From Pedobacter sp. (GTDB taxonomy: Bacteria; Desulfobacterota; Desulfuromonadia; Desulfuromonadales; Syntrophotaleaceae): 64,000 nt of DNA. The translations under genes were made by a program, and so were the position numbers. Numbering within the stretch: the first letter of the stretch is position 1; the number at the start of each line of letters is the position of its first letter. The DNA lies in contig JBFWJC010000001.1 of the NCBI GenBank assembly GCA_050253415.1, forward strand, positions 1,256,679 to 1,320,678, read 5' to 3'. The notes under the pieces are model-generated. The model was not told the origin of the DNA and did not search any database. It saw nothing but the letters and a program-made list of their open reading frames with translations. Positions 1 through 64,000 of this stretch are shown piece after piece.

Positions 1-159
1 GATGCCGATGGCCAGGCCTGCCGGAACGCCTGCTATTGTGGCGAAGACGATAGCGATGGAGGACACATACAGGGATGTCCACACCGTGCTGTAGACCTCC
101 GGATCGAGCGACAGGATCAAATCCAGTGCGGTTTTTAGCGAATCGAACAAAAATCCCAC
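1..159 (-). CDS. ABC transporter permease, tungstate/molybdate TupB-like (5' part; runs off the window start)
   Basis: Manual translation from GTG at 159: VGFLFDSLKTALDLILSLDPEVYSTVWTSLYVSSIAIVFATIAGVPAGLAIGI. This resembles the TupB N-terminus. GGAG RBS upstream. Confidence 0.7.
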   Translation of the reverse strand, partial: MGFLFDSLKTALDLILSLDPEVYSTVWTSLYVSSIAIVFATIAGVPAGLAIGI

Positions 160-562
160 AGTAATACTCCGGATGTTTCGCGACGGTTTCAGTCGGTTAG
201 AAAAGAGGCTTATATGGGGTCGCAGCCTCTATCGGAAATGGTCTCAGCCGTATGCAATGATCCGTTCGGTACGGAAGAACCGGACGGGCGCAGAGTATAT
301 AACGTTTTTATGCCCTTTGAAAAGGTACATAATGGCCATAATAGGTATACGGAGAGATGACTGGTGAGTTGAAACATCTTTATAGATGTGGCTGTTCTCA
401 ACCAAGGTTATGAAGGGTACAATTCAAGGAAGCAATAAAGAGCTGATGAAGTGGCAAAACGATAATTTTTCATCGCGGGGGACCGCTTTTTTTTAACAGT
501 TACCCTTGACAACAATGCCGGGAAGACACAAACAGGGATCATCGTAAAAGAGGAGTGCAGGC

Positions 563-1336
563 ATGCTTGGAGCTCTGGCTGGCGACATTATCGGATCACG
601 GTTTGAGTGGAACAACATTAAAACCAAGGACTTCGAGCTGTTTGAAGAGGATTCTCGATTTACCGATGATACGGTACTGACCGTGGCCCAGGCTGACAGC
701 CTGCTCAGTGGAGAACCTTTTACCCTGAAACTTAAAGAGTATTTCTGGCTCTATCCGCATGCCGGATATGGCGGCCGTTTTTACCGCTGGGCTGGTAGCT
801 CCTCCGCCGAACCGTACAACTCTTTCGGCAACGGATCGGCCATGCGCATCAGCCCTGTCGGCTGGTATTTCAACGATTTGTCGACGGTCCTCAGCGAGGC
901 GCATCGCAGCGCCGCCGTGACCCACAATCATCCCGAAGGCATCAAGGGGGCGCAAGCGGTGGCTGCCGCTATTTTTCTGGCCCGCAGCGGAGAGCACAAA
1001 GCCGACATCCGGGAATTCATCGCCATGCGATTCGGTTACGATTTTTCCCGGAGTCTGGACGATATTCGACCGGACTATTGTTTCGATGTCTCCTGTCAGG
1101 GGTCGGTGCCCCAGGCATTGCAGGCTTTTTTCGAATCGGACGGATTTGAAGATGCCATCCGCAATGCGATCTCCATAGGCGGTGACAGCGATACCATTGC
1201 TTGCATAACCGGTGGGGTTGCCGAAGCCTTTTACGGCGAGGTACCCGATGCGATAGCTCAGGAGGTGTTTAGACGGCTCGATGAAAAACTGGCGTGTGTG
1301 ACGCGGAACTTTCTCCTGGCCGTCGGTCGACTCTGA
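563..1336 (+). CDS. ADP-ribosylglycohydrolase (DraG/ARH family)
   Basis: Motifs GALAGDIIGS, FTDDT, GNGSAMR, THNHPEG and GGDSDT. GAGGAG RBS. Confidence 0.92.
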   Translation: MLGALAGDIIGSRFEWNNIKTKDFELFEEDSRFTDDTVLTVAQADSLLSGEPFTLKLKEYFWLYPHAGYGGRFYRWAGSSSAEPYNSFGNGSAMRISPVGWYFNDLSTVLSEAHRSAAVTHNHPEGIKGAQAVAAAIFLARSGEHKADIREFIAMRFGYDFSRSLDDIRPDYCFDVSCQGSVPQALQAFFESDGFEDAIRNAISIGGDSDTIACITGGVAEAFYGEVPDAIAQEVFRRLDEKLACVTRNFLLAVGRL

Positions 1337-1446
1337 AGATTGAATCTGCTGGAGGGAAAAGATTTTTGAGTCTTTCGAGTGGGAGGCGCGTTGCTGTACA
1401 AGATGGGACAAAACTACAGCAGGATATCCAAGACGCACAAAAAAAG

Positions 1447-1473
1447 AAGGTCGCCACTTCTGTGGCGACCTTT
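1447..1473. terminator. Bidirectional intrinsic terminator
   Basis: Hairpin AAGGTCGCCAC-ttct-GTGGCGACCTT between convergent genes. Confidence 0.75.
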
Positions 1474-1499
1474 ATTGTCACTTTATTTAATCCAAAGGG

Positions 1500-1694
1500 T
1501 TAGTGCTTCGGCCCACGTTTCATTGCGATGAGTTCCGCACCCAGAGCCTCGGCAATCTGTTTGAGTTCGCTCATACGCATGTGTTTGCTGTAAACCTTGA
1601 GGTTCACGTCCGACACGGCACCAACGATGTAACGCGGAGTTTTGGCACCGTCTACCATTTTTTCACGCTCACGATAAAAGATCTTGCCGCCCAT
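1500..1694 (-). CDS. Small hypothetical protein (64 aa)
   Basis: ATG at 1694 with strong GAGGAGG RBS. Protein MGGKIFYRER...MKRGPKH, followed by the terminator. Confidence 0.7.
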   Translation of the reverse strand: MGGKIFYREREKMVDGAKTPRYIVGAVSDVNLKVYSKHMRMSELKQIAEALGAELIAMKRGPKH

Positions 1695-1783
1695 GGTGTC
1701 CTCCTCTCGGTGTACCGCTCTCAATAGCGGTAGATACATTCACACTCTTATTGTATCACCATAGTCAAGGATTGATGCAAATC

Positions 1784-2590
1784 TCAGGCGCGAATAATGG
1801 TGCCGACCGCTTCGCCGCGCAGGGCCTTGGCGATATTGCCATTTTCATGGCCGTTGATAATGCGTACCTGTTTGAGGTTGGCGGCATCCTGGAGCAGATT
1901 CAACAGCTTGCGTTCCATGACCATATCTTCCATATCCATGGCCAGCAGTTCCCCCGCAGTGATGTCGGGGATCTGCTGCGCATCGGGATTGACGAACGGG
2001 TTTTCGGTAAATAAGCCGTTGACGTTCTTAACCAGGATACAGCTTTTGGCGCCAAGCACCTCGGCCATCAGAAATGCTCCCGTATCGGTGCGATGGGGTG
2101 GAATCAGTCCTGTACCCGCAGGGTGTTCAAACAGCCCGTAAGGGGGAGTGCCGTGGGTGACGGGCAGGAAGCCAAGCTTGAGCATCATCGGCAGATCGAG
2201 CAGATCATCGCTCTTTATGCGGGTGCCACCCCAAGGCGACAGGAGCAGGGCCAACATCTCGGCATTCTGCTCGCTGATTTTGCCGGCCAGTTCAGCCAGT
2301 ACCCCGGTGGGCATACCGAGATCGATGCCGATATCGAGGATGTGCCGTACCCGCACTCCGCCACCGGTGACGATCAGCAGCTTGTGGTCTTTGGATGCTT
2401 CGCCGATTTCCTTCACCAGGGGCATGACCACTTCGCGACCGTAATCCATGGTGCCGTGTCCGCCGACTTTGATCACGTGCAGATCGGGGATCAGTCGCAT
2501 CGGTTTGATATGTGCGTGGGATTTCATAAGTCCCTTGCGTACCAGAGACTCGCCTTTGAGTTTGTTTTCCAGTTCGTGCCGCTCTCCCAT
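1784..2590 (-). CDS. Amino-acid-kinase-fold protein, molybdenum/tungsten storage protein (MoSto)-like
   Basis: VIKVGGHG, GGGVRVRH, IPPHRTDTGAFLMAE and KNVNGLFTENP match the UMP-kinase-like MoSto family. Confidence 0.8.
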   Translation of the reverse strand: MGERHELENKLKGESLVRKGLMKSHAHIKPMRLIPDLHVIKVGGHGTMDYGREVVMPLVKEIGEASKDHKLLIVTGGGVRVRHILDIGIDLGMPTGVLAELAGKISEQNAEMLALLLSPWGGTRIKSDDLLDLPMMLKLGFLPVTHGTPPYGLFEHPAGTGLIPPHRTDTGAFLMAEVLGAKSCILVKNVNGLFTENPFVNPDAQQIPDITAGELLAMDMEDMVMERKLLNLLQDAANLKQVRIINGHENGNIAKALRGEAVGTIIRA

Positions 2591-2705
2591 AATCGATAGC
2601 CTCCCACATTAAGGGTTTGCTTTTTAAGGGCTTTCTCTTATGAAGCTTACCAGATGCGGGCAAACAAGCATTGGCAGGTTCTGACCGGTTGAAAGCAAAC
2701 CGAAA

Positions 2706-2737
2706 ACCGGAGGTCTCCGCGGGGGAAGACCTCCGGT
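2706..2737. terminator. Stem-loop between the DUF4125-like gene and the MoSto-like gene
   Basis: ACCGGAGGTCT ... AGACCTCCGGT inverted repeat, with a T-run following on the minus strand. Confidence 0.55.
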
Positions 2738-2764
2738 CGTTAATTGGGGGGATTTTGTAGCTGC

Positions 2765-3364
2765 TCAGGTGGGTTGCGAGTCGGTTTTTTCCTGCAGGGC
2801 CTTTTCCAGGGTTTCCAGGGAGTCGAAGCCCCATTGTCCGGCAAGATAGCGATAGGTTGCTTCGGAAAGGCTCGATCCTGACTGTTGCAGGGCTATCATA
2901 TCGCTGTGGAGTAGTTGCAATGTCTTTTCCGAGTACGTTTCAAGTTCGCCGCGCAGGTAGGTTTCAAAAGAAGTCAGGCCGGGGGCGTCTTCTTGCCTGC
3001 TCAAGGGGCGCCCGCCACGCATCAGGTATGGGAAACTGGCAATGAACTGTTTTTGTCCGGCCAGGGCCAGATCAACAATGGCGTCGATCAGCGGACTGAA
3101 GTTTTCACAAGGTAACAGGTTATCCATGCGGGCATACTTGATGGCCAGCAGGTTGCGATCCGTAGCCTTGGCCCGTTGCAGGTCGATGAGGTAGCTTTCC
3201 AGGGCTGGGGCGGACCAGGCAGCAAACTGGGCTTTCCGGTGCAGTTTAAAACTCTCGGGGTCCTCCTGGCAACGGTAACGGTGGGTGGTTGGAACGGACA
3301 GGAACATGACCAACTCCAGTTCCAAGATTTGTTCAGTGATGAGATTTCGGGTTTCCATGGGCAT
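2765..3364 (-). CDS. DUF4125-like protein
   Basis: CQEDPESF...RKAQF..WS, RNLLAIKYARM, GRPL and TSFETYLRGELETYS are characteristic of DUF4125 as I recall it. Confidence 0.75.
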   Translation of the reverse strand: MPMETRNLITEQILELELVMFLSVPTTHRYRCQEDPESFKLHRKAQFAAWSAPALESYLIDLQRAKATDRNLLAIKYARMDNLLPCENFSPLIDAIVDLALAGQKQFIASFPYLMRGGRPLSRQEDAPGLTSFETYLRGELETYSEKTLQLLHSDMIALQQSGSSLSEATYRYLAGQWGFDSLETLEKALQEKTDSQPT

Positions 3365-3376
3365 CCCTCCAGGTCG

Positions 3377-4303
3377 TTAATCACATACCGTAAAGTGTTT
3401 TCGCAGATTGGGGTCTTGGATCCCTGCCTGCACCACCGGGCCATGATCGAGCAGAAAACTGCTATTTGAGTCACTGAGCCCTTGCCGGTGCAGTTCTTCG
3501 ATGACCAGACCGCAGAGCGTTTCGATAAGGGCGACCTTTTCCTCTCCATTCGCGGTATTCAACAAGGTACTTATGTTTACGTGAATGACCGAGCCGAGAA
3601 GAGGTAAATCCTTTGTCGCCCGGTGCAGCCATTTGTAAAACGGCGGATAGCGCCGGTTGAGCAAAAACGCCATGGACATGAGGCTCTGGCAGAACTGCAA
3701 CTCAGCATAGCGGCTGGCAAAAGGTTCGTCGCGCTTGAGGCTGCGTGCCAGGTTGTACTGCCCGGTCTGGGCCATGGTCATGCAGCGTGATGCGATTTTC
3801 TTGCGGCGGATATCCTCCGGGTAGTAGTCAAGCAGATGCCGACGCCATTTGGAAAAATGATCCGCAGGATCGTGAAATACCAGGCCGTTGGTACAGACGC
3901 TCATATTTTGATCCGGCAGGGCAAGCCATTCCTGCAGCGCCTGGGGAGGATGATCAAGCCCGGTATATCGGATATAGAAACTGCGGATACTCATAACGCC
4001 CATGCGCCCGTCCTCACCGGGGCTGGTTTGACGCGGTCCAAAGCCGGAAAAGGACGGCGGCAGCTTGCGGTAAGCGGCGTCCAGTTCGGCTCCGTAAGTC
4101 GCATAATCTTCCTGCTGCAACCACAGGCAAAAGCCCGGCCCCCAGTCATGGTCGCGCGATAGAACATCGTCGAATCCGTAACATTCGGATCCCGGACCCA
4201 CCAGGCCTGCCGCGACTCGGTCGGCGATGTCCTTGAAGGACTCCTCGATCATGGGCAGTCCATGGGTGAAGAAATACTCTTTGGCCAACGGCAGTCCCTG
4301 CAT
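3377..4303 (-). CDS. DUF4037-like nucleotidyltransferase-fold protein
   Basis: GLVGPGSECYGFDDVLSRDHDWGPG gives a GS...DxD Pol-beta NTase signature. Also GQYN and LNRRYPPFYKW. Confidence 0.78.
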   Translation of the reverse strand: MQGLPLAKEYFFTHGLPMIEESFKDIADRVAAGLVGPGSECYGFDDVLSRDHDWGPGFCLWLQQEDYATYGAELDAAYRKLPPSFSGFGPRQTSPGEDGRMGVMSIRSFYIRYTGLDHPPQALQEWLALPDQNMSVCTNGLVFHDPADHFSKWRRHLLDYYPEDIRRKKIASRCMTMAQTGQYNLARSLKRDEPFASRYAELQFCQSLMSMAFLLNRRYPPFYKWLHRATKDLPLLGSVIHVNISTLLNTANGEEKVALIETLCGLVIEELHRQGLSDSNSSFLLDHGPVVQAGIQDPNLRKHFTVCD

Positions 4304-4317
4304 AACGAATCCTTTGC

Positions 4318-4983
4318 TTATCCTTTGATAAGCGCGATGTTCTTAACGGTGTGGCGGGCTTTGGCGGTATTGTCGGTCTGCTCGTACAGATCCCTGGCCC
4401 GTTCAAAATGGGCAAGCCCTGCCTTCTTGTCACCGATCATGGCATGGATATAGCCGATGTTGGCATGCTGATCGGCCACCTTGTCGAGGGCTCCGGCTTT
4501 TAGGAAAAGTGTTTGGGCCTGCTGGTAGTAGTCCAGAGCCAGGGTATATTCGTGTTTATCCCGGCAGACGGAACCCAGGTTGCCCAGTTGTTCGGCGACC
4601 TTCTCCGGTTGGCCGCAACGATCAAATGCATGCATGGCGTTGTTAAAGGCTGCGCTGGCTTCGTCATAGCGTTGCATGCGTGTTAGCAGCAATCCTATAT
4701 TATTCTGGGATGAAGCCATTCCTGCCGTGTCGCCCGCACTGGAAAAGATGGAATGAACGCTCTGGTAGGTTGCCAGGGCTTTATCCGGTTGCCCGGAGGC
4801 GCAGTATATGTCGGCCACGATCATCCGTTGCGTTGCCTCATTGGCGACATCCCCGGTTTCTGCATAGAGCCTGGCTGATTCTTTAAAAGCTTCCAATGCT
4901 GCATCGTAAGAAGCTGTTTTCAGGTGTTTGAGGCCATCTCGGGCTAAGATGTCCGCCATCTTCGCAGTCGGTTCGTTTGCCAT
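4318..4983 (-). CDS. Tetratricopeptide repeat protein
   Basis: Repeated helical motifs (NNIGLL, GNLGSV, ANIGYI). AGGAG RBS. Confidence 0.85.
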   Translation of the reverse strand: MANEPTAKMADILARDGLKHLKTASYDAALEAFKESARLYAETGDVANEATQRMIVADIYCASGQPDKALATYQSVHSIFSSAGDTAGMASSQNNIGLLLTRMQRYDEASAAFNNAMHAFDRCGQPEKVAEQLGNLGSVCRDKHEYTLALDYYQQAQTLFLKAGALDKVADQHANIGYIHAMIGDKKAGLAHFERARDLYEQTDNTAKARHTVKNIALIKG

Positions 4984-5088
4984 GGGGGCTCCTGTTCAGG
5001 CGGTTCAGCCATGTGGTAATCATAGTTTGCGGGGAGCTGGGTCTGGACCAGGCCTTTACGTATAATGCCGTAGACGCCATCTAATCTC

Positions 5089-5126
5089 AATACAAAACGA
5101 ACATGATCCGTAACAAGATGAACATA
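5089..5126. promoter_or_regulatory. Candidate DeoR-type operator (tandem AACA-type repeats with core AAACGAACAT)
   Basis: ATACAAAACGAACAT followed by AACAAGATGAACAT. Shares the AAACGAACAT core with the cutC and permease promoters. Confidence 0.55.
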
Positions 5127-5296
5127 AAAGATCAGTCTTTGTGGTAGGAGTGTGAAAAAAGGGGGGAAACAATTTGCGCCGCAGAATGGTTTTATAATAA
5201 ATTCAAACAGACACTTGTTTTCACCTCTCCAACATGCAAGGAAATATTCTTGAGGGTCGGTTCTGTCCTGCTTGCATTTTATGATAAAGGGGCATC

Positions 5297-6203
5297 ATGG
5301 ATCAGATGACTTCGGGCTATGAAAATCTTTTGGAAAACCTTTTTGAGGGGCTTTATTTTGTTGATGCGGATCGTACGATCATTCGATGGAACAAAGCCGC
5401 TGAGAAACTGACGGGCTTCACATCCGCGGAGATGCTCGGAAAGCACTGCTCGGACAACCTGCTGAACCACGTCGATGAAAATGGTCGCCAGCTTTGCATT
5501 GGGCACTGCCCCCTGGTTAGGGTTATGGACGAGGGTCTCCCGCGGGAGCAGGATGTTTTTCTTCACCATAAGAATGGTCATCGCCTTCCGATCCGAGTGC
5601 GTGCCCATCCGTTATGCGACAGTGGCGGAACGGTGGTCGGAGCCGCTGAGCTGTTCACTGACTTGAGCGAAAGCTCCGGTGTCATGCAGCAGATGGAAGA
5701 TTTTAAGCGACAGGCTTTGACGGACAGCCTGACCGGTTTGCCGAACCGGGCCTGTCTCGAGGTTGAGTTGGAACGTTGCCTGGATGAATACAAGCGTTAC
5801 GGTTGGAATATAGGTCTGTTGTTCCTGGATGTTGATCATTTCAAGGCCGTCAACGATACTTTCGGGCACGATCGTGGCGACGATGTCCTGCGTCTTGTCG
5901 CCACGACTCTTGCGCATAATTGCCGTGCATCCGATATCGTCGGTCGCTGGGGGGGGCGAGGAATTCGTCGGATTGGTGCGCAATGCAACCCCTTTGAATC
6001 TGCTGCATATCGCCGAACGGAACAGGATGCTTGTGGAGCAGTCTTTTATCATGGTTGATGGGCGGCCCTTGGGCGTGACCATTTCCCTTGGTGCTGTACT
6101 GGCCCGGCCTGGCGAATCGGCGGAAAGTCTTGTGCGGCGCGCCGATCAGCTTATGTTTGAAAGTAAAAACAAGGGGCGAAATTGCGTCTCGTCCGATGTT
6201 TGA
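5297..6203 (+). pseudogene. PAS-GGDEF diguanylate cyclase with a +1 frameshift in a G8 tract at the GGEEF motif
   Basis: ORF 5297-6058 reads PAS and GGDEF up to GRWGG. The EEF...ADQLMFESKNKGRN half continues in another frame (5829-6203). G run at 5949-5956 is 8 nt; 7 nt restores RWGGEEF. Confidence 0.85.
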
Positions 6204-6721
6204 TGTTTTGTGTCTGATTTTCAGGGTCGCTGGTTAGCGGGCCTGTAGTCCTGTCCTGTTCATCTCCCACTGTTTGAAATTCAGTTGGCGTATTTTTTGT
6301 TTCACCTTCCTGTCATCCCTTCCCGAGTACTGCCTGCCTTTTTACCGCCTGTTGCACGATTTTGAACCAAACGACAAGTTTTCTCTGATGCCCTACGCTG
6401 GTTTGATGTTCACCATGATTCCCTTCGATTGCAGATCTCCTTTTGGCAGCCGCCGGCTTTTTCTGAAAGAAATTTTGTGACCCGTACGTCGATAGATCCA
6501 GGTTTTATCGCTCTATTTGTGATTGTTTGTAAAGTGGGTGATCGTGTGTGAGACCTTGAGGTGTGCGATGTGGAATGTTTGTGTATTGTCCTTATGTCTC
6601 CGGTCGTTCCATTAAATCGCCGTAAAAACAATAAGTTGTCAGCGGGTGTTGGCGCAGTGGAAGCATTGCGTGTCGGTTTTTGGTAGGTAGATAATGTTTT
6701 GTTGTGTAATAAAATTTACGC

Positions 6722-6751
6722 TTGACAACAAAAACGAACATCATTTACATT
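6722..6751 (+). promoter_or_regulatory. Sigma70 promoter of cutC with an overlapping operator
   Basis: TTGACA-N18-TACATT. The spacer contains ACAAAAACGAACAT. Confidence 0.75.
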
Positions 6752-6921
6752 CATGTCGAACACAATGGTTCATTGATCCATGGTTGCAAGGTTGATTTAT
6801 CTGAGCCTGCTCGGGATTTGTTGGAGGGGGTAAGCAGATACGTAAGGCTGTTGCATCATCGGATCGGGGACGTTTAGCTCATGCTTGCTAACCTTTTACA
6901 CCCAAATAACGGAGGTTGATC

Positions 6922-9348
6922 ATGGCAGGATCTTGTTGTGGTGGAATTGCGGAAGGTGCCACCCGGAAAAAGTTCGAGCTTCCCGAGCGTATTCAGCGCC
7001 TCAAGGATGCTTATCTGCAAGTTAAACCCAGCATCGCTATCGGTCGGGCTCTGGCTTTTACAGAAGTCACCCGGGAAAACCCCGGTATGCCGAATATTCT
7101 GCGTCGCGCGCTGGCTTTTAAAAAGGCCTGTGAAAACGCTCCGTTGCTGATTCAGGCGGACGAGTTGATTGTTGGCCATCCCTGCGGCAAGCCGCGCGCC
7201 GGTGCTTTCTCTCCGGATATCGCATGGAAATGGGTGCGTGACGAGCTGGATACCATTGGTACCCGTTCGCAGGATCCATTTGTCATCACCGAAGAAGACA
7301 AGCAAGTCATGCGCGACGAGATCTTCCCCTTCTGGGAAGGTAAATCCCTTGATGAAATCTGCGAAACCCAATATCGCGAAGCCGGACTCTGGGAATTTGC
7401 CGCAGAGGCTTTCGTCAGTGACTTGTCCTATCATCAGGTTAATGGCGGTGGCGATACCTGCCCCGGTTTTGACGTGATCCTGTTCACTAAAGGTGTCAAC
7501 GGTATCAAGGCTGAAGCCGAGGCGAACCTTGCCAAGCTGTCCATGGACGTGCCCGACGACATCGATAAAATTTATTTCTACAAAGCGGCCATTCAGACCT
7601 GCGAAGGTATCGTCCTCTACGCCAATCGCCTGTCTGCCTATGCGATGGAGCTGGCAGCCAACGAGTCGGATCCCAAGCGCAAGGCCGAGTTGGAAAATAT
7701 CGCCAAGGTCAACGCTCGCGTACCTGCCAATCCTCCGAGTACTTTCCAGGAAGCCCTGCAGTCGATCTGGACCATCGAGTCGCTGTTTGTTATCGAGGAA
7801 AACCAGACCGGTCTGTCCCTGGGACGTCTTGACCAGTATGTCTATCCCTGCTTTGAGGCCGATATTAAAGCCGGTCGCATCGATGAAAACCAGGCTTTTG
7901 AACTGATGAGCTGTTTCATCATCAAATGCGCTGAAATGATGTGGCTGACCAGTGAACTGGCCGCCAAATATTTCGCCGGCTACCAGCCGTTTATCAACCT
8001 GTGCGTCGGTGGGCAGAAGCGTGAAGGCGGCGACGCCACCAATGACCTGACCTACCTGGTTATGGATGTTGTTCGCAAGCTCGGCGTGTACCAGCCTTCA
8101 CTGGCCTGTCGTATTCATAATCAGTCCCCGCAAAAATACCTGCAGAAGATAGTCGAAGTCGTCAAGGCGGGGCTCGGCTTCCCCGCCTGCCATTTTGACG
8201 ATGCCCACATCAAGATGATGCTTCGTAAAGGCTACGATTTCGAAGATGCCCGTGACTACTGCCTGATGGGCTGCGTCGAGCCTCAAAAGTCGGGTCGCAT
8301 CTACCAGTGGACTTCGACTGGCTACACCCAGTGGCCCGTTGCCATCGAGTTTGTGCTTAATCGTGGTGTCATGAAGTGGCATGGTACCAAGCAGGGTATC
8401 GATACCGGTGCTCTGGACCAGTTTTCCACCTACGAGCAGTTCGATGCCGCCGTCAAAGAGCAGATTGAATACATCTGCAAGATGTCCGCTGTCGGCACCG
8501 TTATCAGCCAGCGGGTTCACCGCGACGTGGCACCCAAGCCTTTGATGTCCATGTTCGTTGAAGGCTGCATGGAGACCGGCAAGGATGTTTCCGCAGGTGG
8601 TGCCGTGCTTAACCACGGCCCTGGTTTGATCTTCTCCGGCCTGGCCACTTACGTGGACTCCATGGCCGCCATCAAGAAGCTTGTGTTTGACGACAAAAAA
8701 TACACTCTGGCCGATTTTCAGAAGGCTCTCGATGCCAACTGGGAAGGTTACGAGCAGATGCGTCAGGATTGCCTTGATGCTCCCAAGTATGGCAACGACG
8801 ATGACTACGCAGACTTGATCGCTTCTGACCTGGTCGAATCGACTGAAAAGATCTGCCGTCAATTCAAGATGCTCTACTCCACCATGAGCCACGGAACCCT
8901 GTCTATCTCCAACAATACTCCCATCGGGGAACTGACCGGCGCGACTGCGGACGGCCGCATGGCCTTTACCCCGCTGTCTGACGGCATCAGTCCTGTGCAG
9001 GGTGCCGACAAGAAGGGGCCCACCGCTATTATCAAGTCGGTCAGCAAGATGAACGCTGAATCGATGAATATCGGCATGGTGCATAACTTCAAACTGATGG
9101 ATGGCCTCCTTGAAACTCCTGAAGGAGAGGCCGGTTTGATTACCTTGCTGCGCACGGCGTCTATTATGGGCAATGGCCAGATGCAGTTCAGCTATGTCGA
9201 CAACGATGTTCTTAAGCAGGCCCAACAAAGCCCTGAGGAATATCGTGATCTGATGATTCGCGTGGCAGGTTACAGCGCCTTCTTTGTCGAGCTCTGCAAG
9301 GAAGTTCAGGATGAAATCATCAGCCGCACCGTGCTGAAAGGTTTTTGA
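6922..9348 (+). CDS. cutC: Choline trimethylamine-lyase (glycyl radical enzyme)
   Basis: Gly-radical motif RVAGYSAFF and Cys loop GCVEP. CutC-specific segments [32 protein letters not shown] and [20 protein letters not shown] before ATG 6922. Confidence 0.93.
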
Positions 9349-9361
9349 GTCTAATCGCATC

Positions 9362-9389
9362 GGGGTGGCCCGGGTTTCCGAGCCACCCC
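9362..9389 (+). terminator. Stem-loop after cutC
   Basis: GGGGTGGCCCGG...CCGAGCCACCCC hairpin with only a weak U-tract. Confidence 0.5.
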
Positions 9390-9632
9390 AGTGTGTTTCA
9401 TATGTGTCTCTGGAATGTTGAAGCGGGCCGAAGGAATTTTTCCATAATAGCATGTTTGATTTTATGTATGTTTCGATGAAATAAGCCTGATTCGCACTCT
9501 GCTATCCCGGATGTGAACCGGTCTTGATCTGGTACAGGGAAAAATTTTGCCAGATGTAAGCCCTAGGAGTCGCCTGCGGAAGTCTCGCGCTGGCGGTACA
9601 AGCAGGACATTACTCGATGGAGGAGCAAGGCA

Positions 9633-11000
9633 ATGACGAAAGTGCGGTTTTTGAAGAAAGTTTGGCTTGGTGTGCTGGCCGCTTGCATGGGTTTGACGGC
9701 GGTGCCAGTCCAAGCGGAAATTTATGGAGTTGACTATCAGGGGTTGCATGCCGGGGTTGGTTTGAGCGCAGCCATGGGCACCTTCCACACCAACAATTCC
9801 AATTTTGGCGCCGGTGGCGTCGTTAATGGCGACAAGGACAACAGCTGGTTTGAGGCGTACATCATGCCCAGCCTGAATCTGTCCTACGACACGGGCAAGT
9901 TCGGCATGTTCTATGGAGAGTTTTCCTACGTAGGCACTCAGACTTTCGGCGGCGTTGACCCCGCAGGCTTTTCCCTGGATGACAACGGCAATGAAAATCC
10001 CGGTGACTGGGAATCCGAACTGTTCTATGCCGGGTGGAAATCCGGGAAATTGATCCCCGGGTTGCCTGAAAATGTCATCGATATCTCCTATGGTGAGCAG
10101 ACCTTTTCAATCGGCGACGGTTTCCTTGTGGCCGATGCCGAGTTCGACGGTGCCAAGGGTTGCTACTGGATCGCTCCCCACAAATCTTTCCGTGAAACCG
10201 CCATTCTCAAGATAAATACCCAACCGGTACGCGCGGATATTTTTTACCTGAAGGCCGATAAAGATTACGCCGATGCCGAACTGTACGGGATTAACGTCGA
10301 GTACATCAAAGAAGGCTGGGGTACTGTCGGTGCCAACTACATGAAAGTTACCAACGCTGACGAGAACAGCGCCTGGTATGCCAACCGCGATGGCATGGAT
10401 ATCTGGTCTGTGCGTTTCCAGGGTACTCCGCTGGCTTCTTTCGGGCTGGAGGAATTGTTCCTGTCCGGTGAGTATGCCGGGGAGAGCGGCGGGGACCGCG
10501 CAAAGGTTGATGCCTATGGCTACTATGTCGAGGCCGGCTGGACCTTTTCCAACCTGCCCTGGACCCCGACTCTCAGCTACCGTTATGCCTTTTTCTCCGG
10601 CGACGATGTTGATACCGATGAATATGAAGGTTTTGACCCTCTGTTCTACGGTTTCCTGCGTGGCTGGGGAACCCACTTCATGGGTGAGGTTACCGGCGAA
10701 TACTACCTGTTCAACAATAATCAGCATGTACAGATGGTGCATCTGAATGTATTGCCCACCGACAAACTGTCCCTCGGAGCTATCTACTACAACTTCACGT
10801 TGGACAAAGCCAGTGCCTGGGGTGTTGACTCGGATGATTTCTCCGATGAAATCAACGTTTACGCCGACTATGCTCTCAACGACAACGTGTGGCTGAGCGG
10901 CGTTTTCGGGTGTGCATTCCCTGGCGAAGGTGCTGAGCAAGCCTTCGGTGACGACCAGGCCATGATGATTGTAGAAGCTTATGTGACCTTTACCTTCTAA
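9633..11000 (+). CDS. Outer-membrane beta-barrel channel (alginate-export-like porin), candidate choline porin
   Basis: Signal peptide ending VQA. Alternating aromatic beta-strands, PTLSYRYAFFSGD, FDPLFYG and a terminal Phe. Confidence 0.8.
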   Translation: MTKVRFLKKVWLGVLAACMGLTAVPVQAEIYGVDYQGLHAGVGLSAAMGTFHTNNSNFGAGGVVNGDKDNSWFEAYIMPSLNLSYDTGKFGMFYGEFSYVGTQTFGGVDPAGFSLDDNGNENPGDWESELFYAGWKSGKLIPGLPENVIDISYGEQTFSIGDGFLVADAEFDGAKGCYWIAPHKSFRETAILKINTQPVRADIFYLKADKDYADAELYGINVEYIKEGWGTVGANYMKVTNADENSAWYANRDGMDIWSVRFQGTPLASFGLEELFLSGEYAGESGGDRAKVDAYGYYVEAGWTFSNLPWTPTLSYRYAFFSGDDVDTDEYEGFDPLFYGFLRGWGTHFMGEVTGEYYLFNNNQHVQMVHLNVLPTDKLSLGAIYYNFTLDKASAWGVDSDDFSDEINVYADYALNDNVWLSGVFGCAFPGEGAEQAFGDDQAMMIVEAYVTFTF

Positions 11001-11011
11001 CACGTTATGTC

Positions 11012-11042
11012 AACGCGGACCCTGGCTTTTGGGGTCCGCGTT
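11012..11042 (+). terminator. Stem-loop after the porin gene
   Basis: AACGCGGACCC...GGGTCCGCGTT. A second hairpin with a T-run follows near 11062-11108. Confidence 0.6.
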
Positions 11043-11171
11043 AAAAAACTTCCTCCCAGGGCTCCCCGTTCAGGCCGATAGGTTTGCGGGGGGCCTTTTT
11101 ACTTTTCTCTGTCCTGGCGGCTTTCTGGGTTGGGGTGAAATGGTTTGCACAATGAACGCGGAGTATTGCAC

Positions 11172-11483
11172 ATGGGAAGAGATGGTTCAGATGATCCCTG
11201 TCGGGGTCGCTATCTGCAGAAGCTTGCACAGAATGATGAGATCCCTGGCATTACCGTTTGTATGGGGAAATCCTGCTATGTGCGCGGAAACCAGCAGAAC
11301 CTGGTGTATATCGAGGGCTTTCTGAAGCAGCGGGGATTGGATGTGCGGGTCGATTTGCGTGGCAAGCGGTGTGGCGAGTCCTGTGAGTCCGGGCCACATA
11401 TTACTATCGGCAATTCGGCGTATAGCGATGTTACTTTGGTGAGACTCAAAGACTTGTTGGTGAAACATTACGCGTGCACGTGA
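11172..11483 (+). CDS. Thioredoxin-like [2Fe-2S] ferredoxin (NuoE-like)
   Basis: CMGKSC...CGESCESGP matches the C-x4-C...C-x3-C-x2-GP pattern. Confidence 0.7.
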   Translation: MGRDGSDDPCRGRYLQKLAQNDEIPGITVCMGKSCYVRGNQQNLVYIEGFLKQRGLDVRVDLRGKRCGESCESGPHITIGNSAYSDVTLVRLKDLLVKHYACT

Positions 11484-11523
11484 TCGGTACAGGCAGCGGC
11501 CAAGCCAGGCATGCACGAATCTT

Positions 11524-12723
11524 TTATCCCCGGCTGGGGAGGAGTGCTTCCTGCAGCATGTCTTCAACTCTGACGTGATTGGTTTCCAGCCAGCGTAGCA
11601 GGCGGACATGATGTTTCAGGTAAAACAGATACTCTTCGTCCGGGCAGTTCCCTGTCTCCAGGTAGTAGGTGTCTACGGAGGCCCATTTGATCAGCGATAG
11701 GCTGGCGGCCGTCAGCATGGGCCTGAATAGCCGGATTTCCGATGGCAAGAGGAGGCCGGGTTTGCTGGAGCGTTCGGCCCGTTCCTGATAAGACTGTAAA
11801 AATAGTGCAGCCTTTTGTAGCCAGAGTTTGCCGTCCATGGGGTCTTCCCAGCAGCTGCAGAAGTAGATGACCGCCAGGGCTACATCAAACATGCGCAGGT
11901 CGAGGCAGGCACGATCAAAGTCGAACACGCCGATGACCCGGTTGAGGTTGTATTTCTGGTTGCCAGGATGGAAATCACCATGGATGGCGATAACGGGCAG
12001 ATCCAAAGCTTCCGCCAGTTGTTCGGATGTCTGCTTGCTGATGCGCAGGATGTCCGCAAGGTTGTCCAAAAAGTATTTATCGAAGCAACTATCCTCGGCC
12101 AACTTGGCGCAACGCTGCAGGTCTGCCGGAAAACGGGACAGGACTTTAAGGATGGGTTGGTGCGGGGAGGGGAGCGACCCGGGATCGAACCCGGCCGTGG
12201 AGCAGTGGAGTTCTGCAAGGATCCTTCCGGAGTAGATGTATTCTTCGTCGCTCAGTCGGTTAGATGTCCAGGAGTATTTGTCTTCTCCGCCGATGAATTC
12301 AAACATGGCGTAATGAAGATCTTTGGCGCCCTGAGTTTCCAGGGATTTCAGTTGAACAAAGTTCTCGCCCCCATTCGTGCGTATGAGTCGCGCAATCATT
12401 TGGCTGCCGCTGGCCACAATGTGGTCTATCAGGGCGTGCTCAAAGTAGATGTGGTCAATAGATGTTTCCGGACGATAGAGGCGCAGAAGATATTTTTTGG
12501 AATGACCGTTCTTTAGCATTGTAACGCTAAAGCTCAGGTTGGTGTAGCCACCGTAAAGTTGAGCGACCTTTTGCACGTTGCCCAGGGTATAGTAATCCCT
12601 CACAACTTGCGTTGCCTGGTCGATCAGCAGGTTGCAGGGCTGCTGTTGTGGCGGCTCTACGAAGTAGGGGAGGCGTCTTGGGGGTTCCCAGTTCCTTCGT
12701 AGTAATGGTCCTCCGCCCGGCAT
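11524..12723 (-). CDS. Phosphotransferase of the APH/choline kinase/type II homoserine kinase superfamily
   Basis: GGYTN loop, IHGDFHPGN catalytic motif and FDFD metal-binding motif. Start overlaps the deoR stop (TAATG). Confidence 0.85.
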   Translation of the reverse strand: MPGGGPLLRRNWEPPRRLPYFVEPPQQQPCNLLIDQATQVVRDYYTLGNVQKVAQLYGGYTNLSFSVTMLKNGHSKKYLLRLYRPETSIDHIYFEHALIDHIVASGSQMIARLIRTNGGENFVQLKSLETQGAKDLHYAMFEFIGGEDKYSWTSNRLSDEEYIYSGRILAELHCSTAGFDPGSLPSPHQPILKVLSRFPADLQRCAKLAEDSCFDKYFLDNLADILRISKQTSEQLAEALDLPVIAIHGDFHPGNQKYNLNRVIGVFDFDRACLDLRMFDVALAVIYFCSCWEDPMDGKLWLQKAALFLQSYQERAERSSKPGLLLPSEIRLFRPMLTAASLSLIKWASVDTYYLETGNCPDEEYLFYLKHHVRLLRWLETNHVRVEDMLQEALLPSRG

Positions 12724-13550
12724 TAATCGGCCACCAGTACTCGAATGCCAAGGGCTTTGAGGTCGTGCAGGTATTCCTCGGGGAGTTTGTGATCGACAAT
12801 CAGTAAATCGACCTTATCGATGGGCGCGACTACAAGGTCGGCCACGCGGCCGAACGAGCTGTGGGTGGCAAGCACGATTATCTGCCCCCTGGTTTGCTGT
12901 ATCATGGCGCGCTCAAGGGCGGCTTCGGTAAAGGAAGGAGTGGTTATGCCGTCGCGGAAGCTGATGCCGTCAGGAATCAAAAAAGCCTTTTTGGGGTGAA
13001 GCTCCTGAATCGTTTCCATGGTCAGCGCTCCTTCCATGGAGTGGGTTTCGGGACGGTACTCGCCGCCAAGAAGGATCAATTCGGCCCTTTTCCCCTTGAT
13101 CTCCTGGATGGCGCCTACATTGTTGGTATAGACACGAACGGGCATGTCCGGATCAAGGTGCCGCAATACATAAAGTGCCGTGGTCCCCGAATGGAGAAAC
13201 AGGGTGTCGTGGGGTTCGATCAGGGAGGCGGCTTTGCGGCCGATCTGATCCTTGATATCGGGCAGTTCCTTAAGTCGGGTTTCGTAAGGCTCCTCGTGGG
13301 TCATACGTTCCTGGCGATAAACCGCACCACCATACGTACGTTCAAGGAGGCCTTGGCGCTCAAGGGTTTCGAGGTCGCGACGAATAGTCATTTCCGACAC
13401 GCCCATCATTTCGCTCAAATCCGTTACTCGAATAGTAAGTCTTTCCCTTAACAGGTCGCGGATTCGCATATGCCGTTCCGCTGGCAGTAACTGGTCGTTA
13501 TGGCTAACCTGTCCATTGGCCTTGGTAGTCTTATTATTGTCTTCAAGCAT
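12723..13550 (-). CDS. DeoR/GlpR family transcriptional regulator
   Basis: HTH VSEMTIRRDLETLE...RTYGGA. Sensor domain with SGTT, TNN and LLGGEYR. Confidence 0.93.
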   Translation of the reverse strand: MLEDNNKTTKANGQVSHNDQLLPAERHMRIRDLLRERLTIRVTDLSEMMGVSEMTIRRDLETLERQGLLERTYGGAVYRQERMTHEEPYETRLKELPDIKDQIGRKAASLIEPHDTLFLHSGTTALYVLRHLDPDMPVRVYTNNVGAIQEIKGKRAELILLGGEYRPETHSMEGALTMETIQELHPKKAFLIPDGISFRDGITTPSFTEAALERAMIQQTRGQIIVLATHSSFGRVADLVVAPIDKVDLLIVDHKLPEEYLHDLKALGIRVLVAD

Positions 13551-13551
13551 C

Positions 13552-13613
13552 GTGTTTGTTCGATCCTTTCGTTTTTTGTTCTTTTATAGCACTTTTGGAA
13601 GCTTTAGGGCAAT
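13552..13613 (-). promoter_or_regulatory. deoR promoter with candidate autoregulatory operator
   Basis: Minus strand TTGCCC-N18-TATAAA, followed by GAACAAAAAACGAAAGGATCGAACA. Confidence 0.55.
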
Positions 13614-13999
13614 GGAAGTTTTTACGATAAGTGTCTGCTAAAATACGTTTTTGATTCCCGGGATTACCGCTTGACCGGCGGTTTTAGGAGTTTTGTGGAG
13701 ATCCTCTTCTCCCTTTGAAGTGCGGAGCCATAGTTGGGGCGGGTTTGTTAGACGATGAGCATTACCATATGAAGAATTATGTTTGCTTGTGAGAAGCTTA
13801 GCGGTGCGGTGCGTGGTATATGCTGTCATCCCGATGTTTGGATTAAAAGGCTTTAGGTGTATTTGAAGATGTTGAAAAAACGTGGTTTTATGATTCGCTG
13901 TCAAGGCTATGAGATAGGGCTTTCCAGGCGATTGCAGGGGTGTGTGCAGATCAGGGCTAGGGTGTTCTAGGATGCTCGATGTTTCTTTTAAAATAACAC

Positions 14000-14029
14000 T
14001 TGACAACATAAACGAACATGACCTAGAGT
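14000..14029 (+). promoter_or_regulatory. Sigma70 promoter/operator of permease operon 1
   Basis: TTGACA-ACATAAACGAACATGACC-TAGAGT. Confidence 0.75.
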
Positions 14030-14556
14030 TTGATTGTTCATGTGGACACTAAAGTTACTTGAGGGCGACGGCTCTCGGGCCTGTTTGTTTACGGATGTTT
14101 GCGTTAGCTTGTTACGCGTTGCATTTGTAATACATAGGTTGCAAAGGGCGTACAGGTGCATGCAACGATCCGTTTGGAGTTTGTTCCAAATCGGGTTTTA
14201 GCAAGTCCTTTTAAGTTGCAGGACTTCGGCACTTACGACGCAATAGGTTGGTTCGATTGTGGTTGCTGTCTGGGTGATGGTCGCCGGACGGGTTTGAGAT
14301 GTGTTTTCGAGGCGATGAATGCCAAGCGGATTGAATGCGAGGTCCTTTGTTTCATGGGGGCTCGTCTGCTGACCCGTGGAGGGCAAATCCTCCAAAGGTG
14401 GGCACTGCCGGCTGCCTCATCGGTCGGTGTTTTGGTAATCCACAAAAGTATTATGCAAATGATTGAGTTGCCCTTTTCTGATTGAAGTGTGCTTTACCAA
14501 TGGCAGTTTTCACTCTAAGGGTAGGACAAAACAACCATTTTATTGGAGACGGCATT

Positions 14557-15588
14557 ATGGCTAACGGGGTGCAATCAGCAAGTATCGCCGGAACACGGGT
14601 TTCGGCACGGCAAGTTTTTGAACAAAAAGAACTGGGGTTTGTCAAGCGAGGCCTGGCAACCGCTCTGGGTTCGGGTATGTTGTGGGGGCTTGACGGTGTC
14701 ATTCTCGGCATAGCGCTGGCGATGGCTCCTTTTACCGCGGGTGCCACGATGTATGCGGCACCACTGGCCGGTTCGGCATTGCATGACGGGTTCGCCGGTC
14801 TGTGGCTGGCTCTTTACAATATCTTTACCGGTCGCTGGAAAGACATCGGCCGTTCCTTGAAAACCTTCCCTGGTTTTATCGTTTGCCTGGGGGCATTGCT
14901 CGGCGGCCCGATCGGCATGGGTGCCTATCTGCTTGGTATTAACTTTGCCGGCGCTGCTTATGCCATGGGGATTTCCGCCGGCTATCCGGTCGTTGGCGCC
15001 ATTATGGCCCGTCTGATTCTCAAAGAAAAAATCAGCCCTCGTGTCTGGGCCGGCATTCTTATCTGTGTGGCCGGTGCAGTCATTCTTGGCTATGTTCCGC
15101 CTGAGGGTGGCTCTATGCCGCACTTCTACCTCGGTATCGGTTGTTCCTTGCTGGCTGCATTTGGCTGGGGTACGGAAGGTGTTCTGGCTACCTTCGGTAT
15201 GGACATGGTAGACCCGGCGGTCGCCATTAATATTCGCGAAGCCACTTCCTGTGTTGTTTCCTTGCTGGCAGTCCTTCCGTTTGTTGCCGGACTGGCTGTT
15301 TTCGGTCAGGCGCTGATTACGCCTAATGTTGTGTGGATTATCGCTCTTGCAGGTTTGGCCGGTGGTTTCTCCTACCTGCTCTGGTACAAGGCTTTCAGCA
15401 TGTGCGGTTGCAGTCGCTGCATGGCCCTGAACATCACCTACGCTATCTGGGGTCTGGTGTTCTCCTATTTCCTGACAGACGTTGCGATTACCACCAACCT
15501 GGTCATCGGCGCCATCGTCATCACCATTGGCGCTATCATGGTCGTTGGCAATCCCAAAGAAATGATCAACCTGCGGGCGGAGGTTTAA
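14557..15588 (+). CDS. DMT/EamA permease, LicB-like (candidate choline importer), copy 1
   Basis: About ten hydrophobic segments in two EamA repeats. Motifs LHD, GGPIGM, LKEKI, GWGTEGV and ALNITY. GGAG RBS before ATG 14557. Confidence 0.85.
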   Translation: MANGVQSASIAGTRVSARQVFEQKELGFVKRGLATALGSGMLWGLDGVILGIALAMAPFTAGATMYAAPLAGSALHDGFAGLWLALYNIFTGRWKDIGRSLKTFPGFIVCLGALLGGPIGMGAYLLGINFAGAAYAMGISAGYPVVGAIMARLILKEKISPRVWAGILICVAGAVILGYVPPEGGSMPHFYLGIGCSLLAAFGWGTEGVLATFGMDMVDPAVAINIREATSCVVSLLAVLPFVAGLAVFGQALITPNVVWIIALAGLAGGFSYLLWYKAFSMCGCSRCMALNITYAIWGLVFSYFLTDVAITTNLVIGAIVITIGAIMVVGNPKEMINLRAEV

Positions 15589-15589
15589 A

Positions 15590-15874
15590 ATGGCAGCTGT
15601 ACTTCCAATGCGTTTCCGGATCCTTCATTACTTCTCCACTGTGAAGGAAGCTTCGACAAAAGAACTGATGAACGGCCTGCGTTCCGAATACGGCAGCGAA
15701 GGGCAGTTCAACGAAAATGTCATCAACGAACATCTCATGTCCATGCGGGCAGGAGGACTGATCGAAACCAACGATATCGAATTGGACCAGAGCAATAACC
15801 TGGTTGTCAATTATTCGATCACCGAATTCGGGCAGGGGCGTCTCAAGTATCTGCCTAAATCCTGGAAGATCTAA
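15590..15874 (+). CDS. Small winged-helix-like protein, partner of the permease (copy 1)
   Basis: Starts 1 nt after the permease stop, with a GGAGG RBS. Ends in a YSITEFG-type wing motif. Paralogue at 37102-37383. Confidence 0.8.
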   Translation: MAAVLPMRFRILHYFSTVKEASTKELMNGLRSEYGSEGQFNENVINEHLMSMRAGGLIETNDIELDQSNNLVVNYSITEFGQGRLKYLPKSWKI

Positions 15875-15887
15875 ACGTAAGCAGCAG

Positions 15888-15930
15888 CTGAAAAATCGCC
15901 GTCCTAATGATCGGGGCGGCGATTTTTCAG
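15888..15930 (+). terminator. Intrinsic terminator
   Basis: CTGAAAAATCGCCGTCC...GGGGCGGCGATTTTTCAG. Confidence 0.75.
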
Positions 15931-15992
15931 AGTAATTGGTGAATGGTGATTGATTTTAAATGATTTTGACCCATCACCAGTCACCAGTTACT
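15931..15992. repeat. Inverted heptamer-repeat hairpin
   Basis: AGTAATTGGTGAATGGTGAT pairs with ATCACCAGTCACCAGTTACT and shows 7-nt periodicity. Confidence 0.65.
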
Positions 15993-16190
15993 GGGAGTCT
16001 GTCGGACTATCCATGAGCCGGCTGCAAATTCGTTTGTTTGGCCCATATTTCAGGTCCTTTTTGGCCCATAGTTACAACTATGAACCTTCAAACGACCTAA
16101 AATCTGTTCTCAAACATCCAAATTTTCGCTTCGCCCCTTATAGTCCGACAGGCTCCTAGTCACTCCGTTTCACTGTCGAGAGGTAACACC

Positions 16191-17147
16191 ATGAGTGAAC
16201 AAGCAACGATAAAAGGCGTGGTTTTCGATATCCAGAAGTATTCCATGCACGATGGTCCCGGCGTGAGAACGCTGGTCTTCCTTAAGGGATGTCCTCTGCG
16301 CTGTAAATGGTGTTCCAACCCTGAAAGTATTTCCTCCGCATTTCAAGTAATGTGTCTGGCCGACCAGTGTGTTTCCTGCGGTCGGTGTATCGATGTCTGT
16401 CCTTCCGGGGTTCACAAAATGGTAGCCGTCAGCAATGGTCAACCGCAGCACCAGGTCGACCGTACCGCAACCTGCATCGGTTGCGGTGTCTGCGCGAAAA
16501 GTTGCCCAGCCAAGGCGTTGCGTATTGCGGGCAAGGAAATGACGGTGGACGAAGTGGTCAGCGTCATTATGGAAGATCAGTTTTTTTATTTCACATCCGG
16601 CGGGGGGGTAACCATCGGCGGTGGTGAACCGACTTTTCAGCCGGCCTTCGCCGGTGCCATACTACGTCAAGCTCGTCTCAATGGCGTGCATACCGCCATG
16701 GAAACCTGTGGCCAGTCAACGTGGGAGATCTATCAGGAGCTGGCACCTTACACCGATCTGTTTCTTTATGATCTCAAGCATATTGATCCTGATAGGCACA
16801 AGGCCAATACCGGTGTCAGCAATGAACGGATTTTGGACAACCTCGCCCGCCTGCTCGAACTCGGGGCCAATGTGCTGGTAAGGATCCCGCTGATCGCAGG
16901 AGTGAACGATGACGTCGATTCACTGTCCCGGGCTTTGTCCTGGCTTGAGAAGACCGCGAACAATGCCTCCAATCTCAAAGGGGTCGAGGTCTTGCCTTAT
17001 CACCGCTTGGGGGAAAGCAAATACCATCAGCTCAATGAGGAATATCCCATGGGCGCCATGGCCGGGCATACGGACGATCAGTTGAAAGAGGTTGAAAAAA
17101 TTCTTTTGCAATTCAATCTGCCGGCGCGTATCGTTAAGCACGGCTGA
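16191..17147 (+). CDS. cutD: Choline TMA-lyase activating enzyme (glycyl-radical activase, radical SAM)
   Basis: HDGPGVRT and CPLRCKWC.SNPE, with an inserted ferredoxin domain (two CxxCxxCxxxCP), GGGEP and LPYH. Lies near cutC. Confidence 0.88.
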   Translation: MSEQATIKGVVFDIQKYSMHDGPGVRTLVFLKGCPLRCKWCSNPESISSAFQVMCLADQCVSCGRCIDVCPSGVHKMVAVSNGQPQHQVDRTATCIGCGVCAKSCPAKALRIAGKEMTVDEVVSVIMEDQFFYFTSGGGVTIGGGEPTFQPAFAGAILRQARLNGVHTAMETCGQSTWEIYQELAPYTDLFLYDLKHIDPDRHKANTGVSNERILDNLARLLELGANVLVRIPLIAGVNDDVDSLSRALSWLEKTANNASNLKGVEVLPYHRLGESKYHQLNEEYPMGAMAGHTDDQLKEVEKILLQFNLPARIVKHG

Positions 17148-17610
17148 TTGGCATCGGTCTTGCTCTTTAACAGCGTGTGCGTTTTTTATACACGGAGGTG
17201 GCCTTGTTCTTCCTCCGCCTTTAGCGCATTGGCGTCAGCTTTATATCAGTGAATTGTTGCTGACTCCCTGGTCTGCACGTAAAAATCCAGAACCTTGAAA
17301 ATTCAATGCATTCGGGGCGGGGCTTATGCCTGCCGCTTGGCACGTTTGCGCCTGACAGGAATGACTTTTAACGGAGTCTTTCCTTTGTGCCGGTCTGCAA
17401 GCCTGAATGATGCGGCACGTTGTTCTATCTATTTTTAATAATTTTGGCTAGATGTTGCTGATGGATAGTGATATGTTTTTCAGCACGACTGCCTTATTTT
17501 TAGAAGCACCTGTAGATAAATTTTGTTGGTTTTTAAATACCTTTAATCATGCTCGGAGTACGGGGCTCTTCAGCCGCAATTTTTTTCGGGCTTTTGCATG
17601 AGGTACCATT

Positions 17611-18036
17611 TTGGACAAGATCGATTGGACGCTCTGGTTACAGGTGGGCAATTTTCTGTTGTTGATCGTGATCCTGCAGCGGTTGCTGTATCGGCCGTTA
17701 CTGGCGATTCTTGATCAGCGTCAGGTCCGTCAGGATAACGCTGTGCAGCGCAGCCGGGATCTGGAGGCGCAGATCGCACAGCAGCAAGACGCTTTTGACG
17801 CACAACTGTCGCAGGCCAAGCTGCAGGCGCAGCAGGCGCGCAGCGCGGCGTTGGAGCAGGCACAAAAACAACAAGCCTTGCTGATCGGCGAAGCGCACGA
17901 TCAGGCTATGGCTACCCTGGAACAGGTCCGCCGCGAGGTGGCCGGGCAGCTTGCCGTCGAAGCCGGGCTGCTACAAAGCTATGCCGCGCGCCTGGGCGAT
18001 GATGTGGCTGAACGACTGTTGGGGAGGCCGCTGTGA
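17611..18036 (+). CDS. ATP synthase Fo subunit b'
   Basis: N-terminal TM helix (Q..NFLLL...LLYRPLL) followed by a coiled coil. TTG start. Confidence 0.85.
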   Translation: MDKIDWTLWLQVGNFLLLIVILQRLLYRPLLAILDQRQVRQDNAVQRSRDLEAQIAQQQDAFDAQLSQAKLQAQQARSAALEQAQKQQALLIGEAHDQAMATLEQVRREVAGQLAVEAGLLQSYAARLGDDVAERLLGRPL

Positions 18037-18608
18037 TAAACACCAGACGATGGATTCGGATTGCAGGCCTGAGTGCCCTGGCGTTGCTGGTAGCGGGAAG
18101 TGCCCTTGCCAGCGAAGCGGGTGGACATGGCGGCGGACAGGTTAAAGATTTTCTGTACCGTTTGCTCGACTTCGGCATTACCTTCGGTGCGCTGTATTTT
18201 CTTTTGCGCGGACCGCTCAAACGGGCCCTTGGAGATCGCCGTCAACGGCTGGTCGATGAACTCGAACAGTCCCGTCAGTTGCAGGCAAGTGCAGAGAGTC
18301 GATTTGCCGCCTGCCAGCAACAGTTGGTTGATGCCGATGCCCAGATTGCCAAACTTACGGCCGAGCTGCAGGGTGAAAGTGTCATGCAGTGCCTCCGCAT
18401 TGAAGAACAGGCGCAAAAACTGGCGGCGGACATCCGTGCCGAAGCTTCTCGCAGTGCAGAACGTGAAGTTGCTGCGGCGCGCAAACAGCTGCATGCCGAA
18501 GCCGTGCGGCTGGCGATGGAATTGGCCGAACAGCGCATCAAGCAGCATATGGTACCCGAAGATCAGGCGCGTATGGTTGACGAATATCTGCGCAAGGCAG
18601 GGGAGTAA
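18033..18608 (+). CDS. atpF: ATP synthase Fo subunit b
   Basis: Leader/TM segment, then a coiled coil ending AMELAEQ...DQARMVDEYL. Confidence 0.88.
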   Translation: MINTRRWIRIAGLSALALLVAGSALASEAGGHGGGQVKDFLYRLLDFGITFGALYFLLRGPLKRALGDRRQRLVDELEQSRQLQASAESRFAACQQQLVDADAQIAKLTAELQGESVMQCLRIEEQAQKLAADIRAEASRSAEREVAAARKQLHAEAVRLAMELAEQRIKQHMVPEDQARMVDEYLRKAGE

Positions 18609-18610
18609 TA

Positions 18611-19156
18611 GTGAAAACAACAGCGATATCAAGACGGTACGCCAAGGCATTGGTCAACCTGGCGGCACGCGACGGGCAACTCGAAGCGACCTTCGAGCAG
18701 CTCGGCAGGTTGCAGCAGGCGTTTGCCTGTGAGCCGCGTTTGTTGCCACTGCTGAGCAGTCCGACGTTGGCGGCCGATAAAAAAGCTGGTCTTCTGGAGG
18801 GGCTGAGCAGTTACCTGCAACTGAGCAAGACTCTGCGTAATTTGCTGGGACTGTTACAGCAGCGTCAGAGGTTGGAATACTTCGACGCCCTGGTAGCGGC
18901 CTTTCGCGAGCAGGCCGATATACAGTTGGGCATTGTACGTGCGCAGGTGCAAAGTGCGCAACCTCTGGATGCAAACCAACGACAGGCTATTAGCGCGCAA
19001 TTGGAAAAACGCTACGGTAAACAACCGGCGCTGGAGTTGGCCGTTGATCCGGAGCTTTTGGGTGGCGTGCGCATCGAAGTTGACGGGCAGGTGCTTGATG
19101 GAACGCTGCGGTCCGGACTGCGCCGGATGGCGGGATATCTCAACCTGAATCCGTGA
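18611..19156 (+). CDS. atpH: ATP synthase F1 delta
   Basis: RRYAKAL and VDPELLGG...DG. Confidence 0.93.
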   Translation: MKTTAISRRYAKALVNLAARDGQLEATFEQLGRLQQAFACEPRLLPLLSSPTLAADKKAGLLEGLSSYLQLSKTLRNLLGLLQQRQRLEYFDALVAAFREQADIQLGIVRAQVQSAQPLDANQRQAISAQLEKRYGKQPALELAVDPELLGGVRIEVDGQVLDGTLRSGLRRMAGYLNLNP

Positions 19157-19287
19157 GTTAGTGCTCATTCGGAAACTCTGGATGGGCATAGTGTCGTTTT
19201 TATATGGGAAACGAGCCGTTTTCGGATGAAAATGAGTCAGGGATAGGAACATGGCCCGGTTACATTTTATGGATTCCGGTTCAACAA

Positions 19288-19441
19288 TAGATGCTTTCGC
19301 AAAAAGACATGAGATGGCTAGTCAGAAACTTTGTCCGGCAAGGTGTCGTGGTTTTTCAGGGGGAAAGGCATACATAGGGTATGTACAGGTCCTGAAAAAA
19401 CGCGGCAACGCTGTAGGGCGGATTTTTTGCGATGCGATCAA
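19288..19441. mobile_element. Non-coding MITE-like element in the atpH-atpA spacer
   Basis: Imperfect terminal inverted repeats TAGATGCTTTCGCAAAAA and TTTTTGCGATGCGATCAA. Internal palindrome TTTTTCAGG..CATAC..GTATG..CCTGAAAAA. Confidence 0.55.
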
Positions 19442-19459
19442 TAAAGGGTGAAGGACGTT

Positions 19460-20968
19460 ATGGACATCAAAGCAGAAGAAATCTGCTCCATCATCGAGCA
19501 GCAGATTGAAAACTTCGACCGCGAGATCGAAATCAGCGAAACGGGCACCATTATCTCCGTTGGCGACGGTATTGCCCGCATCCACGGCCTGACTCGGGCC
19601 ATGGCCGGCGAACTGCTGGAGTTTCCTGGCGACGTCATCGGTATGGTGCTCAACCTCGAAGAAGATAATGTCGGGGCCGCAATTTTGGGCGAAGCCCATC
19701 ATATCAAGGAAGGCGACAGCGTGCGGCGCACCGGCCGTATCGTCGAAGTACCCGTCGGCGAGGCGCTCATCGGGCGCGTGGTCAACGGCATCGGTGAGCC
19801 TATTGATGGACTCGGCGAGTTACTGGGCGCCGAGGCGCGGCAGGTCGAAGTCAAGGCACCCGGCATCGTCACCCGTAAATCGGTCAACCAGCCGGTGCAG
19901 ACCGGTCTCAAAGCCATCGACGCCCTGGTGCCCATCGGCCGAGGCCAGCGCGAACTGATCATCGGCGATCGGCAGACCGGCAAGACCGCGTTGGCCATCG
20001 ACACCATTATTAATCAAAAAGGCCAGGATATGGTCTGCATCTACGTCGCCATCGGACAGAAACAGTCGACAGTGGCGCAGGTGGTGGACAAACTCAAGCA
20101 GCACGGTGCCATGGAGTACACCATTGTCGTGTCGGCCGGTGCCAGTGAGCCGGCACCGCTGCAGTTCATTGCCCCCTATGCCGGGGTGACGATGGGTGAA
20201 TTTTTCCGCGACAGCGGCCGCCACGCTCTGATCGTTTACGACGATCTTTCCAAGCATGCCGTCGCGTATCGACAGTTGTCCTTGCTGCTGCGGCGTCCGC
20301 CCGGCCGCGAAGCCTTTCCCGGTGACGTCTTCTACCTGCACAGCCGTCTGTTGGAGCGGGCTGCCAAGCTCAACGACGAACTTGGTGGCGGCAGCCTCAC
20401 CGCCCTGCCGATCATTGAGACTCAGGCTGGCGATTTGTCCGCCTACATCCCGACCAACGTCATTTCCATCACCGACGGTCAGATCTTCTTGGAAGCCGAC
20501 CTGTTCTACTCCGGGGTGCGCCCCGCCATCAACGTTGGCCTGTCGGTCTCCCGCGTCGGTGGCAGCGCCCAGGTCAAAGCCATGAAACAGGTGGCCGGTA
20601 CCCTGCGCCTGGCGCTGGCCCAGTACCGGGAGATGGCTGCGTTTGCCCAGTTCGGCTCCGATCTCGACGCCGCCACGCAGAAACAGCTGGCACGCGGCGC
20701 GCGTCTGGTGGAAATCCTCAAGCAGCCCCAGTATCGGCCGCTGCCGGTGGAAAAGCAGATCATGCTGATCTATGCCGCCAACAATGGCTACGTTGACGAG
20801 TACCCGATCAATGCCCTGCGACGCTACGAAGACGAGCTGTACAGCTATCTCGAGCACAGCCATGGCGACCTGCTCAAGGATCTGGCCGAGAAAAAAGCCA
20901 TCGACAGCGATCTCGACGGCCGCATCAAAGCCACCCTCAAGGCGTTCGGGGAACAGTTCACGGCGTAA
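19460..20968 (+). CDS. atpA: ATP synthase F1 alpha
   Basis: GDRQTGKT and [22 protein letters not shown]. Confidence 0.98.
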
Positions 20969-20969
20969 A

Positions 20970-21110
20970 AGCAGTTGCAAGTTAAGGGAAGCTGTAAGCT
21001 TTAAGTTTCAAGCTGTAAGTAAAGTCAAAGGCGAAAGACTCAAATAGTTGCTTTTGTGCTTGATCGATCCAGCTTTAAGCAACATGTTTTACAGCTTGCG
21101 ACTCTTCTTT
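20970..21110. repeat. Degenerate heptamer repeats (AAGCTGT/AAGCTTT/AAGTTTC) with an inverted distal arm
   Basis: aagctgt aagcttt aagtttc aagctgt, then ttacagcttg further downstream. Confidence 0.6.
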
Positions 21111-21127
21111 CGCAGAAAGAAAGAATA

Positions 21128-23454
<2,327 letters not shown>

Positions 23455-23462
23455 AAAAATAA

Positions 23463-23557
23463 TTTACCGCGGAGATCGCTGAGGCCGCAAAGGAAGTCAA
23501 GAGACTACAAAACGCCTTTTTCGTTTTCTCCGCGCGCTTTGCGGGCTCTGCGGTAAA
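23463..23557. repeat. Palindromic 9-mer-type repeat hairpin in the atpD-atpC spacer
   Basis: TTTACCGCGGAGATCGCTGAGGCCGCAAAG ... CTTTGCGGGCTCTGCGGTAAA. Confidence 0.65.
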
Positions 23558-23585
23558 CAAGTTTTTCAGAAAAGGAAAGCCATTT

Positions 23586-24002
23586 ATGGCGCAGAAACTG
23601 AAACTGGAAATCGTGACACCGGCCAGCCAGGTGCTCAGTGAAGAGGTCGATGAGATCACCGCGCCGGGCAGCAATGGGCAGTTCGGAGTGTTACCCGGGC
23701 ATACACCCTTGCTGACCACTCTGGAGGTGGGGGAGTTCAGTTACCGCAAAGGCAGTGACGTATATTATCTGGCGGTGAACTGGGGGTATGTGGAAGTTGC
23801 CGATGACCGGGTGCTGGTGCTGGTGGAAACCGCCGAATCTCAAGATCACATCGACCTGGCACGGGCCAAGGAAGCTCTGGGCCGGGCCGAGGCCAAGCTC
23901 AAGGAATTGAATCCTGCGGATAAGGAATACCGTATCCTGCAGGGCGCCTTGCAACGGGCCCTGGTACGTATTCAGGTTGGATCCCGTGGCAGTCGGCATT
24001 AA
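23586..24002 (+). CDS. atpC: ATP synthase F1 epsilon
   Basis: LEIVTP, GQFGVLPGHTP and a C-terminal helical hairpin. Confidence 0.96.
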   Translation: MAQKLKLEIVTPASQVLSEEVDEITAPGSNGQFGVLPGHTPLLTTLEVGEFSYRKGSDVYYLAVNWGYVEVADDRVLVLVETAESQDHIDLARAKEALGRAEAKLKELNPADKEYRILQGALQRALVRIQVGSRGSRH

Positions 24003-24038
24003 TCTGAAAGACAACTCGAACTCTTCGGGACGGACGAA

Positions 24039-24743
24039 ATGACGCATCCCTTTATTTTTCTTAAATGGTTGATCGAAAAGCTTCATGTCGGGTTTACCCT
24101 CGAGGAGTTGGAGCTGTACGGTTTTTTTCAACATGTGACTCATACCTGGCTGGTGATGGCCATCCTGGTTGGGGTGGGGCTGTTGGCCGCTCGCAAACCC
24201 AGCCTGATTCCCTCGGGTGCGCAGAATCTGATGGAAGTGTTGGTCGTCGAAATCCAGCGCATGGTTCGTGAAACCATGGGACCCAAGGGGATGGCTTATT
24301 TTCCCCTGATTGCCACTTTGACCCTTTTTATTCTGGTGTCCAATCTTTTGGGCTTGATACCGGGTTTTGCACCGCCTACCGCCAGTCTCAACACCAATGC
24401 CGCGTTGGCTGTGACCGTTTTTGCCATGACGCACATCGTCGGTCTGCGAGAACATGGTCTGAAATATCTCAAACACTTCGTGGGACCGGTCTGGTGGTTG
24501 GCTCCTCTTATCCTGCCGATTGAAATTATCGGGCATCTGGCGCGCCCCTTGTCCCTAACGCTACGTTTGTTTGGCAACATGTACGGCCACGAAATCGTAC
24601 TTATGATTTTCTTTACCTTGGTTCCGCTGCTGTTGCCTATTCCGATGATGATTATGGGGATTCTGGTTGCCTTTATTCAGACCTTCGTTTTTATGTTGTT
24701 ATCCATGATCTATATCGCAGGGGCCTTGGAAGAGGCACACTAA
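24039..24743 (+). CDS. atpB: ATP synthase Fo subunit a
   Basis: [21 protein letters not shown] and IQTFVF. Confidence 0.96.
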
Positions 24744-24856
24744 CGACATTTGAGATCTATGTTTAAGGCGTCAAGCTATACGCCTTTCAATCGGTTGAAA
24801 ACTTTTTAAAGACGGTCTGACGACCGCCGCATCAAGCAAACACAAGGAGAATTACA

Positions 24857-25123
24857 ATGGATTTTTTCACCTGGGTTATGATTACCGCTGGCTTTGGTAT
24901 GGCCATTGGATCGATGGGAACCGCTATTGGACAAGGCTTGGCCGTTAAGAGTGCTTTGGAAGGCGTAGCCCGGAATCCTGGCGCAAGCGGCAAGATTCTG
25001 ACAACCATGATGATTGGTCTCGCTATGATCGAGTCCCTGGCTATCTACGTATTCGTTGTGGCCATGATCATCCTGTTTGCCAATCCGTTCAAAGACGTGG
25101 TACTGGAACTGCTGGCCAAGTAA
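24857..25123 (+). CDS. atpE: ATP synthase Fo subunit c
   Basis: Two TM helices with IGQG, ARNP and IESLAIY. Confidence 0.96.
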   Translation: MDFFTWVMITAGFGMAIGSMGTAIGQGLAVKSALEGVARNPGASGKILTTMMIGLAMIESLAIYVFVVAMIILFANPFKDVVLELLAK

Positions 25124-25643
25124 TTAGGCCATGTTCCACCCGGTCTTCGATCCTGCCACCCGGAACGGGAGGGGGGATGGTGACGGCGCCTCCGATCCTC
25201 CCGCCGTTCCGGGTTGGTCAGGTATTATACCCGATCGCGCTTTAAGATTGTCAAACGCCGGTTTTCTCTTTGCGAGAAGCCGGCGTTTTTTTTGCAACAT
25301 CGTCTCGTCGAAACTTTCTTTGAATTTAATTCCGTGTTCTTCAACAAGTGGCTATCTCGCCCGTTCAATTAAGAAGCATCCATTGAGGCATGAAGCCTGA
25401 TTCCGAGTCATCAAGAAGGCGAAATGTGAGTTGTCTTAGCCTTGTCTTGCTGTTTGAATAATGGTTAGTTGTTTGCTCATCCGTACTTTTCGGTGAAAGC
25501 CGTTCTAAAAAGGAACCTTTCATGCTCTGTTTGCCATGTAACCGACGGGTGTTAATCTTTACAGGTAAAGGGCTCATCTAATTCTTGATTTGATCAGCAG
25601 GATGCTCGTTACTGGAAGGTATGATCGGGAGAGGTAGGTTATC

Positions 25644-25874
25644 ATGTGGTATTTTTTCAGTACTGTGGGTACTTTTATTATCGCCATCGAGCCTTCCGGG
25701 GAGTTTGGTCTCTGGATAGATACGGATAAACTGGCGATTTTTCCCTGTCCGGAAGATGCTGTTGAGTCGGTTAGATGTCAAAAAACCGGATATGCCCCAT
25801 GGGACGAACTTAAGGACGCAAACCCTCCAGAAGACCTGGCTGGGTGGATGGTTATGCCGGGTACGGCACTGTGA
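25644..25874 (+). CDS. Small hypothetical protein
   Basis: 76-aa ORF with a GAGAGG RBS, upstream of pirin. Confidence 0.55.
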   Translation: MWYFFSTVGTFIIAIEPSGEFGLWIDTDKLAIFPCPEDAVESVRCQKTGYAPWDELKDANPPEDLAGWMVMPGTAL

Positions 25875-25926
25875 ACCCGTATGTCTGATTGCGGCCGTTA
25901 TGTGATGTCTGTAGGCCGCGGAAAGG

Positions 25927-26688
25927 ATGGCCAGCATGATCGATATTATTCGGGCGAGCGAACGTCATTTTTCGGATTTCGATTGGTTGCAGACCTACTG
26001 GTTGTTTTCCTTTTCGAGTTATTACGATCCGCACAATATCCAGTTCGGGGCACTGCGGGTGTTCAACGACGATGTTGTGCAGCCGGGGAGGGGGTTCCCA
26101 ACCCATCCGCATGAGGAAATGGAGATCGTCACCATTGTGCTTGATGGGGAAATGACCCACGAGGACAGTATGGGGAATAAAACGGTGATCCGGGCAGGAG
26201 ATGTGCAACGCATGAGTGCCGGTACGGGTTTGACGCATTCGGAGTTCAATCGCGCCGACAAGCCGGTTCATTTTTATCAGATTTGGATTTTTCCGGATAC
26301 AGCGGGGCTAAAGCCGAGTTACGATCAACGACACTTCGAGCCTGATCAGTGGCAGGATCGGTTGTTGGCTGTGGCCTCCGGGCAGGGCATGGAGGGCGCA
26401 GTGACCTTTCACACCGATGCCACCATTTACCGTTGCAGCCTCGATGAAGGCAAGACAGTCGCCCTGAATGACATACAGGGCCGCAGAATTTTTGTTTATC
26501 TCACCGACGGTCGATTGGTGGTCCACGGTCATGTCATTGAAAAGAACGACCAGGTGCGCATCGATAAGGATGATCCATTGGTGCTGAAGGCGTTAACTCC
26601 AACACAGTTTATCGTTGTCGATGTCCCGTCATGCAAAGGTTATGGCTACGACACCCAAACACTTCGTGGCGCACGCGATACCGCTTAG
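25927..26688 (+). CDS. Pirin family protein (YhhW-like)
   Basis: FGALRVFNDD, GFPTHPHEEMEI, MSAGTGLTHSE and QIWI. Confidence 0.93.
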   Translation: MASMIDIIRASERHFSDFDWLQTYWLFSFSSYYDPHNIQFGALRVFNDDVVQPGRGFPTHPHEEMEIVTIVLDGEMTHEDSMGNKTVIRAGDVQRMSAGTGLTHSEFNRADKPVHFYQIWIFPDTAGLKPSYDQRHFEPDQWQDRLLAVASGQGMEGAVTFHTDATIYRCSLDEGKTVALNDIQGRRIFVYLTDGRLVVHGHVIEKNDQVRIDKDDPLVLKALTPTQFIVVDVPSCKGYGYDTQTLRGARDTA

Positions 26689-26931
26689 ACTGCATGTTAC
26701 GCTATCGGAGCGTTCTTGTGGGCCGTCTTGTGGCGTTTACGTAGCCCCTGTGCGTTTCTATGGACTGCATCTATTTGCTGGAACTTTCCCCCCTCATTGA
26801 TCTAAACTTCATCCTTATTAAAATGCGTTCTTGCGTGCCTGGCCGAATTTTCCGTACTTCTGTGCGGGGGCAAAGTTTGCTCCCTTTTTGTATCGGTTGG
26901 GGAATAGACAACTCGCTTTGAGGTAAACGTA

Positions 26932-29565
26932 ATGCGTAAAGACAGTTTCATCATCGCTATCACGGTTGCGGTTCTGACAATTATGTTTTGGGCGTTGATT
27001 AATCGTCCGGAAACGGAGCCGGCATGGCCGTCGACCATACAGGGGTTTTCCTTTGCGCCTTATCACGAAGGACAGTCGGCGATTGACCGCATCTATCCCA
27101 GTCGGGAACAGATTGATGCGGATCTGGCCCTGCTCGCCGGTCTTACTTACGCGGTGCGTACTTACAGTGTGGATGGTACTCTGGGGGATATCCCCGAGTT
27201 GGCTCGCAAGCATAAGATCAATGTCGCTTTGGGCGCATGGCTTGACGAGGACCGCGACAGGAACGCGCAGGAAGTGGACCGCCTGCTGGAGGTAGTCTCC
27301 CGGGCGCGCAATGTGGTGCGCATCATTGTTGGCAACGAGGTGCTGCTACGCGAAAACCTTTCCGTGCCGGAAATGATCGCTCACCTGGACCGCGTCCGTG
27401 CTGCGGTTGATATCCCGGTGAGTACGGCGGAACCCTGGCATGTCTGGATCGACCACCCGGAACTGGTCGATCATGTGGACTATATCGCCGTACACATGCT
27501 GCCGTTCTGGGAGGGGGTGTCTCTCGATAATGCGATCGACTACGTGGTTGAGCGCATGGACGACCTCAAACGCCATTTTCCCGGCAAGCGCATTGTTATC
27601 TCCGAGGTGGGCTGGCCGAGCAACGGTCGCACCATAAAACATGCAGTCGCTTCCAGAGCCAACGAAGCGACGTTTCTGCGTCGGTTCCTCGACCGTGCGG
27701 CAAAGGAAGATTATGTCTATTATGTGATGGAGGCTTTCGATCAACCCTGGAAACAGGAATCGGAAGGATCCGTCGGGGCCTACTGGGGTGTGTATAACGC
27801 CCAGCGGGAGCCTAAATTCACCTTTGATAAACCGATAGTCAAGATCCCCGAGTGGCCGGTTCTGGCGGCGATCTCCGTGGTCGCGGCGCTGATCACCTTT
27901 GCCCTGCTGCTCATAGATAGCCGGCGTCTGCGCAAACGCGGCCGAAGCTTTTTGGCGGTGATTGCCTACATGGCAGCTACTGCGGTGGTGTGGATTGTCT
28001 ACGACTACACTAACCAGTACCTGACGCTGGCCAATGTTGTGGTAGGGGTGCTGCTGATTTTCGGTATGATCGGTGTCATCGTCGTGCTGCTGGCGGAGGC
28101 CCATGAATGGGCCGAAGCTCTGTGGCTGCGCGAGCACCGGCGACTGTTCGTACCGCAAGAGGTTGCGGACGAAAAGCTGCCCATGGTTTCCATTCATGTG
28201 CCGGCATATAACGAACCACCCGAAATGATGATCGAGACCTTGGATGCGCTTGCAGCCCTCGATTACCCTTGTTTTGAAGTTTTGGTCATCGACAATAACA
28301 CGAAAGACCCCGCCATATGGCAACCCGTCGAAGCTCACTGCGCCAAGCTCGGCCCACGTTTTCGCTTTTTTCATAAAGCTCCTTTGGAGGGGTTCAAAGC
28401 CGGGGCTCTTAATTTTGCCTTGCAACAAACCGCAGAGCACGCCGAGATCGTGGCGGTTATCGACAGCGACTACCAAGTACATACCAGGTGGCTGCGCGAT
28501 CTGTGTCCGCAATTTCTCAATCCTGAAATCGCCATCGTCCAGGCTCCCCAAGATTACCGGGATACCCGGGAAAATGCCTTTAAGGCCATGGCTTATGCAG
28601 AATACCGTGGATTTTTCTACATCGGCATGATCGTCCGCAACGAACGCAATGCGATTATCCAGCACGGCACCATGACCATGGTGCGCCGCAAGGTGCTGGA
28701 GCAGGTGGGTGGTTGGGCCCAGTGGTGCATTACCGAAGATGCGGAACTGGGGCTGCGGATTTTCGAGGCGGGGCTCTCTGCAACCTATATTCCTCAAAGT
28801 TACGGCCGCGGCCTGATGCCCGATACGTTTATCGATTACAAAAAACAGCGTTTTCGCTGGGCCTATGGTTCGGTGCAGATTATGCGCCGGCATGTCCGCA
28901 CGCTGTTGTTCGGTAGTCGGGGGCAATTGACCGTCGGGCAGCGGTATCACTTTTTAGCTGGCTGGTTACCTTGGCTGGCAGATGGGATTAATGTCATTTT
29001 CAACCTCGCGGCTTTGTTCTGGTCAGCTGCCATGCTGTTGGCCCCCACCAAGGTGGCACCGCCACTTCTGGTGTTTGCCTTGTTGCCGCTGGCATTATTT
29101 GTATTCAAGGTGGGGAAACTGGTTTATTTGTACGAAACGCGCGTTGGTGCCACCAGTATCCAGACTCTGGCCGCAGCTTTTGCCGGTTTGGCCCTCTCTC
29201 ATACCATCGGGATCGCCATGCTCACCGGCTTTGTTAAAACCGGCCTGCCTTTTTTCCGCACCCCTAAGCAGGCCAGCAAACAGGCGTTGTTCAAGGCTCT
29301 GCAGGCTGCCCGGGAAGAGACCTTGTTTCTTGTTGGGCTTTGCCTGGCATCTTTGGCCATTATTGCCAGGATTGGCGTTGAATCGCTGGATCTTCTGGTA
29401 TGGTGCATTATGTTGTTGATACAGGGGGTCCCCTATGCCGCGGCCCTGGCCGTGTCCATCCTCAGTGCCTTCCCCCGGTTGCCGGCAGGTTTTATCGGCG
29501 AGACAGGCAGCATGAAGTCTGCTGCTCAAGCTGTTTTGGGGCAGAAGGCCGAGTCGCAGGATTGA
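26932..29565 (+). CDS. GH17-GT2 fusion, NdvB-like cyclic beta-1,3-glucan synthase
   Basis: Periplasmic GH17 domain (VGNEVLLR, SEVGWPS, EAFDQPWK). Membrane GT2 domain (PAYNEP, KAGALN, DSD, TEDAELG, QRFRW). Confidence 0.88.
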   Translation: MRKDSFIIAITVAVLTIMFWALINRPETEPAWPSTIQGFSFAPYHEGQSAIDRIYPSREQIDADLALLAGLTYAVRTYSVDGTLGDIPELARKHKINVALGAWLDEDRDRNAQEVDRLLEVVSRARNVVRIIVGNEVLLRENLSVPEMIAHLDRVRAAVDIPVSTAEPWHVWIDHPELVDHVDYIAVHMLPFWEGVSLDNAIDYVVERMDDLKRHFPGKRIVISEVGWPSNGRTIKHAVASRANEATFLRRFLDRAAKEDYVYYVMEAFDQPWKQESEGSVGAYWGVYNAQREPKFTFDKPIVKIPEWPVLAAISVVAALITFALLLIDSRRLRKRGRSFLAVIAYMAATAVVWIVYDYTNQYLTLANVVVGVLLIFGMIGVIVVLLAEAHEWAEALWLREHRRLFVPQEVADEKLPMVSIHVPAYNEPPEMMIETLDALAALDYPCFEVLVIDNNTKDPAIWQPVEAHCAKLGPRFRFFHKAPLEGFKAGALNFALQQTAEHAEIVAVIDSDYQVHTRWLRDLCPQFLNPEIAIVQAPQDYRDTRENAFKAMAYAEYRGFFYIGMIVRNERNAIIQHGTMTMVRRKVLEQVGGWAQWCITEDAELGLRIFEAGLSATYIPQSYGRGLMPDTFIDYKKQRFRWAYGSVQIMRRHVRTLLFGSRGQLTVGQRYHFLAGWLPWLADGINVIFNLAALFWSAAMLLAPTKVAPPLLVFALLPLALFVFKVGKLVYLYETRVGATSIQTLAAAFAGLALSHTIGIAMLTGFVKTGLPFFRTPKQASKQALFKALQAAREETLFLVGLCLASLAIIARIGVESLDLLVWCIMLLIQGVPYAAALAVSILSAFPRLPAGFIGETGSMKSAAQAVLGQKAESQD

Positions 29566-29788
29566 TGGTTTGATGATGGCGGATTTATTGCTATGTTCGG
29601 CATTGAAAGCGGGTCATTAAGCGAAAAAAGCAACCAATTTGGTTGTGTTTTTAGTCTCACGAGTAAACCACAACAGGATATGCTCAATCATCCAACATAT
29701 AAGAACGGCGCAACCTGGTTTTTGGGTTGCGCCGTTCTGCGTCTTATATATGGGACGGATTCAACTAGCAAGTGCAACGGATGACTTG

Positions 29789-30190
29789 CTAGTTGAATCC
29801 GTCATGTGTTTCTTCCGGAGATTGATAGACTTTACGGCCGACGTGAAAGGTCAGTAGCCACTCATCCTGCAGTTCCCTGTAAGTACACGCCTTGACATTA
29901 GGGTGCAGGAATAACATTTCGCACCAGTTTGCCGGTACCTTAATCACATCGACAACACTGCTGAAGGGATAATCGAAGACCCCGTAGACATCCACGGTCA
30001 CTCTTTGGTCCTGCCCTACCACCCCGCCTGCAATGAAGGCCGGCCTTGCTGGCTCCACATTATGTCCATGTGTAGCCCTGCCCCTTCTCTGCTTCCTTGG
30101 CGATTGCGGGAAAAAATAAGATAGCCCCATTTGCAGCAATAAGCAGCACCATTATCAGAAGAATTGTCTGCCTGGGGTCTTTCAATATGG
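29789..30190 (-). pseudogene. Fragmented and truncated exported hypothetical protein
   Basis: A signal-peptide-like segment (30060-30248 frame) and a separate frame containing DVYGVFDYPF..PANWCEMLFLHPNVKAC. Ends abruptly. Confidence 0.4.
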
Positions 30191-30210
30191 TGGATTTCGT
30201 CTCAATTGGC

Positions 30211-31569
30211 TCAATCAAGGTCGCCGCAGAACCCGAAGTGCTCCTCAAGGGCCTGGAAAACCGCTAGATAGCGTTGATGCACGTCCCGGCGGTCCTCCTC
30301 GGCGGGGAGGCCGTCGCGACTGCCGCGTTCGATCATCGCCGCCTGGCGCGCCAGGGCGCGGCGTTGCTCTTCTCTGCAGGTGACGGACAGGAGGGTGGCA
30401 AGCATCTCCAGCAAGCGGATGGTGACCGCAACGTCGCGTCGCCCGTGCTGGCGAATCTGATCCACGGCAGCGGACAGGGCTCCGTCGAAGGTCTGCGGGT
30501 GGGTAATCAGCCGCAGCCGGTCTTCGGCGTCGAAGTGCCATGGGACCGGCAGGCGGCGGCGGGCTAGATTTGCCAGGGCCGAGCCGAGGTAATCGATGCA
30601 GTTGATGGCAGTGAAGGGATCGTTGATCCCGGGTGACAGGGCACGAACGGCGACTTCCACCAACTGGTTGATCAGGTGCTCGATGTCCTGTTCGGGGCTG
30701 CGCTTGGCGCCGACGATGAAGGCTCCCTTGACCGCATCGGCCAGCTCCGCCGGTCGAGCGCCGTCCGCGGACCAGACGTAAGCCAGTGGGGTGCCGCGGG
30801 TCACGAAATCCCCGGGGCGGAACTCCAGTCGCAGCAAAAGGTCGTGGTCGATGGCCAGCTTCAGCAGGCCGCTGATATTCACCGCCTGCAGGTAGCCGCT
30901 ACTGTGGGCACCAATCGGCCGGGCGGCGGAATCGAAATCCTCCGGCAGTTCGCCGGGGCGCAGCGCTTCCCTCCCTTTGGCCGGTAACCCGTCGTCATGC
31001 TCGGGAAAGTCTCTAACAATGGCGTGTTCGAGGTCTTCGCTGACATTGGCGATGACAGTCATCGCCTGGATCGAATCGGCCACGTGATGGATGAAGAAGA
31101 TCAGGACGGCGACGCTGAAGACCGCCAGCAGAAAACCGACCAGCAACGACAACTGGGGGACGAAACCCTCGGGCCCGCTGCCGTGGATGGTGCGCAACAC
31201 CAGCAGGCAGTAGAGGTAGGTGCCAATGAAGCTGCCGAAGACCACCTGGTTGGCCCGATCGCGCATGAAGCTGTTGAGCAGGCGGGGGCCGAATTGCTGG
31301 GAGGCCAGGGAGAGAGCGACGATGGTGATGGAGAAGACGACGCCGGTGACGGTGACCATCGCCCCGGCCACCGTCGACAGGAAGGCCCGGGCCCCTTCCG
31401 GTTCATTGCCGCCCATCCAGGCGACCCCCTTGGTCACGGTCACTTCCCAGCGACGGTCGATGCTGCCAAGGGAAATAACCAGGACGACCGCACCGAGGGC
31501 CATCAGGCCGGGAAGGAACCAATAGTTGGAGCGCAGCTTCTCCCAGAGATTGATCAATCGGGTCTTCAT
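30211..31569 (-). CDS. DUF2254-family membrane protein
   Basis: SQQFGPRLL, SGYLQ, ALSPGINDPFTA and N-terminal TM helices. Confidence 0.85.
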   Translation of the reverse strand: MKTRLINLWEKLRSNYWFLPGLMALGAVVLVISLGSIDRRWEVTVTKGVAWMGGNEPEGARAFLSTVAGAMVTVTGVVFSITIVALSLASQQFGPRLLNSFMRDRANQVVFGSFIGTYLYCLLVLRTIHGSGPEGFVPQLSLLVGFLLAVFSVAVLIFFIHHVADSIQAMTVIANVSEDLEHAIVRDFPEHDDGLPAKGREALRPGELPEDFDSAARPIGAHSSGYLQAVNISGLLKLAIDHDLLLRLEFRPGDFVTRGTPLAYVWSADGARPAELADAVKGAFIVGAKRSPEQDIEHLINQLVEVAVRALSPGINDPFTAINCIDYLGSALANLARRRLPVPWHFDAEDRLRLITHPQTFDGALSAAVDQIRQHGRRDVAVTIRLLEMLATLLSVTCREEQRRALARQAAMIERGSRDGLPAEEDRRDVHQRYLAVFQALEEHFGFCGDLD

Positions 31570-31674
31570 CGGGAGCCTTTCCTGTACCGATTCAAGAATA
31601 GCAGGAACCCTGCACGGCACCAGGCAGGGGGCCTGACGGGTAGTATTTTATCAAAAACGTGGAAGCGACTATTC

Positions 31675-33189
31675 TTATCCCCCCTGCTTGGAATCGAACA
31701 TCCCGTTCCCACTGATTTTTTCTGCGACCTTCCTGAAGTGATATCCGTAGACGGCATAGTTGATAGCCAGGGGGAAGAGCCGCGGTTTTCTCAAGAGCGA
31801 CCAGAAGAAGAGTTTCCAGAACTGGAGTCGTTCCTTGCCGATCACCCCCAGGAATAGGATCGACTTGAAAAACGCTCCGATGTGGCCTTGCTGCAGATGA
31901 AAATGTCCCTGGGGACGCGGCCGATATTCCCGAAAGAGCTGGATCACTCGTCGATAGTACTGTTTAGGGGCATAGATGGTGTCGAGGATTCTCTGGTAGC
32001 CGGCGATGAGGGCCTCGGGTTGCATGCGGGGAACGAAATTGATGTCGATGGCGGTGTTGTTACCGGAAGAGCTCTTCAGCAGTCGGCCTTCCTGTTCCAG
32101 ACGCTGGTAAAGCTTTGTGCCGCGCAGCGCAGTGAGCACTCCGACCATGGCGGTGACGATGCCGCTCTCCTGAATGAAGCGGATCTGCTTGTCGAAGATG
32201 GTGGCCGGATCGCTGTCAAAACCGACGATGAAGCCGCCATGTACCTGCAGTCCGGCCCGCTGGATGCGTTTGACGGAGGCGAGCAGGTCGCGGTTCTTAT
32301 TCTGCACCTTGCCGCTCTCGGTAAGTCCCTCCGAATGTGGCGTTTCGATGCCGATAAAGACCTCCTCGAAACCGGCGCGGACCATCAGATCCATCAACTG
32401 CGGGTCATCGGCGAGGTCGATGGACGCTTCAGTATAAAAATAGAAAGGATACTCTTTACCCTCCATCCAGTCGATGATGGCCGGCAGAACCTCGCTCTTC
32501 AGCTTTGGCTTGTCGCCGATGAAGTTGTCGTCGACGAAAAAAACGGCTCCTCGCCAGCCCCGGGCATGAAGACTCTCCAGTTCGGCAATGAGCTGGGTCT
32601 GGGGTTTGCTGCGCGGTCGGCGGCCAAACAGCGCGGTAATGTCGCAGAACTCACAATCAAAGGGGCAGCCCCGTCCATACTGGATATTCATGGCGGCGTA
32701 ATCGTTCATCTCCACAAGGTCCCAGAGGGGCGTGGGTGTTTCCTTGAGCTGCGCCCAGCCTTCGGCGGCATAGAGACGCCGGGGTGCGCCGCGCCGCAGG
32801 TCCTCCAGAAACATTGGCAGGGTGATTTCCCCTTCTCCCAGCACCAGATGGTCGACCTCGGGGAAATCGTCATGGCATGAGGTGAACAGGGGACCGCCGG
32901 CGACTGTCTTCACCCCCAGGCGCCGGCAACGCTCGATCACCTCCAGCACCGACGGTCGCTGGATGGTCATGGCACTGATGAAGACGTAATCGGCCCAGCG
33001 CAGATCCTCATCGGCAAGGGGACGCACGTTCATGTCGACCAGCTTCTTTTCCCATGGACCGGGCAGCATCGCCGCCACGGTCAAAAGCCCCAGTGGCGGG
33101 AAGCTCGCCTTCCTGTTGATGAATTTCATGGCGTTCCGGAAGCTCCAGAAGGTGTCTGGATAGTGGGGATAGACGAGGAGAATCTTCAT
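31675..33189 (-). CDS. B12-binding-domain radical SAM protein (DUF4070-type)
   Basis: PPLGLLTVAA, RGCPFDCEFC, FVDDNF and GFIVGFDSD. Confidence 0.9.
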   Translation of the reverse strand: MKILLVYPHYPDTFWSFRNAMKFINRKASFPPLGLLTVAAMLPGPWEKKLVDMNVRPLADEDLRWADYVFISAMTIQRPSVLEVIERCRRLGVKTVAGGPLFTSCHDDFPEVDHLVLGEGEITLPMFLEDLRRGAPRRLYAAEGWAQLKETPTPLWDLVEMNDYAAMNIQYGRGCPFDCEFCDITALFGRRPRSKPQTQLIAELESLHARGWRGAVFFVDDNFIGDKPKLKSEVLPAIIDWMEGKEYPFYFYTEASIDLADDPQLMDLMVRAGFEEVFIGIETPHSEGLTESGKVQNKNRDLLASVKRIQRAGLQVHGGFIVGFDSDPATIFDKQIRFIQESGIVTAMVGVLTALRGTKLYQRLEQEGRLLKSSSGNNTAIDINFVPRMQPEALIAGYQRILDTIYAPKQYYRRVIQLFREYRPRPQGHFHLQQGHIGAFFKSILFLGVIGKERLQFWKLFFWSLLRKPRLFPLAINYAVYGYHFRKVAEKISGNGMFDSKQGG

Positions 33190-33478
33190 GTGAACGCTCC
33201 CGTAACATACTTATATTCAGGGGATTGTGCTGTTTAATTATAGAGCAATTTTTGTGGCTTAGTGATTGTCCATGGAAAATTTTTTAAAAGGTCGGGGCTC
33301 GGGAGCCAACCCGGATGTCACCGGACTCCACTGCACAGGTAATGTTCCAATCCCGGGGACACCATACTTAATTCCTCGGGCCCTTCGGGCCTGGCTTGTT
33401 TGGTTTCAATGTGCGCCCGAGTTCCGATTCCAAGTTAAAAAAGTCTATCTGCCGCGTCTGCTGGTCATTGCGAAAAAA

Positions 33479-34082
33479 TCAGCAAGCTGTAAGGGCCGAT
33501 GGAAACCGCTCCATGCCATGGAAGGCCGTCGCAGGCACCCGACTCGGCGACGATGTCCGTACTCGGATGGTTCTGGAAATCGTCATTGTAGCCCTGCCAG
33601 TCGCTGTTAAAGCGAAGCTTCCAGGTTCCAGCGGCCGGGAAGCCGATGACGTAGCCTTGATGGCCCGCAGGCCCATAGTGCCGTCCGAGCCCCTGCCGGA
33701 GAGGATGACGCCGATGCTGCGCGCCTGCCGGTACTCGGACAGGGAGCGGAGGAAAAAATCGATGGGAAGGCGCAAGCCGCGGGGCGTCGTCGGCTCGAAC
33801 AGGTGCAGCACGCTGTGCAGAATGGACATTTCCCTGTTAGGGGGGGATGACGTAGACGCAGTCCTGCTTGACCTTCATCCGGTCCCTGACCTGAACAACC
33901 TCCATCCCGGTGGTAAGCTGCAGGAGTTCGGGCATGAATCCCTTGTGCGTCGGGTCGAGATGGTGGACGATGACAAAGGCCATGCCGCTGCCCTCTGGCA
34001 CGTGCCGCAGGAACTGTTCCAGAGCCTCCAGTCCACCGGCGGCGCCGATGCCGACAATGAGAAAAGGGAACCTCTCTTGCAC
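33479..34082 (-). pseudogene. Decayed CheB methylesterase (CheB/CheR fusion type) fragment
   Basis: IVGIG-AAGGLEAL lacks the catalytic Ser of GASAGG. HLDP is present. A +1 frameshift in a C7 tract (33840-33846) falls at YVIPP/NREM, followed by LPIDFFLRSL and LSGRGSDG, then truncation. Confidence 0.85.
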
Positions 34083-34484
34083 CGCTGGGCTCTCTTCTGG
34101 AGAAGTCGTGGATCGTTCATTTCCGCTGGTCGCTATTGCTTTCTCATAATTTTAGGTATACCACAAATATTTCTTTGTTTTTCCAAAGGGTATTACGGCC
34201 GCGAGTTCGACGTCATGGCGTTTCGATTCGCCCCGCTGTACTTTTGGCGGTCAAGGGAATCAGCAGGCCCGGCGCGTTGACAAATTATCGGCGAAAGTTA
34301 TATTCAAAACAGTATAAGTCATGATCTCCAACAAGCAGAAACGAGACGGTATCATGTCAAAAATGCATCGTTTTTTGAATTTGTCGGTCTTCAACGGACT
34401 GTTAACCATATTCCAGAGGTGCGCAGCCACGCAGAAACGGGAAAGCACCGGGCAGTATGTCGATTACTCCGTCATCACAACCAA

Positions 34485-34524
34485 GGCCGTTCAGTAAAAA
34501 TGCGCGCATTTTTACTGAACGGCC
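34485..34524. repeat. Perfect 40-bp palindrome
   Basis: GGCCGTTCAGTAAAAATGCG|CGCATTTTTACTGAACGGCC. Confidence 0.9.
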
Positions 34525-34624
34525 CAAAACGATAGGTTGATACCCGCACATTAGTACCCTGTCCGCAGTTTTTAGAACTGGCCGAAGAGGAAATTTCCTA
34601 TTACTTCACCATGGAGAGACCGAT

Positions 34625-36061
34625 TTGAGAGCACCGGGAGGGAAAAACCTGCTGATCGCCGGCGGCGTTGTCGCCCTGATTGTCATCGCTGCAATCGCCG
34701 CTCTTTTAATATTGGACGTCAACAAGTACAAGTCGAATATCGAATCTGCCACCTCCGACGCGACTGGCCTGGAGATAGGGATACATGGAGAGATGGGGCT
34801 CTCTTTTTTCCCCTTTGGTGTATCGGCCAAGGATATCCATGTCGCCGGCAAGGAGGGCGAAATTATTTCCCTGGAAAACCTCAAACTGGGTGTGGAGTTG
34901 CTGCCCCTGCTGAGGGGGCAACTCAAAGTCACCACTTGCGAGCTTATCAAACCTGCTGTTACCATCGTGAAAGATGCCGGCGGGAAATATAATTTTGCAC
35001 GCTCTGAAAAGAAAATGACTAAAGAGAAGCCGGGAGCAGTCTTCAGCTTGAATGAGCTCAAGCTGTCCCGCGGGGTACTTGTTTATCTGGACAAGAAGAC
35101 AGGCGAAAAAACCGAGTTGAAAGGAATTCATCTGGCGATCAAGGATCTTTCGGTAGCGGATATCTCAGGGGGGATACTAAAGAACATCTCATTCACGGGA
35201 AGCCTGGACTGCAACGTTGTGCAGAGAAAGGACCTCAAGATTGACAACCTCAAGAGTCCGATAAAGGTGGAGAATGGGCTAATCTACCTTACACCCCTTG
35301 CCATGGACATCTTCGGCTCGAAGGGTGAAGGGGATGTTACGGTCGACCTGTCGAGCATCGATCCCGTGTATAAAGTCGATTTGAAGGTTTCGAAGCTGGA
35401 CTTCGCAAAACTTGAGGAGTCCTTCGGCGCAAAAAAGGTCATCGGCGGCAAGGGCGATCTTTATGCCTCCCTGACGATGAAAGGGAAAGGCAAACATCAT
35501 CTGATGAGCAGCATGGACGGTACGTTTTCTCTCCGGGGTGACAATCTCGTCATTTATACGATGGATCTCGACCAGGTTCTCTCATCGTATGAAACGAGCC
35601 AGAAGTTCAACCTCGTCGACCTCGGCGCTTTCTTCATCGCCGGCCCACTCGGCACCGCAGCTCTCAAGGGGTACCATTATGGAGACGTTTACTACCAGAC
35701 TCAGGGAGGACAGGGCGCCATCACCCAGTTCATTTCCCACTGGCAGATCAAGGACGGTGTGGCGGACGCCACGGACTGTGCCCTTGCGACGCGCCATAAT
35801 CGCGTTGCCCTGAAAGGCAAACTCGATCTCGTCAACGAGCGATATGAAAATGTCATAGTGGCGCTTCTGGGTGACAAGGGATGCGAAAAATTCAAACAAG
35901 GCATCAGCGGTCCCTTCAGCAGTCCCCAGATCGGCGCGGTGAGCGCGGTCGAGTCCTTTGCCGGCCCAATCTTCGATCTGTACAGGAAGGCAAAACGCTT
36001 TGTTCTGGGTGGCGAATGCGAGGTCTTTTATGATGGCGCTGTGCAGCAACCCCCAGAATGA
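34625..36061 (+). CDS. AsmA family protein
   Basis: N-terminal TM anchor, DVNKYK..IE...SDATG and GLSFFP, then beta-rich repeats. Confidence 0.8.
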   Translation: MRAPGGKNLLIAGGVVALIVIAAIAALLILDVNKYKSNIESATSDATGLEIGIHGEMGLSFFPFGVSAKDIHVAGKEGEIISLENLKLGVELLPLLRGQLKVTTCELIKPAVTIVKDAGGKYNFARSEKKMTKEKPGAVFSLNELKLSRGVLVYLDKKTGEKTELKGIHLAIKDLSVADISGGILKNISFTGSLDCNVVQRKDLKIDNLKSPIKVENGLIYLTPLAMDIFGSKGEGDVTVDLSSIDPVYKVDLKVSKLDFAKLEESFGAKKVIGGKGDLYASLTMKGKGKHHLMSSMDGTFSLRGDNLVIYTMDLDQVLSSYETSQKFNLVDLGAFFIAGPLGTAALKGYHYGDVYYQTQGGQGAITQFISHWQIKDGVADATDCALATRHNRVALKGKLDLVNERYENVIVALLGDKGCEKFKQGISGPFSSPQIGAVSAVESFAGPIFDLYRKAKRFVLGGECEVFYDGAVQQPPE

Positions 36062-36150
36062 TTCCCTTCTCGTGATCGGCTATGTTTTTGTTGCTCTTTC
36101 CGGAATTGCCTAAGCACAATACCTTCGGTAATGATGAAATTGGTCCTGCA

Positions 36151-36300
36151 TTAAAGGGAATAGTGGAGGTGGACGAGACTTATGTCGGAGGCAATCCTCG
36201 AAAACGTAAAGGAAGGTCAACAAGCACGGTAAGAGGATTAAAAAACAAGCCGTGCTAATGATGGCACAATGCAAAGGCCAGATGCGCATTGCTCCTATAG
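36151..36300 (+). mobile_element. IS1595-family (ISXO2-like) transposase remnant
   Basis: Manual translation from 36151: LKGIVEVDETYVGGNPRKRK, the first catalytic-Asp motif of IS1595 transposases. Frameshifted afterwards. Confidence 0.75.
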
Positions 36301-36527
36301 AGACAGATGGCTTTGATGTGCTTGCTCCCCTGTTGCGCCAACTTAGCCGTACCCTCAATTACGGCATCAGACCTCTTATCTAAAAAACCTTCCCCTGGCC
36401 TACGGGCATCGAGAACACCCTGTAAGCAGCGACCATCAAACTTACATGAAGCTCTCCATCTCACACCTGAGAAAAGTTCGTGAAAAATCGTCAATCTATT
36501 TTAGGACGCGACAATAGTTTGAAAGTC

Positions 36528-36740
36528 TCAGGATGATTTTCGGCGACGACAGCGTCGAACCCAGCCGATAGCGGCCAGCAGAAGGGCCAAAACCCCGACT
36601 CCTGCATGGAGGGGGGAGGGATCCTGCGGTAGGTTGACAGCTAAAGCAAAACCGTCCTGATTTGCTGCCGCGGATATCGGGTCGAGGGCGGTTAGCAGGC
36701 AGAGTCCGATAATCGGAAAAATAAAACGGAAACGCAACAT
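36528..36740 (-). CDS. Small secreted/membrane protein with a C-terminal TM helix and Arg-rich tail
   Basis: GGAG RBS, signal-peptide-like N-terminus, and C-terminus LPQDPSP...GVLALLLAAIGWVRRCRRRK. Confidence 0.45.
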   Translation of the reverse strand: MLRFRFIFPIIGLCLLTALDPISAAANQDGFALAVNLPQDPSPLHAGVGVLALLLAAIGWVRRCRRRKSS

Positions 36741-36905
36741 GAAGAGCTCCACGGTTGGATAGTGTCGCCACCGTTGGAATAGGCCTGGTAGTTATTTTGT
36801 CAACCTTCAGACACTCTATAAGCAAGTAGTGTTTACCGCAATGATTTAATTTTGAGAGTGGGGAAGTGGATCTTGTGCCATGGACAGAAGTCATGGTGTT
36901 TTAAA

Positions 36906-36946
36906 AATAACGGGGCGATCTTCCCAAAGAAGATCGCCCCGTTATT
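36906..36946. terminator. Intrinsic terminator hairpin
   Basis: AATAACGGGGCGATCTTC-ccaaa-GAAGATCGCCCCGTTATT. Confidence 0.75.
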
Positions 36947-37101
36947 CATTGCGGAACTTTTAAAAATTGCGGCCTGGCAGGCGGGGTTCCATCATCGTGC
37001 CAAAGTTTCCAGGAGAGGAAAAGGAGGTTTTAGCGTATGTCGTTTGCATGGGGAGGACATGCTTTCAAACCTGCCAGGCCGCATTGCAAGGGCGTTAGGG
37101 G

Positions 37102-37383
37102 TTATTTCCAGGAATTGGGCAAATATTTCAGCCGACCCCGACCGAAGTCGGTGATGGTGAAGGTTTCCAGTAACTTGCCGTGCTCGTCAAGATTGACGTC
37201 GGTTTCCTCGATGAGGCCAGAAGCCCGCATGGAGGTCAGATGGTTTTCAAAGCTTTTTACCGAAAATTGACCCTCGTTGCCGTATTCGGCGCGCAGATCT
37301 TTCATCAGATCGTGTACGTTGGCCTCGGTTTTTGTAGCCATGAGGTGCAAAAGGCGAAACCGCAAAGGAAGTTTGATAGCCAT
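37102..37383 (-). CDS. Small winged-helix-like protein, partner of the permease (copy 2)
   Basis: MAIKLPLRFRLLH...EYGNEGQF...SMRASGLIE...GRLKYLPNSWK. Clear paralogue of 15590-15874. Confidence 0.8.
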   Translation of the reverse strand: MAIKLPLRFRLLHLMATKTEANVHDLMKDLRAEYGNEGQFSVKSFENHLTSMRASGLIEETDVNLDEHGKLLETFTITDFGRGRLKYLPNSWK

Positions 37384-37387
37384 ATTC

Positions 37388-38428
37388 TTATGCTCCCTGA
37401 CGCAGGTTAAGAAGTTCTTTAGGATTACATACAACCAGGATACCACCGACGGTAATGATCAGCCCGCCGACCACCAGGTTGGTCGTCAGTTGCAGGTCGG
37501 TCATAAAGTAGCCGAACACGATGCCCCAGATGACGTAGGTGATATTAAGTGCCATGGCGCGGCCAACACCAGTCATGTTGAGGGATTTATACCAGGCCTT
37601 GTAGGAGATGCCGCCGATGACGCCGGCACAGGCAAGAATCCACAGGCTGTTGAAGGTACCGAGGGCCTGGCCAAGCAGGGCCCAGCCAGCTACAAAGGGC
37701 AGTACGCCGACGATCGAAACGATGCAGGATACCGATTGGCGAATGCTGATAGCGATGTCGGGATCAACCATGTCCATGCCGAAGGTGGAGAGAACGCCTT
37801 CGATGCCCCAGCCGAAGCAGGCCAGCAATGCGCAGCCGATGCCGAGGTAGAAATGAGGCATGGTGCCGCCTTCCGGGGGAGTCCAGCCAACGATCAGTGC
37901 GCCGATAACCGACAGAATGATGCCGCCCCAGACCAGCGGGGTGATTTTTTCTTTGAGAAATACGGCAGCCAGGATGGTGCCGACTACCGGGAACATGGCA
38001 GTGATGGACAGAGCGTAGGAGGCGCCGGCAAACTCGATGCCCAGTAGATAGCCACCCATGGCGATAGGACCACCGAAAACAGCGGCGAGGCATACCAGAA
38101 CACCCGGCCATGTTTTCAATGTGCGGAAAATTTCGCTGCCCCGACCCGAGAGGATATTGGAAAGAGTCAGGAAAATACCGGCAAAGCCGTCGTGCATGGC
38201 GGCACCGACCAGGGGGCCGGTAAAAATTGTTGCGCCGCCAGTAAAGGGAGCCATCGCAAACGCGATACCCATGACAATGCCGGCAAAACCCCAGGAGAGC
38301 CCGCCGAACGCCCCCCACAGAAGGCCCGCTTTGGCGTGGCTCATTTTACGTCTGTTACTCAGATCTCTTGCGATAGCCTTCGACGAGGAAGCGCTACCAA
38401 CCGCTTGTGCTGCGACTCCATTAGCCAT
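37388..38428 (-). CDS. DMT/EamA permease, LicB-like, copy 2
   Basis: Paralogue of 14557-15588, sharing MANGV, MAPFT, HDGFAG, PPEGG.MPHFYLGIGC and FGMDMVDP. Confidence 0.87.
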   Translation of the reverse strand: MANGVAAQAVGSASSSKAIARDLSNRRKMSHAKAGLLWGAFGGLSWGFAGIVMGIAFAMAPFTGGATIFTGPLVGAAMHDGFAGIFLTLSNILSGRGSEIFRTLKTWPGVLVCLAAVFGGPIAMGGYLLGIEFAGASYALSITAMFPVVGTILAAVFLKEKITPLVWGGIILSVIGALIVGWTPPEGGTMPHFYLGIGCALLACFGWGIEGVLSTFGMDMVDPDIAISIRQSVSCIVSIVGVLPFVAGWALLGQALGTFNSLWILACAGVIGGISYKAWYKSLNMTGVGRAMALNITYVIWGIVFGYFMTDLQLTTNLVVGGLIITVGGILVVCNPKELLNLRQGA

Positions 38429-38825
38429 AACGATTCTCCAGCTGAAAATAAATTCAAAGTGTTCGAAGGTACGGACCCCTTGTATGTCTGGAAATCAGCC
38501 GTACCCTCTGACGGTGTGGCCCTGTGGACCGAAAACATGCCTCCGGGAATTTCTGGTTTAAGCTCTGATGGTTGTTTTGCTGTCTGAAAAACTGACTTTA
38601 AACAAACTCAAACATTAGATTTTGCACGTCAAATGTTTGGTGCGCATGGACACCAAAGCTTTTATTGGGGTGTTTTGTCGTGAGAAAAAGTCAGTGGCTT
38701 GTATGTGACTATTAAATAACGCAAAACAACCATTGCTTGCTCTGAAGGATCTGCCTCAAGCAGCATTTCCCTGGCTTGGTTTGAATTTTCGAATGTCTCT
38801 TTCTCTCTGATCGACGCGTCAAGTG

Positions 38826-38855
38826 ACGATAAGGTATGTTCGTTTGTGTTGTCAA
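38826..38855 (-). promoter_or_regulatory. Sigma70 promoter/operator of permease operon 2
   Basis: Minus strand TTGACA-ACACAAACGAACATACCT-TATCGT. Confidence 0.75.
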
Positions 38856-39108
38856 GTGAATATTTATGTATGGATATGATAGATGTTTGAGGGTTTTTTA
38901 GCCGAATCAAGAAGGTTAGCCTTGAGCTGGAAACCATTTTCGAAGTAGTATATTTTTTCAAGTATTTGAAAATACAATTAAAATACGTATTTTTTTTAAT
39001 TTGCCTGTGAGGATGTTTTACGGTTGTGGGCTTGTGTGTATGGTGACCTTGTGTGTTTGCTGGTGATTGAATATGTTGGTTTTGCTTGGATGCTTGTCGG
39101 TTTCAGGA

Positions 39109-39257
39109 GTGGCTTTTCCTGAACAAACTGTCCATATGGATCGGATTCGGGAGAATGGATGGATTTTTTTTGTGGGGGAGGTTTTTGACTTGCAGTGAAT
39201 AAAAAAACCGCGATATTCCATCGAAATATCACGGTTTGGTCTGACGCTTGGTACCGA
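39109..39257. repeat. Diverged direct repeat, copy A (tRNA-Leu 3' end plus downstream flank); att-like
   Basis: Aligns with 46050-46195: GTGGC.TTTCCT.AACAA.CTGTCCATAT ... AATAAAAAA.CCGCGATATT ... GAAATATC.CGGTTT ... GCTTGGTACCGA. Confidence 0.85.
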
Positions 39258-39699
39258 GGACTGTGGCCTCACTGTGACTCTGCACCTGTAAAAGATATGG
39301 TTGTCGGTTTTCCCGTCCTAGCGGCAGGACTCTCAAAGTGGGTATCGCAATGGCAGGCGCCCAGGATTGGAAGGACTTGTCGGTGAATATGGCATTGGGT
39401 ATGCCCGGAGGGGGTACGGTGAATTCCATTTTCGGGAATTCTTTGTTTGCCTCTTTGAGTATTTCTGCGGCCTTCGCGCAGTAAGAGAAGGGTGGTCCCT
39501 CGGAGGCCTGATGGCCCTTTTTTCGGCAGGTTTTGATACATGAGACGTTATGGGTTGGAGCCAGAATATGGTGAAATGGCCGCCAGACCTTTTGGTTCTA
39601 AAAAGGGGCGATAGCAAAGAGTTTAAGCTATGTTGCATGGGGTATGAGCTGGGAAGGAACCGCAGCGACCTGGCTGTGGATAATCGATTTGATTACACC

Positions 39700-40010
39700 G
39701 GAGGAGCCACCAAATGAAAAGCGGCTATGGAGATGATCGAAAACCTTCCATGGGGTGGCGGCATAACCGTCGGCGGGAGAATAGGAGCATGATGTGCCGG
39801 GCTTTGTAATGGGCTTCGCACCCTTCGGGTAACGCCGCCTGCTGCGCTAAAGGCCAAGGGAATGGCCATCGACATGTAAATGACTCGGCACGGGGGCTAC
39901 TGGGGCAGCCAGAAAATTCGCACGCGCGTCAAACAGATTTTCGGTGGGATCAAGATTGCCGTGGTCTGAGGAAAACGCGGTACCGGGGGCTGGAGAAAGT
40001 CGACCATCGG
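39700..40010 (+). mobile_element. IS5-family transposase remnant (frameshifted)
   Basis: Manual translation across frames gives AAMEMIENLP..ITVG, LRTLRVTP, TRHGGY..SQKIRTRVKQIFG and GLRKTRYRGLEKV. Confidence 0.72.
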
Positions 40011-40631
40011 AGCCGAATATTTATTCGCTTTTGGATTCAAAGCCGGCTAGAAGGGACAGGCATTAACGAAACAGGTTGTCATCGATTGAATAATGAAGAT
40101 TTGAAGAGGAAGTAGTTTCTCGGTGCTGGTCTTTCAGTGTCCTGCTAGGGGGTGTGTGGCTGTTTTTCATTGCCGCATGCACGAGTTGCATTACTGGAAG
40201 GTTTGATTCTCGGGGTGTAGAGTTCGCTGGCTTGGCCTCCGATGTTGTCGACTGTATCTCGAAGTCTGCGGTGGATGGTCGGTTGCGCTATCGGTGGGGC
40301 GACCAACTGACGCCGGCGGGAAAGCGACCGAAACTTTTGCCAGGTATGGTGCTTATTGGGAATTGACTGAAATCCATGTCCAGAAAAAAATTCGTATTAT
40401 TTAATAAAAATGTATATTTTGTTATGGATATTTTTCTGGAAATACGAATACCATTCGCGAGTATTTCAGTTTTTTTCTGTCTGGCAAGATCGTTCGATTT
40501 AACCTATTTCCTGTTGTCGGATATGCTGCCGAGAGGACTTAGTGTGAGCCGAAAGACAAGGGCACAATCCTGAATAATGAAAAAATTATCCCTATGATCT
40601 TGATAAATTCCTTTGAGGTAAAGGGAATGAA

Positions 40632-41285
40632 ATGATGCAGTTCAAAATTCTCATCATTGAAGACGAACCTCTCATCGCACTGCAAATCAAAAATTTTCTA
40701 TCCAGAAAAGGGTTTGATGTTGTCGGCTGCTGTGAGAGTTTCTATGAAGCTTATGACCTTTTTACGGTGCATCGGCCGGAGATCATTATCAGTGATATCG
40801 GGCTGGGGGATGATGAATCGGGCATAGACATCATCGATAAATTAAGAAAATCCGGTAACTTTGAAGTCCTGTTTCTGACTTCATTCACTGACCAGAACAC
40901 GCTCAAGAAAGCTTTTGCGACTAAACCCTTCTATTACATCACTAAACCCTTCAAGGAAATCGACCTCTATACTGCCGTAATGCTTTGCATCTCAAAGTTG
41001 CAGGAGAGCCACGTCCATAACGACTGGCATTACGACCCCACGAGCAGAACTCTGAAATGCCGTAATGACGTTGTCTTTTTGACCAGGCAGGAACAAGAGC
41101 TTTTTCATCTCTGCTACAGGAACCTTGGTCGGTTTGTCCCGCTGGAAGTTGTCGAGAACGTGCTTTGGAGCGACAAATATGTCAGTGATTCGACCCGGCG
41201 CGGGTTGATTCATAGATTGAAGAAAAAATTAAGCAAGGAAATTTTTGAATACAGTAGCGCTTATGGATGCCGGTTGACTTTATGA
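40632..41285 (+). CDS. Response regulator (REC plus C-terminal wHTH)
   Basis: IIEDE, SDI, FLTS and KPF, followed by an OmpR-like output domain (LT.QE..L, IHRLKKKL). Confidence 0.88.
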   Translation: MMQFKILIIEDEPLIALQIKNFLSRKGFDVVGCCESFYEAYDLFTVHRPEIIISDIGLGDDESGIDIIDKLRKSGNFEVLFLTSFTDQNTLKKAFATKPFYYITKPFKEIDLYTAVMLCISKLQESHVHNDWHYDPTSRTLKCRNDVVFLTRQEQELFHLCYRNLGRFVPLEVVENVLWSDKYVSDSTRRGLIHRLKKKLSKEIFEYSSAYGCRLTL

Positions 41286-42778
41286 GAACGTTTATCCTCC
41301 TGATGCTGCTGTTGTCCGGCTGTACAAACCCTCAGCTTCTCACCCCTGAAGAGCGTGCCTACCTGGATAACAAGCCAACCATCGTCTTTCACAACGAGAA
41401 GGACTGGAAGCCGTATGATTATTACGAGGATGGGACTCCCAAAGGTTTCTGTGTCGATGTTGTGCGACTGATTGCCGCAAAGGTCGGTTTCAAGGCCAGA
41501 TTTATCTCGGGTCAAAGCTGGGATTCGTACATGCACATGCTTGAACACCGCCAAATAGACTCCCTGCATAATACCGCGATTACACCCGATCGCGAGAGAT
41601 ACATGATCTTCACCCGGGGTTACGTGAGGTTCCGGGACGCTCTTTATGTTCGCAAAGGCCGAAACGACATCAGGACGCTCGAAGATCTCCACGGTAAAAC
41701 CCTGGCGGTTGTCCGGGGCTACTATCAGGAAGTTCTGCTGAAGTCTTATTACCCGGAGATCAATCTCCTTCTGGTGAATAACACCACGGAATGTATCAGG
41801 GCCGTTTCCGAGAAAAGGGCCGATGCCGCCATCGATGAAGTCGGTGTAAGCGACAGTTTTATCAATGATTATGGGGTCAAGGACGTCATCCTGCAAAGCT
41901 TTGTCCAGGATGAGCGTTTCAATCTCGAACTTCATTTTGCCGTACATAAAGACGACAGGATTTTGAGAAATATCCTGCAAAAAGGACTCGATGCCATCTC
42001 TGACGAAGAAATGGCCGCGCTCAAGAAAAAATGGCTGATTCTCGGGCCGAAGAACGGAGTTGACTATAAACTGCTGGGTTTGATCGCGGTGGGAATTTTG
42101 ATGCTGCTGGGCTTCCTCTCCTACAGGACCAGGCTGCTGAAAAAACATAATCTGGAACTGCAGGAGGCCCAGATCGCGCTGCGGGGGGAGGTCCGGCAGA
42201 AAGAGCTTTTGTTACGGGAATTGAACCACCGGGTAAAGAACAACCTGCAGATCATCCAGAGTATCGTCTCCCTTCAGACATCGAGAAAGGACACCTCTCA
42301 TATTCTCGAAGAAATAGAAGACAATATCCGGGCGATATCTCTGGCTTATGACAAGCTCGTCTATCAGGATTCGCAGGATTCCATTGAACTCCGGAGTTAC
42401 CTTCAGACCTTGTCTGAGCATTTGACACGACTGGGTGACCTGCCGATTCTTATCGAAATGGAAATCCCCGACCTCCGGGTCGGCATCCAGAGAGCGGTGA
42501 CCATAGGCCTTGTGGTTACGGAATGTTTCAACAACTCCGTCAAATACGCTTTCGGCAACTTTGTCGGTGATCCCCGCTTCTTTATCCGCATGACTGCCAA
42601 GACATCGGATGAACTCCTCATGACCATTGCGGACAACGGATCGGGATTCTCCTCATCCGTTGTCAATGGCATCGGCCGGGAACTCATTATCTCCCTTTGC
42701 AAGAACGAATTTCGTTCTGTTCCACATTTCTATAATGAGCAGGGTGCGGTCATCGAAATTTCGATTCCCCGGACCTGA
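41267..42778 (+). CDS. Sensor histidine kinase (periplasmic SBP_bac_3 domain plus HisKA_2-type kinase)
   Basis: WKPYDY...GFCVD solute-binding domain, a TM helix, ELNHRVKNNLQII, NSVKYAF and DNGSG. Confidence 0.88.
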   Translation: MPVDFMRTFILLMLLLSGCTNPQLLTPEERAYLDNKPTIVFHNEKDWKPYDYYEDGTPKGFCVDVVRLIAAKVGFKARFISGQSWDSYMHMLEHRQIDSLHNTAITPDRERYMIFTRGYVRFRDALYVRKGRNDIRTLEDLHGKTLAVVRGYYQEVLLKSYYPEINLLLVNNTTECIRAVSEKRADAAIDEVGVSDSFINDYGVKDVILQSFVQDERFNLELHFAVHKDDRILRNILQKGLDAISDEEMAALKKKWLILGPKNGVDYKLLGLIAVGILMLLGFLSYRTRLLKKHNLELQEAQIALRGEVRQKELLLRELNHRVKNNLQIIQSIVSLQTSRKDTSHILEEIEDNIRAISLAYDKLVYQDSQDSIELRSYLQTLSEHLTRLGDLPILIEMEIPDLRVGIQRAVTIGLVVTECFNNSVKYAFGNFVGDPRFFIRMTAKTSDELLMTIADNGSGFSSSVVNGIGRELIISLCKNEFRSVPHFYNEQGAVIEISIPRT

Positions 42779-43063
42779 GCCTGCCCCCCCCCCTTCTTTT
42801 CAATAATCCTATCTCTCGTTAATTCTTTTTGATATTTCAAACGTTTTACAAACGCCTTGCATATATCATCGCGAGTGGCATGAGGGAGTAATCTCATGTG
42901 CGTCTGTTCATGGATGGCGGGCTCATCGTCGCTGGAGCTATGTCCCTGTGGATTGAATTTTGCGGGTTATATCTATTCCACCCCTATAATTTTGGACATT
43001 ACATACCAAACACAAGAGCAGGCTGCGCACAGGCTTTCGGTGCTAGCCAAGGAGGGATACCTC

Positions 43064-46033
43064 ATGAAAACCAAAAGAAAGACAACGACGGTTCTGCTTG
43101 CCTTGCTGTTCGGGGCGGGCCTGCTCCTGGCGAGTACGGGCGTGTGGGCGCTGGAGTTCCCGAGCGGCGGTGTGCTGGGCCCCGGCACCGACGCCACCGA
43201 CGGCACGGTGGACGGCAGCAGCGTGAAGAACACCGCGATTGGGGCCAGAAGCTGGGCCACCGCGGAGGCCAGCACGGCCATCGGGTATGACAGCACGGCC
43301 ATCGGCGTAGAGAGCACGGCCACCGGCGCATACAGCAGCGCCAACTCAAACTGGAGCACGGCCACCGGTGCAAGCACCACCGCCACCGGGTATCACACCA
43401 CCGCCACCGGGTATCACAGCACGGCCACCGACGAACACAGCACCGCCACCGGTTCATTCAGCTACGCCACCGGGTATCACAGCACGGCCACCGGTAAATC
43501 CAGCACCGCCAGCGGACAATCCAGCACCGCCACCGGCGCATACAGCAGCGCTACCGGCGCAAGCAGCACGGCCACCGGCACAAACAGCAGCGCCACCGGC
43601 ACAAACAGCACGGCCACCGGCGAAAACAGCAGGGCCACCGGCGAATACAGCACAGCCACCGGCCAATACAGCCAGGCGACGGCAACCGCCAGCGTGGCCG
43701 ACGGGCATGGCAGTGAGGCTAGTGGTGTCGGCAGCACCGCCCTCGGGACCAGCAGTATCGCCAGCCAGGCCAACGCCACGGCCACCGGCAGCCTCAGCCA
43801 GGCCACCGGCGAAAACAGCACGGCCACTGGCAGCAGCAGCCAGGCGACGGCAACCGACAGCGTGGCCAACGGGGCCGGCAGTCAGGCCACCGGTGTCGGC
43901 AGCACCGCCCTTGGGACCAGCAGCGTCGCCAACCAGTCCAACGCCACGGCGACCGGTGCCCTGAGCCAGGCCACCGGCGAAAACAGCACTGCCACCGGCT
44001 ACGGCAGCCAGGCCATCGGTGCGAACAGCATCGCCAACGGCTACAACAGTGTTGCCGGCGGCAGCGACAGCGTGGCCATTGGCAGCGGCGCCTCGGCTGG
44101 CTACGCCGGATCTATCAGTCTCGGCAGCGGGGCGACGATTACCGCCGCGTCCGAGCCGATCAATACGCCTGGTGAGATCCCAATCGTTATCCCAGGCTAT
44201 TCCTATGAAGGCGCCATTGCCGTCGGCAACGGCGCCCAAGCCAACGGCAACGACGCAACGGCACTGGGCGACGCCGCCAACGCCAGCGGAGCGCTGGCGC
44301 TCTCCGCCGGTGCTTCGTCCTCGGCAAGTGGCTCCCGCGCAACGGCACTCGGTTACCAGGCCGCCGCCGGCGGTATCAATGCCATCGCCATCGGCAACAA
44401 CTCCTCTGCCAGCTATCTTGACGCCATCGCTATCGGCAGCAACGCCATGATCAGTGCGCCGACGGAACCGGTCAATGCGACGGGCGATATCCCACTTGTC
44501 CTCATCGGCTATCCCTACGAAGGATCGATTGTCCTTGGCAACAACGCCCGGGCCAACGGCAACGCATCGACATCTGTCGGCAACAATGCCAATGCGGCCG
44601 GTGCACTGTCGGTTTCCGTCGGCGCTTCGTCCTCGTCCGCCGGTTCCCGGGCGACGGCCGTCGGCTACCAGACTTCAGCCTCCGGCGTCAATACCGTCGC
44701 CGTCGGCAACAACGCCCAGGCCTCGGCCGATAATGCCATGGCCATGGGGAACGGCGCTTCGGCTGATTACACCGGGGCCATCGCCATCGGCAGCGGGGCG
44801 ACCATCACCGCCCCGACCAGCGGCGGCTCCACCACCGGCGCCATCGCCATCGGCAACAACGCGCGCGCCAATGCCGATCCGTCGGTTGCCCTCGGCAACG
44901 AAGCCGACGCCACCGGTACGGATTCGGTGGCGGTGGGAGATTCCTCCGTCGCCACCGGTGACACTTCGACGGCGATCGGCTACCAGGCCTCCGCTACCGG
45001 CACAAATTCGGTGGCCGTCGGCGCCGGCAGCAGCGACGGCGGAGCGAGCAACGTCTTCGCGGTCGGCTCGGCCAGCCAGACGCGTACAATCATCAACGTC
45101 ACCGCCGGAGAGGTCAGTGCCACCTCGACCGATGCCGTCAATGGCAGCCAGCTTTACGCTACGCAGCAGGATATCGCTGCGCTGCAGACTACCGCCTTCA
45201 GCCAGGCAACGACAATCGTTGATCTGGCGTCTCAGCAGATGACGAATACGACGAACATTGCAACCAACACGACGAACATAGCAACCAATACGACGAACAT
45301 AGCAACCAATACGGCCGGTATTCAGGCGAATTCAATACAGATTCAGGCACTTATCAATGGCGAAGCGGGAGTGTGTACGATTATTAATGGCGCAATGCAG
45401 TGTGCTGCGGGTGCTTCAGCAACCGGCGACGGCGCAATGGCTCTCGGTAATGGTGCGACTGCCGATGGCGACGGCACCATGGCCTATGGGGCAGGTGCCA
45501 GCGCCCAATATGAAGGTTCTATTGCTATCGGTACCGGGGCGCAGGCCAATGCCGACCCCACAACCGCAGTTGGTTACTACGCCATCGCCAACGGCAACAA
45601 CAGCGTGGCACTCGGTGCCAATAGCACTGCGAACGGCGAAAATTCGGTGGCACTGGGGCAAGGCTCGGTTGCCGATTATGATAATACCGTGAGTATCGGC
45701 AATGCCTCGACCGGCCTTGTACGCCGGATAACCAACGTGGCACCGGGTGTTGATGGAACTGACGCCGTTAATATGAATCAACTTCATGGCGAGGTTGACA
45801 AGCTGCGGAAGAGTATCGCTCAAACAGGCGCCATTGCTGCGGCGACAAGCCAGATTGTTTTGCCCCCGGGCTGCCTTAACGGGTTAGGGATTGGCATCGG
45901 CAGCCAGAGTGGCGAGAGTGCCGTAGCTGTGGGGTTCGTCGGGATGCCTCTAAAAAATATGGCGGTCCGGCTTACGGCAGGCACGTCTGGAAGCACGTCC
46001 AGTGTCGGTGGTGGCTTGTCCTTCGGCTGGTAA
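43064..46033 (+). CDS. Trimeric autotransporter adhesin (YadA-like)
   Basis: Signal peptide, 14-aa head repeats (STATG..S.A.G), neck motifs TDAVNGSQL and TDAVNMNQL, IATNTTN stalk, and an anchor ending GLSFGW. GGAGG RBS before ATG 43064. Confidence 0.93.
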   Translation: MKTKRKTTTVLLALLFGAGLLLASTGVWALEFPSGGVLGPGTDATDGTVDGSSVKNTAIGARSWATAEASTAIGYDSTAIGVESTATGAYSSANSNWSTATGASTTATGYHTTATGYHSTATDEHSTATGSFSYATGYHSTATGKSSTASGQSSTATGAYSSATGASSTATGTNSSATGTNSTATGENSRATGEYSTATGQYSQATATASVADGHGSEASGVGSTALGTSSIASQANATATGSLSQATGENSTATGSSSQATATDSVANGAGSQATGVGSTALGTSSVANQSNATATGALSQATGENSTATGYGSQAIGANSIANGYNSVAGGSDSVAIGSGASAGYAGSISLGSGATITAASEPINTPGEIPIVIPGYSYEGAIAVGNGAQANGNDATALGDAANASGALALSAGASSSASGSRATALGYQAAAGGINAIAIGNNSSASYLDAIAIGSNAMISAPTEPVNATGDIPLVLIGYPYEGSIVLGNNARANGNASTSVGNNANAAGALSVSVGASSSSAGSRATAVGYQTSASGVNTVAVGNNAQASADNAMAMGNGASADYTGAIAIGSGATITAPTSGGSTTGAIAIGNNARANADPSVALGNEADATGTDSVAVGDSSVATGDTSTAIGYQASATGTNSVAVGAGSSDGGASNVFAVGSASQTRTIINVTAGEVSATSTDAVNGSQLYATQQDIAALQTTAFSQATTIVDLASQQMTNTTNIATNTTNIATNTTNIATNTAGIQANSIQIQALINGEAGVCTIINGAMQCAAGASATGDGAMALGNGATADGDGTMAYGAGASAQYEGSIAIGTGAQANADPTTAVGYYAIANGNNSVALGANSTANGENSVALGQGSVADYDNTVSIGNASTGLVRRITNVAPGVDGTDAVNMNQLHGEVDKLRKSIAQTGAIAAATSQIVLPPGCLNGLGIGIGSQSGESAVAVGFVGMPLKNMAVRLTAGTSGSTSSVGGGLSFGW

Positions 46034-46049
46034 CAATTGACTTCCGAGT

Positions 46050-46195
46050 GTGGCCTTTCCTAAACAAGCTGTCCATATTGAGCAGGTTTTGGAAAATGGA
46101 GGGATTTCAGGGAGGATAGGTCCTTGAGCCGAAGTAAATAAAAAACCGCGATATTTCAATGAAATATCGCGGTTTAGTTTGTTGCTTGGTACCGA
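46050..46195. repeat. Diverged direct repeat, copy B (includes the tRNA-Leu 3' end and terminator)
   Basis: Counterpart of 39109-39257. Includes the hairpin AAACCGCGATATTTC-aat-GAAATATCGCGGTTT. Confidence 0.85.
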
Positions 46196-46272
46196 AGGCC
46201 GGAATCGAACCGGCACGGCTAGAAGCCATCGGTTTTTGAGACCGACGTGTCTACCAATTCCACCACTTCGGC
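46187..46272 (-). tRNA. tRNA-Leu(CAA)
   Basis: GCCGAAGTGGTGGAATTGGTAGAC...TCGGT-CTCAAAA-ACCGA, long variable arm, GGTTCGATTCC and a CCA end. Confidence 0.97.
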
Positions 46273-46331
46273 AAAGTGGAGTGAATTATAGTTATATCGA
46301 CGCCCTTGGTCAAGATGTTTTCGCAGGGGAT

Positions 46332-47174
46332 TTATTTTATCTGATGGTTGGTGCTTTCACGTATCTTTTGCAACAGTTTAATCGCCTGTTTTCCGCGTTT
46401 TATTTCGGTGGCTTCGATCCTTGCGATTGGCATTATGTCGATGAGAGCGTTGGAGAGAAAGGCTTCATCGGCAAGGATGAGGTCCTTTTTGGAAATGGGG
46501 CGTTCTTCGGTGGCAAGACCGAGAGTCTTTGCAATCTGCAGAATATGCCGACGCATAATGCCGGCCAGGACAACTTCGCCGGCCTCGGGAGTGATCAGGA
46601 TATTGTCTTTGACGATGAACAGGTTGCTGGTTGCGCCTTCAAGAACATGGCCCTCGTCATTGCAGAACAGGGCTTCCCTGGCGCCTTTAGCCTGGGCAAA
46701 GCGGGCGGCATACAGGCAGTCGGCGTAATTGCCGCGTTTCATCTGTGGCAGGTGCGACAGCGGGTTGACGCGCCGGTTGGGAGCGAACACGCAGTTGGCT
46801 CCTGACCGGATCTGGTTTTCATCCGGCTCGACGTAGGCTGAGGCCGTTATCAGCGTGCGGGCGTTTTCCTTCGGTGGGGGCTGCAGGCCTTTGCAGCGGC
46901 CACGGCTCAGGGTAAGGCGCATTCGGGCGACGGGCCATGGCAGTTGCTTGGCGGTTTGCTGCTGGGCTGTTCGGATGGCATCGCGGTCGCAGGGAAAATC
47001 GAGCAGTGCGGCGGACATCTGGATTCTGTCGAGGTGGGCCTCGGCCAGTAATATTGTATTATGGCGAACCTTGATGGTTTCGAACAGGGTGTCGCCAAAC
47101 AGTATGGCACCATCATCGACCGGTAGTCCGGTCTGGTCATCGGCTATAAAAGTACCGTCCAGGTTGACGATCAC
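46332..47174 (-). CDS. pabC: Aminotransferase class IV, 4-amino-4-deoxychorismate lyase-like
   Basis: GDTLFETI, HLDR, EGATSNLF and LAGIMR. Overlaps the pabB stop. Confidence 0.8.
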   Translation of the reverse strand: MIVNLDGTFIADDQTGLPVDDGAILFGDTLFETIKVRHNTILLAEAHLDRIQMSAALLDFPCDRDAIRTAQQQTAKQLPWPVARMRLTLSRGRCKGLQPPPKENARTLITASAYVEPDENQIRSGANCVFAPNRRVNPLSHLPQMKRGNYADCLYAARFAQAKGAREALFCNDEGHVLEGATSNLFIVKDNILITPEAGEVVLAGIMRRHILQIAKTLGLATEERPISKKDLILADEAFLSNALIDIMPIARIEATEIKRGKQAIKLLQKIRESTNHQIK

Positions 47175-48538
47175 GGCTTGGTTTCAAGGGCTTGGCGCAG
47201 CGCTTGCCCCTTGTGCAGGCATTCCTGCCACTCGCGGGTCGGGTCGGAGTCGGCAACAATTCCGGCACCGACCTGGTAGGTCAGTTCGTCGCCGAATTTC
47301 TGAAAGGTGCGGATCAGGATGTTAAAATCCATGTTGCCGGTCACGCTGACGTAGCCGGCGCTGCCGGTGTAGGTGCCACGTCCCACCGGCTCCAGTTCCT
47401 CGATGATTTCCATGCAGCGTTTTTTGGGAACGCCGGTGATGGTGCCCCCGGGAAACACGGCCCGCAGCAAGGCAAAGGGGCCAACGTCGTCGCGCAATCG
47501 TCCCCGCACGTTGCTAACGATATGGGTCACATGGGAGTAGTGTTCAAGAACCATCAGCTCATTGACTTCCACGCTGGAGGGCTGGCAGACCTTGCCCAGG
47601 TCATTGCGTTCCAGGTCGAGTAGCATGATATGTTCGGCGCGTTCCTTTGGGTTGTCCAGCAGCTCCCGGCTCAGGCGTTCATCCTCGGGGGTACTTGCGC
47701 CTCTTGGGCGGGTTCCGGCAATGGGGCGAGTCTCGGCCACGCCGTTTTGTAACTGTACCAGTCGTTCAGGGGAGGCGGAGATGATCTCGACATCGGGTGT
47801 ACGCAACAGGGCAGCAAAGGGGCTGGGGTTGATACGACGCAAATGTTGATAGAGATCTTCGGCGGAGAGTTTGCATTGCGTGTCGAAGCGCACAGACAGG
47901 TTGGCCTGGTAGATATCGCCGCTGGAGATGTAATCTTTGGTACGGATGACCCGCTCTTCAAATGCCTTCTGTTGCATGAGCGGTTGTGGGCTTACGACCT
48001 CTTCGGTGTCTGGTTCCGAAAGGGGGGTAGTCAGTACCTGGCGAATCGACTTTTCCCACTGGGTAAGATTGTCCCTGGGGTTGAGGGATGCGACGGTGAG
48101 TATGCGACGCTGATGGTCGTAGATAGCTGTAAGATCGATCCAGTCCAGCCATAACGCAGGGATGCTGCGGTCACGCCGGGCAATGTGGGGCAGGTCTTCG
48201 ATGCAGGCAGCAAGGTCGTAAGCAAGATAGCCAAAAAAACCACCGGCAAACGGTAGCTGAAAAGTATTTGATGAGAGGCGGCGATTGGCCAGGATGCCAT
48301 CGAGAACATCGAACGGGTCTCCCGGCAAATAGGTCTCATCTGTGCCCTCAACGCACATCAATCCCCTTGCGTCGAGACGATAGGACTCCTGACGGCGCAG
48401 CGGTACGATACTGTATCGTCCTATCTGGGAGGTTGGTTGAGGGCTTTCCAGAAAGCCGGGACCCATGGGATAGAGCCGCTGATAAACGACCAGGGGGTCG
48501 AAATGTTCCAGGGGGAAACTGTGCAGGAAACAGATCAT
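47171..48538 (-). CDS. pabB: Aminodeoxychorismate synthase component I (anthranilate synthase component I family)
   Basis: GDIYQANLS, SPERL, PIAGTRPRG, LERNDLG, FPGGTITGVPK and GAGIVADS. Confidence 0.82.
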   Translation of the reverse strand: MICFLHSFPLEHFDPLVVYQRLYPMGPGFLESPQPTSQIGRYSIVPLRRQESYRLDARGLMCVEGTDETYLPGDPFDVLDGILANRRLSSNTFQLPFAGGFFGYLAYDLAACIEDLPHIARRDRSIPALWLDWIDLTAIYDHQRRILTVASLNPRDNLTQWEKSIRQVLTTPLSEPDTEEVVSPQPLMQQKAFEERVIRTKDYISSGDIYQANLSVRFDTQCKLSAEDLYQHLRRINPSPFAALLRTPDVEIISASPERLVQLQNGVAETRPIAGTRPRGASTPEDERLSRELLDNPKERAEHIMLLDLERNDLGKVCQPSSVEVNELMVLEHYSHVTHIVSNVRGRLRDDVGPFALLRAVFPGGTITGVPKKRCMEIIEELEPVGRGTYTGSAGYVSVTGNMDFNILIRTFQKFGDELTYQVGAGIVADSDPTREWQECLHKGQALRQALETKP

Positions 48539-48725
48539 GGGCCGATTTCGGGTTTCGGGGTTACGAGATGCCAGCTTGTTTCCAGCCGAAAATTCCGGAT
48601 GGAGATCGTGCAGTCTTTATAGAGAGAAAGTACTGTTTCCAGATGGGAAGCAGATCGAAAGGCTGCGGCGTCAAGGTAACTTTTGTTGGCCTGCCAAGCA
48701 AGAGAAAATCGTGTGATCGACGAAT

Positions 48726-49391
48726 TCAGTCGATGAGTTTTCTTTGCTTGGCAGCCATAACTGCTTCCAGTCGGCTTTTCACATCCAGCTTTTTGAAGAT
48801 GTTTTTGATGTGGGTTTTAACAGTTTCGGTGCTGATGAACAGCGCGTTGCTGATTTCCTTGTTGCCTTGCCCTCTGGCAAGGCAGTCGAGGATCTGTTTT
48901 TCACGCCGGGTAAGGAAGTCGTCGGTCTCATCTTCGTCTTCCTGATCTGGAGCCGTGGCTGTCTGATCCCACTCGATAGCCAGGTCCATGAGGTATGGGG
49001 ACATGGGGTGTTCATTGTTGGCAAAAGCGCGAATCAGGTCGGCCAGTTCGCTGATATCGATGCTTTTGAGAACATAACCGTTCGCTCCGGCCTGCATCGC
49101 TTCCTCGATATAGTGTTTGTCGCTGTAGGAGGAAAGGATCAGCAACGTCATGTCGGGGTATTGTTTGCGCAGCATGCGCACCGCGGCTATGCCGGAAAGG
49201 CCGGGCATGTCGACATCGATAAGGGCTACGTCAGGTGGGTTCAGGGTGATCTTTTCCACGGCCTTGAATCCGTCGTTGGCTTCGCCGATAAAATCGATGT
49301 CCGGATACTGGCTGAGACTCATACGCAGTCCGGTGCGCAAAAGAGGGTGGTCATCAGCCAGGAATACTTTGAATGGTGGGGATTTAGACAT
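48726..49391 (-). CDS. NarL/LuxR-family response regulator
   Basis: ADDHPL, DVDMP, and the HTH LTRRE...NKEIS..LFIS.ETVKTH. Confidence 0.94.
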   Translation of the reverse strand: MSKSPPFKVFLADDHPLLRTGLRMSLSQYPDIDFIGEANDGFKAVEKITLNPPDVALIDVDMPGLSGIAAVRMLRKQYPDMTLLILSSYSDKHYIEEAMQAGANGYVLKSIDISELADLIRAFANNEHPMSPYLMDLAIEWDQTATAPDQEDEDETDDFLTRREKQILDCLARGQGNKEISNALFISTETVKTHIKNIFKKLDVKSRLEAVMAAKQRKLID

Positions 49392-49445
49392 GTTGACCTC
49401 CTGGCTGTTTGCAGTAAAACAAAATCTGGTTCGGTATTATTCTAT

Positions 49446-51098
49446 TCAGGCCGACGGTTGTGCTTCGGTGACGGGCAAAGCCAGCACGATGCGCAGGCCG
49501 CCACCGGTTGTTTCAGCCCAAATCTGTCCTTGATGCCCCTCGGCTACCAGCTTACAGAAGTTTAGGCCGAGCCCCAAGCCCTTTTTGCCCGTGGGGTTTT
49601 TGTGGTTCGTCGTATAAAACTTATCGAACAGGGATCCCAGGTCCTCGATGGGAATATGATCGCCGCGGTTGTGGAACGAAACAAAAATGTAAGACTGCTC
49701 TGGATTCAATCGTGGTGTATATCCATGACGGTCAGCCCCTTCCGGGGGCTGTTTGCGGGTTTCGATGGTGACCAGATCCTCTTCATTGCTGAATTTGATA
49801 GCATTGTCCAGTAAGTTGGTGAAGGTGCGCATCAGGCGGATGCGGTCGCCGTAATAGGGTAATTCGGTGTCAAAATCCGATTGATAATCGATGTGGATCT
49901 GCCGATCCTGACAGAAATAGTAAGCCTGATTGACAACTTCCTGCAGCGCCTGGTGGATATCAAACCCATTGCGTCGCAACACCAGCATGCCGTAATTATC
50001 CCGAAACACATCCAGAAAATCCGAGACCATGCCCATCAGGTCATGGTTGGTATCGGCCGCCATTTTGAGAATTTCGCTTTGCTCCTGATTTAATGTTCCT
50101 ACCTGGCCGTCGAGCACCAGCTTGAGAGCGGATTTAATCGCCAGGATAGGGTTGATCATGTCATGCGTGAGCATGCCGAAAAGATCGCTCTTCATCTTTT
50201 CGATATTTTTTTCTTCGGTCATGTCGCGCATCACCGCAACAAATCCCCGTAATTCGCCCTTTTCATTTTCCAGGCGGGAAAAAGACGCATCGACCGAGGC
50301 CAGCTTTTTTTCAGTCAGCATCAAGCCTAGGCTGAGTCGTTCAGGGGTGTTTGTTGTTTCACGTAACCTGTCCAGTTCTCGGAGAACCGGGGTGCGGTCG
50401 AGAAACAAGGACTCGATGGGCTGGCCGGTAAGCTCGGTGTCGGGGCGCTCCAGGGCTTTGAGTAGAGCACGGTTCGGGTTTTCGATGTGGCCGTTGGTGT
50501 CGGTCGCGATAATGTAATCGGAGACGCTGTTGATCAGTTGAAAAATGCGTTTGCGTGAGACGCTTTTCAAGCGTTTGTTGTTGTTCGCCAGGCTGCCGAT
50601 GGTGCTGGCGATGATTTCCAGCAGGGTGGCGAAGTCGTGGAGACGTTCATAGCTGATCTTGGGGATCCGGTATAACGCCTCCATGTAGCCTGCCATATCC
50701 CTTATGCCGATGGCACGGGCATGATGTACCGCAAGGTCGCGGTCAATGACGTAATTCTCCGTTCGAACCTGGCCGCAAATAACCACCGCGACCAGTTGTC
50801 CCTCGACAAGGATGGGCGAAGCGCAATCCACCAGCCCCGAATTGAGGCAGGAATAGATGGCGGGGCCATCTTTGCGCATGGCTTCCCGGGCTCCATACCG
50901 GGCGCTGGCCATGCACTTGTGCATGCCTTCTTGCGTACCGCGGCAAAAGTGAAGACAGAAATCGGAGAAATTGTACGGGCCGGCCAGAATGTTACCCTTG
51001 GGATCATAGATACAGCCACCCATGCGGGTTGCCTTGGTGTAGGCCACCATGATTTTATCAAGGGTGCTTTTATCAATCAGACTTAAAAGGTCGGCCAT
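49446..51098 (-). CDS. Cytoplasmic histidine kinase with PocR sensor and PAS domains
   Basis: PocR pattern (FSDFC...C..S...YSC.SGLVD...PI.V.G......GQV), a PAS domain, THDMINP, NLLDNAIKFS and GLGLGL. No TM helix. Confidence 0.88.
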   Translation of the reverse strand: MADLLSLIDKSTLDKIMVAYTKATRMGGCIYDPKGNILAGPYNFSDFCLHFCRGTQEGMHKCMASARYGAREAMRKDGPAIYSCLNSGLVDCASPILVEGQLVAVVICGQVRTENYVIDRDLAVHHARAIGIRDMAGYMEALYRIPKISYERLHDFATLLEIIASTIGSLANNNKRLKSVSRKRIFQLINSVSDYIIATDTNGHIENPNRALLKALERPDTELTGQPIESLFLDRTPVLRELDRLRETTNTPERLSLGLMLTEKKLASVDASFSRLENEKGELRGFVAVMRDMTEEKNIEKMKSDLFGMLTHDMINPILAIKSALKLVLDGQVGTLNQEQSEILKMAADTNHDLMGMVSDFLDVFRDNYGMLVLRRNGFDIHQALQEVVNQAYYFCQDRQIHIDYQSDFDTELPYYGDRIRLMRTFTNLLDNAIKFSNEEDLVTIETRKQPPEGADRHGYTPRLNPEQSYIFVSFHNRGDHIPIEDLGSLFDKFYTTNHKNPTGKKGLGLGLNFCKLVAEGHQGQIWAETTGGGLRIVLALPVTEAQPSA

Positions 51099-51410
51099 GA
51101 CATCCTGACTGCCGAATTTTCATGGGAGGCAGATTGTTTAACGCTGATATTTAGTATGTTTAAATAACGGTATTGGATAAAGTCGTATCTTGTTTGAATT
51201 AAGTTATGCTGTTGTCTTTCGATCTTGAAAACATGTTGTATTGTCCCATACTTTGCGGCTTGGATCAAAGCGCAAATTATGGCTGTTTGTGGATCGTTGA
51301 GGGCCTCGCATATTTTCGAGAGTGGGATTCTCCGCAATTTAGCGAAAGAAGCGGCAATGATACATGGTGCGTATAGTTTTTGTGCCCCTAAAAGCTTGTT
51401 AAACTGAAAA

Positions 51411-51478
51411 ATCACCCATTTTAGGGATAAAAAACCCCCGGCTTAGCGATGGTGTAACCGAGCCCGTTGGAATATTAT
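51411..51478 (+). promoter_or_regulatory. Candidate activator-dependent promoter with tandem NarL/LuxR-type boxes
   Basis: ATCACCCATTTTAGGGAT (51411-51428) and AACCCCCGGCTTAGCGAT (51433-51450) start 22 bp apart. A -10-like TATTAT lies at 51473-51478. Confidence 0.5.
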
Positions 51479-51484
51479 CTCCAA

Positions 51485-51899
51485 ACAGAACGAAGCCTCT
51501 GTGCTCCGATACGTATACAGCATTTTAGATAAATGTGCTGCTCAAAATATTCAAATAATATTGAAACTCGATGCTGTCCGTTGATACCGGGCTTACAATT
51601 CTTCCTCCCCAAGAAAATGTTATCGGCGACTTGATCGCCCCTTTTTTCAACAACACCGTAGGATGGTTTTCTCCGGTGAGAATATAAAAAGTATTCTAAA
51701 TTATTTTCCCTGGCGGTCTGACAAGCAGCGACGGAGTTCTTCCTCCCTTGTGAGCTTTACCGACATTCAAACAAGAGTAATGTGTAACGGTTTGTTGTCT
51801 CCCTCCTCCTAAGCACAATCACGACTGTTTCTGTTGTTGGACCGCAATTTTTATTCAAAAACGCCCCGCAGGGAATTCCCTGCGGGGCGTTTTGTTTTT
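51485..51899 (+). ncRNA. Candidate regulatory sRNA with three CU-rich anti-Shine-Dalgarno motifs
   Basis: No ORF in the ORF track. TTCTTCCTCCC at 51599 and 51737, TCTCCCTCCTCCT at 51798. Flanked by a candidate promoter and a strong terminator. Confidence 0.45.
51857..51899. terminator. Bidirectional intrinsic terminator
   Basis: AAAACGCCCCGCAGGGA-AT-TCCCTGCGGGGCGTTTT with T-runs on both strands. Confidence 0.85.
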
Positions 51900-51941
51900 G
51901 TCATAGAGCAGAAACATCCTTAACATGGAGGTGATGTCTGA

Positions 51942-52247
51942 TTACAGCTGCTGATCTTCCTGGGGCCTTTTGCTGCGATGACCAGGTTTGGCCAGAATTT
52001 CCAGGTAAAAAGAATCGAGTTGTTGTGAATCCGCCTTATCAATAGCTTTATTGATGGCGGAAACATGGATAATTTCACTGCTCGCTTCATCAGCTCCGAA
52101 CCGGCAGTCAAAATCCCAAAAATCGACGCCCGGGGGCAGGCTTTTATTGCGTTCTCTTTTCAGATATTTTTTTACTTCATACTTAATGGCTTCAACACGC
52201 CTTGGACGTTTGATCTTGGGATGGTCGAACGTAAAGTTTTTTTTCAT
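51942..52247 (-). CDS. Conserved hypothetical protein (DUF6172-like)
   Basis: KYLKRERNK.LP.GVDFWDFDCRFG and FYLEILAKPG. Confidence 0.75.
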   Translation of the reverse strand: MKKNFTFDHPKIKRPRRVEAIKYEVKKYLKRERNKSLPPGVDFWDFDCRFGADEASSEIIHVSAINKAIDKADSQQLDSFYLEILAKPGHRSKRPQEDQQL

Positions 52248-53144
52248 AGGGATTCCAAGAAGTTCGTTAGTGTGAATAAGTAAATGATAAGTGCCGACGT
52301 GATATCAGCATGCAGCGTTATTGCCTGGTCGGAGTAATTTTAGTGTAAACCCTTTCCTGTCATTAGCCTACCTGTATTTGGTCTCGCCCTGTCTTTAAAC
52401 AAGCGGACGGTTACTTCATTAGACCCTTTTTGCCGCCGCGTCGCTTGATCCCGGTAGAAGAGGTCTGGTGTTTTCGATCTCGTCTTTGCAACGAATGCAA
52501 AGGCGAATACCGGGGATAGCCTTGCGGTGAGCCTCCGGAATAATAGCCTCATATTCTGCACAATGCTTTAAGCTTTAACCTTCAGGCAAAGGACTTCTGG
52601 CCTGATCTATTGCGTCTTTAACCGTGGCGTCTATCTGATCCTGTACGGCCCCATCACGAGACCAACCGATAGCCGTGATTTTGATCCTGTATCAAGTTGT
52701 TTTTCATGATGTTTGGTTGGAATTGAATTCGCGATAATTTGTTAAAAGCTGAATCTTTAGAACTTGTCACGACGGCAGCTGTTGGCAAGTTGCCATTTGA
52801 TTGGTCGTGCCCCGACCAAATCGGCTTAGAAAAGGTAGCCTCTATTTTACAATAACATTCCCCTGTTTTATCCTTTGTGTTACAATAATGAAATTCTAAT
52901 TTTATGAACCGGGGTGGATTGTCCTCACCATATTGGTTCTCTTGATTTCATGTCTTGCAACGGCAGGTTGGATATGAGATCTGCAGTATTTGCCTGTGTG
53001 GCAACATCCTTAACCAAGCGATGGCTTGAGCGTCTCTCCACACACGGTATGTATTCGAATTATAATGGAAGAAGATGGCTGGCTCGATGTGTTCATCGGT
53101 CATTCATGCGTGTATTGGCTGTAGCTTAAATGGAAGGGGAACGT

Positions 53145-53465
53145 ATGTCGTATTGCAGATCCTTCATGGTGGTTTTTACCTTTTGTTTCATGGTCCTCAG
53201 TCCCGGCGCTGCCTCGGCGATGCGTTGTGGGAGCCAAATAGTCAGTAAAGGTGACACCAAGGCAGAGGTGCTGGCAAAGTGCGGTCAGCCATTGTTGCGG
53301 GAATATATTGGCAAAGACGCAGAATTTAAAGATGGCTACGATACTTATAGTGAGCGTATTGTGGAGGAATGGACTTACAATTTCGGCCCGAGGAAATTCA
53401 TGCAGATCCTTCGTTTCCGAGGTAGTACGCTTATCCAAATTATAAATGGTGACAAGGGGTTTTAG
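53145..53465 (+). CDS. Exported DUF2845-like protein
   Basis: Signal peptide, MRCG..IVS.GD....V..KCG.P and EEWTYNFGP. Confidence 0.8.
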   Translation: MSYCRSFMVVFTFCFMVLSPGAASAMRCGSQIVSKGDTKAEVLAKCGQPLLREYIGKDAEFKDGYDTYSERIVEEWTYNFGPRKFMQILRFRGSTLIQIINGDKGF

Positions 53466-53785
53466 TATGATCATAAGTCGTCACCTCTCGGGAGGGTGAG
53501 GCGATTCCGGAGTTTTCACCTTGTTCTGCTCAAGACTCAGCATTTCATTGGTGGCCATTGCGCTACATCCGGCCCTTTAGGAATGGAAATTTCAAAGTTG
53601 ACTATGCTGGCTCTTTTGCCATAATTCCCTTGGCCCTTAAAAAATGTGCCGCTGAAAATACAAAGCCCCCGGAAGCAATAGTGCTCCGGGGGCTTTGTAT
53701 TTATTGTGTGATGAAAAAATATGCGCAGTTGTGTTTAGTGCGAAATAAAAACGGGTTACGAAATAATCCGTAACCCGTTGATTTT

Positions 53786-53861
<76 letters not shown>

Positions 53862-53960
53862 GTGTGTTGTGGAGCCGTTTATAACAAAAGCCTTCGAGTG
53901 GTGTCAACAGGTTTTTTCGTATGAGACCTTTTTTGATGAGGTGGTATGGAGAACCTTGTT

Positions 53961-55247
53961 TTAATAGCACAGGCTTATAAGCGACAGGATAGCAGCGCCT
54001 GCCAGAAAGGGGTCGCATTGACGCCATTTGCCAAGCGCTATCTTGATCAATACGTAAGACAGAAATCCGAAGGCCAACCCGGTGGAAATGGAGTAGGACA
54101 ACGGCATGAAGACGATGGTGAAAAATGCCGGTGCGCCTTCCTCGAAATCGTAAAAATCGATTTTCCCCATGCCGCGCGTCATGAACACGCCGACCATGAT
54201 CAGCGCGGGAGCTGTGGCGCAAGGGGGGACGGTACCTACCAGGGGGGCGAAAAAGGCGGACAGGATAAACAGTATCCCTGTGACGGCTCCGGTCAGTCCG
54301 GTGCGGCCGCCGTCGGAGACGCCGCTGGCCGATTCCAGGAAGGCGGTGGTGGTACTGGTGCCGAGCAGTGCCCCGCCTACCGTGGCCAGGGCGTCGGCGG
54401 TCAACATGCGCGGCAGGCCCGGGATCTTGCCATCCTCTTTGACCATACCGGCTTCCTGGCACACTGCCAGCAAGGTGCCGAGGCTGTCGAACAGATCCAT
54501 GAACATGAAGGTGAAGATGGCGGCCCAGAAAGACAGGTTCAAGGCACCGAGGATGTCGAGCTTGAAGGCGATGGGGGCCGGGGAGGGCGGCAGGGAGACC
54601 AGGGCTTGCGGCAGGTTGGTTTCGCCGCTGCAGATGGCCAGCACCGTTACGGTTAGGATGGAGAATAAAAGGGCACCTCGCACTTTGCGGATCTCCAGCA
54701 GGATGGCAAGCAGCAGGCCAATGAGGCCGAGCAGCGCAGGTCGGGTAATGGGGCCGAGGCTGACGAGGGTGGCGGGGTTGTCGATGATCAGCCCGAGGTT
54801 CTGCAGACCGATGAAGGCGATGAACAGACCGATGCCGACGGCGGTGGCCTGTTGCAAGGATACGGGGATGGCTTTCAGCACCCGTTCGCGGAACCCGAGC
54901 CAGGTCAGAACCAGAAAGAAGATGCCGGACAAAAACACAATGCCGAGGGCGGTCTGCCAGGGCAGCTTCTGGTTGATGACCAATGTGTAGGTGAAAAAGG
55001 CGTTGAGCCCCATGCCCGGCGCCAGCATGATCGGAACATTGGCCCACAGTGCCATGAGCAGGGTGGCCAGACCGGCCACCAGGCAGGTGACGGTGGTCAG
55101 GGCTCCTTTATCCATGCCCGTTGCAGCCAGCATGTCGGGGTGAACGAAGATAATGTAGGCGGCGGCCAGAAAAGTGGTGATCCCGGCGATGATTTCATTG
55201 CGCAGGCAGGTGCCATGCTCTTTGAGGTGGAAAAAACGTTCCAGCAT
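53961..55247 (-). CDS. NCS2/AzgA-family purine permease
   Basis: AGITTF, APGMGLNAFF, DLFDSLGTL, ESASGV..GGRTGLT and ATAPAL. Confidence 0.92.
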   Translation of the reverse strand: MLERFFHLKEHGTCLRNEIIAGITTFLAAAYIIFVHPDMLAATGMDKGALTTVTCLVAGLATLLMALWANVPIMLAPGMGLNAFFTYTLVINQKLPWQTALGIVFLSGIFFLVLTWLGFRERVLKAIPVSLQQATAVGIGLFIAFIGLQNLGLIIDNPATLVSLGPITRPALLGLIGLLLAILLEIRKVRGALLFSILTVTVLAICSGETNLPQALVSLPPSPAPIAFKLDILGALNLSFWAAIFTFMFMDLFDSLGTLLAVCQEAGMVKEDGKIPGLPRMLTADALATVGGALLGTSTTTAFLESASGVSDGGRTGLTGAVTGILFILSAFFAPLVGTVPPCATAPALIMVGVFMTRGMGKIDFYDFEEGAPAFFTIVFMPLSYSISTGLAFGFLSYVLIKIALGKWRQCDPFLAGAAILSLISLCY

Positions 55248-55320
55248 GCGGGGCTCCTTGAGGAATGCTTAATATTTGTGAAAAATATTTTTTATCACAT
55301 TCCCCAAGGAGGTTGCACTC

Positions 55321-55390
55321 AGTTTGTGTTTGGAGAGTCGTTTCAAGTCCGTTTTAGTTTGTGTTTGGAGAGTCGTTTCAAGTCCGTTTT
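55321..55390. repeat. Perfect 35-bp tandem duplication
   Basis: AGTTTGTGTTTGGAGAGTCGTTTCAAGTCCGTTTT occurs twice back to back. Confidence 0.95.
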
Positions 55391-55745
55391 ATTGTGCAGG
55401 ACTTTGCGGCCGGAACATGGTTAACAGCATCTTCATGTCTGTGCTGGCGCGCACCGCGTGGGGGACGTCGGCCGGCATTACAACGAGACTGCCGGCATCC
55501 GCGATTACAGTTTGTCCGCCGATGGTGATTTCGGCCTGACCCGTCAGGACCTGAACAAAGGCATCGAAGGGGGCGCTGTGCTCGGACAGGGCCTGCTCGG
55601 CGGCAAAGGCGAACAGGGTCAGGGTTCCGACCGGAGTCTGGGTCAGGGTGCGACTGACGATGGCGCCGGGTTGTACGATAACCAGTTCAGCCATGGGATG
55701 GGCGATAGCGGGAGTAAGGGTGCCACTGGCAGGGTGTTTTTCCAT
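55389..55745 (-). CDS. Cupin domain protein
   Basis: IVSRTL, TLFAF, LSEHSAP.DA and MPADVPHAV. Confidence 0.88.
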   Translation of the reverse strand: MEKHPASGTLTPAIAHPMAELVIVQPGAIVSRTLTQTPVGTLTLFAFAAEQALSEHSAPFDAFVQVLTGQAEITIGGQTVIADAGSLVVMPADVPHAVRASTDMKMLLTMFRPQSPAQ

Positions 55746-55926
55746 GTCGAATCTCCTGTAGCATGAGGTGATTGAGTCGTTTGGCTCAGGTCAATCCTTG
55801 CATACTGCTTGGGCATGGAGCCTTGATGTCCGTCAAGTATAGATGGTTTTATAAGAAAAACGGGGTTCATCTCTGGTGAGAAGAACCCCGTTTTTATACT
55901 GAATAGATATGTCGCGATTTCAGACG

Positions 55927-56400
55927 CTAGTCCTGCCTGGTCAGGCGTTCGATGTCGAGCAAAATTTTTACCGAATCCTGCATCTTGCCGATGCCGCTCA
56001 CGTAGCGCCCGGACTGCGAATGGCTGGTAGCCGGTGGTGGCTCGACCTGGCTTTCATTGATGTCGGCTACTTCATTGACGTGATCGACCACCAGGCCCAT
56101 GGCGGACCCATCAATATCCACCACCACAATGCAGGTCCGTTCGTCATAGTCACGTGCCGGTAGGCCGAAACGGGCGCGGACATCCATGACCGGGATGACC
56201 TTGCCACGCAGATTGATGACACCTTTAATGTACGGTGGCAGATTAGGTACTTTGGTGATTTTCTGAATGCCGATAATTTCAATGACGTACCTGATCTCGA
56301 TGCCGTAATCTTCTTCGGCCAGAGAAAAGGTAAGAAACTTGTCTTTTAATGTATCTTCGTTCTGGGTGCCAAACCCGGTTTCATCGAGGAGTTGGGCCAT
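55927..56400 (-). CDS. cheW: Chemotaxis coupling protein CheW
   Basis: FLTFSL..E.YGI, GVINLRGKVIPV and GLVVD.V. Confidence 0.93.
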   Translation of the reverse strand: MAQLLDETGFGTQNEDTLKDKFLTFSLAEEDYGIEIRYVIEIIGIQKITKVPNLPPYIKGVINLRGKVIPVMDVRARFGLPARDYDERTCIVVVDIDGSAMGLVVDHVNEVADINESQVEPPPATSHSQSGRYVSGIGKMQDSVKILLDIERLTRQD

Positions 56401-56736
56401 TGATTAACCTCCGTTTCGGACTGAGTTGCAGGCCGAGGCGTTAGGTGCTTACTTGTTGCCTCCGGTAAATGCCCTGGCAAAGCCACCTTGATTTAAGTGA
56501 TCATTGAACATTATGCAGCTAATTATTATTTTCGGTGTAATTTGTCAAGGTTTACCTTGGTTCGGAATCCTCTTGGAGGAACCCGGGCTGGCTTATTTAA
56601 AGGGTAGTGGGTGAGGAACCGATCGGTAGAAACAATTGTGTTTTTTTTGTTTGCTTTATGCTTGACAAGGTTGAAGCCTTTGGTTTATATAAGAGCCCAC
56701 TTGAGGGGGGAAACCCCTGGGGTACCGTTAAAACAA

Positions 56737-56813
56737 GGCGGTGTAGCTCAGTTGGTTAGAGCATGCGGCTCATATCCGCAGTGTCCGGAGTTCGAATCTC
56801 TGCACCGCCACCA
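56737..56813 (+). tRNA. tRNA with CAU anticodon, probably elongator tRNA-Met
   Basis: GGCGGTGTAGCTCAG...TGCGG-CTCATAT-CCGCA...GTTCGAATC...CACCGCCACCA. G1-C72 is paired, so it is not the initiator. Confidence 0.93.
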
Positions 56814-56883
56814 TCATAGAAGACCCTCCTGGATGCCAGCGAGGGTCTTTTCCTTTTTGAGCTGCCGGAGGTCTTGAAGATCA

Positions 56884-58260
56884 ATGCAGGCTCTATTTAA
56901 TCATGTCCTTGTCAAGCAGGCCCGGGTCGAGCCGGGTGACCGGATTCTTGTGGCGTTATCGGGTGGCGCGGACTCGGTAGTGCTGCTCGATCTATTGCTG
57001 AAGGCTGCCGAGGTGCTGAAGATTGAGGTGCGCGCGGCGCATCTCGACCATGGCATGCGAGCGGAAAGTGCTGATGACGCACATTTCGTTCAGGATTTTT
57101 GTCTCCAACGCAAGGTTTCTCTGAACGTTGATCGCCGGGATATCCCGGGGCTGGCTTTGGCCCGCAAGCAGGGGTTGGAAGAGGCTGCCAGGGACGAGCG
57201 ACGGGCCTATCTGCAGGACACAGCCCGGCTGTTTGGCTGTAATCTCATTGCTCTGGGGCACCACCGCGATGATCAGGCCGAAACCTTTTTGCACCGTTTG
57301 TTGCGCGGCAGCGGTCTGTCCGGTCTTGCCGGTATGCGGTTGCGCACAGATCCCTTCATTCGGCCGTTATTGCCGTTTTCCCGCACGCAAATTCTCCAAT
57401 ACCTGGCCGATCATAGGCTTCCCCACGTCGAAGACCTGAGTAACGCCGATACCACCTTTACACGTAACCGCCTTCGGCACGATCTGCTGCCTCATTTGCG
57501 CAAGTTTAATCCCCGTATTGATGAGCATCTGGCGCGTCTCAGCCAACGTATTGCCCTTGAGGAAGAATACTGGGACCTGCAGGTTTCCATGCAGCTGGAT
57601 TCTCTCTGCCAGGAGCACGATGATGGTTTGTGGCTGCCTCGGGAAGAGTTGCGGAACTTGCATCCCGCACTTCGGGCGCGAGTGCTGCGTGCCGCTCTGG
57701 AGCGGTTGCGCGGTGACCTGCGTGGCATCGGGGCGCAACATCTTGGAGCTCTCGAAGATCTGTTGGCCGGTCCTCGGCCTGAGGCTGAAGTGCATCTGCC
57801 GGGAGCTTGGGTGGCGCGTCGATACCAGAAACTGTGGCTGCGTACCGAAGCGCCGCGTGTCGCCGGGAGCTTTGCTGTTGCGGTGCCTGGCCCGGGGGTG
57901 TACGATCTCCCAGGCGGTGGCCGGCTGCTGGTTTCCCTGGAAGATGGTTGTGCGGGGGAGGATGCCTGGAGTGTTGAGTTCGATGCCGCTTCAGTGGCAT
58001 TCCCCTTGATGGTACGATCCTTTGTTCCGGGTGACAGGTTTTATCCAAGCGGTGCGCCGGGTCATCGAAAACTTAAAGATTTTTTTATCGATATCAAGCT
58101 GGAAAGAGAATTGCGCCGCGCATGGCCTTTGGTGGTGGCCGATGAAATCCTGTGGCTTCCGGGGTTGCGCCGCTGTCACGGACGCCATCCGCAACAAGCT
58201 GGCGGCCAGGTGTTGAGACTGGTCGTTTCCGGCATGCATCGGGGCAATCAAAGCTTGTGA
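56884..58260 (+). CDS. tilS: tRNA(Ile)-lysidine synthetase
   Basis: SGGADS PP-loop, HLDHGMR, HHRDDQAET, RPLL and RNRLR. Confidence 0.96.
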   Translation: MQALFNHVLVKQARVEPGDRILVALSGGADSVVLLDLLLKAAEVLKIEVRAAHLDHGMRAESADDAHFVQDFCLQRKVSLNVDRRDIPGLALARKQGLEEAARDERRAYLQDTARLFGCNLIALGHHRDDQAETFLHRLLRGSGLSGLAGMRLRTDPFIRPLLPFSRTQILQYLADHRLPHVEDLSNADTTFTRNRLRHDLLPHLRKFNPRIDEHLARLSQRIALEEEYWDLQVSMQLDSLCQEHDDGLWLPREELRNLHPALRARVLRAALERLRGDLRGIGAQHLGALEDLLAGPRPEAEVHLPGAWVARRYQKLWLRTEAPRVAGSFAVAVPGPGVYDLPGGGRLLVSLEDGCAGEDAWSVEFDAASVAFPLMVRSFVPGDRFYPSGAPGHRKLKDFFIDIKLERELRRAWPLVVADEILWLPGLRRCHGRHPQQAGGQVLRLVVSGMHRGNQSL

Positions 58261-58356
58261 ACCTAAAGGGATTATGATAAATTTCGAAAACATTTCAGCG
58301 GTTTTGGCCTTATTCTGGCAAGGCGGGGTTTCGGCCGCGCATAGTAAGGGGGAATA

Positions 58357-60207
58357 GTGAATCCGATCTACAAAAATCTGGCACTTTGGTTGGTTATCTT
58401 GTTGGTCATGCTGACGTTGTTTAATCTTATGACCAGCCATAAGGATGAGCCGAAAGCCATATCTTATACGGCCTTTTTGGATGCCGTGGACGAAGGATCC
58501 GTTCAGGAGGTCATGCTGGAAGGTCCCAATATCGAAGGCAAGGACCGTGACGGTACTGCTTTTAAAACCTTTGCGCCCAATGATCCGAGCCTGGTCGAGA
58601 CGCTGCGTGGCAAGGGGGTAACGATTCAGGCGAAACCCGAGGAAGACCGTAGCTTCTGGATGACGATGTTGTTCTACTGGGGGCCGATCATTCTGTTTGT
58701 CGGCGTTTGGATATTCTTTATCCGTCAGATGCAGTCGAGTGGCGGCAAGGCCATGAGCTTTGGCAAGAGTAAGGCAAGATTGTTGTCCGAATCCGGCAAT
58801 CAGGTGACTTTCAAGGATGTTGCCGGTATCGATGAAGCCAAGGATGAATTGCAGGAGATCGTCGCCTTTCTTAAAGATCCCAAAAAGTTTTCCCGCCTTG
58901 GCGGCCGCATACCCAAAGGTGTTCTGCTGATCGGGCCTCCGGGTACGGGTAAAACCTTGCTCGGGCGCGCCATTGCCGGAGAGGCCGGGGTGCCGTTTTT
59001 TTCCATTTCCGGATCCGATTTCGTCGAGATGTTTGTCGGTGTCGGCGCCAGCCGGGTTCGCGACCTGTTTCTGCAGGGAAAGAAAAATGCACCCTGCATC
59101 ATCTTTATCGATGAGATCGATGCTGTCGGTCGCCATCGTGGTGCCGGCCTGGGAGGCGGACACGATGAGCGTGAACAAACTCTGAATCAGTTGCTGGTGG
59201 AGATGGATGGTTTCGAGTCCAACGAGGGCGTTATCCTTATCGCCGCCACCAACCGTCCCGATGTGCTTGACCCGGCGCTGCTGAGACCCGGCCGGTTTGA
59301 CCGCCAAGTGGTGGTGCCGCGCCCGGATATTAAAGGGCGCGCCATGATTCTGGATGTGCATGCACGCAAGGTTCCGCTTGGTGACGATGTAAAACTTGAA
59401 GTTGTGGCCAAGGGAACCCCTGGTTTTTCAGGTGCCGATCTTGCCAACCTGATCAATGAAGCCGCGTTGCTTGCCGCTCGCAGGAACAAGGATCAGGTGG
59501 ACATGCATGATCTGGAGGAGGCTAAAGACAAGGTTCTGATGGGAGCCGAACGGCGTTCGCTGGTGATTACCGAGAAAGAAAAGCGGGTTACCGCTTATCA
59601 TGAGGCGGGCCATGCAGTCGTGCCCTTGTTCTTGCCGGAAGCTGATCCGGTGCACAAGGTGTCGATTATTCCCCGTGGGCGGGCTCTCGGCGTGACCATG
59701 TTTCTGCCGGAAGAAGAAAAATACAACCAGTCTCGGAGCGGTCTGGAAACGGCTATCTGTGGTTTGCTTGCCGGGCGCGTGGCCGAAGAGTTGGTGTTTG
59801 GTGAAATTACCAGCGGTGCCAGCAACGACATTGAGCGGGCCACCCACATCGCACGCAAAATGGTATGCGAATGGGGTATGAGCGACAAGATCGGGCCGTT
59901 GGCTTTTGGTGAAAAGGAAGCCGAAGTCTTCCTTGGTCGCGATCTGGGCCATGCCCGTAATTACAGTGAAACGACCGCCGTGGAGATCGATAGCGAGATC
60001 CGGCGTATCGTTCAGGAGAGTTATGAGAAGGCTCGGCATATCCTTGAATCGCATCGCGATGGGCTGGTACGTGTCGCTGAAGCCTTGTTGGAGCTTGAAA
60101 CTATCGATGGGGAAGAAGTTCGCCGCATGATTATCGGTGGCGGTGAGCAACCTGCCGGTACAGTAAATGCCCAAAGTTCGGATGATGCCACTACGGTTGA
60201 GGTCTGA
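58357..60207 (+). CDS. ftsH: ATP-dependent zinc metalloprotease FtsH
   Basis: Two TM helices, [16 protein letters not shown] and HEAGH. Confidence 0.98.
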
Positions 60208-60244
60208 TGATTCGGCAACACGCGATTTTCTTCAAGGTCTATCC

Positions 60245-61180
60245 ATGAGCAGTCAAACCGATTCTGCTATTTCGTCAGAGTTGAGTACCGACTGGTCGTG
60301 CAGATGCTGGGGCAACCCCGAGTCGGCAAGTCTGCCGTTGACCTTGCAGGGGCGCAGTTGTTGTCTCGATTTGCGGCGGCCTGCAATCATGGGAATTCTC
60401 AACGTCACGCCCGATTCTTTCTTTTCCGGAAGTCGTGCCGGGTCTGTTGAGGATGCCCTGGGCCGCGCACGGCGCATGCTGGACGAAGGCGCCGATGTTA
60501 TTGATATTGGTGGTGAAAGTACTCGTCCGGGGGCAACCCTGGTGGGAGAGCAGGAAGAACTCGATCGGGTTGTGCCGGTGATCGAAGCTCTTGCGGCTGA
60601 ACTACCCTGTCCTTTATCCATCGATACCAACAAGAGCGCGGTGGCGCGCGCGGCGGTAGCCGCCGGTGCCGAGTTTGTTAACGATATCAGCGGTTTTACC
60701 TTTGACTCGGCTATGGCCGATACGGTTGCTGCTTGCGGAGCAGGGGCTTTTCTGATGCATACCCGCGGCAAGCCTGTAAGGATGCAGGATAATACCGCTT
60801 ACAATGACCTTCTGGCGGAGGTCATGGGCTATCTTCAAACAGCCGTGAAGCAGGCTGAATCAGCCGGTATTCCGCGCTGCAAATTAGCCATCGACCCCGG
60901 GATCGGTTTTGGTAAGGACCTTTTAGGAAACCTGGAAATCCTTTGTCGGTTGCGGGAGTTGCATGCTTTGGGGTTGCCCGTGCTGCTTGGTACATCGCGA
61001 AAAGGTTTCGTCGGTCAGATCGTCGGTCAATCCGACCCGGCCGAGCGTCTCAACGGCACCCTGGCTACTGTGGCTCTCGGAGTGGCGTGCGGGGCACAGA
61101 TTTTTCGGGTACACGACGTGCGCCCGGCTCGAGAAGCGGCACTCATGGCATGGGCTGTGGTGCATCGCCAGCGCCCTTAA
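60245..61180 (+). CDS. folP: Dihydropteroate synthase (start codon uncertain)
   Basis: MGILNVTPDSF, GGESTRPG, DPGIGFGK, SRK and RVHDV. Confidence 0.95.
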   Translation: MSSQTDSAISSELSTDWSCRCWGNPESASLPLTLQGRSCCLDLRRPAIMGILNVTPDSFFSGSRAGSVEDALGRARRMLDEGADVIDIGGESTRPGATLVGEQEELDRVVPVIEALAAELPCPLSIDTNKSAVARAAVAAGAEFVNDISGFTFDSAMADTVAACGAGAFLMHTRGKPVRMQDNTAYNDLLAEVMGYLQTAVKQAESAGIPRCKLAIDPGIGFGKDLLGNLEILCRLRELHALGLPVLLGTSRKGFVGQIVGQSDPAERLNGTLATVALGVACGAQIFRVHDVRPAREAALMAWAVVHRQRP

Positions 61181-61209
61181 ATCCCGGATAACGAGCGGAT
61201 AACGATAAC

Positions 61210-61995
61210 ATGAGCGGATTTTTTGATTTCATTCAGAATTTCAGGTGGTTGCTTGATCCGCTCGATGTCGTTATTGTTGCTTTTATTATTTATCGCATCA
61301 TCCTCCTGATCAAGGGCACCCGAGCGGTTCAGATGCTGTTCGGACTGGCCGTGATCCTGATGGTTTACGTTGCATCCCAGGTCGCTGGACTCTACACGCT
61401 TCATTGGATCCTGGATAATTTTCTGTCATCCATTATCCTCGTAATCGTCGTGTTGTTTCAGAATGACATCCGCCGTGCCCTGATTCACGTAGGTGCCAAT
61501 CCGTTTTTTACCGATCTGTCGTATCGGGAAGAGAACGAGGTCATTTCCGAGCTGGTCAAGGCTTGTGTGAATATGGCCAACCGTCGGATCGGTGCTTTGC
61601 TGGTGGTCGAACGGGAGACCGGGATCAAGGACTTTCTTGAAGTCGGGACCGAAATCGACTCCAAAGTCACCAGCGATCTGATTACCTCGATTTTTTTGCC
61701 ATATTCACCTTTGCACGATGGTGCCCTGGTGGTACAGCAGGGGAGGTTGACGCGGGCCGGTTGCTTTTTACCCCTCTCCCAGAATCCGGATATCAGTAAA
61801 GCTCTTGGTACCCGTCACCGGGCCGCCATCGGCTTGACCGAACTGGTTGATGCTTTGGCCATTGTGGTTTCGGAGGAGACCGGTAAAATTTCCATCATAG
61901 TCGGTGGGCGTATCACCCGCGATCTCGATTCCACATCGTTAAGTCGGGTGCTGAAAAATCTTTTGGAACCGCGCACTCCCCGGAAGAATAAGTAA
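61210..61995 (+). CDS. cdaA: Diadenylate cyclase CdaA
   Basis: Three TM helices, PLHDGA and GTRHRAA. Confidence 0.94.
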   Translation: MSGFFDFIQNFRWLLDPLDVVIVAFIIYRIILLIKGTRAVQMLFGLAVILMVYVASQVAGLYTLHWILDNFLSSIILVIVVLFQNDIRRALIHVGANPFFTDLSYREENEVISELVKACVNMANRRIGALLVVERETGIKDFLEVGTEIDSKVTSDLITSIFLPYSPLHDGALVVQQGRLTRAGCFLPLSQNPDISKALGTRHRAAIGLTELVDALAIVVSEETGKISIIVGGRITRDLDSTSLSRVLKNLLEPRTPRKNK

Positions 61996-61997
61996 CC

Positions 61998-62654
61998 ATG
62001 TTTAAAATGTTGACGGAAAACTGGGCGCTGAAACTTTTGTCCCTGGTTTTCGCTCTGATCCTGTGGTTTTTTGTCATGGGCGAGCGCAAGCTGGAGCGGT
62101 CCTACGCCGTGCCGCTGGAGATGAAAAATGTCCCCAAGGCAATGATTGTCGCCAACGATGTCCCAAGCGAGGTAGCAGTGCGTATCAGCGGGCCGCGCAC
62201 TTTGCTGATGAATCTGCATGCCGAGGATTTACGCATTGTTATCGATCTGCAGGATCTCCCCCCCGGGTTAACTTCCTTTAAGCGTCTCGAAGAGCGGCTC
62301 AATATTCCGGCTCCCCTCAAGGTAACGCGACTGTCTCCATCCTATGTCGATGTCAAAATGGAGCGTGTTGCGGTTAAACGGGTGCCTGTCAAAGCGATTC
62401 TCAAAGGACGCCCGGCCGAAGGGTTCTGGGTCGAAAAGGTGAGCACTGTTCCTGAATCTGTTGTTGTTGAGGGGGCTGAGGGGGAATTATCCACCCTGCA
62501 GCAGGTTCAGACTTCACCTTTGAATATTGATGGGGCCAACCGCGATCTGAACGAGCTGATATCGCTTAATTATCGCGGCAAATTCACTTGGTTGAAAAAA
62601 CCTGAAAATGTTGAAATCAAGGTTACCATCGGGCATCGTCCCGAAGGTGTTTAG
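61998..62654 (+). CDS. CdaR/YbbR-like regulator
   Basis: NWALKLLSL.FA..LW anchor, YbbR-like domains, and position between cdaA and glmM. Confidence 0.85.
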   Translation: MFKMLTENWALKLLSLVFALILWFFVMGERKLERSYAVPLEMKNVPKAMIVANDVPSEVAVRISGPRTLLMNLHAEDLRIVIDLQDLPPGLTSFKRLEERLNIPAPLKVTRLSPSYVDVKMERVAVKRVPVKAILKGRPAEGFWVEKVSTVPESVVVEGAEGELSTLQQVQTSPLNIDGANRDLNELISLNYRGKFTWLKKPENVEIKVTIGHRPEGV

Positions 62655-62684
62655 CCGAATTCTTGCAGGAGACAGACTTTTAGC

Positions 62685-64000
62685 ATGAAAAAACGATTGT
62701 TCGGTACGGACGGTGTTCGCGGAGTTGCCAATATCTACCCCATGACTACTGAAATAGCCATGCAGCTTGGAAGGGCTGCGGCTTATATATTCAAGAAAGA
62801 TAATCCTCGGCGCCATCGGATTGTTATCGGCAAGGATACGCGTCTGTCAGGCTATATGATTGAAAATGCCCTGGTGGCAGGTATCTGTTCGATGGGGGTG
62901 GATGTGTTGCTGGTCGGGCCCCTGCCGACTCCCGGTATCGCATTTATCACGTCCTCCATGCGTGCCGATGCCGGTGTGGTCATTTCGGCTTCACACAATC
63001 CCTATCAGGATAACGGCATTAAGTTCTTCTCCGCAGACGGCTTTAAATTGCCGGATGAAACCGAGCTTGAAATCGAAAAATTGATTTTCGGCAACGAAAT
63101 CGATTCATTACGACCTGTGGCCGACGAGGTTGGTAAGGCCTTTCGCATTGATGATGCATGCGGCCGTTATATCGTGTTCTTGAAGAATTCGTTCCCCCAG
63201 CAACTCGACCTCAACGGTTTGAGAATCGTTCTTGATTGTGCCAACGGTGCAGCGTACAAAGTGGCTCCGGCGGTGCTTGAGGAACTTGGTGCCGAAGTTA
63301 TTCCGCTGGGGGTCAAACCAAACGGCTCGAACATCAATGCCGGTTGCGGTTCCCTGTATCCGGAAGTCATAGCCCGGGCGGTTAAAGAGCATGGCGCCCA
63401 TCTGGGGATGGCTTTGGATGGCGATGCGGATCGGGTGATCTTTGTTGATGAACAGGGCCGGGAAGTCGATGGCGATCAGATCATGGCGATATGCAGTCTC
63501 GACATGATGAAGCAGGGCAAACTGGCTCATAATACCCTGGTGGCTACCGTGATGAGTAATCTCGGTTTGGACATCGCCTTACGCGATGCCGGTGGCCGGG
63601 TTGTAAAAACGGCTGTCGGAGATCGCTACGTGGTGGAAGAAATGCGCCGTGGCGGTTACAATCTTGGTGGCGAACAGTCCGGACACATGATTTTTCTTGA
63701 CCACAATACCACCGGCGACGGCATGGTTTCGGCACTTCAATTACTTGCTATCATGCAACGTACCGGCAAGCCGCTGTCGGAACTGGCCAGTGTTATGACC
63801 ACTTTGCCGCAAGTGCTGCTCAATGTTCGTGTAGCCAGTCGCCAGGATATTAATATTGTTCCGGAAATTGCCCGTACCGTAACGGACGCCGAACAGAAAC
63901 TGGCGGATACCGGCCGGGTTCTTATTCGTTATTCCGGGACAGAGCCGCTGTTGCGTATTATGCTCGAGGGGCAGGACGAAAAGCAGATCACCGAATTGGC
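62685..64000 (+). CDS. glmM: Phosphoglucosamine mutase (runs off the window end)
   Basis: Manual translation gives [41 protein letters not shown] and RYSGTEP. Confidence 0.96.

Follow-up and report, generated by a model that had tools for sequence, protein, structure and literature searches.

In sediments and guts, microbes make trimethylamine mainly through the anaerobic cleavage of choline that CutC catalyses. Gene clusters for this pathway (cut clusters) have reportedly been described in Desulfovibrio, Clostridia and Enterobacteria, by Craciun and Balskus in 2012 and Martinez-del Campo in 2015, and to our knowledge little is known about how cutC gets switched on. Regulators of the DeoR family offer one general precedent. 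As a rule their effectors are phosphorylated intermediates, such as deoxyribose-5-phosphate, glycerol-3-phosphate, fructose-1-phosphate and tagatose-6-phosphate. In the GlpR/GlpK pair and other DeoR circuits the inducer is the product of a kinase, and that kinase carries out the first catabolic step.

Phosphorylation of choline itself is documented in Eubacterium limosum: MthK, whose gene neighbours those of MthB and an EamA transporter, has proven choline kinase activity and also acts as a DMAE-P:choline phosphotransferase (PMC12155760, J Biol Chem 2025). In the published gene order the kinase gene is divergent from mthB-eamA-mthA-mthC; MthK phosphotransfer is ADP-dependent and reversible, and the TCDB matches of the mth-cluster EamA include the choline carrier LicB (PMC12155760). 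In LicA, the kinase paired with LicB, Tyr197 is described as part of the quaternary-amine pocket (PMC4364537).

The window, the whole 64,000-nt stretch of DNA analysed here, comes from a 4.1-Mb genome (100% complete) that we also covered with whole-genome profile searches. Its cut cluster is framed by two well-defined catabolic genes. The choline trimethylamine-lyase gene cutC (6916..9348, + strand; conserved ATG at 6922) encodes PFL-like and Gly_radical domains and scores 1580 bits against the TIGR04394 equivalog (cut-off 1050). The gene for the CutC-activating radical SAM enzyme, cutD (16191..17147, +), scores 398.8 bits against TIGR04395 (cut-off 360). CutC is thus a bona fide choline trimethylamine-lyase, and an earlier sequence-only reading of the window was right that the enzyme uses free choline and that catabolism needs no kinase.

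Several further genes lie in and around this frame. Downstream of cutC is an outer-membrane protein gene of the Alginate_exp family, a porin (9633..11000, +; PF13372, 50.6 bits), which also follows cutC in G070, G094, G116 and G164, the relatives in which that position is covered. A small thioredoxin-like [2Fe-2S] ferredoxin (11145..11483, +; PF01257, 28.7 bits) is a variable member, present among the relatives only in the window and G116. Also between cutC and cutD, two genes run on the opposite strand: one for a 399-residue, MthK-like small-molecule kinase of the APH fold (11524..12723, −), which we assign to an Arg-271 subtype, and one for a 275-residue DeoR-family repressor (12723..13550, −). 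They are followed by an EamA/DMT transporter gene (14557..15588, +; PF00892; conserved ATG at 14557, in an ORF that opens at 14482) and a gene for a weakly PadR-like protein of 94 residues (15590..15874, +). A second EamA gene, identified by its Pfam match, and a second 94-aa-type gene (37388-38428 and 37102-37446, together 37102..38428, −) share 58% and 55% identity, respectively, with their counterparts near cutC. No Rfam family was found in 5000-18000 at E values up to 0.1.

The association of these genes is conserved. Searching 401 genomes of the class, we found the same cluster in all five kinase-bearing relatives, and it also occurs in two metagenome loci, in one of which (L103, rearranged) the kinase gene sits directly upstream of cutC. 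The kinase of the regulator-kinase pair thus does co-occur with cutC across genomes. The overlap of the deoR stop and kinase start that had been read from the letters is likewise real: CATTA at 12721..12725 on the + strand is TAATG on the − strand, with the DeoR stop TAA (12725-12723) and the kinase ATG (12723-12721) sharing one base. The junction is TAATG also in G070 and G092 and TAAATG in G094, and it widens to 17 nt in G116 and 12 nt in G164. Across the eight cutC-linked loci the kinase stays joined to the regulator in seven; in L103 it does not adjoin DeoR. Bacterial operons often contain one-base overlaps, so this one is unremarkable taken alone. Moreover, the side-by-side placing of DeoR and kinase genes goes back to MttB-type operons, in which the kinase has a catabolic role, and the coupling itself is therefore no evidence of a signalling role.

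A tie between DeoR and the cutC promoter comes from a 21-nt box, CTTGACAACAWAAACGAACAT, which was found by comparing genomes; looking for repeats inside the DeoR-EamA spacer by itself gave no useful lead. The 4.1-Mb genome contains exactly three copies of the box, which precede cutC, EamA and the second EamA paralogue, and a reversed control contains none. The first copy (CTTGACAACAAAAACGAACAT; 6721..6741, +), a candidate DeoR operator, covers the −35 element and spacer of the cutC promoter. The second belongs to the EamA promoter with box CTTGACAACATAAACGAACAT (13999..14029, +; box at 13999-14019), which comprises TTGACA, an 18-nt spacer and TAGAGT and is conserved in four genomes of the genus. 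The third (CTTGACAACACAAACGAACAT; 38836..38856, −) emerged from the genome-wide box search and precedes the second EamA and 94-aa-type genes. Upstream of cutC the box is conserved in G070, G094 and G164, and unrelated loci gave one match in 1.71 Mb. Its CGAACAT segment resembles what we take to be the GlpR half-site.

The regulator has the architecture of its family, with an HTH_DeoR domain (residues 26-80; PF08220, 61.2 bits) and a C-terminal DeoRC sensor domain (residues 99-254; PF00455, 135.3 bits). The box also travels with DeoR orthologues in other genomes, standing at the DeoR promoters of the G541 and G685 loci, and because of this DeoR is very probably the repressor of the cut regulon, as judged by comparative sequence analysis. 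A TGTTCG element (13557..13562, +) adjoins the DeoR start codon within a genus-conserved block and may be an autoregulatory site; the same hexamer occurs in tandem after the −10 element of DeoR promoters in Actinomycetota loci.

The 94-aa protein was rejected as an alternative binder of the box: the four EamA-94aa loci that have no DeoR lack the box, and two loci with no 94-aa gene carry it at their DeoR promoters. The 94-aa protein follows EamA in every locus that holds its gene, and eight of the 11 members of its family match PadR at E values up to 0.1, under the Pfam cut-off. Locus L194 gives a weak hint (hhalign probability 9%) of a fusion between the 94-aa domain and an EamA protein, from which nothing is concluded here.

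The kinase retains the HGDxxxxN and DFD motifs noted at first reading. Its catalytic loop HGDFHPGN (residues 248-255; 11959..11982, −), invariant in two family alignments, contains the Brenner phosphotransferase motif HxDxxxxN, and alignment places the metal-binding motif FDFD (residues 267-270; 11914..11925, −) immediately before Arg271. The initial description of the protein as having a choline-kinase fold holds in the broad sense only. It scores 80.7 bits against Pfam APH (PF01636; gathering threshold 23.2) but 24.7 bits against Choline_kinase (PF01633), below the cut-off of 29. Its AF2 model has a pLDDT of 88, and its best fold matches are an N-acetylhexosamine kinase and a type II homoserine kinase, with choline kinases appearing from rank 21. 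A homoserine kinase assignment was rejected on score (NF003558, 56.4 bits against an equivalog cut-off of 271; TIGR00938, 39.6 against 255.9).

What links the protein to MthK is homology to kinases at the MthK position of phosphocholine-demethylation clusters. We found the published mth gene order in genomes that belong to the same family as the Acetobacterium malicum record, and the window kinase is 29% identical over 365 residues (E 4e-49) to the kinase that occupies the mthK place in it. Among distant kinase loci, an MttB-family gene lies within 6 kb in 25 of 49 and a corrinoid protein in 16 of 49, and loci of Sporomusa, Desulfobacterium and Acetobacterium have EamA genes of 53–60% identity after the kinase. 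The MthK kinase family now extends beyond methyltransferase clusters, and the analysis points to larger phosphocholine-demethylation clusters with two kinases, an MttB gene, DAO-GCV_T enzymes and an ETF.

Combining these observations, we tentatively propose, at somewhat less than an even bet, that DeoR, the kinase, EamA and the 94-aa protein form a cassette for choline uptake, activation and regulation in which the kinase makes phosphocholine as a signal for DeoR. The cassette would serve cobalamin-dependent phosphocholine demethylation (Mth) in other phyla, and here it would have been built into a cutC/cutD cluster without a microcompartment. Sequence and comparison suggest that DeoR, binding at boxes that overlap the −35 element and spacer, would repress three promoters: that of cutC and the porin, that of EamA and the 94-aa gene and possibly cutD, and that of the second EamA-94aa pair. 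Choline would enter via EamA, which is probably a choline importer. The kinase, translated from the mRNA that also encodes DeoR, would then phosphorylate a small share of it, as homology to MthK suggests, and the phosphocholine formed would be the intracellular signal that releases DeoR.

Absences from the genome bear on this proposal. The whole-genome searches returned no match to MttB (PF06253), no MthB, corrinoid or pterin methyltransferase gene, no LicD, and no DAO-GCV_T or PF01633 gene. Phosphocholine therefore has no known user within the four families covered (MttB, LicD, DAO-GCV_T and PF01633), which is the ground for proposing that it may act as a signal. The sensor would have evolved where phosphocholine was a true intermediate, and the kinase would have been retained as a signal maker once CutC replaced the methyltransferase. 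A more far-reaching version, possible though in our view rather doubtful, has a catabolic kinase exapted into a dedicated signal maker, with phosphocholine serving purely as a second messenger in the control of trimethylamine production. The reversible, ADP-dependent kinase would keep the signal in step with intracellular choline, and the old first enzyme would have been retained only so that the old repressor could read choline as phosphocholine.

The idea that the kinase makes the signal sensed by DeoR, already raised in the sequence-only reading, thus gains an evolutionary rationale and partial support while remaining a proposal. The MthK-like family of the kinase, the lack of a phosphocholine consumer in the four families and the operator tying DeoR to the cutC promoter all fit it. 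Against it stand Arg271 in place of the LicA-type pocket Tyr, the fast evolution of the kinase, the frameshifts in two of its copies, and genome G541. This genome (99% complete) has a 51%-identical DeoR and an identical box, but neither an MthK-like nor a PF01633 kinase; the sensor domain of its DeoR differs at only two otherwise invariant columns.

As G541 indicates, a DeoR of this type need not have such a kinase to function, which is what one would expect if a choline kinase traps or buffers imported choline as phosphocholine while DeoR senses something else, for example choline itself. Variants of this explanation, which we consider unlikely, have choline trapped behind a facilitator-type EamA, held as a reserve, or phosphorylated as a brake on acetaldehyde bursts in the absence of microcompartments; the whole genome indeed contains no microcompartment (BMC) shell gene (PF00936). 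The pairing of EamA with a kinase also mirrors that of LicB with LicA, in keeping with the LicB match of the mth transporter, and the reversibility of ADP-dependent MthK phosphotransfer means that stored phosphocholine could be freed again (PMC12155760). However, no phosphatase or other phosphocholine release route was identified, and a buffering role leaves the joining of kinase and regulator in seven of the eight loci unexplained. Moreover, an enzyme that carries flux should change more slowly than this kinase does.

Arg271 raises a second alternative, that this kinase subtype has changed its substrate and acts on something other than choline, for example a different amino alcohol, a by-product of the pathway or some protein, in which case its role in the cut cluster would be unknown or different. 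In an hhalign alignment the residue is paired with the Tyr of IDWEY, a choline-kinase motif (probability 88%), and the kinase therefore lacks the LicA-type aromatic (Tyr or Phe) three positions after the motif Asp. Arg is common to all eight cutC-linked kinases whose gene context was covered, whereas each of the 47 compared relatives outside cutC clusters has Trp at this position; Arg is likewise invariant in all 22 closest database relatives, with Trp in 96 others. The clade-specific changes fall beside the metal-binding Asp (W271R in five of five copies; K273 to Cys, Asn or Thr), the stem branch is long, and the fold neighbours range over sugar, homoserine, aminopropanol, antibiotic and protein kinases. 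We nevertheless hold a change of substrate to be unlikely as well. The other family-conserved aromatics (W152, W292, W347, Y287 and Y312) are retained, and an aromatic at 271 is not obligatory, since the kinase in the published mthK gene order has Met there. Moreover, the kinase is constantly accompanied by a choline lyase and a choline-type transporter.

No gene of the cluster evolves faster than that of the kinase, which has the highest dN and a rate 5–8 times that of its neighbours; within the genus its identity is 59–63%, against 91–94% for DeoR. Its dN/dS is 0.15–0.19, or 0.15–0.3 when distances from genus to order are included, far below 1, and the kinase is under purifying selection. 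In the five cutC-linked copies, 29 of 36 family-conserved columns are intact, all catalytic ones included. Frameshifts occur in the kinases of G092 (inside the HGDFHPGN codons) and L102 and may be assembly errors; the L102 frameshift points to sequencing error because its EamA gene is frameshifted too. An internal TAA flagged in the G164 kinase was set aside, as a tblastn alignment covering residues 18-392 is free of stops. That the kinase is a slowly decaying leftover of an imported cassette, carried along with DeoR, would suit its high dN and the two frameshifts but is very improbable given the low dN/dS, the intact catalytic residues in five of five full copies, the place the kinase still holds beside cutC after rearrangement in L103, and the sequencing error indicated for L102.

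With the phosphocholine-signal proposal as the preferred reading, the cluster offers a concrete candidate repressor for cutC with a precise 21-bp predicted operator and a testable ligand. It is also a natural experiment in which the regulatory module of one choline pathway appears to be re-used for another. Compared with the described cut clusters, the cutC and cutD orthologues here score above their equivalog cut-offs, but shell genes are lacking and the two genes are split by those for the porin, kinase, DeoR, EamA and 94-aa protein. With the MthK/MthB/MthC/MthA system of E. limosum (PMC12155760) the locus shares an EamA transporter within the cluster, a choline substrate context and an APH-type kinase of one family, the last judged from the homologue at the mthK place of the published order. 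In contrast to that system, the genome has no corrinoid or pterin methyltransferase gene and no MttB-superfamily partner (MthB). The catabolic enzyme is instead a glycyl radical lyase acting on free choline, the DeoR gene overlaps the kinase, and residue 271 is Arg. The LicB/LicA pair of Streptococcus pneumoniae and Haemophilus likewise joins a DMT/EamA-type choline carrier to a kinase with a Brenner motif and a DxD/E motif, whereas here LicD is absent, the Pfam choline-kinase score is sub-threshold and the pocket residue three positions after the motif Asp is Arg, not Tyr. Finally, GlpR/GlpK has in common with this locus a DeoR-type repressor whose inducer, by analogy, would be expected to be a phosphorylated first intermediate. 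In contrast to that circuit, the catabolic enzyme here ignores the product of the kinase, which would make the kinase a dedicated maker of the signal.

A DeoR-type repressor and an APH-fold kinase are encoded as an overlapping pair inside a choline trimethylamine-lyase cluster. The repressor gene (12723-13550, minus strand; 275 aa, with HTH_DeoR and DeoRC domains in Pfam) ends in TAA at 12725-12723, and the kinase gene (11524-12723, minus strand; 399 aa) starts with ATG at 12723-12721, the resulting TAATG having one base common to stop and start. The coordinates thus bear out the overlap claimed in the sequence-only reading, and its kinase motifs are likewise present (HGDFHPGN at residues 248-255, FDFD at 267-270). 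One-base overlaps are frequent in operons, so this one is by itself little informative. The cluster begins with cutC (6916-9348; TIGR04394, 1580 bits), followed by genes for an Alginate_exp-type outer-membrane protein and a small [2Fe-2S] ferredoxin-like protein. Kinase and DeoR come next, on the strand opposite to the remaining cluster genes, and an EamA transporter gene (conserved start at 14557), a 94-aa gene (15590-15874) and cutD (TIGR04395, 398.8 bits) read away from DeoR. No microcompartment shell gene (PF00936) occurs anywhere in the window genome, which is 100% complete in 18 contigs; the cluster (6916-17147) has no microcompartment, and the outer-membrane protein gene follows cutC instead. 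A 123-aa reading frame at 13638-14009 (minus strand) has no Pfam match, lies in a stretch not conserved within the genus and is probably not a gene.

The kinase matches the APH phosphotransferase family (Pfam, 80.7 bits), and its score against the choline-kinase model (24.7 bits) falls below the cut-off of 29. A homoserine kinase, raised earlier as the refuting alternative, is disfavoured, the type II models scoring far under their cut-offs (56 against 271). A search of 5.8 billion proteins returned 126 relatives; the named ones are annotated "phosphotransferase" or "homoserine kinase type II", and a Syntrophotalea MAG contributes one that is 60% identical. The AlphaFold model, a confident one (pLDDT 88, residues 1-28 disordered), resembles the wider APH/ELK small-molecule kinases, with N-acetylhexosamine kinase, homoserine kinase 2ppq, YtaA, APH(9) and aminopropanol kinase as neighbours and choline kinases only from rank 21 on. 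The predicted fold alone does not name a substrate.

Scanning one genome per species yielded 49 loci with kinases 28-38% identical to ours. In none of them does CutC lie within 10 kb; in 25, an MttB-family methyltransferase gene is located within 6 kb, frequently just downstream. Other neighbours are a corrinoid protein (16 of 49), a DeoR of the same subfamily (12 by ORF clustering, 14 by tblastn), a second kinase of the PF01633 type (8), a DAO-GCV_T enzyme (7) and, immediately 3' of the kinase, an EamA gene plus 94-aa gene (4). This is the context reported in a 2025 J Biol Chem article (PMC12155760) for MthK and MthB of the Eubacterium limosum Mth pathway. There MthK, a "phosphotransferase", is a choline kinase (Km 2.8 uM) with a second, DMAE-phosphate:choline phosphotransferase activity; it makes phosphocholine, on which the MttB-family enzyme MthB really acts; the mth cluster includes an EamA transporter; and in Clostridia, Negativicutes and deltaproteobacteria homologues of MthK and of MthB are encoded close together. 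We also found a second, more distant kinase group in five genomes from the family to which the Acetobacterium malicum record belongs. In the two inspected (G819 and G821) the kinase gene is divergent from MttB-EamA-pterin methyltransferase-corrinoid protein, as in the published order, and the window kinase is 29% identical to the kinase at this position (E 4e-49). Separately, an MtmB-like protein (about 477 aa; PF05369, the monomethylamine methyltransferase family, 240 bits) adjoins the kinase in six loci (L022, 11088-12521, and Actinomycetota loci L003, L004, L006, L009 and L014).

CutC uses free choline, as the earlier reading held and PMC12155760 supports, and the complete window genome contains no MttB-family, LicD or DAO-GCV_T enzyme and no PF01633 kinase; across these four families, phosphocholine has no known use here. 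Elsewhere, larger clusters combine DeoR, two DAO-GCV_T genes, ETF alpha and beta, a PF01633 choline kinase, an MttB-family gene and an MthK-like kinase (L100 of genome G685, 2520-14717; also L013, L039, L041, L042 and L048), which hints at a fuller anaerobic route taking phosphocholine through further demethylation steps.

Within the class, 6 of 401 genomes have the kinase. Besides the window's genome these are three others of the genus, a further member of the family and a further member of the order. To the extent of their contigs, the five relatives all share the cut cluster; DeoR and kinase meet as TAATG in three genomes and as TAAATG in one, and are 12 or 17 nt apart in the remaining two. 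Metagenome locus L102 keeps the window's gene order, whereas L103 is rearranged, with a lone kinase directly upstream of cutC (1276 bits) and DeoR elsewhere in the locus. A quick maximum-likelihood tree groups the five cutC-linked kinases in a single clade (SH-aLRT 100) nested among MttB-linked kinases. A 3-kb metagenome contig (L114, 3-2818) places a kinase with Trp at position 271 after a glycyl radical enzyme fragment that is borderline for CutC (660 bits over 490 of 789 model positions).

Seven of the 36 columns conserved at 95% or more among 47 non-cutC kinases (excluding the truncated L047 and the long-branched L045 and L035) differ in the cutC-linked copies; the other 29 are kept in all five, as is every catalytic residue. 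Two changes stand out: all five copies have R in place of W271, and K273 has become C, N or T. In a profile alignment, residue 271 faces the Tyr of the choline-kinase motif IDWEY; in LicA, according to PMC4364537, this Tyr lines the quaternary-amine pocket. Arg271 is found in all 22 closest database relatives and Trp in 96 others, and every Arg-type kinase with visible context (8 of 8) is cutC-linked. The kinase occupying the published mthK gene order has Met here, so an aromatic residue at 271 is not essential in the family.

Aligned spacers of related genomes revealed two near-identical promoter blocks, 5' of cutC and 5' of EamA. They share a 21-mer, CTTGACAACAWAAACGAACAT, with exactly three sites in the 4.1-Mb genome and none for the reversed pattern: before cutC (6721-6741), before EamA (13999-14019; the promoter scan gives TTGACA, 18 nt, TAGAGT) and before a second EamA/94-aa pair (38836-38856, minus strand), whose products are 58% and 55% identical to the first. 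This second pair with its box (37102-38856, minus strand) lies 23 kb from the cut cluster and has a leader of about 400 nt. Allowing up to four mismatches, the box recurs at the matching promoters of relatives and of L103, and at DeoR promoters of two genomes of the same phylum, G541 (no mismatches) and G685 (two), whose DeoR is 48-51% identical and which carry no nearby 94-aa gene. None of the four EamA-94aa loci without DeoR has the box, and 1.71 Mb of unrelated loci gave a single match. Actinomycetota DeoR-kinase-MttB loci carry a tandem TGTTCGacttTGTTCG immediately after the -10 of the DeoR promoter, and TGTTCG lies beside the window's DeoR start codon (13557-13562). This distribution and the TGTTCG elements assign the box to the window DeoR's subfamily. 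Judged from these sites, cutC and both transporter operons are very probably under DeoR control. The box core CGAACAT presumably resembles a GlpR half-site.

The EamA leader (14030-14556, about 520 nt from promoter to start codon) contains three elements that are conserved: a terminator-like hairpin (14058-14079), a final stretch of about 100 nt with strong conservation and a box-like GGACAAAACAACCAT (about 14524-14538). It has no Rfam match and might represent a further operator or an attenuator. The 94-aa gene is weakly PadR-like, below the Pfam cut-off, and its homologues always directly follow an EamA gene, with or without DeoR (L016, L041, L044, L049, L088-L092 and L103). In L194 (9742-11034), an EamA-like protein may carry a fused C-terminal 94-aa-like segment, a weakly supported match.

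The DeoR-kinase adjacency is old. Six Actinomycetota loci have same-strand pairs with gaps of about 44-66 nt and three Chloroflexota loci have divergent pairs, in every case inside methyltransferase clusters; the coupling is thus an inherited one and did not arise for CutC. New in the window lineage is the loss of the phosphocholine-using catabolic partner, with the kinase retained under selection beside a lyase that has no need of it. Most simply, DeoR would have evolved as a sensor of the Mth pathway's first intermediate, and once the cassette joined cutC/cutD, the kinase would have had to stay for choline sensing to continue. The earlier proposal of a signal-making kinase thereby gains an evolutionary reason.

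Three observations stand against the signal-making kinase. The first is the Arg271 signature. The second is the kinase's fast evolution: its within-genus identity is 59-63% against 91-95% for DeoR, CutC and EamA, with dN about 0.28 against 0.02-0.05 and dN/dS 0.15-0.19 against 0.02-0.05 for other cluster genes (dS saturated), making it the most relaxed gene of the cluster, yet clearly under selection. Finally, G541 (99% complete) has, next to a DAO-GCV_T gene, a 51% identical DeoR, differing at just two otherwise invariant sensor-domain columns, and an exact copy of the box, but neither an MthK-like nor a PF01633 kinase. In that locus (L099, 7104-10408) DeoR heads an operon with one DAO-GCV_T gene, and an aldehyde:ferredoxin oxidoreductase gene is divergent from it.

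Alternatively, the kinase may trap or buffer choline, or the Arg-type enzyme may have changed substrate. Least likely is a slowly decaying leftover, against which stand the selection on the kinase and its position directly upstream of cutC in L103. A one-base deletion within the HGDFHPGN codons of the G092 kinase (L090, about 9850-9865) and frameshifts in both kinase and EamA of L102 (about 3150-3175 and 520) could be assembly errors or real decay.

In the literature collection searched, no title or abstract beginning among the matches listed concerned cutC clusters that include DeoR or a kinase; papers matching phosphocholine, choline and a DeoR repressor were unrelated to the subject, and PMC12155760 was the sole match for MthK, MthB and phosphocholine. 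The ISME J 2018 Pelobacter/cutC paper (PMC6331629) lacks the terms "kinase", "regulator", "DeoR", "transporter" and "gene cluster". Among known systems, those that come closest are the Mth system, LicB/LicA, circuits of the DeoR type such as GlpR/GlpK, and described cut clusters. Unlike the Mth system, the window genome has no MthB, and among the four families searched the kinase's product has no consumer; the cut cluster has no microcompartment genes, and its catabolic enzyme is a glycyl radical lyase.
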